This document shows, one piece after another, positions 1 to 64,000 of a stretch of DNA of 64,000 nucleotides. The notes under the pieces are model-generated. The model saw only the letters and a program-made list of their open reading frames with translations. It was not told where the DNA came from and did not search any database. This stretch comes from Obrimoposthia wandeli (lineage: Eukaryota), in assembly GCA_977020255.1 (NCBI GenBank), contig CDROCS010000550.1, positions 186,001 to 250,000 of the forward strand, written 5' to 3'. The translations under genes and the position numbers were made by a program. Positions within the stretch are counted from its first letter, which is position 1, and every line of letters starts with the position of its first letter.

Positions 1-1467
1 CCCCTCATTTTTGCTCCTATAAATTACATCTACAAAAGAATTTTTAAATATTTCTTCATCTGTTACATTAACTGGGATATCAGTATTATATTTGAATACA
101 TTAATACTCAAGTTATTAAGATGTTCAAATCTTGATATCGCAGTTAATTTAACAGGAAAATCTATTCCATGATACTGCAATTCATTTAAAAAAGGGGTAT
201 ATTTACTGACACGCTCTCTATGCTCAGTAATTACATCCCTTTTGAGGATGGCCAACACGCTATACAGAAAGCAAAGGTTATCACTGTTTTGTACGTTAAC
301 AATGGAACGTGAAAGTTGAAGAGATCTAGGTGAAGGAATGTATGAACTCCCCGAAAGATATATCATGTCAGTGAACTTTGTTAGAACAAAGCTAACATCG
401 TGAATTCTAACTAGAGTCCATCCACTACTTAACTCGCTATAATTAGCAATTTTTTCATCCAGGTTTCTTCCAATTTCAGTTACAAAATTATCATAAAAAA
501 CAGTTGCTTTATGTGAAATTACCCAAGTTTTAGTTTCCTCATTGACATTTTTGAACTGCACTGTTGCGCAAAATTGAACCTTAGCCTGTCCTAATTTAGT
601 CACTTCTGATTTTAAAAGATTTTCAATATTTGAATCTACACCTACGTTTAATAAAATTTCATTTCTTAATGGCACCTTAACTATAACATATTTATTATAC
701 TCTATAGTAGCATCGTTTTCTCTACGTTTTTTGGGTGGGACCTTATTAAGAAATTGGCCTCGCCTCTTTCTTCCGTTTGTCGCTGACAAACCTCCCCCTA
801 ATTGAACGGGAAGACAACTATTTATATTAATAGTTGAGACAATCGCAGCTGAGGTTGAAGGTGCTGCTATTGGTGATGCTGCCGATGTTGAGACAATTGC
901 AGCTGATGTGGAAGCTGCTGCTATTATTGATGCTGCCGATGTTGAGGCAACTGTAGATGATGTTGAAGGGACCGCTGACCTTTCCGATGAAGAAGCGGCT
1001 GTTGTAGAGGTTAGTGCTGCTGAAATATATTAAAAAATAAATATATTTTTAAAAATTATTACCTCTAAGACGTGCTAACATCGATGTAGGCACTCGCGAT
1101 GGTGGAGGCATATCTGTTGTAGCAGATGACGATTGTAGAACGGTATTTCCTGAATAAATAATATAAATAAAATATATATATTAAAAATAAAATATATAAT
1201 TACAATTTACAAAAATAAAAAAATACCTAATGAAGGCAATCCAAGTTGAGCTGGAACGAAGTCCTCTTCATTGATGGAATCCATCCAGCTGTCGTCCGTT
1301 GACTCGATGAAATCGGATTCCTCGATGGTCTCCAACCATGAGTTATCGCTCCACTGAGGCTGCTCCATCTCGAAATCTGACTGGGTGATATTTCGCATCC
1401 AGTCATTGTTTGAGAATTGGGTTGCTGGTGCCAACTCCTCAAAATCTTCCTCGGAGATGTCGTTCAT
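1..1467 (-). CDS. Protein-primed DNA polymerase B of P2, 5' part, spliced: exons 1467-1227, 1149-1063, 1019-<1
   Basis: GT-AG introns 1226-1150 (77 bp) and 1062-1020 (43 bp) are both phase 1 and join in frame. Exon 3 is open to the window edge and encodes SSGWTLVRI...SGSSYIPSP...IVNVQNSDNLCFLYSVLAIL...FPVKL...INVF, matching SGHSYIKSP...INIQNSDNLCFIYAILSIL...MPMKI...INVF of the pPolB at 6230-9343. First ATG at 1467 is inferred; the ORF-track start at 1566 is TTG. Confidence 0.8.
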
Positions 1468-1770
1468 CCACACATTTCGCGAGCCTGTATTTATTACTCG
1501 TTGATCCACCGCGGGCCCGTAAGGCACGCTTTGGCCAATTTTTTGGCCTCTCAGGACCTTAATCAAAATTTTGGGAGCATTATGAGATTTTTAAATTTAC
1601 AGGGTGTTAAATGGAGTTAATTTTTTTTTCTTTTTTTGAGTGTTTATGATGGGGGGGGTGTAAAAATATTTTCTACACACCTACACGAAATTTCACTCCA
1701 CACACATGCACGGTTTTAAAGGACAGTAGGGGGAGGGGGGTGTGGATTAGACCGGACACATCCACCTACT
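1..1770 (-). mobile_element. Terminal part of a second Polinton/Maverick family (P2): TIR (~1480-1770) plus the 5' part of pPolB; continues out of the window
   Basis: Minus-strand terminus reads AGTAGGTGGATGTGTCCGGTCTAATC, resembling the AGTAGGT terminus of the complete Polinton. 1480-1770 recurs inverted at 62915-63187. The adjacent frame is homologous to the pPolB N-terminal region at 9343-8850. Confidence 0.85.
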
Positions 1771-3020
1771 TATAGGTGCTGTGTTGGAGCAACTAGATGA
1801 AGTGGGCAAACCAGTCCCCATATCCTTCTTCTCTCGACGACTAACCAAAACGGAAATGCAGTATTCAACATTCGGCCGAGAATTCATGGCTATAGTCTTA
1901 TCAGTTAAAAATTTTAAGCATTATTTAGAACCATCTCAATTTACTGTGCTAACAGATCATCACCCATTAACATAGATACTTAATATGAAAGATTTCACTT
2001 GTCGACAATGAAGGTGGATTGAGTACCTAAGCCAATTGAACATTATAATAAGATATATTTAAGGTTCCGAAAATGGGGAAGCTGATCTATTATCAAGAAT
2101 TAATGAAACTTTAATTGAAAGTCATACAATAGATTTAAATGATCTGAAGAAGTTACAAGAATAAGAAAATCTAAAAAATGAATTTGAGAATTTCTCTCTA
2201 CAAATACAGAGATCATCTGAAGGTATTCTAGTAGATGTGTCAAAATCAAAGCCAAGAATATTACTTCCTAATACGTTTCAGTGAGAAGAATTTTCCAGAT
2301 TACACAATGGATGTCACTCTGGCGTGAAACCTACAACAGAAATAATTTCTGAAAGGTTCGTATGGCCAGGAATGAAAAGCAATATACGAACCTGGTGTCG
2401 AGAGTGTATTCAGTGTCAATGTTCAAAGATTAACAGACATCGAAAGAATTCAACGATTTCTGCATCCGAATGGGAATAAAGCATAAACAAACAACTGCTT
2501 ATCATCCACAATGTAATAGGAAAGTTGAGTGTTGACATATAACATTTAAAAATGATTTAAAGACTACTGCAACTAATGCAAACAAAGAATGGATTAAAAT
2601 TCTTCCAGATGTCTTACTATTTCTAAGAAATTCCATATCGAGTATCAAAAATGCTAATCTAGTCCAGCTAGTCTACGGAACGAATACCAGATTACCTGGG
2701 GATATAATTTCAAAGTATCCATCAAAATCTCTTTCAACAGAATCACTTAAGAGACTGATAGACTACTTCGATAGCCAAGAAGAGAGAAGGCCAATTAGTA
2801 ACAAATCGTTTGTCTATAAAGATCGGACGACATGTCAATTTGTTTGTATTCGAGTTGAAGTTCCTAAAAGCTTGCAAAATCCTTATCATGGTCCTTACGA
2901 AGTAATGGAAAAAAAGCTCTCATCTGAAAACATTCAAGCTCAGAATTGAATCAGAAAACAGAAAAAAAATCGATCGATCGATTGAAGCCGGCTTATTTCA
3001 TGACTCTTATACTTAAATAA
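1771..3020 (+). pseudogene. Ty3/gypsy pol remnant (RNase H and integrase), interrupted by the P2 insertion
   Basis: IGAVLEQ...ISFFSRRLTKTEMQYSTFGREFMAIV...LTDHHPL (RNase H), then LHNGCHSG...RFVWPGM...WCRECIQCQ (integrase HHCC) and a GPY-like PYHGPYEV; several stops. Confidence 0.85.
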
Positions 3021-5137
3021 GGGAGTGGCATAGAATACAGTTAAGATTTAAATGTTTAAATATTAACAATTCTATTTCTCTTATTATTAATTAAAACTTT
3101 GTTTTAATGTTAAGGTTTTATGATAAAAATACATTTTGAATATTTCGGTATTTTTAGTCTTTTTAAATGCTTGACTCAGAACCAAACCACAAAATATACA
3201 AATATAAATGTAGGAAATTAACAATTTGTTATATTATTTTGTATCGACACGTCAATCTTAGCGATTCTTAGCTGTTGTAGTTATCTACGTAAATTGACTA
3301 ACACGTAAAATTCATAACTACTGGGCGATTGAACTTTGAAATATTTCCTTTATTAAAACGACAGACAATCGAACTGAACCTCTTAATTAAAAACTTAAAT
3401 CACTAATAACAAAAAATACGACTTTGTAAATTTCATCCAGCAACTTTTGAATTATCTCAACTCTCTAAGCTTGGAAAATGTTCACAAAGCATTAAAAATT
3501 ATTTCAAAACATATTTTAGTTGTTTTCCCTATATATTCAGCTGAATAAAAATACGCTCTCAACATTTGCTTTAGATCATATTTTAGAACAATTAAGACGC
3601 GGTTATAGAGAAAATTTAATAATTACCACAATGGTAGCAAATATCGATAGTTATTTTACCATCAATTTTCATTATCATGTTGTCATATAATAACATATTT
3701 AAGAATTCTCAAAGTAGACTATTTTGATTTTCGTCTTTGTAGTATTTTCTGGAGACGTATGTACTTTAAAAATGGCGTACTGATGGCATTTACATCAAAA
3801 TGTGGGACTCAAAATAATAGTCATAATATATTTGAAAATTATAACGAATGAGAAAATTATAACATAATAATCTCCGTGAATAAATTTATATTACTCTCCG
3901 TTAAAAATTATTTTAGTTAATTATTTTACACGGTTTTCGTAAAGCTGTTTAAAATGAACAAAATTGTTTCACAAAATAAACAAACATCTTTAATTTATTA
4001 CTGTAGCTTGTACTCAGTGGTAAATATAAATAAAACAGATACAGGTTGAATGGTTATCAAAACAACATTAAATTGACCACAGTGGCTCATTTATATGCTA
4101 TATCTGTGTTGATGAGGACGTTTGATGGAAATACGGGATTAGAAATCACTTTAGTAGATTTAATGAATCTCAATTATTCTAATGCGAGGCCAGAGGCGAA
4201 TAAGAACCACTTAGAATTGAGGATGATTATAATTTTTCTGTTTTTTACTGTCCATATATGTTTCTCTCATGTCTACAATTTTTGGTTCAGTCGATGTTCA
4301 ACTCGATTCATAATAGTCTCAAAATCACTGATAGATCTTCCATCAACCTGCCCCTTATCACTCTACTTTGATGTGAAAAAATGCTCATAATTGTGCTGAG
4401 GGAAATTGATTGTGTGTAATGGCAGACAACATTTCAAAATTATATCTGAGATGGTTAAAATAAAATATAATTATATTTAAGTACTATATTAAATTATTAT
4501 ACTTATTTATATGATTATAGTATATTTGCAAGAGTGCTTGAATGAATGTACTCAATAACTGAATTTTACATGATATCCTCAGGACGAAAGAAGAAACATA
4601 ACCTATATGTTGTGTGTGTAGCTGTTTAAATATAAATTTGAAATATGAATGTATTGACTCGAAACGAAACTAACAATATCAAAATTTAATTTATTATGAT
4701 AAATTGTTATTTCGATCAATCCACTTTAATATAACTACCATATATTTAATATAACATTTAGTTTCCGTATGGTAATGATATGATTAGGTGTACAAAATAA
4801 TTTTTATAATACATTTTCTGTTTAAATATTTTCTATTTTCATGTTATTTCTGAATAAAGTGACCATTCGTCAAGCATTTCGCTGGATTTCCTGGCATTCG
4901 CATAGTTCTCCCATCATAAATATTTGTACAGCATTTTTGAAGATTGATTACTTTATTTTGTAATAAATTTGTTAAATTTCTATTGGGTTAAAAGTTGGAC
5001 AAGATGTATGCATTAAAAAGTCATTAGGAAAGTCAATCTCAGAAACTGTTCATTTTATGAACCATGTGCCAGTAGGGTTTGCTCTAAAAAATTTAAAATG
5101 AATCTGCCATTCACGCACAATTTTTGCCTATATTAGA

Positions 5138-6165
5138 AGTAGGTAGAAGGATGGAGTCTAGATCACTTGACCCCCCCTGTGTGCGCACACCAAGTTAAAG
5201 GGTGTCACACCATAAGGGTGTCACACCATAAGGGTGTCACACAATAGAAATGTCACACCATAGAAATGTCACACCATAAGGGTATATGTTGCCTCACCAT
5301 AGGGGTGTCTTGCCACACCATAAGGGTCTGGCTCAGAAAGGTTATGAAGGTTTGAAGGTATGGTCGTGACGGTCTATGGTCGGCCAACATACCCAAGCGG
5401 TTGTGGTCGTCCATAAATCAAAGGGTCGGACTCAGTTTTGACTTGAAACTTTGAAGGTATAATTAAGGTCAACTATGGTTGGCCATCACATCTAAAGGGT
5501 TGTGGTCGTCCATAGGTGAAAGGGTCGGGCTAAAAAACAAAGTCAAGTTTAAAATATCAAGGTTTTAGTACATGGTTGGAATCATCTTTAGAAGGTGAAT
5601 TCAGTCATAAAGTATGGTCGGTCATATATGAAGGGGTCGGGATATAGACCAAATCAAGTTTTAAATGTCAAAGTTTGAATACATGGTTGTAATCATCTTT
5701 AGAAGACGAATTCATCCATATAGGTATGGTCGTCCATAGATGAAGGGTTAAAAAAAGTTGGAATTTCATAGTTTCAAGTACATGGTTGTATTCGTCAACA
5801 TATTACGAGTTTATTCATGTAAAATTTTTATGGTCGTTCACAAATGTTAAGGGTTAGATTTGGCATAAATTAAGAAATTATATAGTATTCAATCAATTAT
5901 TCTATGTGAAAGTTCATTCTTAAAAGTTAAGGAATGTATTACATAATCACACACACACTATTCTATGTGAAAATTTAGTCTAAAGTTCACTCTTATCAGT
6001 TAAGGAATGTGGTTTTTAACACACACACTATTCTATATGAAAATTTAAGCTAAAGTTCACTTTTATCAGTTAAGGAATATATTACAAAATAACACATACT
6101 ATTCTATGTGAAAATTCAGATCAAAGTTTTTTCCAGGCTTATGCATCTAAAGAATTATGTTAAAA
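5138..6165. repeat. Left terminal inverted repeat of P1 (~1.03 kb)
   Basis: Reverse complement of ~15705-17073. Contains short CACACCATAAGGGTGT-type repeats and about two 99-bp units. Inner boundary approximate. Confidence 0.9.
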
Positions 6166-6229
6166 TTTATATTAAATCAAAAATAAATAAGAAAGAAGTT
6201 AGAGAATAATACAAAATTAAACACATTTA

Positions 6230-9200
6230 TTATGTAATTTCATAATGTCCATAAGCGCGGCTTCTATTTTTCTCGATCCAATAGCGTTTGTCATCTGATG
6301 AGCTGAGAGTAGTCTTTTGTGTTATGATTGTGTATAGTTGATGATTTATTGTTCCAAACTTCTTTTGTGGTATAGTATATGCATTACCGTTTTCATACAC
6401 GTCTAAATATGTTTGATGTACAACCGTTGATCCCTTAAGATTTACTCCTTTTGCTTTATTATTTTCAAAGTCATCTTCAAACTTAAGTGAATAACATTTA
6501 CAAAGTAAGAAAATCCATTCTTTATACATTCTTCCTTCCGATTCATCTTTAAATAAACCTATTTTACTATTAAATTTATTAGAATATAATGGATCATTCA
6601 CATTATAATTTGACGTATCTAATAATCCATCTGCAATCATTTTTGGTAACAACTGTTTTCTTAAATTAACGTTTTTACATTCCAAAAAGAATGAGTCGGT
6701 ATCACCGGCAACTATATTAATTGAACAATTGAATAAATTACGATATATTTGCAAATCATGATACTGAAGAGTATACATTCGTAATTTGCTAAGGTCTAGT
6801 ACAGCTTGGCCTATATAATTTGGTCGATCGAGACAAATAAAGTCTTTTCTTAATAAAACAGCTATTAAATTATCATGAATTTCAATTGTTCGTTGAAACA
6901 TAGGTTTGCTAGTATATGTAATTAATTTTGTAGAACTAGTGCAGATGCGAAGATTCAACCGTTTCTTAACATTTTCAACGGTCTTTCCATACAAACTAAC
7001 ATTTTTAAGTTTATAAAAATCTTTGTCACATTTATTCGTTGCTTGTGATCTCATTTCTGAATTATATTCTATATATTCTGCGAATATCTTAGCCTGAGAG
7101 AATTTTACTGCTCGATGAATAATTGTTACCACTGCTCCTAAACTAACATACATCTGCAATAGTCTCCAATGAATAACATAATGACTTTTTGGCGAATGCG
7201 TCATTAAAAGTTTTTCAACTTTTTTACCAGGTGGACATTTCTTTTCTGGAGCTATAGGAAGATCATCTAAAAAGTCATGAAGGTTTTCTGGTATTACCAA
7301 GTCTACTTCCATAACATAACCATATTCAATATGTTCCATGTTCACATTTTTCATTTCATGCAATATTTCGTTTAATTTTATATCATCAAGAATCCATTCA
7401 AAATCTCCTTTTGGTAAAGGTTGATCAAGAGCCCATCCATGTAAATTATTAACATCTATATATAAAAGACGTGTTTCTTCATCAGCGACTACATGATGCT
7501 TATTGACAAATGTCATTCCTCCTCGTATACCCGAAGAAATCATGTTGTACATTTCAGGATCCTGTATCAGTTCAACCTTATGTTTTAACATTTTTAGAGC
7601 ACTTGCCCAACTCAACCCAGGAATGCTAAAAATGTTAAGTGGTTCTAAACCATCTTCACTAAGAGCTTTTCTTCTGAATGTTTGAAACACGTCAGCTAAT
7701 AAATATACGTCAGTCTTTAAGTAAACTAACATATAATCCAACATATTTCTACAATTGGTTATTTTCCAAACATCTTGTGCTTTTTGATATTCAGTGTCTG
7801 TGATTTTATCATTCCATTTTACTGGTAAACTTAACTTATTCTGGAGGACATTTAATGATGTAGCAAAATCATATGGGAATATTCCTTTGCCATCAATAAG
7901 TTTAGATGGAAAAACTGATCTTGTTAATGGAATAGTTGGTAATTTACCGGCTAAATTTTCCAAAGATGATTGCAAAAATTGCAAAGAATCTATAAATCTC
8001 AGAGTTATTTTACCTAATCTTACAATCATGGCTTGAAACTTTTCCGTTGATTGTGGTATAATATTTATATCCCAGTCAGTAAATTTATTCAATGCATGTT
8101 TTAAAATATGATGTAAATCATAACCTCTGAGATTATGAAACACAATAGGTAAAGTTGGACGAAGTTTTCTTGATAAATTACATTCATTGCATGCAGGACC
8201 TAGATACTTGCCAGTAAAGTGATCATGATCTTTAACATATTTTTCAGATGATTCGTGACATAAATAACATTCATCGGCATTGCTAAATGTATGAATCTCT
8301 GCATTTGTTAAGGGAATCATTACTTTTTTAAGAGCATCTAAATACCATGGCAAAACCTTTTCTTTAGCCAAGTTCTCTATTGACTGAAGAAATTTAACTA
8401 TGCAGTCATCACCAACATTAAGTTGATACTGGGTTTCAATTTCATCTGTACTCATAAATAACATACCAGATGCGACAGGCATATGCTTTTGATGATAACT
8501 CTCATCTGGTACTAATACAGATTCAAAATCAGCGTAAACGACATATTTCGGTGATATAGTTTTTGACCAATCGTTGAATTTAACGTACTTATTCTTAGGC
8601 ATAGTATACATTGTAGTGCTTTCTTGATTATAGTCACATAAAACTTTATGCTTTTCTAATGACAAATCGGTTTTGAAACCATGTAAACACTTTTCACACC
8701 ATTTTCTGCTAATTCTAGTCGTTCCAGTTCGAATATTTAATAGCCGGTTAAGACAACTTATTCCTATATAATGAAACCGTTCCTTGGATTTGAGTAACAA
8801 TAAATTAACTATAGTTCCTTCCTTCATTTTTGATTTGTATGCAACATCGATATAAGGATTCTTGATAACATCAGTTTTTGATTCTTTTTCACTTACCTCG
8901 TTGAATATGAATACATTTATTATTATACCAGGATTTTGCCTTTCAAATTTTGATATATTTGATATTTTCATTGGCATGTCTTCAGTATTATATACAAAAT
9001 CATTTAAAAATCTTTCATAGTTACTTGGTCTATTTCTATTTATTTCTATTTCATTATATTTAAGTATTGATAATATTGCATAAATAAAGCAAAGATTATC
9101 AGAGTTTTGAATATTTATGACTGCTTTAGATTTTGTAAGAGAATTTGGTGATTTAATATATGAATGACCTGACAATGCACAAATTTGACTATATTTAGTA

Positions 9201-9343
9201 GCAATAAATGCATATTCAAGTATATTCATCAATTTCCCACCACTACCTTTTTCTGAATATTCTTCAACTTTATTTTCCATTGTATCTTCCATTTCTGAAT
9301 TATAGCATGTGAAAAAATCATTGCTCGATGCAAAGCATACCAT
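6230..9343 (-). CDS. Protein-primed family B DNA polymerase (pPolB), Polinton type
   Basis: Exo motifs VVYADFES, IVFHNLRGYDLH and DVYLLAD; embedded CYLC...DHDHFTG...CNECNL Zn-finger/endonuclease-VII-like segment; pol motifs LYIDVNNLHGW, KLKNVSLYGK, AGDTDS, KAKG. The true start is probably upstream (frameshift near 9312-9317). Confidence 0.95.
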   Translation of the reverse strand: MVCFASSNDFFTCYNSEMEDTMENKVEEYSEKGSGGKLMNILEYAFIATKYSQICALSGHSYIKSPNSLTKSKAVINIQNSDNLCFIYAILSILKYNEIEINRNRPSNYERFLNDFVYNTEDMPMKISNISKFERQNPGIIINVFIFNEVSEKESKTDVIKNPYIDVAYKSKMKEGTIVNLLLLKSKERFHYIGISCLNRLLNIRTGTTRISRKWCEKCLHGFKTDLSLEKHKVLCDYNQESTTMYTMPKNKYVKFNDWSKTISPKYVVYADFESVLVPDESYHQKHMPVASGMLFMSTDEIETQYQLNVGDDCIVKFLQSIENLAKEKVLPWYLDALKKVMIPLTNAEIHTFSNADECYLCHESSEKYVKDHDHFTGKYLGPACNECNLSRKLRPTLPIVFHNLRGYDLHHILKHALNKFTDWDINIIPQSTEKFQAMIVRLGKITLRFIDSLQFLQSSLENLAGKLPTIPLTRSVFPSKLIDGKGIFPYDFATSLNVLQNKLSLPVKWNDKITDTEYQKAQDVWKITNCRNMLDYMLVYLKTDVYLLADVFQTFRRKALSEDGLEPLNIFSIPGLSWASALKMLKHKVELIQDPEMYNMISSGIRGGMTFVNKHHVVADEETRLLYIDVNNLHGWALDQPLPKGDFEWILDDIKLNEILHEMKNVNMEHIEYGYVMEVDLVIPENLHDFLDDLPIAPEKKCPPGKKVEKLLMTHSPKSHYVIHWRLLQMYVSLGAVVTIIHRAVKFSQAKIFAEYIEYNSEMRSQATNKCDKDFYKLKNVSLYGKTVENVKKRLNLRICTSSTKLITYTSKPMFQRTIEIHDNLIAVLLRKDFICLDRPNYIGQAVLDLSKLRMYTLQYHDLQIYRNLFNCSINIVAGDTDSFFLECKNVNLRKQLLPKMIADGLLDTSNYNVNDPLYSNKFNSKIGLFKDESEGRMYKEWIFLLCKCYSLKFEDDFENNKAKGVNLKGSTVVHQTYLDVYENGNAYTIPQKKFGTINHQLYTIITQKTTLSSSDDKRYWIEKNRSRAYGHYEIT

Positions 9344-9922
9344 TCTTTAGTTTCTCCATCATTCTTTTCAAACCTCATTCTAATGATGTATTGTATCTTT
9401 GCATTTCCCATTAATTGCACTATTCTTTCTAGTTCGTTTAATAATGAAACTGGAACCTTAAGACTTACAAGATTGAGATGATCTACTTTCATGGATATCA
9501 TTGAATAACTATTTTCTAACGATGTTTTAGTCTGTATATTGTCATTTATTTTACGTTTTCGTGACGGAGTAGGAGCTGAAATTACTATGTTTGATGGTTC
9601 ATTGATTATATCAGTTCTTTTGCTTAAAGCCGGTACTTTAAATAATGTTTTCTTACTACCACTTTTTATATTCTTTTAAATGACTAACATGTCGACTATA
9701 AAATAAGTTGTAATCAACATTTTCAGTGCTTAAACATTGTGGACATATGAAATAATTTATCCTTTTGTATGAATAACCATAATAATTTTTCATGATATCA
9801 TGACAGACTTGAGGATTAAAATGTGTTTCCGATGAACAATAATTTGAATAAGTTTTACATATACTCATCTGATGATATGATTGGTATTGAGACATTGATT
9901 GATTTGATTGGACTTGAGACAT
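9229..9922 (-). pseudogene. Frameshifted N-terminal extension of P1 pPolB (ORFs 9656-9922 and 9229-9660)
   Basis: GNAKIQYIIRMRFEKNDGETKEWYALHRAMIF aligns with GQAKVQFCATVQFKNVNEETKTWVISHKATVF of P2 pPolB. Single-base indels in homopolymers at 9312-9317 and 9663-9667 would restore one ~1230-codon ORF. Confidence 0.65.
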
Positions 9923-9983
9923 TTTGTTCTAAAATAAAAATAAATATATATATAAATACAATAATTTAATTATTTTACTTACA

Positions 9984-10538
9984 ATGTTAACAAATATTAA
10001 TTATAAAGGAATTTGCTTAGATGATGTATCCAAATTAAAATTTCGAACACGACCAGAACAATACGTTTATAAAGCCAAAGATTATACAATACTTATTTTT
10101 AGAAATAAGAAATGCAGGATTATGGGATGTAAGGTACCTATTAAAAATATTTCTTACACTTTAAGAATAAATATACTTGGTATTCAATAAATTATGGTAT
10201 GTGAAAATTTAGATCAAAGTATCAATCTATTTAAATTATGGAATGTGTTACGTAATACATGTTCATTTGACCCTGAGGTTTTCCCAGGCTTAAGATTAAA
10301 TATTTTCAATCCATTGTGTGTAAATATTTTCACATCTGGAAAGGTCGTAATTTTAGGTCTTAGAAATTTAGATTTTCAAAATCAAGTTAACGATATCATG
10401 ACATACATTAAAAAAAATTATATAAATACGAAACAATTTCTAATTAAATCATTCAATTTTAAATTTCTTATAAAGCCGTTCAAAAGTATTACGAGTATGA
10501 TATGTTCTTCTTGGCATCTGCATGGATTCATCCAATGA
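9984..10538 (+). pseudogene. TATA-binding-protein (TBP)-like protein, two-repeat core, one in-frame TAA at 10188-10190
   Basis: The two listed ORFs share one frame. TILIFRNKKCRIMGCK matches TBP TALIFxSGKMVxTGAK; IQ*IMVCENLDQSINLFKL matches [30 protein letters not shown]...VNIFTSGKVVILG matches SYEPELFPGL...LLIFVSGKxVLTG. Confidence 0.85.
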
Positions 10539-10852
10539 CTATGCCAGTGACATTATCGAAAACTTCGTACAATTACCGAGTCTCTGATTTTGACGACAAA
10601 GACATTCAACAATTCAATGATGTCGTCAAATATTTGAAAATTGACATTGAACTTGAGAATGAGGGTATATTTATGCGCGGAGATAAGTGCAAATTTTATG
10701 ATTGTTCCGGAACAAAGATTTCAGATATTCAAGAAGATGGAAGAAGTTGGATGCTCGAAATAAAAATTCTCGGATATAAAATAAATAAAAAGAATGAAAC
10801 AACTCTCATCTGGAGGATTCATACAGCGACCGAATATTTTGATGTTAAATAA
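10502..10852 (+). CDS. Polinton accessory ORF of unknown function (116 aa)
   Basis: Open frame between the TBP-like and ATPase genes, same strand; no motif recognised. Confidence 0.5.
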   Translation: MFFLASAWIHPMTMPVTLSKTSYNYRVSDFDDKDIQQFNDVVKYLKIDIELENEGIFMRGDKCKFYDCSGTKISDIQEDGRSWMLEIKILGYKINKKNETTLIWRIHTATEYFDVK

Positions 10853-10930
10853 ATATTTAATAAAATGTTGTTATTGTTATAAACATGTACTTATTCTGAT
10901 ATATTTATTTTATATTAATATTTATATATA

Positions 10931-11560
10931 ATGTTATTAACAGACAATTCGACTTTTCAAGTAGTAGGACCAAGTGGTAGTGGAAAAACTTTATTTGTTT
11001 GTAAATTATTAAATTCAAGAATGTTTAAAAATAAATTTAATAAAATATATTGGCATCAAGGTGGTGACGGAGAAACTGGTTTAACAAACCAAGAATTTAA
11101 TAAAATAAAAAACATTAAGATTATTAACGGTTTTGACGAAAATTGGATGACAAGACTCGTAAAAGGCGATGTAATTGTTATTGATGACTTATATCAAGAG
11201 GCTAACAAAGAATCTGATTTTAATGATTTATTTACAAAAATTGCAAGACATAGAGAAGTTACTGTAATTTTTATAACCCAAAATTTATTTCATCAAGGAG
11301 GAAATCATCGTACTCGTAATCTTAATGTACATTATTTGATTTTATTCAAAAATCCTAGAGATCAAACAGTGATAGATTTTATTGCTCGTCAAGCATTTCC
11401 TCATAACAAGAGTTATTTAATTGATGCGTTTCATGATGCTACATCTTTACTTCATGGTTATTTATTTTTAAATTTTACTCAATCATGTCCTGATGATTTA
11501 AGAATTGTTACTGATATATTTAACCGTAATGGTATTACAGTCGATAAACAAAATAAATAA
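10931..11560 (+). CDS. Packaging ATPase (A32/FtsK-HerA type)
   Basis: Walker A GPSGSGKT, Walker B VIVIDD, ARH...IFITQNLF motif. Confidence 0.93.
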   Translation: MLLTDNSTFQVVGPSGSGKTLFVCKLLNSRMFKNKFNKIYWHQGGDGETGLTNQEFNKIKNIKIINGFDENWMTRLVKGDVIVIDDLYQEANKESDFNDLFTKIARHREVTVIFITQNLFHQGGNHRTRNLNVHYLILFKNPRDQTVIDFIARQAFPHNKSYLIDAFHDATSLLHGYLFLNFTQSCPDDLRIVTDIFNRNGITVDKQNK

Positions 11561-11580
11561 TAATAATGTTTTAAAATAAA

Positions 11581-11991
11581 ATGAATTTTAAAAAGAGTAT
11601 TCTTAAACATAGTAAAAGGACAGATAAAGATGAAGTTAAAAAATTAATAAACACTGTATTATATGATCGTAATAATATTGAATTTTCAAAAAGTTTACCT
11701 TATTTTAAAACCTTAATTGACGTATCAAAAACGAATAAAATGAAAATGTTGAAATCATTTCCAATTTATGTAGTTGATGATTTAATAAAAATTTTAAATA
11801 AAATAATTTATGGTAAAATTAAACCTGATCCTAATATTTTAAAATATAAAAATTCATTAATAAATTTAGCAAATTCACGTGATAAAATTAATAAAAGAAA
11901 CATTATTTACAATCAAAATGGCGGATTCCTATTGGCCATACTGCCCGCTATAGCATCAGTAATAGCTGGTCTTATAAGTTCAAGAAGTTAG
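11581..11991 (+). CDS. Basic core-like protein with adenovirus pX-like C-terminus
   Basis: Lys-rich; ends QNGGFLLAILPAIASVIAGLISSRS, an xGG-x adenain-type site followed by a hydrophobic helix, resembling adenovirus pX GGILPLLIPLIAAAIG. Confidence 0.65.
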   Translation: MNFKKSILKHSKRTDKDEVKKLINTVLYDRNNIEFSKSLPYFKTLIDVSKTNKMKMLKSFPIYVVDDLIKILNKIIYGKIKPDPNILKYKNSLINLANSRDKINKRNIIYNQNGGFLLAILPAIASVIAGLISSRS

Positions 11992-12182
11992 AAGTTTAAA
12001 AAAAAATTATAAAATTATATAAGAGTCTTACAAAGTAACATTAATAAGAAACTTACATTAAATGTTGAAGTAGATTCTCCCGATGTACCAGGAACCATTG
12101 TTGTTGATGCTGATGTAGGAATCATTACCGCGGCTGCTAGTCTAAAAACAATATTAAAATTAATTTTAAAAAGAAAAAAAAA

Positions 12183-12287
12183 TTATTTTTTATGTTTCTT
12201 ACTCTGCATATGAGCATCCATTGAATATTTATTATTCATTGGTCCTGTTTGACATATTTGGCAATTAAATCTAAATATAAATCATAA

Positions 12288-12325
<38 letters not shown>

Positions 12326-12340
12326 AACTCACGTATTCAT
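12183..12340 (-). CDS. Spliced micro-gene encoding a U1/matrin-type C2H2 zinc finger: MNTFNCQICQTGPMNNKYSMDAHMQSKKHKK
   Basis: Exons 12340-12333 and 12270-12183 joined by a 62-bp GTGAGT...TTTAG phase-2 intron; CxxC-x12-H-x2-S-x2-H pattern. Confidence 0.65.
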
Positions 12341-12669
12341 TTGGAGTCTTGATTTATTTAAATTAAAGAAAATAACAAAATAGTAAATTATATTTAATTT
12401 AACATTTCAATTTATAATAGATATCCTATTATGTAATTTCAATTATTGATAATAATATAATTATCTCAATTGCTACAATTGAATTGTGCCTATTTAATTA
12501 TGATAGTTGCCTTAATAACGAAAATTATAATAATAATATTAAATAATTACATTCTTTCGTTTTATACAAACATATAAACAGATTAAAATATATTTAACTT
12601 TTATAATAATGGGGATAAACAATACAAAGTTGTCTAACTTATTTATAAATTTTAATTCTTCATGCTGCA

Positions 12670-13695
12670 ATGGAAAAGATTTGGAACAATCCAGAAGATC
12701 CAGACGGGTATACAGGGTTAGAAAAATTGACAAAAAGAGTCAAACAATCAAAAACAAACACACAAAAATGGTTAAGAAATGAATTATCATATAGTTTGAA
12801 TAAACCTTTAAGACGTAAATTTCCTACTAGATTATATAAAACTAATGGTATTAATTCCTTATGGCAGATGGATTTAATGGAAATGATACCTTATTCTTCA
12901 GTAAATAACGGATTCAAGTATATTTTAACTTGTATTGATGTATTTAGTCGTTTTGCAAGGGCAGTTGGTATTAAATCAAAATCGGGTATTGATTTATTAC
13001 ATGCAATAGAATCTTTAATTGTTGATGATGTACCAGTAAATATCAAAACCGATGAAGGTAAAGAATTTTTTAATTCACATGTTAAGAAATTATTTAAAAC
13101 TGAAAATATCAATCATTATTCAGTATATTCTCAATATAAAGCTGCAGTAGTTGAAAGATTTAATAGAACGTTAAGAGAACGGTTAAAGAAATATTTTACT
13201 AAACAAGGTAATAAGAAATGGGTGAATGTATTACCAAAAATTATTTATGCTTATAATAATTCTAAACATAGAGGTTTAGATGGTTTAAAACCTGTAGATG
13301 TAAATAATAAAAATGCATTTGAAATTTGGTTGAAACAAAATCCAAAAGAAAAGAAAGTTAAATCTAAATATAAAATTGATGATTATGTTCGAATATCAAA
13401 AATAAGTACAAGTCCATTTATTAAAAATTTTAATCAAAATTGGAGTGATGAGGTTTTTCAAATTCATGATATTAATTATAAACAAAATCCAATAATGTAT
13501 ATTTTAAAAGATATTGATAACATCATCATCAAAGGAAAATTTTATAAACAAGAGTTACAATTAATTGATAAACCTAAACTATATCGAATACAAGAAATTT
13601 TAGAAACTAAAGGTCGTGGTAAGAATAAACAATATTACGTAAAGTGGCACGGATACTCTGAACCTTCTTGGATATTTGCTTCTCAAATTGAATAA
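12670..13695 (+). CDS. Retroviral-like integrase (rve DDE) with C-terminal chromodomain
   Basis: WQMDL, KTDEGKEF, AAVVERFNRTL catalytic motifs; SH3-like DDYVRISK...WSDEVFQI; chromodomain YRIQEIL...YYVKWHGY..PSWI. Stop overlaps the next ATG (TAATG). Confidence 0.95.
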   Translation: MEKIWNNPEDPDGYTGLEKLTKRVKQSKTNTQKWLRNELSYSLNKPLRRKFPTRLYKTNGINSLWQMDLMEMIPYSSVNNGFKYILTCIDVFSRFARAVGIKSKSGIDLLHAIESLIVDDVPVNIKTDEGKEFFNSHVKKLFKTENINHYSVYSQYKAAVVERFNRTLRERLKKYFTKQGNKKWVNVLPKIIYAYNNSKHRGLDGLKPVDVNNKNAFEIWLKQNPKEKKVKSKYKIDDYVRISKISTSPFIKNFNQNWSDEVFQIHDINYKQNPIMYILKDIDNIIIKGKFYKQELQLIDKPKLYRIQEILETKGRGKNKQYYVKWHGYSEPSWIFASQIE

Positions 13696-14765
13696 TGTCA
13701 AAATATATTATTTTACCTAGTAATAGTTGTCCAAGTACTCAACCTAACAATAAAGCCAATCAATTTACTGTAGATTGGGAAAACTCTCTAAATTTAGATG
13801 GTGAATGGGAGGTTGCCTTGTCTGAATTTGTATTTAATTATACTCCTTTAACAATACAAACTAATTCAAAAATACTTTATAAAACAGAAAAGATAGAAAT
13901 GAAAACTTTCGATGTATCTTTTGCAATTTTAAATGGATTAATTATTAATAATTTAAATAATGTTTTCAATTTCAAAATTACAAAGAATCAAAAATTAGAA
14001 ATAAGTACAATTAACAGTATTCATCGAATGTTGTTAAAATTCGAATCTTTAGAAGAATCAAAAATTATAGGTTTTAATGAAATACAAAAAAAAAATCAGC
14101 ATAATCTTTCGCTCTATTCAGAAACTTCAAAACCAATTATTCAAATTCTAGATGCTAGATTGTATGTTAGAAGAGTAAAAGTTGATTCTTCAGTAATGAT
14201 TGGACATCAGTTAGGTTTGCAAAGTCAGAATGCAGTTTACCCAATTAGAAAAACTCAGTTAGTAACATATTCAATTCCTCAGGGTTCTTTGGAACTTAAT
14301 AAAGATCAAATATTCGGAGACTATCGTTTACCCAAGTTCATTTTGATTGCTTTCAAAGATACACCTCAGGGTGGTAAGGAATACAAAGTTAAATCTTCTA
14401 CGTTCAATACATTTAATGTTTCAACAATATCATTAGCTAGAAATACAGATTATCGAGAAACTTATAATCTAGATAATAACAATTTTTCATTAGCATATAT
14501 GCAGTCAATTATTCGAAATATGAATATTTTAGATAAAAACTTGAATAACGGTATCAGATTTTCTGATTTTAAATCAGGAAGTTCGATTTTCACTTTTCTA
14601 TTAGCACCAGATTTTGATATAAACACTACTCAAGTGCCTAAAACTGGTAATTTAAGACTTGAAATTAGATTTAATTCTCCTTTGGTTGTTCCAACAAGTG
14701 TTTTGATTTACGGAATATTTGATTCCGAAATTCAGATTACGAAAAATAAAACTGTGATTGTATGA
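13695..14765 (+). CDS. In-frame fusion of minor capsid (penton) N-terminus and major capsid (double jelly-roll) C-terminal half
   Basis: N-terminus YIILPSNS...NKANQFTV...LDGEWEVALSE is Polinton penton-like. From about residue 140, IQILDARLYVRRVKV...YPI...TYSIP...LPKFILIAF...GNLRLEIRF...LIYGIFDSEIQI is Polinton major-capsid C-terminal-like. Confidence 0.75.
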   Translation: MSKYIILPSNSCPSTQPNNKANQFTVDWENSLNLDGEWEVALSEFVFNYTPLTIQTNSKILYKTEKIEMKTFDVSFAILNGLIINNLNNVFNFKITKNQKLEISTINSIHRMLLKFESLEESKIIGFNEIQKKNQHNLSLYSETSKPIIQILDARLYVRRVKVDSSVMIGHQLGLQSQNAVYPIRKTQLVTYSIPQGSLELNKDQIFGDYRLPKFILIAFKDTPQGGKEYKVKSSTFNTFNVSTISLARNTDYRETYNLDNNNFSLAYMQSIIRNMNILDKNLNNGIRFSDFKSGSSIFTFLLAPDFDINTTQVPKTGNLRLEIRFNSPLVVPTSVLIYGIFDSEIQITKNKTVIV

Positions 14766-14799
14766 AGTAAGCTTATTGTATATTATATTCTTTATTTAA

Positions 14800-15138
14800 A
14801 TTAGTACTTTAGAAATTTATAAATCCGGAAAAATATTATTGAATAACAAATTTAATGGAGTATATTCATTGGATAAAATTCCATCATTAAAACCCGGAGG
14901 CTACATTATCAATACTCATACTTCAAATCTACCAGGCGAACATTAGATAGCAATATTTGTTGACAGATTCGAGATTCGATTGTTTGATCCTTTTGGATTC
15001 TATTATCCTTCAAAGTTGGTGTCTACACTTGAAAAAGAAAATATTCCAGTCTACTATAATCGAGTTAAATGTCAGAATCCATTAACTAAAAACTGCGGAC
15101 CTCTGAGTCTTTTATGGTTGAAACTTCAACACAAATAA
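14800..15138 (+). pseudogene. Adenain-type cysteine protease, inactivated
   Basis: Manual translation: YIINTHTSNLPGEH*IAIFVD...FDPFG...CQNPLTKNCG. The conserved GEHW Trp is TAG at 14944-14946; no ATG at the apparent start (ATT). Confidence 0.88.
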
Positions 15139-15189
15139 TTTTAAGTATAAACAAATATATCATTATAGTATTTCATTTTATTTTTTCAA

Positions 15190-15642
15190 ATGGCTTTTAT
15201 TGATTTAGAATGTTTTATTGATAATAATGGAGAATATATTCCAAAGGAATTATGTATAATGTATGTGAATGATATGACTTGTCCATTTAATTACGTGTTT
15301 AAAAATCAAATACCATGGAGTAGTTTATCATTTACAGTTAAAAGAAAAAATCTATATTTGATAAATCATCATCATCAGTTATCCTGGTTTGAAGGTGAAA
15401 GCTCTGATATTCATATTGATGATGTTGAAACAATATTCTATGTTATGGATTCTATTGATGGAAAGAAAATTAATTTAGTGAAACGAATGTTTCCAAATTT
15501 GAGAATTGTGAATTATAATAAAAGTTTCAAAAATTTAAAGAAAATGCCAAAAAATATTCGATGTCCGTTTAGAAAACACGGAAAACATTGTGCTTATTTG
15601 AAATGTTTTTCTCTATGTATTGATTATGTAAATTGTATATAA
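15190..15642 (+). CDS. Putative DnaQ/DEDD-like nuclease-fold protein with C-terminal Cys/His cluster
   Basis: N-terminal FIDLECF (DxE) followed by YIPKEL; C-terminal CPFRKHGKHCAYLKC. Fold assignment is from motif recall only. Confidence 0.5.
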   Translation: MAFIDLECFIDNNGEYIPKELCIMYVNDMTCPFNYVFKNQIPWSSLSFTVKRKNLYLINHHHQLSWFEGESSDIHIDDVETIFYVMDSIDGKKINLVKRMFPNLRIVNYNKSFKNLKKMPKNIRCPFRKHGKHCAYLKCFSLCIDYVNCI

Positions 15643-15704
15643 ATATATTTATTAAGGATATTTTATTTTTATTTTAATATGTAATTTAAGTTATTTAAAG
15701 AAAA

Positions 15705-17073
15705 TTTACCATAATTCTTTAGATGCGTAAGCCTGGGAAAACTTTGATCTGAATTTTCACATAGAATAGTATGTGTATGATTACGTAATACATTCCATAA
15801 CTGATAAGAGTGAACTTTAGCCTAAATTTTCACATAGAATAGTGTGTATGATTACGTAATATATTCCTTAACTTTTAAGAGTGAACTTTCACATAGAATA
15901 ATTGATTGAATACTATATAATTTCTTAATTTATGCCAAATCTAACCCTTAACTTGTGAACGACCATAAAATTTTTACATGAATAAACTCGTAATATGTTG
16001 ACGAATACAACCATGTACTTGAAACTATGAAATTCCAACTTTTTTTTTAACCCTTCATCTATGAACGACCATACCTATATGGATGAATTCGTCTTCTAAA
16101 GATGATTACAACCATGTATTCAAACTTTGACATTTAAAACTTGATTTGGTCTATATCCCGACCCCTTCATATATGACCGACCATACTTTATGACTGAATT
16201 CACCTTCTAAAGATGATTCCAACCATGTACTAAAACCTTGATATTTTAAACTTGACTTTGTTTTTTAGCCCAACTCTTTCACCTATGGACGACCACAACC
16301 CTTTAGATGTGATGGCCAACCATAGTTGACCTTAATTATACCTTCAAAGTTTCAAGTCAAAACTGAGTCCGACCCTTTGACCTATGGACGACCACAACCC
16401 TTTAGATGTGACGGCCAACCATAGTTGACCTTAATTATACCTTCAAAGTTTCAAGTCCAAACTGAGTCCAACCCTTTAATTTATGGACGACCACAACCCT
16501 TTAGATGTGACGGCCAACCATAGTTGACCTTAATTATACCTTCAAAGTTTCAAGTCAAAACTGAGTCCAACCCTTTAATTTATGGACGACCACAACCCTT
16601 TAGATGTGACGGCCAACCATAGTTGACCTTAATTATACCTTCAAAGTTTCAAGTCAAAACTGACCTTGACCTTTTGATTTATGGACGACCACAACCCCTT
16701 GGGTATGTTGGCCGACCATAGAGAGTCACGACCATACCTTCAAACCTTCAAGTCAAAACTATGCCTGACCCTTTAAATTATGGACGACCACAACCCTTTA
16801 GTGGTATACCAAAGAAGGGTGGAGACTAGATCAATTGACCCTTCCCCCTCCCCCCTATCTTAAACTTTCTGAGCCAGACCCTTATGGTGTGGCAAGACAC
16901 CCTTATGGTGAGGCAACATATACCCTTATGGTGTGACACCCCTATGGTGAGGCAACATATACCCTTATGGTGTGACACCTTATGGTGTGACATTTCTATG
17001 GTGTGACACCCTTTAACTTGGTGTGCGCACACAGGGGGGGTCAAGTGATCTAGACTCCATCCTTCTACCTACT
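15705..17073. repeat. Right terminal inverted repeat of P1 (~1.37 kb)
   Basis: Inverted copy of the left TIR with extra 99-bp units starting at 16287, 16386, 16485, 16584, 16683 and 16782. Confidence 0.9.
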
Positions 17074-17478
17074 ATTAGAATAGGGAAAGTTTAAAATAAT
17101 TAAGTCAATATAGTCAATAAAATAGTCAATAGTTAATATAGTCAACCTCTCAGTAAAAATTTGATTTAAAAAATATTTTTAAAAAATGAATTAAAATATT
17201 TATTTAATTTTAAAAAACTAATTTATTTAAGGTCATGAAAATGTGTTTTTTTTGTGAAGCACAAAAATGCCAAGGAAAGAGTATTTGTTAAAATTTAGAG
17301 CCTCGGAAAAAATACATATGTTATATTTGATAATTGTTATATTTTTACTGAATTATTATTTCCAACTAATTCATTAGCTAAAGTTTCTGTCTTAACTAAT
17401 AACAATAATTATCAGAAAATATTATAATTTTATCAGTAAATGCAATAACAATGGTCAGCAATTATTTGCGTTTTCTGT

Positions 17479-17979
17479 TGTTGGGGTTTCTAATTGAAAC
17501 TGTTAGATCCTCTTATGGAGACCCCCAACGTGAGTTCTGTAGCGACAGAGCTTACAGATAGATGTGGCCGACATGTTCGTATCCTACTTAATTCTAGTCT
17601 AAAATCGGACGATTTTTGTAGATTTAAAATTTTACCTCACACGAGTTCAGATTTGACTGCATTGAATACGATTAAAATACGATTCAAGCCCGAGAATTAA
17701 CCCGTAAGACGCCAATCTAAGCCGTGTCACATTCAGAGGGTTATCGCCGACACTGATTGAGTCTGGCGTAGTTTTTGCCTATTTCTGGTCTTGATTTTTT
17801 TGACCATTTTTGAAATTAAAATCAAATTCGGCTCAACCGGCTTATTAAATCAGCCCCACAACAAAACAATAGTTTTAGGGAATTTCACGTTTTCCTGAAC
17901 ACAGACTCTTTAACACAACACAAAATCCTTCAGAGACTAGAACTACGAGGATTCGAAGTTCTAAAAGAAAACCCCAATA
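17479..17979. mobile_element. Two oppositely oriented end fragments of the TGTTGGGGTTTCT solo-LTR family
   Basis: 17479-~17680 matches 21178 and 29187; ~17690-17979 matches 23865-24183 and ends AGAAAACCCCAATA. Confidence 0.65.
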
Positions 17980-20629
17980 TGAAGTAATTGTTTTTAATTT
18001 TAAAAAAACATGGTGGTGAAAAGCACTACTAAATAATCAACCAAATTCAGTGGTTCTGGATTTAAAAATATTTTTGTTTATGCATGTAATTATTCGTGGC
18101 AATTGGAGAATTGAAAGGGCAATATTTTTAGGTATTTATATCGGTTTACACTATTTGTTTTATTTATTCTAAGTTATTTGTTTCGTTTTTATTCAGTTTA
18201 ATACATGTGTTGAAAATTTTGCGTAAATACACTAGGAAAAAGAAATGATCAAATCGTCCGTCAGAAGCTTTAAATTAACTGACATGATTGGAATTAAATC
18301 CCTTTTAAATGCATCAAATTGCACATTTAAATACCCTAACTTTAAAAAATATTTTCTGGCAAATGTGAATTTTTAAATTACACTTTTTTAATTGTATTTT
18401 ATTAAAACATGTTTAGTTTGAAAATTTTTATTTAAATACCAACTAATCAATATATAATTATAATTTTTTAGCTAAAAAAACATTCGCTGATGGTGGATTG
18501 AGGATATGGTATGCCTGGAACAGTGAATAGTCTTCTATGGCATATAATAATCCAGTCATGCACTCAAGGCGTGTCCTAGTCAGTTCCACGAGTTAGGAAC
18601 AGCAGCATCACAGCCCACCGCTACATCTGGCCCGAATTTACCGTTCCCAATCACAGCTGCCCTAATTAGCTGCATCACTTCTCCATCTCTTCTGTGCTCC
18701 TCCAGACAGTGGAATCGAACTGCTCCAGTTTGTTTTCAGCTGCCTCCAACAACAGCGCCATTCAGGTCTGGGACTCCACCCTTACATTCTACTCTCAGCA
18801 GAATTACGGGAATCTCTCAGCATATGCTCCAGTCAGACTCCCTAATTGGATGGGACCACCTGTCGGAATTTTCTGTCATTTTCCACCAGTTAATAACGGC
18901 CTCGACTAAGTTAACTTCATCTGCTTCTGTTAAAGGCCCTCAACACTGTTATAATACCAGATTGAAACTTAACCATATTTCAACAAAATCGATACTCTAA
19001 TTGTAAACTAGTTCAATCACTAATTAATCTCAACAAGTACGTTTAAAGTAATATAACAATTTATGTTGAAAAGAAATGTGAATTATTACTCAAATCTAAA
19101 TAATATTTTGTTTCTTAGAAATGTACACTAATAATGAGGTAATGTTCAGGTAACAATGTGCACTGTTACTAATATTGTATATTTTATTTGAAACTAATTA
19201 TTAAATAATACGTTTAATCTACTCACCATAACTCATTTATATAACTGTTCAACAAATAATATAATATTTAAAAATACATTGTTGCTTAGAATTATATTCA
19301 TAAAGAAATTTGAAATTGGGTATCAACAATTTTCTCATATAGAATGTCGTTATTTCCATTCTTAATTTCTTGGATTATAACATTTTTATTGGTTTTGTTG
19401 TAAAATTCGAAATAAATGAATTTGCATAACGCATGTAATTAGAGTAAACCATTTAACGTATTAAAGTCAATTTTTAAGTTCATCAAGTCTCGACTTGTAC
19501 GCTGCATAATACGGTAGTGAAATTTATGGCTTAGATTAAAAATGTATAAAATTGAATCATAAGATCTAATGTACATTCATATTAAAAATGAACATTAAAC
19601 TAAGTTATAAAATAATAAAATGTACGGTATAAAGTTTGAATATTAAAACATTAACAAAATAAAATCATTATTTTAAATATTATAAATGACTTTAAATTAG
19701 ATCTTAAGAATCCATTTTAATCGTTTTTTATAAATTATTCTTTTTAAAGAAATTCACATTTTTTAAAGAATGGTTTTTTTCTTTGAAATATAAATATGCT
19801 GAATTTTATTTAGATTTAAATGTAAAAGAAATAATTTAAATTTATTAAAATATAAGTGAATTTTTAGATAAAATATTAAGTATGAGTATCAATAAAAATT
19901 TATTACGTACCATAAACTTTAAATTAAACTATAAATTACCAGCTATACAAATTACACTATTTTCAAATATTATGCCAAAATTTCATTGGGTTTGCAGATG
20001 CTGACATCATAAACAATAATTCTCAATCATTTATTGCTATAATTTCTGACTGCTTTAATTTATGTGGTTCTTACCGATGAGTTAAGTTAGGAACATTAAA
20101 ATATCGGTATACATATCTATACCCATATCAATCTACATAACCAGACAATTTTTTGAAAATAATTCTTTATTAAAGATGTCGTGAATGATGTAACAAAATT
20201 TTGACGAATGATGATATGGGACGAGTTTAAAATGCCAAGTTTATACATAAGTAATAGTTGAATGGCCTTTACCTAACATCAATGGCATCTTTAGGTGGCA
20301 TTTAGAGTGCTTAATTTTATTTTAAATTATTTCTTTATTTATCTTTTTTACATTTTTTAAATTTATTCGCATATGTTCCAAAAAATGAAATATTATAACG
20401 TCAGTATCTAAGGTTGTTATTTACTGTTTTTAGGATAACATTTTAGGTCTAGAAATATATGTTTCAATTACTTTGAAATCTTTATCGATTATCAATTTTT
20501 TTCAGATTTTTTTTCGAAATTTCTTTAAGAGATGATGTTTGTCGGCACATGGTGGAGGGAAAATCCTCTTTTCTTATTTCTGACTTCACGGACATTCTGC
20601 CCACCGTGAAACCAGAGATAAGTTTGCCA

Positions 20630-20677
20630 TTCCTCCGATGAGCCCAACATGGCGAAACGGGTTAAGCCGGTCGGGGA
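20630..20677 (+). ncRNA. Type I hammerhead ribozyme motif (probably from a Penelope-like element or retrozyme)
   Basis: Core CCGATGA, stem II GCC-caacat-GGC, GAAA, stem III AC(G)GG-ttaag-CC(G)GT, C17 at 20672, stem I TTCCT/GGGGA. Deviations: U4C and one stem III mismatch. Confidence 0.7.
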
Positions 20678-21177
20678 TTGAAAAAAGAAAATATTATCTA
20701 ATTTAAAGGAAAATCAGATTAAAAATGATTTCCCTAATTAAGGAAATCTTCTTATTAATTTTTTGATTAAAACATTTTTTTCCCAAAAATTTAATTTATT
20801 TTTCCCAACACTGATAAATCTTCAAAAAATAATGAATATACACTTACAAAAGACACTTGATTATAATACTTTGTGCTGTGTAATATAGTTGCAAAATGTG
20901 ACACTTTGCGATATCCCTGGCGACCAACAGCCCTAGTGTTTATTGTATTGATAAATAAAATAAGGATGAACCTGACAAGTTTTTAAAGCATTTTTTAAGA
21001 AGATTTTTCAAATTCATACAAATAAACATAAATATTTTTATTCCGACTGCAACCATAATTATTTTTTTGTAGAATAAAATTGTTTCAAATTTGCAGTTAA
21101 TTTTTTGGTGTCAATTGAATATATAACCAAATAGATAGCTTAAATGGCTTCGTAAACAACGATTATTCTAATGAATG

Positions 21178-22737
21178 TGTTGGGGTTTCTTTTAAACTAG
21201 ATCCTCGTCTGGAGGCCTCAACGTGAGTTCTGTAACGATATGGCTTACAGATAGATGTGGCCTGCATATTCTTAATTTACTGAAGCTTAGTCTCAATATC
21301 TGAAGATTTCTATGTTTTTTGTTTTGTGGTGTTTACAGATAGTTGTATTTAGAATAATTGAAAGGGACCCTAAAACTAATGTGAAGTAGTGTAGGGCTGT
21401 AGTATCGAGCCAGTTAGGTCGGACTGGAGTTTAATTCAAAAAGAGTCTGGTTACTAACCTAGACCAAGAATATACGAAACAAAGTGGGAGCAAAGTGACG
21501 CTAACGATTCCCCTAAAATATATCAGGGCTAACACCGGGACTTGGAACACCGTCACTTGATTAGTTTACGGCTAGCCTATAGGTTAGTGGGTTCGTAACT
21601 TATGTAGAAGTGATATTCAAAGTGATAATCCTCGTATCTATGTACTGATTTATTCTAGTTCAATAAAATCGAATTAATCCCCGCTTAATTCACACTACAC
21701 TTTCCACAAAGTAGGGCGACACTCTATACTTTTATAATCAAGTTACTTCATTACTTCTTTACTTTATTTGCGATTATTTCACTAAACCACAACCTAATTT
21801 TACACTCCGTCCTCGCTATTACTTCCAATACAGTCAATGAAACTACGATTAATAATTTATCAAATGAGGACAATTTAAATACACTTTATCAACTACACTT
21901 TAAACACAGATTATCCGAGTACAATTGAATACAATTACCAGATGCTTAATGTGCATTTCTCGCACCAATTCGATCTCTGGATATCTGACTCTTTAATTCG
22001 CTTCGGTCCGATGTTCCACGCTCGTATTCAAAAACTTCCAGAACTCTTCTTATCCAGACACTGATGGGGACGACTTGATTGGCGGTTCTGAGTGATGTTA
22101 CCTGTTTCTATCTTATGGCTCCTTCTTCAAATCGTTTACTGGTCTCACGCCTGTTCGCTTCTTTTCTTTCGGCTACTGTTGCTTTTATTCTAGTTTCGAA
22201 CTGATTCTGTTTGTATGCTGCTTATGATCTGTCGCTATTTATATGAGATTTACCTTTCTTCGATACTAGCGATTTTGATTTCAATTCTTGCTCGTTTCGA
22301 TATCTCGCGTTCTGGTAACCAGATTGTCAAAAATTGTTAATTTTAATAAATAACGAATTCACCTTATTTCAATATTCCACTCCGCCGGATGTAGCGGTTC
22401 GCTAACTGTATCTATTCGAAATGCTTGGTTTTCCTTGTATCGTTCGAATACCGCCGATAATAACACTATTTATAGAATTTGCACTTTTGTGTCTCGTTTT
22501 CGCTTCTATGTTTTGATTTTCCTCTGTGCGTTTTTTAAATACATTGTTTTGATAATTATATACATATTTTATGACCTCTTCAAGGTCTTAATTTATCTAA
22601 CACACATTATTTGAATTTATTTCTAAAAAAATTTTTGTTTTAAATTTTTTTATTTTAACCTTTTCTATTTAAAGTTAAATTCTTATTATATATAAACTTA
22701 TTTTTTTTAATTTTATTTTACTTTTCCTAATCTAACA
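21178..22737 (-). mobile_element. Solo LTR, 1560 bp
   Basis: TGT...ACA termini with 4-bp TSD AATG (21174-21177, 22738-22741). Strand inferred from a TATAAATA on the minus strand. Confidence 0.85.
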
Positions 22738-22858
22738 AATGACGTTGTACAGAAATTATAAATATGAACTTAGTTATATCAGAATGAAAAAATTCTGGGA
22801 ACTAATCGGACTATTGGATTTATTCGGTAAGCTTAATATGTGCCGTTAATGATTATAG

Positions 22859-24183
22859 TGTTAGAAATGAGAATAATAAAATTATTAAAATGGTTATTTA
22901 TGCTAGATGAATAACCTATTCATTTTAAATTAAAAAATTAATGTAAATCAAAATTAAAATAAATTATCAAATTAAAGCACGAAAATTGGGACCTTGACAA
23001 GGTCATGAAAGTGTGTTTCTAATCTGGGAGAAGTGTGGAAGGATGCCATGGAAGATTGAAGCAGGAGCTTGAGGGGCCAACTGGTTTTCATGGTGGAAAT
23101 TCACATTGCAATTATCGGCGAAGGTCAGTTACGGGGAGTCACCATTTACAGCAGCGGTACCCGGCCGACTATGGCCCAATTCAACAAACTGACTGCAGCG
23201 GCATCGAAATTGCTGAGCAAATAATCAAATTTATTTGAAGTGAAATTTAATTAAGTTGGATCGAAACAAACGAGTCGCAAATCGAGAGCATTTGGATTAA
23301 GAACTCGACGGTGGAATTGTTGAGCAAAGAATCAAAGGAAACGAAATAGACTGTCAGACGGAACTCAAATATTGGAATTGCAGTTGGATCAAACTAAGAA
23401 ACAGAACTTCAACCAGATCAAAACTAAATACTGAAACTCGGAACTGAATATCACAAAAACGAGCACAGATCATAATCAGACCAATATATTGATGAGAAAT
23501 TGAGAACAAGTAAACTAGTAAACAGTAATCATACTCTATTGAAATACTCTATGTAACTCTAAATTAAAAAAGAGTAATCATGTTATTGCAGCTCGAAATT
23601 AATCAGTATTCATATTTTAGTTAAGAGGTGTCACCGTTAAAGAGGTAACCGCTATAGTATTTTTTGAATATCTATCAGAGAATTAGTAATCAATTTAAGA
23701 GAATCCTCCGTTGGAAAACCTGTATATTTTAATGTGTAATCTCTTTTCGTTTAAATCAAATAAATTAATCCCAAATTACGCAAAAATACCGTATGCGTTT
23801 TAAGGAATTATCCTTGATTTCAGACAGGTTTACGAAAACCATTAAAACACGTTACAAGCCGAGAATTAATCAGTGAGACAATAACCTGATGTATGCAGAC
23901 ACTGATTGAGTCCGGATTATTTTGCCTTTTTCTGGTCTTGGCTTTGCCAGACCATTTTTGAATCCAATATCGAATTTTGTCTAACCAGCTTATTGATTCA
24001 GCCTCACACCACACAACAATAGTTTAGGGACTCTTAATTATCCTGTACACAACTCTTTAAAACATCACAAAAACCTTCAGCGACTAGAGCAGGTAGGCCA
24101 CATTCATCTGTAAGCCATATTGCTACAGAACTCACGTGAGGGCCTCTGTACGACGATTCAAAATTTAAAAGAAATTCTCAACA
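22859..24183 (+). mobile_element. Solo LTR, same family, opposite orientation
   Basis: TGTTAG...CTCAACA; flanks ATAG/ATTG (one mismatch); shares the CTACAGAACTCACGT and AAGGTCATGAAAG blocks. Confidence 0.75.
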
Positions 24184-25910
24184 ATTGAAGAAAAAAAAGT
24201 TTCAGAAATTAAAGATAACAGAAGTTGGAAAGTTTCGAAAAAAATCAACGATAATATTATTTAATCTAAATAGTTCTATAAACTGTGTTGTTACCACTTC
24301 TAATCAAGCGGGAAATATGGCACGTGAATAATTGATCTTATCATACACATTTAACTCAATTTTGATATGCATCGTTACACCAAAACTCGCAAAGTTTTGT
24401 TTTGATTGAGGTCGTATAGAAAAATGTAAGCATAACTATAAATACCAAGCAGTGTTTATGAAAGTTAATTGAGCGGTCACTCAATTTTCAAGTTGAGGGA
24501 CGCGAGGAAATTATCTGGAAATTATTCAATAATAGAGAAAATAAATCGGTATTAACGGATGACTTGTAACGATGTTGGGATTGGGAATTAATTTCTGTCG
24601 AACCTTTCGTCGTCGTTGGAAAAGAGCAGAAGAAAAGCAGGACAACATCACATACACTTCAAGAAGAGACCGTTCGCAGTGATTGTTGTTTAGTTAATTC
24701 GAGTAATTGGTCACATTGCTGCCTAGAATAGGACCGATAACTCCAGGGAAATTAGGAATATACAGAAGTGGCAGTAGAAACAGCAACAACAATAATAAGA
24801 GAACAATGTTTCTGTGTAAGAAGGAAAGGCAGCGAGTTACATGGTGAGTGATAATATGAATATTGAAGGGTAATTGAATTATCATTTCTCCGATGAGATG
24901 ATAGAATTATGACTGTATGGTACGTGTACATGGGGCAAGTGGGTGCGAATATATGCACACAGTGGCCATCTGTGAAGCAGAAGAGGATTTGACATTGATA
25001 CACCCATCAGGATGAATTAAGTTGAGAAGATAATGTCTAAGATGATGATGGTGGCAGGGGTGGTCGTCATAATCACGGAGCTACGATGACGTCTGTACTT
25101 GCTGATAATTCCGTGGGTGACCTAACGATCGTAGGGGTCGGCATCATTGACTCTTTCAGCATAGATTATTATCGGATAATTTCAACAATTCAAATTTTAA
25201 ACTCCAGTAAAAAAGCTTTCAAAATATCAAACAAATAATCAAAAATAATAATGATATAGTTAAACAATGAAATTAAATCAATGTATATAGTTGGTTATTT
25301 AATTTATACAAGTCATCTGAAGCCCAAGTCCAAAAATAGTAAAACGTTAAAAAAATATTTTTCTTTATTAGATCTTCTTTGAAAATTTAACCCATATTCG
25401 AAAACAAAATTCTCGAATAATTAAAGGATAATGTAAAAATTAATCCTTATCATGTAACTATAATTGCATTGTGATCACTGATCAAACTAGGAATATTTAA
25501 AATGAAAAACAAAATTAGAAATTAGAAAAAATGTAATATTAAATATTTTGAAAAAACACAAGATTTTAAAATCCAAACATAAAATGTTATTTATTATTAA
25601 AATTTTGTGAATTTCTTAAAATATTCAAGAATGCTCAAGAACGTCCCTTTGTCTTTATCCATCGAAACGATTGCAATTGATAGGTGATGCCGTACACATG
25701 TGGTGACTTTTTTTCTAACAACGCAAATCAGCTAAGATATCTATACTATTTGAGCATTTAAATAGATAAAAAATCTAAAAATAGTGAACACAAAAAAATT
25801 GTTTCATATTAAAGAAAAATTAGGTTTATATTTGTTCCAATTTTTATATTATTAAATATTTTCAATAGTCGTCTTGGTTCAGTTAAATCAAACAACGCTA
25901 GTTGTTTCTT

Positions 25911-26268
25911 TCAGAATTTTATTTTCTTGAAGCTACCATAGAGCATTTAAAGATCAAACAAAATTTATCTAATTTTTTTAAACTAATTAATTTGCTATAT
26001 TAAAACTATTTTTGAAATATATGATTAAATAATAAATATAAAATAAATCTAAAGAGTTAATCCGTAGAAAATATAATTGGGGTTTGAGTCAGAATTTTAT
26101 TTTCTTGAAGCTACCATAGAGCATTTAAAGATCAAACAAAATTTATCTAATTTTTTTCAACTAATTAATTTGCTATATTAAAACTATTTTTGAAATATAT
26201 GATTAAATAATAAATATAAAATAAATCTAAAGAGTTAATCCGTAGAAAATATAATTGGGGTTTGAGTC
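25911..26268. repeat. Near-perfect 178-bp tandem duplication
   Basis: Copies start at 25911 and 26089. Confidence 0.9.
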
Positions 26269-28049
26269 CAAATAGTTGTTAAAATTTCCACTAAACCGAA
26301 AACGCATATATAACTTTTTTATCTTCTTTTCATGCCTATGGATCTTAACACAATTCAAAACATTTTTCAAATAAACTAATCAACTATTAAAATACTACGT
26401 TTACTTCGAAACATAATTTTAAAAACAGACAAATTTTATTTTTGAGCAGTCAATTTTATTTAAGAATAAGAAATTGGAAAAAGAAGTAAGTTAAATAATC
26501 CAAAACATATATTCAAATTTAATCTTTAATTGATGCAGCAGTTGAATTCTTCGAGTGACCCCTTTTCTTCTTTTTATACTGTTCATATTTGGATACAAGT
26601 CTGTTAGGAAAAGCAATAACTACAATATAGAAGAACATGTCAAAGATAAATGGACATAATATTTCCCCATTCTTTCATTAATTAATCGGTTAAATTCAGT
26701 AAGCTCCGATCGTTTTCTTTAGTCTTCAGCTATAAAAACATTTAACGACAATTATTGTAATTTTGCTTAATCGAAAAAAATGTCATCGCCTGTATCCAAT
26801 CATTGTTGTTTACATCAGTTATCAGTGTTTTCTTTGAATTTTATACAAAATATATCGATCTCTCGAATACTGATGTATCGATTTATTAGTTACACAGATA
26901 AAACTTCCCACTGTTAGACGTCATCTGAAAGTACCGACCCTTTCAATATGGGCGTTCGTTAATTCAACTGAATTATTGGTTCATGGAATTGATAATGAAC
27001 CAAATATTTTTTAATGTATTCATTGTGTCTTGATAAAAATATCCATTCAACATTTATTTAAAAAATTATTCATCATTTGATGAAAGATATAAATTTTTTA
27101 ATTCTTCGATTTTCCTATGTTTTTATATGTTCTAAAATCCGATTTTTGCTTAATTGATTATTTGAAAAATAACAAATATACTGCTTTAAAAAGTTGTCTG
27201 GTGCTAAAAAAATTATTTAAATCGTAAAAAATGATTTAGCCGGCAAAAATTAATTTGACTGCTATAAAATTGAGTTTCCATTCATTAACATTTTATCTAT
27301 TGAGTACATTTTAAAATAAATAGCCTACTAAGATGATAAACTTCTTTAATTTTCATAAAACTTCTGAAATACATAAATATTCAAATTTAGTTTTTTAGTT
27401 TTAGTCGAATTCGATGTTTTAATATTTTAACGATTTCTTGCACATATTTTAAAAAGTAAATTTTTTACTCAAGTTAAGGTTTTTTAAGGCCATTCTTGTT
27501 GAAATAAATATCTCATGATTTTTCCCGGGTCACTATGGTTTTATCATTCATGAAAGTGTTTTAACACAAACTTTTGCTGGTTTAAAAATTGTAATTTTTG
27601 GCAAACGTTTGGAAATAAGGTTTATATTTCTTTCAAATCTCTTTTAATATTGCTTAATAAAAATTCATTTATATTTATTGTTTTGGCTACAAGAATTAGT
27701 GATCAGATTAAGGCTGAATGTGGTCTGTTTCGGAAGAAGTTAGTGTTAGTGCACGGCAATTAAAATTGAAAATAAATCGAGGTATTATTAGATATATAAA
27801 AAAGCTTGACTATAAAATTAAAATTAAAATTAATAACAGTTATGTAATCAGAAACCGGAATTATCTTACTTTCAATAATTTGTTTAAAAACTTGAATTTA
27901 ATATTCAAAATATAAATTGTGTTGTGAAATCGAAGTCTTGAATTATGTCTACGATAGAAAACATAACTGGCGACCACGCCGATATAAATGTAGTGACAAG
28001 AAGTCAATCAAAGAAGAATATCCTCGAGACTATGCCTAAAGAATAAAGA

Positions 28050-29053
28050 ATGATGTTCCAGTATAACATAAGAAGATACGATGGAATGAGTTCAAAGGAA
28101 GGTGAACAATGGTTAAAGGATATAGGAGAATGGGTTTGCGCAAATCAGATTAATATTGGGGATGCATTTGAGTTGCTGTTGACCGAAGAAGCTGGATTAT
28201 TATGGAAAGAAGCCAGTGAAAGGTTAACTTCAGATATCGAAGTCAAAAAATGGTTTGAAGAAAATTTCCTAGAAAGCAAATCCATAGTTCGTCATTAGAG
28301 TGAAAAAAACTCGTTGAGGCTATTATGAAAAATAATATTAGCAAAGATGAGCTGACTGACGCTTTCATTAAAGATACCGTAAGAAGTGAAAAATTGAAGG
28401 AGCAGTTCTTATTAAAACCACAGATGCCAAAAGAAGAAATAGAGGCGTTAGCAAAGGTGTACAGCGAAATCGAGAAAAAGAATACCGTGATTGCACAAAT
28501 TCAGAATACGTATGCAAATACAGTAAAAAGAGAATACAATCGTCCTGACAACCGTCATTTCTCAAACAATACGAAGAAACCCCCAGTATCAGTACCAGTA
28601 TCAGTACATCAGGATCAAAGAATTTGTGTTAATGAAGAAAACATATACATAAATAGAAACGCCCAAAATCAAAATAATTTGAGACCATTGCCAAGGTTTT
28701 CCTTAAAACAAATAGCTAAAAGAAAATATAACTTAGCCAAGGTACTGCTTGTCACAAAAAGTGAAGAACTTCAGCCAGGAGCATGTTTTTGTTGTGGTGA
28801 AAAAGGTCATTTCCGAAATCAATGTCCTCTCAATCACAAATGTTTGATTTGCGGAAAAGAAGGTCACAATTTCAACAGCTGCTATATTTTAAAGAACTCA
28901 CATCAAACTTCAAGAGTACTTTGTAAAACAGTGAAAAGAAATAATCAAGATTTAGAAGATTGTAATAATGACGACATGATCATACATGATGTTAATCAGG
29001 GAAACGTGAGCGATCCCATTGCTCATATTTCATCGGTGGGATCAAGCATATAG
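28050..29053 (+). pseudogene. gag of the 131-bp-LTR element (split by a small deletion)
   Basis: CFCCGEKGHFRNQC and CLICGKEGHNFNSC knuckles; the copy at 40325 retains the segment missing near 28290. Confidence 0.85.
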
Positions 29054-29186
29054 AACCAAAGCGGAATGGAAAGATGTATATGAAGAATGATAGTCGTGAA
29101 TGGAGTATAATGAAGATTAATGATGTAGATGTGGAAATGCTGTGGGACTCCGGAGCATCAGTTACTGTAATGAGTAAGGATTGTGT

Positions 29187-31134
29187 TGTTGGGGTTTCTA
29201 TATGAAACTTATATAGATCCTCTTGAATGTGGAGGGCCCCAACGTGAGTTCTGTAGAAGTAGGTCTTAAAGTTGGTCGTGGCCTACTTAATGTTATGGTT
29301 GCCTGTCTCAATTGCTTATCTGAAGGTGTTTGTTTTTGATGTCTCTTAATCTGAAGGGTTTAAAACAATGCTTTCTAATGTAGGAAATCGTTTATTGTTA
29401 ACACACTAGATTAAACACAACAATACGTTTACGTACGTATTTTCTAAAAAGTTACAGTAAAAATTCCTAAGACTTCTGTAAGTCTCTACGCAAGTGGGGA
29501 TGAACCACGTATCGATTTTAAGCTTAGGTTTGCTTGGGCGCTAGAGTCTTTACTCTAAGACTGCGGACAATTTAAATTTTTATAGATTTTACAGAGCTGT
29601 TGCTCTAAAATTTGGAAATGAGTTTAGATGGTGGTTTAGGGTAGTTTACAGAGCTGGTACTCTAAAATTGTAAGTAGTTAACAGAGGTGTTGCTCTAAAA
29701 AGAGGGATAAGTTAGGACTTTTACTTTCAAGTTAGCAATATCGATATCCACTAAACTTTATAAATAGTCTTTATTATTACTTGGCTAGACTTTATAAATA
29801 GTCTTTCTTATTACTTTATTAGACTTTATAAATAGTCTTTCTTATTACTTTATTAGACTTTATAAATAGTCTTTCTTATTACTGACTTTATAAATAGTCT
29901 TTCTTATTACTGACTTTATAAATAGTCTTTCTTATTACTGACTTTATAAATAGTCTTTCTTATTACTGACTTTATAAATAGTCTTTCTTATTACTGACTT
30001 TATAAATAGTCTTTCTTATTACTGACTTTATAAATAGTCTTTCTTATTACTGACTTTATAAATAGTCTTTCTTATTACTGACTTTATAAATAGTCTTTCT
30101 TATTACTGACTTTATAAATAGTCTTTCTTATTACTGACTTTATAAATAGTCTTTCTTATTACTGACTTTATAAATAGTCTTTCTTATTACTGACTTTATA
30201 AATAGTCTTTCTTATTACTGACTTTATAAATAGTCTTTCTTATTACTAACTTTATAAATAGTCTTTCTTATTACTGACTTTATAAATTCAAAATCTTGCG
30301 GTATTTATACCTTTAGTTGCTGGTTTTATGAATCCTCTCGAATTGGTGAGACGGAGTTGAACGGCGAATTGGTGAGACAGAGTTGAACCGCGAATTGGTG
30401 AGACGGAGTTGAACTGCGAATTGGTGAGACGGAGTTAGACGGAGTTGAGAACTGTTTTAGTCTAGTTATTTGAGAATCCTCGCGATTTGTGAGACGGATT
30501 TGAGAACTGTCTTAGTCTAGTTATTTGAGAATCCTCGCGATTTGTGAGACGGAGTTGAGAACTGTCTTAGTCTACTGCTGATTGTTCTGCTAGCAGTATT
30601 GATTTGTCTGCAAAATGAGAATTTAATCGGAAAGTATGGGTGCGGTTCACCTGTTGTTTTCTTCCGAAGCACTGGGCGCTCCTTTTCTGACTTGGATTTT
30701 TTCTTTCTTTTTCTTTTTTCTGATTAAGAATAATTTGACTTATATAGTCTGAACTTCTTCTGGACACCTGCCAATCAGTTAATTAACTTCTTCTCGGCTT
30801 GGCTAATTTCCTGGCCTGCAAGGGTAGATAATCGATTGGCACTAAAAATGTGCTTACCTTTTTGCTGACGTGACGTGGTTGCTGACGTCAACTGAATTTC
30901 TTAATTTCCCTTGGTTTCTCTTAATTTTTTGCACTTTTGTTTTTTAATTTAACATTATATATACTCACGCATTTCACACGACCTTCGTGGTCTTCTAATA
31001 TTTATTTACCTATTTACTTTTAACATTTTAATTTTAAATTTTAATTTTATTTAATTTTAACCTTGTTTTCAAGGATTTTCATTTTAGTATAAATTCACTT
31101 AATTATTTAATTTTAACAAAACCTATTCCTAACA
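29187..31134 (-). mobile_element. Solo LTR, 1948 bp, inserted in the gypsy protease
   Basis: TGTTGGGG...CCTAACA with TSD GTGT; removing it restores protease SKDCVKKVG; TATATAA on the minus strand near 30745. Confidence 0.92.
29755..30290. repeat. 28-bp tandem array GACTTTATAAATAGTCTTTCTTATTACT (~18 units)
   Basis: Read directly from the sequence; lies inside the 29187 LTR. Confidence 0.95.
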
Positions 31135-33429
31135 GTGTGAAGAAAGTAGGATGTCACAAAATGAGAGAGAGTTCATATCTGAGTGCAGTTTTTTCGAATA
31201 ATCATCAACAATCTTTAGGTAGGTTTAATACTAAAGTGTTATGGAATGGAAAGGAGAAATTTTTGGAAATAATTGTTGTAGAATTGGCTACGAAAATTTG
31301 TTAATGAACAGGAGCTTACATCACCTTATCAACACCAAGCTAACGGTCTAGCAGAAAGAGTTATACGCATGGTAAGATATATGATTGTAACGGCAATAGT
31401 GTCTACTAAAACAGGAAAATTTTGGCACGATTTATTGCCACAAATGGAATTTGCTATAAATGCAACAGTAAATAGTTCTTCAAAATGTTTCACTGTTTGA
31501 GGTCATTTATGGAAGAAAAATAACATTCAAACATCAAATACAACAACAAGCTAAACATAAAATATCATTCAAGACGTAAGGAAGAACCAATAAACAAATT
31601 GTAGCTGAAAAGTTAAAGAAGTTAGATAATGAAAGAAGAGGGGAAAGGCTATTTAAAGTAAATGAAAATGTGCTTTTTAAAAAGGACCTAATTAAAAGAA
31701 GCAAGGATTTAAAAATAAAGTGACCAGTATGAAAGCCCATATATAATAATATAATTTTTGAGTCCACGACAGGTACCAATTCAGTTTCTAAGAGGAATAC
31801 TTCCCAGGAGAATTGAATGGCTGAAGAAGTATAAATTTGAATTGTGAAGGGGAAAGTTATGTAATCAGAAACTGGAATTATCTTACTTTCAATAATTTGT
31901 TTAAAAACTTGAATTTAATATTCAAAATATAAATTGTGTTGTGGAATCTAAATCTTGAATTATGTCTACGATAGAAAACATAACTATAACAATTTAAAAT
32001 TATAGATTAAGTAAAAATTAAAAATTGAATATGCCTATGAACTAAATATATATATATTGCGAGTAGATCAAATGTTAAGGCTCAGAAACAGTTCGAACTA
32101 TAATTGAGAATAATAAAATAAGAAGAAGCAATTACAACAAGAAGGAGCAATTGAGAAGCTACAGAAACAAGAGCAAGTAGATAAGAAGGAGTAATTAGAG
32201 AACTGCGAAACAAACTAAATTAGAGCGATATAATTATCAAGGCCGAGAGAAGAAAAATTTCAGCAACGACAGACAGTAGCCAATTGCAAGCCAGAGTTAG
32301 ACGAGGAATTGTAGCATAGTTATACAAAGTTCAATACCTGACTGTATGAAACATATCAAAATAGGAATCGAAGCGAGAAAGGACAGAAGCGGAGCAAGGA
32401 CAGAATCGAAGCAAGCAAATACAGAAGAGTTGTAGAGACAGTTTTTCTGAGAAGCGATCCCAAAATACTCATTTGCCATTTTGCCATTTGATTCACTTTT
32501 TAATTTTGAAATTTTATTAATTCGTTATTTTATCCATTTTAATTAATCCATCATCTTTATCATTTTGTCCATTCATAAATTTCCCATTGTAATCAATCCA
32601 TTGTTTATAAACTCCATGTAAACGATTTGAGTTATGTGAAACCTGAGCAAGTCATAACCTTATCTGAAGAAGTGCGGAGTTCATAACGATCTCATTAGTG
32701 TAGCTACTATAAACAATGGTAACTGTTATATTGTAAACATTTTTGTGAATCATTTTTCTGTTAACCTGTTCAGCCTGTAATAACTGAAAATGGTGTATTG
32801 AAGTATTTTGAATATTTAAGTAATTTAACTTGTTAATAATCCGAACCCTGGGTGGTGAGAACAAGTTTCTGAATCAGTTAAAACTTTTGATTATTTCGAC
32901 CGATATTGCTTTCGATTCTGTCTAATTAGGATAGTGTATAACAAACAACTTCATAGGGGAACTGAGATTCAACCTTCCTATTTAGTACCCATACCGTCCA
33001 TGGGAAAGGTTGGTTCGACACAGAGCAGCGTAACTCATAAACTGACAATTTTATTTGTCTAGGCTCAGCCAGACTATTTTTGTAGGGAATTTGTATTGAT
33101 TTGTGTAACTTGCTACGATTCAACCCCATACCACTCAACATTAGTTTTTGGGGAAATTATTTTATAAATTGTGTAGAACTCCACACAGCATAAAAGCATT
33201 CATATCAAAATGAGACCAGGTGGACCATGATTATCACTGAAACCAATTTATGTAAAATTCGCCTTGGGGTCTTAGTATGAGGAGTCCAAAGCCAGTTTAT
33301 GGAAAATTCCTACACTAATCACTGAATTCAGCGACTTTCACGGTTGCCAACATTTACCAGTAAAATGAGTTGAAGTTCAGAGTACCTTTTATTTCTCAAA
33401 CCTTGGTGTCTTCACGCCGATTTTCTACA

Positions 33430-33620
33430 CTTAAACAGATCAAAAGTTGTTCGAGAAACTACATGTTAAACAATACTGTTAATGTGCTCATCATAATTTC
33501 AATGAACAGTCCCGACGACCTCAGACAATTAAATCTCTTATAATATAAAGCTAGAATTAGAAAGAAAACATGATTATACCTGCCAGCAAGTTGGAGATAC
33601 CTCGAAGAGTAAAATAGACA
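33430..33620 (+). mobile_element. Possible Penelope-like element remnant (GIY-YIG C-terminus and 3' repeat); inverted homologue at ~37690-38000
   Basis: 33535-33620 matches the reverse complement of ~37735-37830. Nearby EKLHVK...NEQ and NVIY...DYSIL motifs; degenerate CTGATGAAGAG...CGACAAGCT on the minus strand near 37690-37712. Confidence 0.35.
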
Positions 33621-34242
33621 AATCAGCTAAAATCACTGAGCCAATCGCAAAGACTTGGAAAGAATTCAAGGACCGCAGACGCTTTCATGATCGCACAAAT
33701 ACTTTGAATGTTGTTAATGAAAAAAGATTGATTAAGGACGAGGAAGATCAATATAGGTGTTAGGTTTAGGAATTAGGAAATTAAAATAATTAGTCGATTT
33801 TATACTAAAATAAAAATCCTTGAAAGCAAGGTTGAAAATTAAATAAAATATTAATTTTAAAATTCAAAACTAAAATTATTGAAATTAAGATAAATATTAG
33901 GAGGACCACGAAGGTCGTGTATAGTGTGTGGTATATAAGGTTAGAATTAATTACTACAAAAGTGCAAAAAGGGAACAATATAAGAATACCAACGTCAGCA
34001 AATTAAGAAGTGCCAACGTAAGCAGAAAATCGACAAGAAGAAAAAGTAAGCACATTTACGTGCAATTGATTTTAATTACGAATTAACAGCTGCCGCCAAT
34101 TCCCGAGTTTCAATCGTTTGCTGATTGACAGCAAACCGTTTCAGCTGCCATCGACTATATAAGTCGCTGAAGTAAGTGGAAATTTGGTGATAGTGCTCAT
34201 TTGTAATAAATTATTTTAGATCACCTACCAAAGTCGACTGGG

Positions 34243-34713
34243 CATAATTGAAAAGACGATACAATAATTGAAAAGACGATACATAATTGAAAAGACGATA
34301 CAATAATTTAAAAGACGATACATAATTGAAAAGACGATACAATAATTGAAAAGACGATACGATAATTGAAAAGACGATACATAATTGAAAAGACGATACA
34401 ATAATTTAAAAGACGATACATAATTGAAAAGACGATACAATAATTGAAAAGACGATACAATAATTGAAAAGACGATACATAATTGAAAAGACGATACAAT
34501 AATTGAAAAGACGATACATAATTGAAAAAACGATACAATAATTGAAAAGACGATACAATAATTGAAAAGACGATACATAATTGAAAAGACGATACAATAA
34601 TTGAAAAGACGATACATAATTGAAAAGACGATACAATAATTGAAAAGACGATACAATAATTGAAAAGACGATACATAATTGAAAAGACGATACAATAATT
34701 GAAAAGACGATAC
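34243..34713. repeat. 19/20-bp tandem array A(A/C)TAATTGAAAAGACGATAC (~24 units)
   Basis: Read directly; explains the repetitive ORFs at 34225-34757. Confidence 0.95.
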
Positions 34714-34857
34714 AATTTGTTGAAAAAGAGACAGTTTGCGTTCAAGGACAGCTGCACAATTGTCGTCAGGAAGTCAACAGCGGCTACATTAAGCAGCGGA
34801 TCCAGTGCCGGATTAGACCTTAGTTGCAGAATAGGTGAGAAGACTCTTTAAAGCATA

Positions 34858-35400
34858 TTATTGTCCCTCGTTGACAATTAGGATATATTCATTGTCCCTC
34901 GTTGACAATTAGGATATATTTATTGTTCATCGTTGACAATTAGGATATATTCATTGTCCCTCGTTGACAATTAGGATATATTTATTGTCCATCGTTGACA
35001 ATTAGGATATATTCATTGTCCCTTGTTGACAATTAGGAATTTGTCTCGAATATTCATTGTCCCTTGTTGACAATTAGGATTGTAATTGTTTCAAATATTC
35101 ATTGTCCCTTGTTGACAATTAGGAATTGTTTCGAACATTCATTGTCCCACGTTGACAATTCGGATCGCATATTCATTGTCCCACGTTGACAATTCGGATC
35201 GCATACTCATTGTCCCACGTTGACAATTCGGATCGCATATTCATTGTCCCACGTTGACAATTCGGATCGCATACTCATTGTCCCACGTTGACAATTCGGA
35301 TCGCATATTCATTGTCCCACGTTGACAATTAGGATCGCATATTCATTGTCCATCGTTGACAATTAGGTTTTTATACGAATCATTGTCCACAGTTGACAAT
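34858..35400. repeat. 31-34-bp tandem array with internal inverted repeat ATTGTC-N7-GACAAT (~16 units)
   Basis: Read directly; units are contiguous with no unique spacers. Confidence 0.93.
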
Positions 35401-38400
35401 TCGCGTTTGAATTCACAACAATAGAATTTGCCGAGTCAAGAAAGCTTTACCCACACGTTCTAAGTTAAGTTGAAGAAGTTTTAAGAGAGTTGTGTTATAA
35501 ATTAACCAACCTAGGAAGAAGATTTGCATTCGCACCTTTATCGTCATAAGAATAAAGGTTTAACCCCAAAATTCAAGCCGATAGCAAAGTAAAATTATTA
35601 AGAAATCTATAACGCGAGCTTATTCTCGAGTTAGAAGAATAACTCTAAAATCTCGATCACCCCGAACGTAAAATCGATACGTGGTTCATCCCCACTAGTT
35701 GTAGAGACTTACAGAAGTCTTAGGAATTTTTACTATACTTTTTAGAAAATACGTACATAAACGTATTGTTGTGTTTAGTTTCGTGAATTACCAATAAACG
35801 ATTTCCTACATTAGGACAAGTCGTTTTTGCACCCTTCAGATTGAGAGACGTCGAATCAAACACCTTCAGATAGTTCAAGAGATAGGCAACCATAACACTA
35901 AGTAGGCCACGACCAACTTTAAGACCTGCTTCTATTCGAACTCACGTTGGGGCCCTCCGCATTCAAGAGGATCTGTACAAGTTTCGTATAGAAACCCCAA
36001 CATAGGGACTGAAAATGTTGAGCTTGTCGATTTTGCTGATGATGATGATGATAAAAGGAATTCAAAATATTTTATATTTTATGTTTTAATTTAATTTTTT
36101 TGTGATTTCACCACGGTTTTTTGAGTTGCACAAGATGTGAACATTAAAAAAACAGTGCTCTAGTTGATTATACGAATACATCAAATATCCTTTGAAAAAA
36201 GATATTTAGAAAACTTTAGATATCCTATATTCAATTTTTGAAACCAAGTCCTTCAGTTAAGCTAAAATATGTCAGTACAATATTTTATGAAATGGAAAAT
36301 CTTATAAATGAAATAGCTATATGGATAATATCAATAAAAATGAATATGTATGAAAATGAAACTAGGCTACATTATTATAAGAATAACAAAAACCGTATTA
36401 AAGAAGAAAAGGTTTTCATGCATGTCAGAGAGAATATTATTAAGTAAAAAAGTAAAAGAAAAAATCTTTGCTTCTTTACTCAATTAAAAAAATTAAAATG
36501 AACTTCCAAATTATTAAAGTGATAAGAACATGGAACAGTGATATAAAACAAGATTTATCTAATGAGAAATTACCTTACTATTGAGACAACTGCAATGCTA
36601 AGACATCCGATTAATACGTCGAGAATTGATTTTCAAAATTATTTATTGTTTAATATTTCAGCTTATTAATAAAACTGCGTGGATCTTTTTAATAACAAAA
36701 CCGTCAGAATTATATTTAAATGAAGAAAAGTGCTTGAGCAAGTGAATATTGAATGAAGCTCCATTGGCTGCTGATCAATACCAGAATTGAATTCAAGATC
36801 TTACATATTATCAAAAAAGGTATTCTCACAAAAACCGAAATATGTATGTGATCTTCTCGAGCTTGTATATGCATCTTAAGAGCAAAGTTAATGACTGCCG
36901 ATTGATTAAGAAATCCTCAAATAACAAACAGTGATGAAATACTTGAAATTTATGTTCCAAATCTTTACAACAATCTGCCGATAGATATTAAAACTAAAAA
37001 AAATCGAAAAATTCAAGAAGAACCTGAAGACATTATTATTCTGAAAATTTTCCGAATAATGGAAAACCAGAAGCGATTTCGAGTACTAAATCATAATTAA
37101 ATATATATATTATCGCTATATTAAATATATTATTTTATAATATTTGTGCTCTATAAGGATTTTGCCACAAACTCAGTACATATGGTAAAATAATCATTTG
37201 ATTGCTGTCTCTTTCAAGTAAAAAATATTCAAGTATGCAAATGTAAATTTCTAAAAATTTCTTCCAGGAAGGCATGAAAAGACATAAGGACAAAAAGAGA
37301 AGCATTTGTATCTCTGAATTATTCCTTTCTGACTCCTAATCGCAGGAGCTCTGAGGAATTGTGTATGATACGAAAACTATTGCGCACAACAAACTCTCCA
37401 ATCCACCTATGAGAGTAGACAATCATTTTCATTCGGTCAGCGACTTTGTGTCAGTCTTTGAATGCCTCTTGTATTTAGATCAAATTGGCACTTTTCCCGA
37501 ATTTTGGAATCAGAAAATAAGACATTCTAGTTCCTTTCCATTCGACCAAGACAATTATAAGTTGTGTTCGGTTTCGTCGTTCGCAAAATACAACTCTGTT
37601 GAATAAATGAAAGAAGAAAATCAAACAAGCACTGAGTTTAACCAGTAAAATTGGAAATAAATAAAGCTGATAGTTTGAGGCTATCTTGCAGCTTGTCGAA
37701 TTCTCTTCATCAGTGTCACCATCTCCGATTTTATACGATGTCTATTTTACCCTTCGAGGCATCTCCAACTTGCTGGCAGGTATAATCATGTTTTCTTTCT
37801 AATCTTAGCTTTATAATATATTTTGTATTATAAGAGATTTAATTAGTAATTAAATATATCGATTCGATCAAATTAATTTCAAAGCATAATGGCATAATTT
37901 TAATGGAATATTTATAAACTATATTTCAATGACATTGCCAAATTTTAGAATAGAATAATCTTAGTAAATCACATTGTCCTTAGAAGTGACATATATAAAT
38001 TTCATATCTTTATTTGGTATATGATACAGAAGAAAACTCAGTTGACAGTTAAAAGTAAAGTAAAATCCTTTGATGATGTAAGTAATGACCATTTATTTCA
38101 ACAGCACTGATCGATATAAAGACAAAAACTGTATCGTTTTATCTTCATCACTCGAGAACGAGAGTTCTTTTTGATAGTTAATCATTTTAGTGTGTCATTG
38201 GCTTTGAATTTGTCAATAAAAGCTTGATATTCGATTTTATTATAGATTTTACAAAATATCTTTGATTTCAGTTTCATAGATTTTTGGTTCACGGTTTTAC
38301 ATCAGATTACAATAGTTAACAATGAATTTGACTGCAAAAATTGTTATGACTAGGAATATTTAGTTAACTTTGTATTAATCGAAAAAGGCTTATTTGTTTT

Positions 38401-39170
38401 TAGAAAGATAGTATTTAACAGTGTAATGAAGATATTTTGACTTTAAATTTTATTGATGTAATTTAGTTTTAAAAATAACTTTCTAAGAGTAGCTAGTATA
38501 AGATTTAATTTTTATAAGGAATAAACAATGATAATAGATAATTTAATGAATGATAAGTTATAAAAATATTTTTTTTAAATTACTTACCAAAATATTAAAA
38601 TGTATTAACTAAGTTCAATGTAACCTCAATGAATTAATTTGTGCCATAATAACTCAAAGAGGGATCGTCTGAATTTGTTGAAATTACTGATATTATCAAT
38701 TTACTATGCTTCCAGCATAATTACAAAAGGCTAATGAAAGTCAAGAAGATCGAGTGACAGAGTGACTAAAATAGTAATAAACTTCCATTAAAATTAAATG
38801 GTTTTCTTAGTTATTTAATCTGTTAAATATTTTGAATATATATATAAATTAAATCAGTTTTTTTAATAAATATATTTTTCAGAATTTTTCCAAAGTTTAT
38901 AACAACATTTTAGATGTTGACCGATGGATTTATCAAATTTTATTTTGGTTCTATTCCATAAATATTTCACACCAAATCAGTTCTAAACATTCGTTGACTT
39001 TCCTCAGTTATAAATTTAAAAGAATGTTTTTCACCTAGAAATATAAATATTGCTATAAAAATTGTATCCAGCTTTAAAAATTAGCAAGGAAAACATTTTA
39101 GTGAAGGGGACTTTAAATTCAAATGATCACTACCAGTGAAGTTGAATGTGACAAAGCCGGTCCTATAATA

Positions 39171-40112
39171 TGTTGGGGTTTCTATTTGAAACTCTTGTTC
39201 AAGTAGATCCTCGTATGGAGGCCCTCAACGTGAGTTCTGTAGCGATAGGGCTTACATATGGATGTGGCCTATCTATGTTTGTCTTACTTAACTTTTGTCT
39301 CAAATCTGAAGGTTTTTTCAGTATTGTATTGTGATGTGTGTAAGGAGTTGTGTTCACAAAATAACTAGTAGGGTTCAAAACTAATGTGGAGTTATGTATA
39401 CTTAAGAAGTAGACGCTTAGATTCAGGGAAAGGTTTGATTAGCAAACTAGACAGAATATATGGAAAATAGCCGGAGCCAAGTGACGACAACGATACTCCC
39501 GGTAATATTGGGACACACCAATCCTCAAATACCCCAGTGCTTAGAGTACCGTCACTTGGTTGTCCATCGGCTGGCCTATAGCTTAGTGGGCTCGACAATA
39601 TTGCGAGGTTAAAAACGTGAAACAAGCTTTGTTAGTCTGTTCTAATTACTAAACTTTATTTCCTAATACACAACACATAAGGGTTCTAAAACACGATGAT
39701 ACAATTTCACAATTTCGCAGAGAAGGGTGATACTCTAAGTTTTTTTTCTAGTTATTTACTTCGTTATTTATACAGTCTTTTAATACTCGTATGCTCACTC
39801 TAATTAAACCTGTCGTACAACTCTTACTATTAAGTATAATCTTGTCTTATTCTTTACTGGATATTCAGATTATCGAATACGTATAATTACTATAATATTG
39901 CCTAGGAGACTGCCAACGACACAGGCAACGTATGACCACTATGATTGATACTGAAATGATATATGTCAAACTATTCAAATTTGTACGGAGAATTAACGAT
40001 TACGACAATATGAAATTACTTAAATTCGTACTGATGATTTATGATAATGACAATGTAAACTATTTAAATTCGTACTGAGATTTAATGATAACGTTAAATA
40101 TAAAATCACTTT
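39171..40112 (-). mobile_element. Truncated solo-LTR-family copy
   Basis: Starts TGTTGGGGTTTCT and is collinear with the 21178 copy; the other end was not found. Confidence 0.75.
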
Positions 40113-40660
40113 AGTTATGTAATCAGAAACCGGAATTATCATACTTTCATTAATTTGTTAGGGAACTGATATTTAATGAACATAATATAAATTGTGTTGT
40201 GAAATCGAAGTCTTGAATTATGTCTACGATAGAAAACATAACTGACGACCACGCCGAAATAAATGTAGTGACAAGAAGTCAATCGAAGAAGAATATCCTC
40301 GAGACTATGCCTAAAGAATAAAGAATGATGTTCCAGTATAACATAAGAAGATACGATGGAATGAGTTCAAAGGAAGGTGAACAATGGTTAAAGGATATAG
40401 GAGAATGGGTTGACGCAAATCTGATTAATATTGGGGATGCATTTGAGTTGCTGTTGACCGAAGAAGCAGGATTATTATGGAAAGATGCCAGTGAAAGGTT
40501 AAATTCAAATATCGAAGTCAAAAAATGGTTTGAAGAAAATTTCCTAGAAAGGAAATCCATAGTTGACAAAGTTTGCGAACTTGCAAAAGTGAAGCAAGTA
40601 GAAGTCGAGCGTTTCTCAGCGTTCAGCATTAAAGTGAAAAAACTATTTTACGAAATAAAA
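40113..40660 (+). mobile_element. Second, truncated copy of the 131-bp-LTR gypsy element (5' LTR, PBS, start of gag)
   Basis: LTR 40113-40243; PBS variant TGACGACCACG; gag nearly identical to 28050. Confidence 0.92.
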
Positions 40661-43600
40661 ATATTTGTTTTATCTAATCTAGATTTGGTTTTGAGAAAGG
40701 CACTTATGAAAAAGTTACCGATGTAGTCGCCTTGGTTGCCTCATGCTGGGTACTGAATATTATATTAATAAATTACCAAGATGTTATATTTATCAAATGT
40801 TCTAGTAAAAATCTGGCTAACCTTATGAAAATCTAAGTTCACAAGAAATGAATTGAGAAATTCAAAGGCTGCAATAATTTGCATACAAATACACAAAAAG
40901 AATGAAAGATAAACAAATCAAAACGTCAATTATATTTATATTTTGCTCTTAAGCCTGGATATTGGTTGCTTTATTAACAAAACAATGTGAAATGCTAGTT
41001 AACAATAGACATGAGGTCTTAATAGATTTAAAAATATTGTGATGTCATTTAGTGAATATCAGAGACCGTGTAATGTGTAAAAACTACATCCAAATCTTAC
41101 ATCATGTTGGCACAAGTGGTTCTTATTGCTTAAATCTTTGTATTTTTGAATTTGTGATGACTTTAAACAATGTACAACGTCAGGTCAACATGCCTTAAAA
41201 TTGATAATCATTATTTTGTTTTCTTTTTCCATGTAGCCATGTTTATCTTTCAACTTCTTACATGATGACTACCAAATGTGTAGCAAGGACTGGTCAATAT
41301 ACGCAATCTATGAGCACAGTATATTAAACATTTCCATTGGACAGTAACAATTCAGAAATATTTAGAAATCACCACATGCAACAAGTAGAGAGTAACTAGT
41401 TATAATGTATACAACAAAACCCTACTTTATGTTATTGAGCTGGCAGCAGATGTCGATTTTTGCCCAGTTTATTGGGGTCAAGAAGAGCGATAGAAATCCC
41501 AAAATGGCTTCAAAGATATGGTTTTTGGTTAATGTTTTCCTACTTACCTATTTGCTCCTATACTGAACAATGAAGCACAATTAATTTAAATTCCTGTTAA
41601 CTAAAATACGATAATACTATACATATTTTCAAAGAGAAATGTTACGGAACTATAATTAATTCCTGATAAATTGTTCACTAAATACCTCTAATTATCTACT
41701 TCATAAATCAACAAACATTTAAAATGTTGTCGATCGTTGTTGTAAAGATTGTCTAATATATCATTGCTGACTCCACTCTTAATCAAATTGAAAACAAACC
41801 AGATCATTTGAAGTGAAAATGCTCTTATAAACTCAATATTTCTGAGTACTACTGCTAAATTTATCGACAAAATGAAATGTTTTTTAAAAATGAAACATAC
41901 CATGAATTCATGTAAATCAGGCTCAGTTTCCTTGTTTTCATTTAATTACGTTATGTAAAATTGCAATGTTATTATCATTTACTCCCGTTCGCTGCTATAA
42001 GATGCGAATAGACAACATATGCTTCACCCGCTTCAGTGTTCAAATATAGGCGTTTCAGGAAATAATTCCTGCATATACTTCTATTATACCTTAATGTTAT
42101 TTGTTTTTAGACTGAAAATTTGAATTTGTAAATCATGCTTTAATTCTAATATTAATGTAGAAAAACAAATATTCAGATGTATTGTTGAAAATTTTAAACA
42201 TAATCATGATTTTAATTACATATATAAAATAGACTAAGATTAATTTAATATGATATTTCTAATAAATTGATATTGATTTTATTAAATTTGAATATTCTAA
42301 TTATAAATTATTTTAAACAAGGAATATTTCAACTTGTAGATCACAGTCAGTATATTTTTTTAAATAAATATGTAAGTCCATCAAGCATGAAATCATTGCA
42401 TTGAATTATGAGATGGCGCATGGTCGAAAGAAGAAAAAAATAATGATGATTTAATTGGACATTGATATGGCAAATATTGGGCAGCGGTGCACAGAAGCTA
42501 AGTGTGGACATAAGCGCCAGGATTAATGCATACGGAGTGATTAGTGATTCTGGTATCTCACAGAATGTGTCACCCGATTTCCACCCGAATAGGCTGCCGA
42601 TTTCAGAATGCTCGTGAAAAGCGAGAGAGGAAGCAATGAAAAAGTGACTGCTTACCGCATTGTGCTCTGATTTTTAATCTGTTCCCGAAAAATTTCTCCT
42701 GGAATTACAGCCCCCGGCCACTTTGAAGAAGATGGCAGAATCGATATTCTCCCGAAATCGGGGAACAAATGGATTGAGAGAGGTGTCTATTGATGCAGGT
42801 TACAGTACCAAGATGATAAATATTTCTGAAAATTTCTGAATTAATTCAATTTTTCATTTGTTTTTGGCTCAACTTCTAATGAAAACTTTTTTTATTAAAA
42901 ATAAAGAAGTTCAAACTTTGTGATTTTACTGTTCTCTTTTACAATACATTGTTGACTAAACCACACAAAAAACTTTTTAAAAAGTATTATTGAGATTTTA
43001 TATAGCATAATTATTTAGCATTTATAAATATCCTGCATAATTTATCCTACTTTGTTCACTTATGTATACTATAAAAAACCTCAAAATAATTTTTTGTTGA
43101 AAAATGTGCTTTACGTGGTCAAGGTCAGAATAGTGACGATATATTGTAACATTAACTGGTTCGACATTCGTTAAAAATTCGAATTTGCTATCTTGATTTT
43201 TGTCTGTCGAAGCGTCTTAACTAAGACTGTTCAAAATCTGATCCACAAAGTGAAATATTATACATAAATAACTATTAAGAAGTATTAAATCAAGAATTTC
43301 ACAAATATAATTGAAATTTACAAAATAAGAAGTATATGATAATTTCACGATGTATTTATAATACAAGGTGCTTCCAAACTTGTAATGTGTTTCATAAATT
43401 TTATTTTTGTATAATATATGTGTATAATTACATTGTGAATTGAAGTTTGTTGAATATTTTAAATTAAAAACTCAATCAACTTCTGACAACGGAATATACC
43501 ACAATATTGATTTTGATTTACTTTGATTTGAGTGAAAGTATCTATGGAAATTCAAGAAAATGTATATTTTATTAGTTTTGGACAATTTGCACCTTAAAAT

Positions 43601-45657
43601 TATATTAAAGACAAATTTTAAAAGTTATACCTAAATTTTACTAAAACACTTAAAATAAGTTTCTAATAAATAACTCTTTTTACACTGAACAAAATTCATT
43701 TTTGAAAAATATTAATGTTCATATTTAAAACTTCTATTTTTAACATTACATTAAAAAAATAAAACAGCGTCGTGTTTTGTTTTTTGTTTCTCGTTAAATT
43801 ATCAAATGACATAATTTTAATGTATGGGAGTTAAATCTAAGCAGTGAAGAAATAAAATAAATTAAAACGTTTTAATATGTTAAGATAAGATTGATTATAA
43901 GGCACCAGATCCAATGATGTACTACCCATTACTAAACAGCCCAGGCAACTTTCATACAATAACTTCCCTTTTTTACAAAAAGCTACTGGAACTCTTCGTA
44001 GCATTTCCTACATAGTAAAATCTTCCACTTTGCTACATATGTATCAAATTTCTGACAATTCTGTATGTACAATAATAGATTATTATACAATTTTGCATAA
44101 TAATATTCAAAAATACTGTCTTCATCTTTTTTGGTTGAGGATTTTACAATTGATTTTGGCAACGTTTCATTTTTCAATTTAGTGTCATACTGCGTAAAAT
44201 AATAACATTTATTTTTCTCTTTAACCAAATAGCAAATTTCTACTCTAAATACTCTAATAACTATTTACAAAAATTCCACCTCGCCAGGATTTTGAGTATC
44301 GACATTTATATACACAAATATAACGATTTAACATATGAAGCACTGTATTTAGTCATAATAATTAATTATTAAGTACGATCTGCTACGAAAACATGGAATG
44401 CTTGTATCGGCTTCTAATAGATTCCAGTGTTGCAAATGTGAGCCAAGTATTTCGGTTTACCGTTTATAAGAATCAAATATCTTACTAAGTTATTTACTTT
44501 AGTCTTACTTATGAGATCGGTTTTTCATAATCTGTATTTGTAATATTATTTTTCCTTTTTGTGTATCAACTTCCGATTTAGAAAATTTAGAATTGAAGAT
44601 GAAAATATTTTAAAATACTTTTATTTACATAAAATCATAATCTAAAATATTTTAATACCGGATGATTGTAATAAGAATGTAAAATTATCCCTAAAATCTT
44701 ATATTCACAGAGAAAATTTTTATGTTGTGTTGTTTAATTTGAATTTTAAAATTCTATCATTTCGCTAATGCTTGTTTTCTTTTTATAAATTATGCTTTTC
44801 TGTTTTCTAATTCTATCTATAAAACGGCAAAATATAGTAAGAAATAAAAATACCGAAACAATCAATGAAAAATGAAAAATAATATGTCTTATTCAACATT
44901 TTTAATGAAGTAATATAAAGAACTTATTGAAAAATAAAATAGCAGCAAAATCACTACTGCTAAACCCGACGTAATCATTTAAAATATACAAGCATGAGCT
45001 CAAGAGCATAGCGACAAATTAAAAAAGTGAATAAAGCATATTTGTATTTTTATCTTAGTTAAACATTGAAATTCCGGGAAAAACAAGTTCTAATTGCTAG
45101 GCTTAAATAACGTATGCACACAAAAACCGGGAAATGTATGCTATGCCGTTATATCGTAAAATTGAGGAATCCTGTTTGCACAAACCGTATTGGTTACCCA
45201 TTGATTGGGCAATTGACGGCCAGCGAATGTGTGATAATATCGAGCAGATCTGCCGGCGGCAATATCGAGGAAAGACAACAAGAAATCCAGTGGCACGGAA
45301 GGGAGAGAGAGACAAAATAGAAGAACCAATGAATGAAGAAATTGCAGAACGATTCAGGTGTACGTGTGTCCGTGAGCTTGTGTCTAGTTGTGTGGCAAAC
45401 AAGTGTGTGTGTGTGGGTCTAGCTTGTGAGTTCGCTGCCAATACTGAAGCAGTATACATAATAAAAACAGCACTCGAGGCAATTTTTGTCAGTTAACAAA
45501 AAATAATAGCTGGAGAAAAAATACAAATCCTGAGATTTTTGTTAGGGCGTAATAACAGAGACAAATCAAAAGCACAGTTAAAGAGAAATAGAGAGAGACT
45601 TTTGCCAAGGGCACTTTTGAAGCAACACAGAAATTCAGAAGAAAACAGCAGTAGAAA

Positions 45658-48600
45658 ATGCGCGAGCGTGTCAATTCATTAATTTGTGGCACTAATGCGG
45701 TATCGGGTGGTAGCAGCACTGACGAGCACCAGTTTGAGTTGGCGAGTTACTCGCTCCTGCACCAAGCGGCTACCGCAGCAGACTGCCATTTTGTGGGCAG
45801 CAACAGCTCAGTGGACGTGAAAGACAATGAGAGTAGCAACAGTTGTGCAAGCAGCACTAGTGCAGTTATGGCCAGACGATTGATACCGCTTCTAGCGGCC
45901 GACCAACATTATCAGCAACAGCAGCAACATCAGCAACAGCAACAGCAACATATGATGATGCTCAACATGCAGGAGCAGCGCAAGCTCGCCAACAACAGCA
46001 GCAACTCGTCTTCTGTCACCGCAGAGCCCCCTTTCTATCCTCCTCCGCAACATCAGCAGCCACCACAGCAGCAGCAACAAAATGCTCTCACAGTTGCTGA
46101 CTTTACCGGTCAAAATCCATACTCAGTGCACTATCCTCCTTGTGCACCAGCCATCTTTCAGCAGGCTTTCAGCAATGGAAGTTCATACTCTACATTTCCC
46201 GGGATGATGGCATCCCGTCAGCAGCAACAGCAACAACAACTCTATCAGCACCATTACTCCCAGCAGCAGCAGCAACAACTACAGGGCTCTCATCCTCAGA
46301 TGCACCACATCCACCAGCAGCAACAACAGCAACACCAACAGCAGCATCTTCAGCATCTCAGCCAACACTCCCACCAAGCACAGCAGCACCAGCAGCAATC
46401 TCAGCACCATCAATTGTTGCTTAATCAGATGGCTGCAGCGGCAGCAACAACAGCGGCATCTTCAGCAGCAGCTGCAGCCGCCTATGATCCCTACTCAGTA
46501 TCCACAGTCACAGCAGCAGCTGCGGCCAGTCTGATGGATTCATCCTTGAATCAGGAGTTTGGGCTTCATCACAGTATGATCAATGACGATCTACAGGTAA
46601 GACTTCCTCCATACTTTTTCTCTAAAAATAGACTATGATTGCACCGCAATTTTCACAGAATTAAGTCAAACATAGCTCTTACTCTTAGTAATTAGATTGA
46701 TATAACGTTCATTAAAGGTATATTAATGTTTAAATGTAACAGAAAAATAAATCAAAGTTCAAAGGTGTAATAAAAATAATAAAATGATTTCTAATTGTGA
46801 AGAAATGAAAATAAAAATAATAAAATGATTTCTAAATGTGAAGAAATTAAATGAAACTTTTTCTATTAATTAAAATAAAATATTTCTATGAATAAAATAT
46901 GAATTTAATTAGTTTGTTTACATACGTTAATTATTTTATTAAGCGCCGTATTTGAAAAGTTTCTTTATAAATATAAAAACATTTTAAATATTTCTATTGA
47001 CTTTACGTTAAAATTATGATAAAATTTTGATTTTATCAGTAATTCCAATATAATTTTTTTGTAATTTAATTTTTTTAAATTATTTTACAATTTTAATTTC
47101 ACAGAATACAAATTTTGGGTTTCGTATGTCTTATCTTTTTGTACGTACACTGAAAATTACATGTTTTTTATTTGTTGACAATGACATATTTTTTAAAAAG
47201 AGAATTCACGGAACTTGATTAGAATTATAAATAGTGATTCTTTTTCTAAAATTTAAAGTGTAGTTTTTATCTAACATATTAGAAATTTCAATTATTTCCC
47301 TTATCTGATTTTAATTTATACATTTTTAATGTTTGACTTCCATATAGACTAATATTGATTTATAAATCTCACGAGAGTAATTACTGTAATCTGAAAATTA
47401 AGAAACATTCATATTTCGTTAAATATTTCACTCTTGTAAAGTAAATTTTGAGGTATATCTTTGAAATTTGATAGCAAAGCTTTACTTTGTTCAAATTCTG
47501 CCTTAATTAACATTAGATTTAAAAATATTGTTATTTTAAAAAAATAAATCCAGTTAAATTTTAATTCCTAAAAGTTTCTAATTTCGTGTTAAATTTTCAG
47601 TCCAACAATTGAATTTATGTTTTTGATTATTTTTTCAACTAAAAACTAGTATCTATTGATCGAATAAGCACGATTCACTAGCATGCTCATATGCGCTACC
47701 TGTATGTTGCTAGGGGCAAATTAGCAGTTAAAATGTGCAATAAACACATAACCCATACACACACGTGCAATACTGACCACATCTGTGATGAAATGAAAAA
47801 AATATGAGTTGATAAATAACTAACACACAGTTTCTTGAAAAAAAGTATTTTCCATAATATTCGAAGTTTGTTGCACACACCTATACATTTTGTGTCGGAG
47901 AATATGTTTATTATTTTAGCCATACTATTCGATATGTGTGTGTTTCTAATAAGATACAATTGGGCTGCGAATGTTTGTTGATGAGCGAAACTTTTTGTAG
48001 TTTGTGATAAACAATTTCACATTAAAACAAGGCTGAAAAGCCTCCAGCTAAAATGATGATGAAGAAATTAATGTATACACCGAAATATCCACCGATCAGT
48101 GAGTTGAATCTTAAAACATGTGCATACTATAGTTGAACAGCTCGACAGATAGAGGTAAAGAGTTACCCAAACATGTGTGTGTATGTTTATGGCTGTGGTC
48201 CAGCGCAGAAATTATCATCGTTTTTTGTTGTTGCTTTCAGAACGGTATTCTCGATGAAGGTGCTGCTGCCGGATTTCTCAACAACGACAACCAAATTGTT
48301 TACAGGAAAGGTGAGCTTCAATTCTTTTTTACTAATTCAAATTAATAAACAATCTCGAAGTAAATATGACACTGTTTTTTATTCTTTGATTCGAAATAGT
48401 TATAGTTATTTTAAGCTAAATTATCTCTTTGGAATTTCAATAATAAATAAATATTTATTTCAAACATCGCAGTATTATAAATGTACATCTGTTTTGATTT
48501 TCTGCAGATGTTTTTGTTCAATCGACAAAATTACATAAAACCGTTATCAAATGTGATAGAGCGTATAATTTTGCAGCTGCTTCAGATTTTACTTCCTGGT

Positions 48601-51600
48601 ATTAGGAAAGATTACACATTGATGTGTCTTAGAATCAGTGCAAATCTCTGAATTGCATCTGCCATACTTAAATATTGAAATAAATGGAGTAATTCTTTAA
48701 CTGATTTTCTTAATACTTTATATTCTACTTTCAAAAATTTTAAAAATGTAACTAAAAATCTGGTTTATCGCAAAAATGTAATAACAGTTTTATTTATTCA
48801 TTGCATATCTTCACAATTCAATATTTCTCTTCAAGAACAATTTAATATCAGTATCTGTATTGAAGAGGTAAAATATGTCATACATAGTGAATATTTCACA
48901 TTTTCTACACAAAAGTCTCTAATTTTTGCTATCGTTAATTAACGAAGTTGTACGTGAGACAATGCCTGAGAATTTGGCTAGTTCCGATTTTTCATTACAA
49001 AGTCTCAACTTTTGAGGCGAAAATTCGTGTTATTTTTCAACTTGGCTAACCAAGTTTAATATTCATTAGTGGTTTTTGGCATTAATTTTTATGCATTTAT
49101 TTAAAGTAACGATAAGAAATTTAGAAGATCTCATAGTATTTATTTACTATCATATATTGAATTCTAATTGAATTTATTATTAATAAAAAAATTAATTTAT
49201 TTTATTTTTCCAATAAACAGAAACTAGATCTTTAAGTAACTAATAATCAAAAATAAACACAAGTTAGTAAAAATAAGAACATAATTATCTCCACGAGTGA
49301 TTTTTTGATTTGCTTTAGTTATCACAAAACTATTTGTAATTGTTTAATTCTCTAAGTTAGCCTTTGACGAATTTGAATGATCCAAAGGGGTTCTAAATTT
49401 AAGTAAAAATGAAGATGGCTTACAAATTACAAATTTGTTATATGACACAATTTCTTGATAAGTTACTGTATTGGCAAAAATAATTAAGAAACACCATTTT
49501 TCTTCATTAGGTAGAAGATACCCTTAAAAGTAGTACTTGACAGTTTTGGAAAGATGTATGAAGATACAAATAGAAGAATGATACCCAGAAAGAAATGGTA
49601 TATTTAAGCATTATGGATTTCTTTACCATACAACCGAGATTATATCTATCAGGAAGACAATAGTGCAATAAGAATAGCCTAGACCTACTCCCTTGAAAAT
49701 CATTAACATGAGGAAGTATTTTGTTGAAAACCTGAAAATGTAATAAAAAAACAGCAGCTTATATCAAGAATCCTTTATTGGTGCTGATATTCACGATTTA
49801 TTACAAACTCATCGAATCAATGCCTCCTAGGAAGCACAGCAAAAGTAAGCACTGAAATAATATCAATAGTTTACTGTTCATTTAATGTAAATATGCTTAT
49901 ATAGTGCATTTCTCTAATAATATCACAATTTTTAAATTCAAAGTGGGCCTCTGTTGAAGTAAATGCAAAATTTTACTTGAGTGCTTTTAAACAAAATTTT
50001 AAAATTGTCTTCATTAATTTTCCCAACACTGCTTAATTTTTTCCACACAGCACTTAATGTATTAGTGTCTTGATGCCACTCTAAGAGACATTTATCCCAA
50101 ATTCTGTTTAGGTAAAATAAATTGTCTAATCCTACTTGCCGATTTCCATAGGCCTCAAACTCAAGTGCGAGTCCAAAGCATTCGGTGGCCTGATGAACGT
50201 GAATGGGAGTTTTAAGTACTCTGACATGTTCTGCTCGGTACCCGGAAGATTGTCTTTGCTCAGCTCCACCTCCAAGTACAAGGTTTCCATTGGCGAAATT
50301 CAGCGTCGTCTGTCTCCCCCTGAATGTTTGAATGCGTCTCTACTGGGAGGTATTCTCAGACGGTGAGTGAACCAGGCATACATTTTCAATAACTGGGTCA
50401 ATAACTAAATTGATTTCAATGCATTATTTGGGTTAATTATGATAAAAATGTTATTGAAAACTATATAACTATCATACCCGAGAGCTTTCATCAAAGATAA
50501 TAATTTTGAAAAAATTAAAATAGTGTCAGAAATATCAATACATGATTTTTTATTTCTTTTACAAAATTTGAATTGAGATAATTGAGTTAACTTTATTTAA
50601 AATAAATATTCAGAGCTAAAAGCAAGAACGGGGGTCGATCCTTGAGAGACAAACTCGACAAAATCGGTCTGAATCTTCCAGCTGGAAGAAGAAAAGCAAC
50701 AGCTGTGACATTGTTAACATCATTAGTTGAAGGTAAGCAAACGTTTATGTTGATTTTTTATATACCCATACATTTAAAATCATAACAACTGAAACTTTAT
50801 CAACTGATAATCACAGATGTGAAATTTATGTCAAATAAATTATTAAAGAAAAACTATATTAAAATTATTTAATCAATTTTTGTTGTATATTTTTAATATC
50901 TTTTTAATATCTTTTTATTTTAGATAATTATAACAAACATGTTTAATTAAATCTTGTAAAATTTATATTGAAATAGTAATAAGTTTATTATAATGAAATA
51001 AGCTGAAATTAATTCAAATAAATAATAAATTCATCTGTTGTCATAACTACGTCAGATATTTAATGGTAAAGCTATACAATTATATTTCATTTAATTGAAA
51101 ATTTGTGGAGATGTTTATTAATAATTAAAAATAATGAAAAACGCTTTCTGACATTATGTATAAGATTTTAATTTAATTAGCAAGATAATGTCTCATCTCC
51201 GAGGGGTCACTAAAAAAATGGTTTCAAAAATAACATTGTATTAGGTCAATTCTAGTGCAAATTTTAAACAGAATAATGTACCTAAAACTTACTTAACCTC
51301 AAGAGTGTTTTACAAAGAATGCAGGTGTTTAGATTTCACTTTACAAACTTCAAATAATAATTTAATGAATAAAGATTATTTAGAAATAATTTTATAAAAA
51401 AAAGAACTGTAACTGAGTAATACAGTTCAATTCTTAATAAGTCACTATATACTGTTAATATGCATGGAATTTTTTTAAAACTGTTTTTTTTATTTTTAAT
51501 TTAACTGTATATGTTCAGTTGAAGCCGTATTATAATTTAAAAATTAAAAAGTGTTTAAAGAAATTTAATTTAACATAAGCAAATTAATAGTTCTTACAAG

Positions 51601-53748
51601 GAAACGTTTCGCACGGTCATAAAAAGAACTCAGTGAAATTTTAGTATATGATAAACATAATATATTGCAATATTAAAAATGTTGTTTAAGGTGCTATTTA
51701 TTTATAATAAAAAAGTGATATGTATTAAATTTTTATAAAATAAATTTTATGATTTGGTTTAATTGAAATAATTTAAATCAAAAAATTTAACCGCACTAGT
51801 TGAAATAGTGTTGCGAATTTTAAAATCCAATAGGAATTTGGTAAGGTTTTATTTTAAACTAATAACAATTTAATATTTCATTAAATTAATTTTTATTTGG
51901 TATTTATTCATATTATCACGTTAGTGTTTCTATAATTTAATATATTTAAACACATTTAAAAATGTATCACATAAATATTTCTTTCGATAACTTTTTATAT
52001 ACTGCAAACTAGCAGATAATGAAATTACTTTTATATGTAGAATTAATTTCATAATTTTTATGACACCTAAAGTACGTTTCCTTTTTTAGTTAAATGTGAA
52101 TTTTAGATAATAGTATATTTCCGTTACATTTGAAATATTAAAAACGCTTTATTTATAGGAGAAGCTGTCAGACTGGCCAGAGACTTCACATATTTGTGTG
52201 AAAACGAATTCCCGCATAGAGCTTGTGCCGAGTACATGTCAAGAAACATCAGCTCAGAAGTAAATCATCACGAAGCCAAAACTAAACGACAACAGATTCT
52301 CCAAACAAAGTAAGAGCAAAACTTTTATTGGCTTTAGAAAGTAACTTAAATGACATTATCTGATCTAGATCAGATTCATTTATATTGGGAGTATTTAGCT
52401 TCTTGTTGATGTTCTATTGGATAGCCAACCTATCGAGACCTCTACAGTATTTTTGGTTCCAGATTCTTAGTAATGCGAAAAATAATATATCTTCGAAATA
52501 TAAACTGATATTGTAGAATGTTTTGATTGTTTGTTATTATTTTCTATTTAAATATTCTAATACAAAGTCAATGGGAAATAATTTTATTCTATACAGTTTG
52601 CATAGTATTTCTGACTGCAGCCAAAGTTGAGCAGCAAATTAAATTATACAGCCGGAAAGGAAACATTCTACACAAATCAAGAGTCAAATATATCCCTCTC
52701 TAATTCAACTACAGCAATGAGGAGTATCATAAATGTTGAGTATGCTTCTTCTGGCCGCCTCGGTCATACTTTCTTATCGGTCTCACAATGAAATTAACAG
52801 CTATGATTTGATCAAAACTGATTATTCAGAACTGTATACTACAAATACTACAAACGTTCAAACAGAGTATCCGAGAAATTACGAATGAACTGGCCAATTT
52901 AATTACTGTCTTGAAAAAGATGCTCAGTACTCTGCGGATTTTTTTGTTGTGTCTTCTTTTGTAGATAAACGTTTTGGTAATAAATGAATTTATTCTCAAG
53001 TAAAATAAGACAAACTTCCACTTGAACTTCGAAGACGAAATTTTCAGAACAGTTTCATAATATTATGTTATTAGGATTCTAAAAAAATTGAAAGAACTTA
53101 ATCCTTATTTGAATAATGTTTCCAAACATAAATCACTGTGATATAGCATCATTTATTTTAAACAATATAAAACTAAATTTTCTCTTAAACACATTTTCTA
53201 TAATTAGTGCTAATATTTTTAAAATATTCAACTTTTAAAATATTTTTGTTTCTTAAAACTGACGATAATTTCGGAAAAAATCATGAAATTTCAATTTCTC
53301 AATAATAATTGAAACACATATTACTCATAATAATGAGCAGTACAAAACTGGAGCAACAAAATTTTACAATCTCAATTTCTACCTTACTTGCAGACAGATG
53401 TTGGCCGAGATTTGTGATCTACTGAATCGGGATCGAGCGCCACTGTGCAATACTCGGCCAGCTGTGATCCTAGAACCTGCAATGCAGCGGCATTTGACGA
53501 ATTTCAGTCTCATCACACACGGATTTGGGTCACCAACCATTGTTGCTGCCACAAATACAATCCAAGCAGTTCTCAGTGAAATGCTGAAGTGCATAGACTC
53601 TCCTTCCGCTGTTGTTGGAGGGACGGTGGCTGCTAAGGACAGCAACAATAACAGCGGTCCCGGAACCAAGATGTCAGGCGTCGTTAATGGCGGTGCAAGT
53701 CGAGGTCATCCAATTATCCATGGCAACAACAAGGACTCTACTAAGTGA
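45658..53748 (+). CDS. TFAP2: AP-2 family transcription factor; exons 45658-46596, 48241-48310, 50152-50362, 50614-50732, 52159-52309, 53394-53748 (614 aa)
   Basis: PY motif EPPFYPPP; [20 protein letters not shown]...[49 protein letters not shown]...[13 protein letters not shown]...; helix-span-helix [14 protein letters not shown]. All introns GT-AG; phases join to 1845 nt. Confidence 0.97.
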
Positions 53749-56559
53749 ATACGACAAACGAGATAGAGAGAAAATCCCGATATCACCTCAAAATGAGCAT
53801 GTCTCTGTAAATATAATCACCGAATAACTGCGGCTTCCAGTCTTATTCATTGATCTCCAATGCTGTTCATTTACATGTACTTTGTGACACAAAGTTTCTT
53901 GAAAGAAGCTAAATGTATTCAATATAACCAGATAACAAGCCACATGGAAAGTTTCTTGTATTAATTAACATGGCATTATCTAAAGTTTTTTCATAACCAG
54001 TCATACGTTTGATATCCATAATATCAGTACTTTCGTTCTTTCTTTCTGCATTTGTATTTTCTTTTTATTTTCGATAATCATATAGTTAAGAGCTTCGGGT
54101 TTGAGTTTTCTCCGTATGATTTAAATTTGGCTAATTCAATTTATTTCTGTTTGCATTTCGCTAATTAGTAAACTAATAAGCTAGCTAATTAGTTATTCAG
54201 AAAATTTTGAATTTGAATATCTTTAATTAATAAATAGTTCTTAAGTCATTCATAACATTCCTACATTTAGAACACTTTTTATATGAAATAATGTATACTA
54301 TATTTATTTATTAAATGAAAAATCCAGCATATTTAACTATCATTTAACAATTTACTCAAAGAAACCATTTTCCATGAAAATTTTTAAATTAACGAAAGCT
54401 GTTGGTGGTTAACAGAAGATTTTCTCGAATTTACGGACAGGTTGATCAATTTAATTTTAACTCTACACATCCGTTCATGTTCATTCAGAATCTGTTTATG
54501 TTTACTAAAAGCCATTTGGAAGTTACTTTAATAATATATTCTTAATAATATAATTAAAATTCACAAAACTTTTATAAAACTACTACAACATTACACTCTA
54601 AAGTGCAACGATCGTTCAAATAGGGGCGTTTTTTGGCCAAAATTAAAACATAATTTGAATTTTATTAATTACAGATTAAGCAAACTTCTTAATCAGCAAA
54701 TAGTCATCAACTAGAGTAGTTAAGATGCTTCATAGTTCAAAATTTACGTTAAATATTCTAATAAACTTCAACATAGTCTTGAGAAGGCTTTTGAAAAGTT
54801 TTTAAGCATTTATAATTTATAAGTAATTTAATTTTATAAAATATTTGTTTTAATTTTATTTTTCTCCTTTTGCATTGTTTCATAATGATTACTATTCTTG
54901 CAAATCTGAAAATAAAATGGTAAATTGCTATTAAACATAGGCACTAAACTATGCACTCGATTCTTGGAACATTTAGAATTAAAAATTGGAAATTTTCATT
55001 TACCATTCCATACGAATATTTTTAATTTGTAAAATTAGTTATTTATCTGTTGAGGTTAGAGATTACACATTGTAGGGAAGCCTCTAAATCGTGAGCAATT
55101 AAAGAACATGTCTTACTGAAGAGCCTACCTTGATTCAAGTCTGAAATCTAAAGGAAAATTGGTCGATTGGCATGCACGATCTATTCTCAATGGAACCACA
55201 GAACACTCCACACGCGTCTCCTTAATGAACTCAATGGCTACGAAAGCAGGGGTTTCTTATATAAACTAACAAATTCATCAACAAACTTGCATTATTACAT
55301 AATTGCTGATTAAGATATATCTGTTACATAAAACTAAAAATGTCGCCAAATAATATACAAAAAAATCGACAAAAATACCGCGTTGGGTTAGTGCAATTTG
55401 GTTACTTTAAATTCGTGGCTCGGATCGTATCACCTCCATAAGTTTATATCAATATAAAAATGTAATATTCCAATTTAATGATTACCCTAAATTTACGGGT
55501 AAACACAACGGGCTTTATAAAGTAAAAATACTACAATTAAAAAATGTTGCGAACTATATACAGAAATTGATATAAAAAACCAAAATATAATAATTTATTC
55601 ATCGAGTTCTATAATTTAAGATTCAACTAAAATCATTCATCAATCTCAAAAATGACTCCAGTAATACCTCATCACGATCACTTTCATTTGTTGGGACTAG
55701 AGTTATTTCACGTCTTAACGATATAGGACTCGCGTGGAAGGCCTATCCTATGTAATCTCAATTTCTGAAGGTTGGTTTTGCATTTGTCGTGTAGATATAT
55801 GTATTTTAAGCTCAATAAGTTTATTTTAGGAGTATCAGAAGTATGCTTCACTAAGCAGGTATACAGAAAATATAAAACTAAAACTTAATTTACATTGCCC
55901 AATCTACACACAGGTGGCCAACTTAATTACGACAAAAGTCAGTTGCAAAACAAGTTCATTCAAATAGCGTTTACAAAAACTGGTAAATTCCATTAAGGTA
56001 ACACTTAGAATCCACAATAATTTCGCACAATTCAAAACAATATTTTGAGAAATACAAGCAATAAATGTTTGTCAATTCAAAGAGTAAAAATAGTGTAAAA
56101 ATCCTAAATCATATTTGCATGCCTTTTAATTTACAAAAAATGCAACCATTACAGGTCGATGAGTTTATCTTTTACAATTTATGATACAAACAATATTGAA
56201 AATAAAGAATTTTATCTTACATATTTGGTCTTCCGTAGAGCTCAATTAACCAAACTATTCACTTTCAGTTTTCAAAATTCAATTTTGGTTTCAGTAATAA
56301 AATTTCGGTTTTCTTAATTCAAAATCTGACTTGCTACTGCCCTGCATTGAGCTCTTATAAGGAACAGTCAGAATGTGCATCGACTTAGGTAAATTCAATT
56401 TCGAATTCTCCTCCGCTCTTGTCTCACTGTCGGCCTCCTAATTTCTTATTTTTCTGCTTCAGTGACTAAGTCAGTCCCAGAATTTCATCCACTAAATTTG
56501 ACTGATAAACCTTCGAGAATCCCCGTGGTGTCTCAGGTAACTTTATTAGTAATTGTTTT

Positions 56560-57420
56560 AAAGGTCACTTGAGGTTAAGTAACTCTTGTTGGGCAATTTA
56601 GAGTTACTTAACTCTCACTTAATGTCATTTTCAACTCTAATTTCAACTTAAGGTCACTGTTATGTTTTTGGCCATGACCATAAACATAGCCAATTTTATT
56701 TAATGTTCTATTTAATTGTCCGTTTCTGAACCTCAACATAAGGATATCCACTTATCAACCAATCCTCTCATTCCTGATTGATTTTTTATTTAATGCTTGT
56801 TAGCCGAAATATTTAGTGGTTGACACAATTTATTCCTATTACCAGGAATTACAACAATAATATATAGAGGAAGCTCATAATCTAAAATTAGGAGCTATTT
56901 AGGTCTGAAAAGCACGATAGGCCGCTTGATCCAAACTTCACATATTCATTACTTTAAAACAACTCTTTTTATATGTCCCTTTTCATTTGCATAGATGACT
57001 ATTCCATGTGAATACTTATCATGTGGAATAGTTTTACGCTTAAAATTAGCCTTCTTCAAATACATTTTAAAATATTCAAACTTTTCTTTTTAGTTATCCA
57101 GCAGTTTGTTTGCCGTTACGCAATAAAATATTTCGATGAAAAAATTAAAACATCACTTTCAACAGGCTTTTCAACTTTTAACTATTAATAGATAATTCTT
57201 TAGAAAATAGCTCTTACCCATTATTGTCCTCTTTTTAAAGTATTAAGTGCCTTTAGCAAATATTGCTGGTGACTTCACTGTTTGACGTTTTTTCCTTTGA
57301 CGTCAGAAAATCTTTCAGTCCCTCCGTTACCTTGGCATATTCAATTATCTTCAGTTTCTTGGCGGCCATATACGAATATCTTCTGTTCTTGGTTAATAAA
57401 AATTGATTTGAAATATAATA
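56560..57420 (-). pseudogene. Degraded pogo-superfamily transposase (Brinker-like DBD and DDE_1 remnants)
   Basis: RRYSYMAAKKLKIIEYAK; IVVIPGNRNKLCQPLNISANK resembles VIPGGLTSQLQPLDVSVNK; EDWL motif. Confidence 0.55.
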
Positions 57421-60165
57421 GATAAAATCTAATTTCATATAGTATATATAATTAATCATAATAACTGTATAAAATAAGAATTTGTAAATAAAATAATGAT
57501 CTTTATGTCTGCAGACTATACCCAGAAATATAGGGTACTTTAAGTTGATATATAAGTATACAATATATTTCGGTTGAAGGTATGTATATGCTCACTGTTG
57601 TATAATTCTCTGTTAGGTTCAATAAGAATGTCGTCAGCTGATAGATAACTAGATTGTCTTGGTTCAGCAAAGGCAATTTCGTTTACGTAGTTGTAATTTG
57701 TTCACAAATGTCGCTTACTCAATTTACCAATGATTGCTTCTATTTCTTCTTTCAATTATCAATTTTTGTGTCTCTTTTCCAATGGTGGCGTTGTTTTTTA
57801 CGTTCAGAGAACTCTATTCTGATTTGCTGTTGCTACTATTCTTCTGTGGCCAATATCCTAATCGCTTACTTTCTGTTTCTTCTCTTATTGACTTTACTGT
57901 GACTAATGCAGTCACAATTAGTATCAGATCTTGTGATATCTATTAAAAATGTCAGCTTGCATTAGGTGACTCGGGCTAACATAGTCAGACTAAGGTTACC
58001 TAAGGTTAATTAACTCTATTTTAGACATTTACACTTCGTTCTCGACACATTATTCAACACTTAATTCTATTTAAATTTCACCGTGTCCTTGGTGAGGACT
58101 ATAAATATTAGCGATTTTATATATGTTTTCTTAATTATTTTGTCAATTTCTGAACTTTTTAACAAGCTACGAATACTTAAAAGCTTATAATTGAATTTCC
58201 GCTTTAATAGCTAGATATGGAACTTTGAGATAATGTGTAAGTATCTTTCAGATATTCGACAGATACCGACAGATCTTTGATAAATTCCTCAAATTACGAC
58301 ATATCTGACCTAGTTAAATAATTAAGCAATATCTAAGACATCACAAACGTCTTGATTACCAAAATATCCTTGATTATCTCTCAATGAACATTCAAATTAA
58401 CGCAGTTAATCAAATAGATCAATTTGAAATAACCTTTGTCACAGATTCGTTTCATTCTTCTAGAAAAATCCAAGTATGTGTGTATATGACATATATGATA
58501 ATATGCGGTATAGTTTTTCATGGTTTGTTTAATGATCTATGTGCTACATCACAATCTTCCTTTTATAAATCTAAATTATAGTATTATTTAAACTTTCAAA
58601 ATTGAGGAAATTATTTTAAAAATAATTCAGCATCATATTCTCCTTTTCACTTCTCCACATTGATAATTGCTAATAGTGCATTCTTGTATAAGCACAACTT
58701 CGGCAGTTTACTATTAATTTGTCTTTATTTTAACATATTTGTATATTGTATTTTGAAAACAAACTCCTCTTAATTGTAAGTAACATGAAATAAAATATAT
58801 TTACAACTCAAAGAACATTGAAAAAGAATAAATTACGTTAATCCATTTTAAAGTCTCTAATTCTAAGATTAGATTTCAATAAAAATAGAGTTGTAATTAA
58901 AAACTATTATTAGTAGCTGAATTTTATATAAGATGTTTTCGTTTAAATTAAATATTATCAAAATACTGTAAAATGAAAGAAAATCAATAAAAACACCAAG
59001 TTAAAAAGTAAAGTTTACAAATAAACGGACGAAAATTAATATGTTTTAAATGAGTATTAACATAGACATTATTCAATTAGCCATATCCACAGTTAAGTAA
59101 CTAGAAATTTCTGGTTAAGATTTTAACAAAAATAATATCTTGCATCACTTGCTGACACAAAATATCTTATAAATCTTAATATTAGAAGATAAAAATTCTT
59201 AAAAGTCCGAAACGTCCGCACACCGTTTATAAGTTTTTTTAAATTTTAATGCCCAAATGATTTACTTTTTCATGAAGATTTTCCATAAGTTTTAAATTAG
59301 CATCAGACTATTTTGTGTATGTCTCACTTTGTTTTTGGGCATTTGCTGTTGACCAGTTTTACAGTGACTGAATTTTATCGTCAATCTCTTCAAGCGTTTT
59401 TCTTGCTGTTTACATTCTTTCTTGCACCTTTTTAACGAAATGGCTTAAACAATGAAACTGCTATAATTTACGTTCATATTGTCGTATGTATTTAGATTTT
59501 CAAACCCATCAGCGTCATTTATAACGTGTTTTTCTGGTTGAAATTTTGATGAAATATCGGAAACGTTTTCTAACTATTCTTCAATTTGTTTATGTTTTTC
59601 TACATTTTTCTATAAAGTTTTCATATTTATGTAATAGATTCTTTACTCAAATAATCATTTTTATCAATTTCTTTATTGCAATATTTGCGTTTATAAAAAG
59701 ATTTTTCGATCTGTTTGAAAATTTCAACGTTATGTGAATTTAAAATTTTGACTTAGTAACGCTGAAATATTATATTTGGAATGTTGTACATACTTTCACA
59801 CTTTCTTTTTTATTAAATGTATAAAGGATGCCTAAGCTAAAGTTTCATTTTTAAAAATATGTACATATTTTTGCGTTGACTTGTTCTCTTATCTTTCTAG
59901 TCTATGTAGTGCAGAGCGGTTAATGTATTGAGTACTTGAATAAATATATGTTGTTTAGTAAATATTTTATAAGCAATTATTTATTCTTGTATTTTAAGTC
60001 AATAACCATTTATATTGCTACTCAAAGTGGTGGCTCTCAAACCGGCAGCGGGTCGAGCAAATATCTTTAAATGGTCTGTGACAAGATGCCGATTAGAAAA
60101 ATTTGCTAATACTTATTCGACATAAAGATATAAAAGAAGACTTTTTTAAAATTATTTTACAGGTA

Positions 60166-60344
60166 CAGTAATTATTCACCTGTAAGGGTATTCATTAAAA
60201 CATGTTTTTGAGAGAGACCGACACCGAATCACTTATAGATGCATTATTTAAAAGCTTGGAAAGGTACTATTATAGGTGAAGTGTGAAATTTTCGGTGACC
60301 GGACACCCTTATAGGTGGGACCCCTTATAAATGAATAATTACTG
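60166..60344. mobile_element. 179-bp MITE of the Tc1/mariner/pogo type
   Basis: TIRs CAGTAATTATTCA...AAGGG / CCCTT...TGAATAATTACTG flanked by TA on both sides. Confidence 0.8.
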
Positions 60345-60772
60345 TATTCTTTATGCTCACCAATTTTATCTCTTAAACAAGTAAATATAGTCAGTCATCA
60401 TTCGGACGGGTATGAACAATCACAATTGACTGAAATTACACAGTCATTAAGTTATTTAAAAAGATTTTGTTGTAAAAGTAACTTATATTTTGCGAGATAA
60501 TGCATTTTGAATTTTAATTAAACCTTTGTTGAAAAGTTAAAAAAAATATTTTGTGAAAGAAAATTATCAGAAGTTTTTTTGTAAAATAGATTTTGCATTC
60601 AAATTTATAGATGGTAAACCGAGAACCTATGGGTCAGAGGCATCACCCACGCGAAGCACAGGAGAGCACATACCTACTCAAGAATTTACAGAATTGTAAA
60701 ATCAATTTTTGATTTGACGACTTAGTTTTGTTATTACATAGCTGTAGGGCCTTAATTGCATCATTGCAGAAA

Positions 60773-61845
60773 TGTAACATTATCAATTGGCAACGGAACA
60801 TAATAGATTAATCCAGTAAAATTATAAGATTTGGAGATCAGGAAGAATAAAGAACCGATGCAGCAAAAATCACAGATTTAAAAATAATATCCATGTGTTG
60901 TTACAAATTCAAATTAGCACTCAAATATATATTCACAATATCCAAACAACAACAATTAATACACAATACATCTACATCTCCCCTTCTAAACTGTGTCCCG
61001 ATATCTGGTATTTGGTATTCTTATTCTCATCAGTTATCGCCTAGAGTGTGATGCTTCTGTCTCATCAGTTGTTTGCGCTCTGCTTGGAGAATGATTTGTT
61101 GAACTGATAATAGATTCTGTAGCTGTGTTTGCGTTCCGGTATGATCCTTTGAATAGTTTTATCTGGTGAATATTTCACAATATAACTTTCCGATTTGATT
61201 GAAGTTTAAGATTGTCAAACGACAGTAAGCTAATAACCGTCCATGGTCCTGAGGATCGTTTGGAATATACTCCTTTTCAATCAGTTTAACCATAACCAAA
61301 TCACCTACTTTAACTGGTTGACCATCGTATTGTTTCTCTTCAATAATTGGTAGCTTACCCCTCTTATATTGAATTATTTAAGATTTTCCTATGAATCTCT
61401 CATATTCTCACTATCTTACAATATTTATCTTTGGGTTTAAATTCATTTCACAACCGAATGTTATATCAAAGGGCGATAATCCATACTTTTTGGATTTTGT
61501 AGATTTCATTGACATTTCGACAAACGAGAGTTTTTACCCAACTTTTCTAACTAGATTTACAGCTCATAAATAACTTATCTTTCATTGTTCTAAACACTCT
61601 TTCAATAAGACCGTTACTCTCGTGATGATATGGTGCCGAAAAAATTTGTGGAATCGGAAATAATTTGCATAATTCTTCCAAAATTGAGGATTTGAATTGA
61701 GTTCCATTGTCGCTGTGAATAATCTTTGGTATACCAAAATACGATATCCAACGTGTTGTCAGAACTTCTGCGATTGTTTGCGCCGTTATATTTTTAATAG
61801 GTATTGAGTATATCTTTCATGAACCATGGTTATCATAAACCTACA
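60773..61845 (-). mobile_element. 3' end of a Ty3/gypsy element: integrase remnant, PPT and ~200-bp LTR (60773-60976)
   Basis: RWISYFGIPKIIHSDNGTQF...APYHHESNGLIERVFRTMK; PPT AGAAGGGGAGA abutting a TGT...ACA LTR. Confidence 0.85.
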
Positions 61846-62109
61846 AAATATGATGGTAAAATGATTTAGAAGATTTTATGAAGTAATACAAATGGTATTA
61901 TACAGTATTGGCTATAATCATTGCACTTATTATATAAAATTATGAAATCATATATAAGTATCTTAGAAATATCCACTTTGTTGGTTTGACGTTTTGTTTG
62001 AATATTCTATAATCGGTAAAACGGCAGAATTCAAAATATATCTTGCTCCAAGCCATCTTGTATTTGAATTTGACAATACAATTGATAACTTGTTTTATTA
62101 AAACTATAT

Positions 62110-62745
62110 TCAATAAATAATTAGAAACGTGATAAAGTACTATGTTTTATATAAAATTCCTTATTTTGAGTAAAAAATCCCTTTGAAGAAAAGACCTCGA
62201 ATTATGCGTGGTCATAATTATTGCACGATTTTTATTTAAAAGAAAATCAAAGAAATAAAATGAAAACATTTGAATCCGTGTTTTAAGATATTTCATAATA
62301 CTTTGTTTGGTAGTCGTTTGAAGCTCTTGTGTCACTAAGACATCGAGGTAGAGATGCATAATGTTTATTTATTGAATTATTCAAAAAAATCTATTCCTGG
62401 AAGATAGGACATCTTAAGACAATTTTAGATCGCACACGAATTTTCAATTATGTCAAAGTTTGGTGATTCGATGGGCTAATCATACATTAACATAACCTAC
62501 GGATTTTAAAATAATTCATAATTGAAGCAGATGTATGGTAACTAGTGTTCTCTTGCGTAAAAACGTTATTTACATCGTAAAGGTTATTGATTCCGAGTTC
62601 TAAAACACAAATGTATTTTGTGGAATCGAACTTAATCAGACATTCCACTAAGGTTCATTAACCGTCTTCTTTGCTAGCACACATACCATAATCACGAATT
62701 TTGAATCATATCGATAAACAAATCTTTTGTTAATAAGTCATCTGA
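62110..62745 (-). pseudogene. Possible degraded Tc1-like transposase
   Basis: FTQENTSYHTS resembles FQQDNAPxHTS and ESPNFDIIEN resembles SPDLNPIEN, across frameshifts. Confidence 0.4.
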
Positions 62746-62914
62746 CTCATTTGTTAGGATTAGGATTTGATAAATTTTAAATAATTAATCTAATTTATAT
62801 CAAAATAAAATCCTTGAAAGCAAGGTTATAAATTAAATAAAATTTATATTGTTAAAATAAAATAGATGAAATTAAAAGGCAAATTAAATATTTAGGACCT
62901 TGAAAGGTCGTGTT

Positions 62915-63187
62915 AGTAGGTGGATGTGTCCGGTCTAATCCACACCCCCTCCCCCTACTGTCCTTTAAAACCGTGCATGTGTGTGGAATGAAATTTCGTG
63001 CAGGTGTGTAGAAAAATTTTTCCCCCTCCCAAACACTCAAAAAAATAATTAACTCCATATAACACCCTTTAAATTTAAAAATCTCATAATGCTCCCAAAA
63101 TTTTGATTAAGGTCCTGAGAGGCCGTAAAATTGGCCAAAGCGTGCCCTCCGGGCCCGCGGTGGATCAACGAGTAATACATACAGGCT
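62915..63187 (+). mobile_element. Isolated TIR fragment of Polinton family P2
   Basis: Starts AGTAGGTGGATG; inverted match to 1480-1770. Confidence 0.9.
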
Positions 63188-63190
63188 CAC

Positions 63191-63660
63191 TTGGATAAAG
63201 TTAAAAGTGAAGTTTTGATTGAATTGGATAAAGTTAAAAGTGAAGTTTTGATTTAAATTGGATAAAGTAAAAGTGAAGTTTTGATTTAAATTGGATAAAG
63301 TAAAAGTGAAGTTTTGATTGAATTGGATAAAGTTAAAAGTGAAGTTTTGATTTAAATTGGATAAAGTAAAAGTGAAGTTTTGATTAAATTGGATAAAGTT
63401 AAAAGTGAAATTTTGATTTAAATTGGATAAAGTAAAAGTGAAATTTTGATTGAATTGGATAAAGTTAAAAGTGAAGTTTTGATTAAATTGGATAAAGTTA
63501 AAAGTGAAATTTTGATTTGAATTGGATAAAGTTAAAAGTGAAAATTATCGTAGTTTTGATTTTTGATTTAGATAAAGTTAAACGTGAAGTTTTGATTTTT
63601 GAGTTGGATAAAGTTAAACGTGAAGTTTTGATTTTTGATTTGGATAAAGTTTAAACGCAA
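63191..63660. repeat. 33/34-bp tandem array TTGGATAAAGT(T)AAAAGTGAAGTTTTGATT(G/TA)AA (~14 units)
   Basis: Read directly from the sequence. Confidence 0.93.
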
Positions 63661-64000
63661 AAATTATAGAAGTTTTGATTTTGAGTTTAACTTGATTAGT
63701 GGAAGTTAAAATTGTGAAATCAATTCGTGAGTTTTTGAAGTTAAAGTGAAGATTGTGAGTGTTCTAAAATCAAACCATACTTTTAGAGCAACCAGCTCTC
63801 AAAAATTATAACCTGGAACGTACCCACAATTTAGAGTAAAGACTCTAAGAAATTAATCGAACCTAAAGTAAAATCGATACGTGGTTCATCCCCACTTGTG
63901 TAGAGACTTACAGAAGTCTTAGGAATTTTATTGTAACTTTTTAGAAATACGTACTTAAACGTATTAATTCGTGTTAGTCTAGTGTGTTAATAAATAAACG

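Follow-up and report, generated by a model that had tools for sequence, protein, structure and literature searches.

A Polinton pPolB gene with a very likely spliced, modular leader carrying acidic W/F repeats

In the accessible parts of 10.1101/2024.03.18.585575, PMC8502044 and 10.1101/2023.08.22.554363 the pPolB of Polintons is described with a terminal-protein domain, a vOTU domain and an inserted HNH domain, and in the first of these (Krupovic et al.) the vOTU is proposed to cut behind the terminal protein. The accessible text of PMC8097293 reports intact vertebrate elements without introns, and that of 10.1101/2022.07.12.499685 calls the Polinton core genes intronless; such intronlessness is a descriptive trait and not a criterion that excludes an element from the Polintons. 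In adenoviruses, according to the accessible text of PMC4246237, the protease accepts (M/I/L)XGG/X, tolerates Gln at P4 and cuts pTP. The polymerase gene described here differs from the Polintons of these accounts in having three predicted spliceosomal introns, and in adding a leader of about 300 amino acids, in which an unnamed Cys/His domain is joined by four acidic W/F repeats and a QLGG site. The gene is that of a Polinton pPolB, and its modular leader is very likely spliced.

The gene was found in a window of 64,000 nucleotides (the whole stretch of DNA that was analysed) of a 1.35-Gb eukaryotic assembly, where it forms the left part of a Polinton, the rest of the element lying upstream of the window. 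From the Polinton gene set, which besides pPolB comprises a retroviral-like integrase, a packaging ATPase, an adenain-like protease and capsid proteins, rve was found at E 2.3e-9, and the Pox_A32, Peptidase_C5 and DJR-like matches were weak and below the cut-off. Identity of the polymerase to 11 relatives is 41-50%, and PF03175 is present in two groups of these; the viral contigs searched yielded no relative of the polymerase. Long copies have terminal inverted repeats, and both ends with a 6-bp target duplication were recovered in three of five, the left end having been missed by the pattern in the other two. Judged by its sequence, the element is a Polinton/Maverick with a pPolB. In a tree from a quick search (SH-aLRT support only) the family falls inside a clade of 24 rows with a support of 100, in which intron-bearing and intronless leaders are mixed; since the tree does not fix the position of the family inside that clade, we draw no order of gains from it.

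The family is very abundant. Among 3898 candidates, 39 of the 40 other matches listed span positions 1476-1000 of the window at 99-100% identity, and identity to exon 2 is 96-100% throughout the 150 matches scored. The anchor was found in 26 of 29 fetched copies, and all 26 share a sequence upstream of 1476 which is unlike that of the window and leaves the frame unbroken. In the window copy the left end of the element is joined to the middle of exon 2, with about 5 kb missing; another 0.8 kb or so is missing near the polymerase C-terminus, the polymerase gene contains an internal stop, and both ends of the element are present between unequal flanks. Within the family, this is a broken copy that has suffered deletions. 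A reading of 1477-1770 as a foreign insertion was rejected, this segment being the element's own left end. Because of the internal deletion, and because other copies read on upstream, the Met at 1467 is not the gene start of the family; the same deletion explains why the preliminary description, made from the window sequence, misplaced the bounds of the feature. The features as now delimited are listed in Table 1.

Table 1. Positions in the window of the features of the polymerase gene, from the left end of the element to the start of the vOTU-like domain
Feature	Position	Strand	Remark
Polinton left end (terminal inverted repeat starting AGTAG, plus left-end sequence)	1477..1770	-	Fused to mid-exon 2 by a deletion of about 5 kb
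3' part of exon 2	1227..1476	-	Exon of 619 nt elsewhere; Cys/His domain and Pro/Ala linker, about 120 codons, missing here
Acidic W/F repeat 1, WMNDISEEDF	1441..1470	-	
Acidic W/F repeat 2, WMRNITQSDF	1372..1401	-	
Acidic W/F repeat 3, WLETIEESDF	1309..1338	-	
Acidic W/F repeat 4, WMDSINEEDF	1258..1287	-	
Predicted GT-AG intron, 77 nt, phase 1	1150..1226	-	93% AT; second intron of the full gene
Exon 3, 87 nt, symmetric	1063..1149	-	93 nt in most copies of the older subfamily
Predicted GT-AG intron, 43 nt, phase 1	1020..1062	-	93% AT; length varies by non-multiples of 3
54-bp tandem in S/T/A-rich linker	833..969	-	Copy number varies in frame between copies
QLGGG, candidate adenain-type cleavage site	790..804	-	Between leader and NLS/terminal protein
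Basic RKRR...PPKKRR, NLS-like	721..771	-	RKRR 771-760, PPKKRR 738-721; similar basic clusters in relatives
Predicted terminal-protein domain, little-finger/PAD fold	370..699	-	Definition in the accessible part of 10.1101/2024.03.18.585575
Nearly invariant Ser in SSGW	429-418	-	Loop before last strand of terminal-protein domain
Start of vOTU-like domain	1..369	-	Conserved Cys in NLCF at 279-268

Several other elements were seen in the window. A second, different Polinton family with long, repeat-rich terminal inverted repeats occupies approximately 5123-17088; its polymerase, frameshifted in this copy, has the same Cys/His domain and a short linker without the W/F array. An isolated left end of the studied family (62917-63188) is followed by a 33-bp tandem array (63191-63542). 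A Gln/His-rich open frame of 327 aa without a Pfam match (45655-46638, plus strand) is probably a host exon, and a zinc-knuckle (gag-like) ORF (28304-29053, plus strand) adjoins large tandem arrays at 29856-30574 and 34243-35403.

In other copies the full gene consists of a TATA-like box, a first exon of 9 nt, an intron of 47 nt, a second exon of 619 nt, two more introns and a last exon, which stays open for 1204 codons in the copy that served as protein reference. The intron of 47 or 48 nt behind the 9-nt exon is present in 24 of 28 scored copies, and exon 2 measures 619 nt in 21 of 24. In the window (minus strand) the GTs lie at 1226 and 1062 and the AGs end at 1150 and 1020; the two introns are far richer in AT than the exons (52-53%), and their removal leaves the model in frame (241+87 nt). 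The preliminary description had spliced these two introns in frame onto pPolB, which is supported by the splice sites, the AT content, the frame and the comparative conservation. A third intron lies further upstream in other copies, and what that description took for "exon 1" is the downstream portion of exon 2.

The indels point in the same direction. When 39 young copies were compared with one real copy, shared indels of a length other than a multiple of three fell mainly in the introns: the last intron is 4 nt longer in 19 copies and 1 nt longer in six, the middle intron 1 nt shorter in four. Shared indels in the linker measure 3, 6, 9 or 54 nt. Counter-evidence comes from some shared exon indels that do break the frame (1 nt near the NLS in four copies, 77 nt in two). 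An older subfamily of 26 copies, about 75-80% identical (the query and three tandem near-duplicates were left out), keeps all three intron positions and, in 25 of 26 copies, the GT of the first intron. The introns flanking exon 3 range there from 45 to 97 and from 40 to 74 nt, and exon 3 itself is 93 nt, a change of 6 nt, in 13 of 18 copies.

Similar introns are predicted in relatives and neighbouring genes. Four of eight modelled metagenome relatives need introns and four do without any; all nine introns in the best models are of phase 1, 40-53 nt long and 81-96% AT. In the relatives P0001, P0002, P0006 and P0011 the Cys/His domain, linker, basic cluster and core are all in one frame. The TBP-like gene of the element has a 38-nt intron where the colinear homologue in the second Polinton is intronless, and RPA1-like genes of the host have introns of 38 and 44 nt with 89% AT. 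We consider it very probable that the polymerase gene is spliced from four exons with three tiny, host-style introns; the case is a comparative one, since it is built on splice sites, indels, and the comparisons with the subfamily and the relatives. The trait of intronless core genes is thus not found in this element, for which comparison supports introns in the polymerase, TBP-like and upstream genes.

A multi-exon acidic gene upstream of the polymerase (L039:3122-1050, minus strand) has, by eye, about six short AT-rich GT-AG introns; it is deleted from the window copy. Between it and the polymerase an ORF of about 165 aa (L026, about 2400-2900, minus strand) starts with IIDFEAF, ends in a Cys/His cluster and looks by eye like a DEDD-type nuclease fold.

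Exon 2 encodes, in this order, a Cys/His domain of about 80 aa, a Pro/Ala linker and the W/F repeats; the array had been placed at the N-terminus of the protein, a position it loses in the other copies, where the domain and the linker precede it. A profile built without sequences of this genome matches exon 2 at E 1.7e-15 (best of 1000 shuffles: 0.79). A search of representative proteins gave 24 matches to exon 2. Each of them runs through the zinc domain, with its best stretch inside residues 1-118, and the repeats were never the part matched. Of the 80 metagenome loci 7 contain the domain, as do five further Polinton families of the same genome, where it is followed by a short linker, the NLS and the polymerase. 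Its ligands, C-x-C-H-C plus CxxC-H-x2-H, are invariant or nearly so, the pN/pS in the older subfamily is 0.31 and the structural model has a pLDDT of 81.5; the domain is a probable zinc-binding one. Pfam holds no family for exon 2, structure searches with the model gave a best Z of 2.6 and no Foldseek match at E <= 0.001, the Atlas search with the domain returned no usable match, and a word search for longer proteins matching exon 2 found none. Tandem copies of the domain were seen in P0011, P0065, P0069-P0071, P0076, P0079 and P0082, in some of them behind classical C2H2 fingers.

Downstream of the repeats, the 54-bp duplication in the S/T/A linker and the basic stretch reported in the preliminary description were both recovered; its list of leader parts had passed over the conserved Cys/His domain and the QLGG site. 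QLGGG fits the adenain substrate pattern (M/I/L/Q)-x-G-G or -x-G-x-G. Of 50 leaders, 17 have a motif of the Q-x-G-G type before the NLS, against none of 561 control windows, many of the 17 carriers being close kin and 16 of 66 sequences having been dropped for lack of an anchor or leader. Seven of the ten nearest scored relatives do not have the strict motif in the tested window, some of these being N-truncated gene calls. Three motifs of this type also occur in the small core-type ORF of the element, the protease of which matches Peptidase_C5 weakly (E 0.029). QLGG is a candidate cleavage site, at which the leader may be removed.

The model of the terminal-protein domain (pLDDT 88.9) resembles the little finger of PolIV (Y-family) with Z 8.1 and an rmsd of 2.4 over 92 residues, and its S111 is nearly invariant; the predicted structure is consistent with a terminal protein of little-finger/PAD fold with a loop Ser. 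C162 and H267, a Cys/His pair of the vOTU type, are nearly invariant in 39 sequences; no OTU structure was among the fold-search matches listed. Beyond the window the gene continues into exonuclease, HNH and polymerase domains.

The four repeats, on the minus strand, follow the pattern W-[ML]-x-x-I-x-[EQ]-x-D-F. When the exon was shuffled 100,000 times, one match was obtained in four of the shuffles and two or more in none; as the pattern was drawn from the repeats themselves, this shows no more than that they are not compositional chance. The four acidic repeats of the preliminary description can to this extent be confirmed at the positions of Table 1. They were compared with equation 1 of PMC10550315 (Kotha-Staller), which, in the accessible text, demands of a 39-aa tile a charge <= -9, W+F+Y+L >= 7 and a diagonal rule. 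The rule is passed by 7 of 45 tiles of the repeat region, covering repeats 3-4, by none of the 1166 tiles from elsewhere in the polymerase and by one of 86 relatives; it rewards any acidic, aromatic tile, and the predictor is reported there to have a low precision (18% overlap with known domains). The repeat region likely forms an acidic tail of the activation type, as predicted from its composition. The first exon of the acidic upstream gene passes the rule in 10 of 193 tiles.

Our preferred reading, to which we give a rough probability of 0.4, is that the leader resembles that of a precursor terminal protein and that the repeats are an activator-type docking tail for host nuclear factors, trimmed off by the protease of the element. 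The four exons would yield one polyprotein with the zinc domain, four W/F repeats, S/T/A linker, QLGG, NLS, terminal protein, vOTU, exonuclease/HNH and polymerase, in which the leader would have the role that the precursor part has in adenovirus pTP, the repeats docking the host factors. If the vOTU cuts behind the terminal protein, the leader would stay on the 5' ends of newly made linear genomes and not with the polymerase. At the genome ends it would bring coactivators or general factors to promoters near the ends and to replication sites, up to maturation, when the element's own protease would cut it off at QLGG. This reading is favoured over recruitment of RPA70N, a free transactivator, a spacer and an internal partner because of the passed activation-domain rule, the enrichment of Q-x-G-G and the predicted vOTU cut.

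The main idea of the preliminary description, supported there by a presumed likeness to ATRIP, was that the repeats may bind RPA70N and recruit host RPA to the displaced strand in protein-primed replication. Acid-x-x-Phe in three of the four repeats indeed has the spacing of D519/F522 in PrimPol (PMC5457501), and the accessible texts of PMC10479964 and PMC13237216 describe tandem RPA-binding motifs in WRN and such a module on a polymerase subunit, Pol32. RPA70N-like genes are present in the host. However, the acid-x-x-Phe pattern is too generic to be diagnostic, and for a core replication need one would not expect the array to be missing from nearly all relatives. A motif scan of 80 metagenome loci gave no match and one of 86 related proteins gave two loose single matches, of which that at the N-terminus of P0008 alone looks similar; the array is also absent, read by eye, from the five other Polinton families of the genome. 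Conservation of the motif, the survey of which had been suggested, thus extends to the four units in the older subfamily, and outside the family to one related protein at most. The array appears to be lineage-specific, and its absence from the five other families means that its role is dispensable for most relatives. Furthermore, the leader lies N-terminal to two predicted cut sites and would therefore not stay on the elongating polymerase.

Recruitment of RPA had also been argued from the premise that Polintons lack an ssDNA-binding protein, which is weakened, as a lead, by conserved candidates for such proteins in both the element and the neighbouring Polinton. Two neighbouring, paralogous ORFs of 158 and 173 aa, 30% identical, were seen in the element (L041:8107-8580 and 7569-8087, minus strand), and a homologue of the pair in the second Polinton (window 10463-10849, plus strand). 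The Atlas clusters nearest to the pair consist of proteins from Nucleocytoviricota, with Pox_I3 (12%) and DUF2738 (13%) among the members, which we take to be families of ssDNA-binding proteins; the scores of 0.87-0.89 are below the tool's line of 0.9. Pfam PF10927 and PF04661 gave no match in this genome and none in the controls either, sequence searches of Pfam, PHROGs and PDB gave no name for the candidate, and the viral contigs searched held no relative of the 158-aa ORF. As a lead only, the paralogues may be ssDNA-binding proteins encoded by the element. All in all, we regard recruitment of RPA by the repeats as unlikely. In the host, RPA70N is spread over three exons; several RPA70N-like paralogues were seen (L081, L163-L167), some of which seem truncated after the second exon, with L165 continuing into the next OB domain, and a search from the host exon for a full-length RPA1 found none.

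Quite unlikely, in our estimate, is a free, E1A-like transactivator made of zinc domain and repeats, which would arise by retention of the middle intron (with a stop at about 220 aa) or by release at QLGG. Exon 2 does read into a stop inside the next intron, giving an open frame of 217 aa in most copies; a zinc domain with an acidic tail has the layout of a small activator, and the Cys/His domain also occurs in tandem in proteins without a polymerase in the called sequence. Yet the downstream splice sites and the in-frame exon of 87 or 93 nt are conserved in both subfamilies, the short product would have no NLS, and in other families zinc domain and polymerase are directly fused.

We hold it to be improbable that the repeats are an internally duplicated spacer under a loose constraint, for example on charge or disorder. 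Such a spacer would agree with the lineage-specific array, with the widely differing lengths and compositions of the leaders of relatives, and with the 53-70% identity of the units at the DNA level, which is consistent with an old duplication. Against it speaks the way in which the array has been kept. All four units persist in register in the older subfamily, and the fixed distance from W to F in four diverged units points to a binding surface. The pN/pS of the repeats is 0.45 (codon bootstrap 0.29-0.73), below 1 and below the 0.77 (0.57-1.05) of the adjacent linkers, with a bootstrap value of 0.034 for the difference; the intervals are too narrow, as older copies share ancestry and their pairs are not independent, and decay after insertion pushes pN/pS toward 1. 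Changes are rarer at the W, M/L, I, D and F positions than at the remaining ones (333 of 439 vs 837 of 1228 kept, again in non-independent pairs). Counts of N and S among the young copies were set aside, because these copies had been chosen by similarity to the repeat region. The repeats appear to be under purifying selection within the lineage, and this, together with the passed activation-domain rule, lends support to the earlier proposal of a functional, multivalent acidic-aromatic array.

Acidic-aromatic peptides bind TBP, and the element encodes a TBP-like ORF and carries a strongly basic NLS in the same chain, but since the TBP-like and SSB-like genes are also found in a family without the array, it is very doubtful that the repeats bind one of the element's own proteins (TBP-like, candidate SSBs, basic core) or fold back on the NLS or terminal protein as a regulator. 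The TBP-like gene (PF00352) was seen in both Polintons, at L032:1064-1600 (plus strand) in the same element with E 1.3e-11 and at 9985-10535 (plus strand) of the window in the second with E 3.9e-9. LIR (W-x-x-L/I/V), PIP and TFIIH-p62 (F-x-x-V) readings by inspection do not fit all four repeats, and the same holds for the Rb CR1 and LxCxE patterns given in the accessible text of PMC8502044.

At stake are the recruitment of host factors by Polintons, the protection of displaced single strands and the switching on of genes. An extension of the preferred reading to a whole clade of animal Polintons would combine a spliced, cleavable leader with a constant, uncatalogued zinc domain and with short-motif arrays that are swapped by gain of exons and introns; the leader would form, in the present family, an activator or host-factor hub tethered to the genome ends and removed by the protease at maturation, and the elements would have their own TBP-like factor and a pair of SSBs of the giant-virus type. 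Taken as a whole, we think this extension is unlikely to hold; if true, Polintons would have a fuller replication and transcription kit than has been described. Searches of the openly available main texts returned nothing on this leader, on a TBP-like gene of Polintons or on a Polinton SSB. As Polinton core genes are screened as intron-free, spliced families have probably been scored as degraded, and their N-termini mis-annotated. The W/F array, as a local embellishment, would be of limited general importance. The defined peptides of the family, its unnamed zinc domain, the candidate cut site and the candidate genes for ssDNA-binding and TBP-like proteins are each open to work in vitro.

The polymerase shares with the pPolB of Polintons/Mavericks (adintoviruses) a predicted terminal protein of the little-finger type with a loop Ser beside a Gly, the HNH insertion and the pPolB motifs, and it has a conserved Cys/His pair as would be expected of a vOTU. 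Adenovirus pTP, in the accessible text of PMC4246237, likewise carries an extension at the N-terminus of a terminal protein that primes the genome, and a site of the protease consensus lies between extension and priming domain; however, pTP is the product of a separate gene, whereas here the precursor part is a zinc domain with a disordered acidic array fused to the polymerase, and the likeness is one of layout, no similarity of sequence between leader and pTP being claimed. With the RPA70N motifs of PrimPol, WRN and Pol32 (accessible texts of PMC5457501, PMC10479964 and PMC13237216) the repeats have in common that they are short, acidic and aromatic, in tandem as in some of these, and placed on a replication enzyme, but a constant W-x3-I-x4-F register like theirs is not known to define motifs that bind RPA. 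In net charge and W/F/Y/L content they lie within the predictor boundary, as do VP16 H1 and CITED2 in the accessible text of PMC10550315, and the array adjoins a domain containing CxxC as in the 'Oncoid', E1A-like proteins of adintoviruses (accessible text of PMC8502044). The Rb-binding CR1 or LxCxE of the latter study is, by inspection, not matched, and in contrast to both the activators and the Oncoids, the repeats described here are fused to a polymerase.
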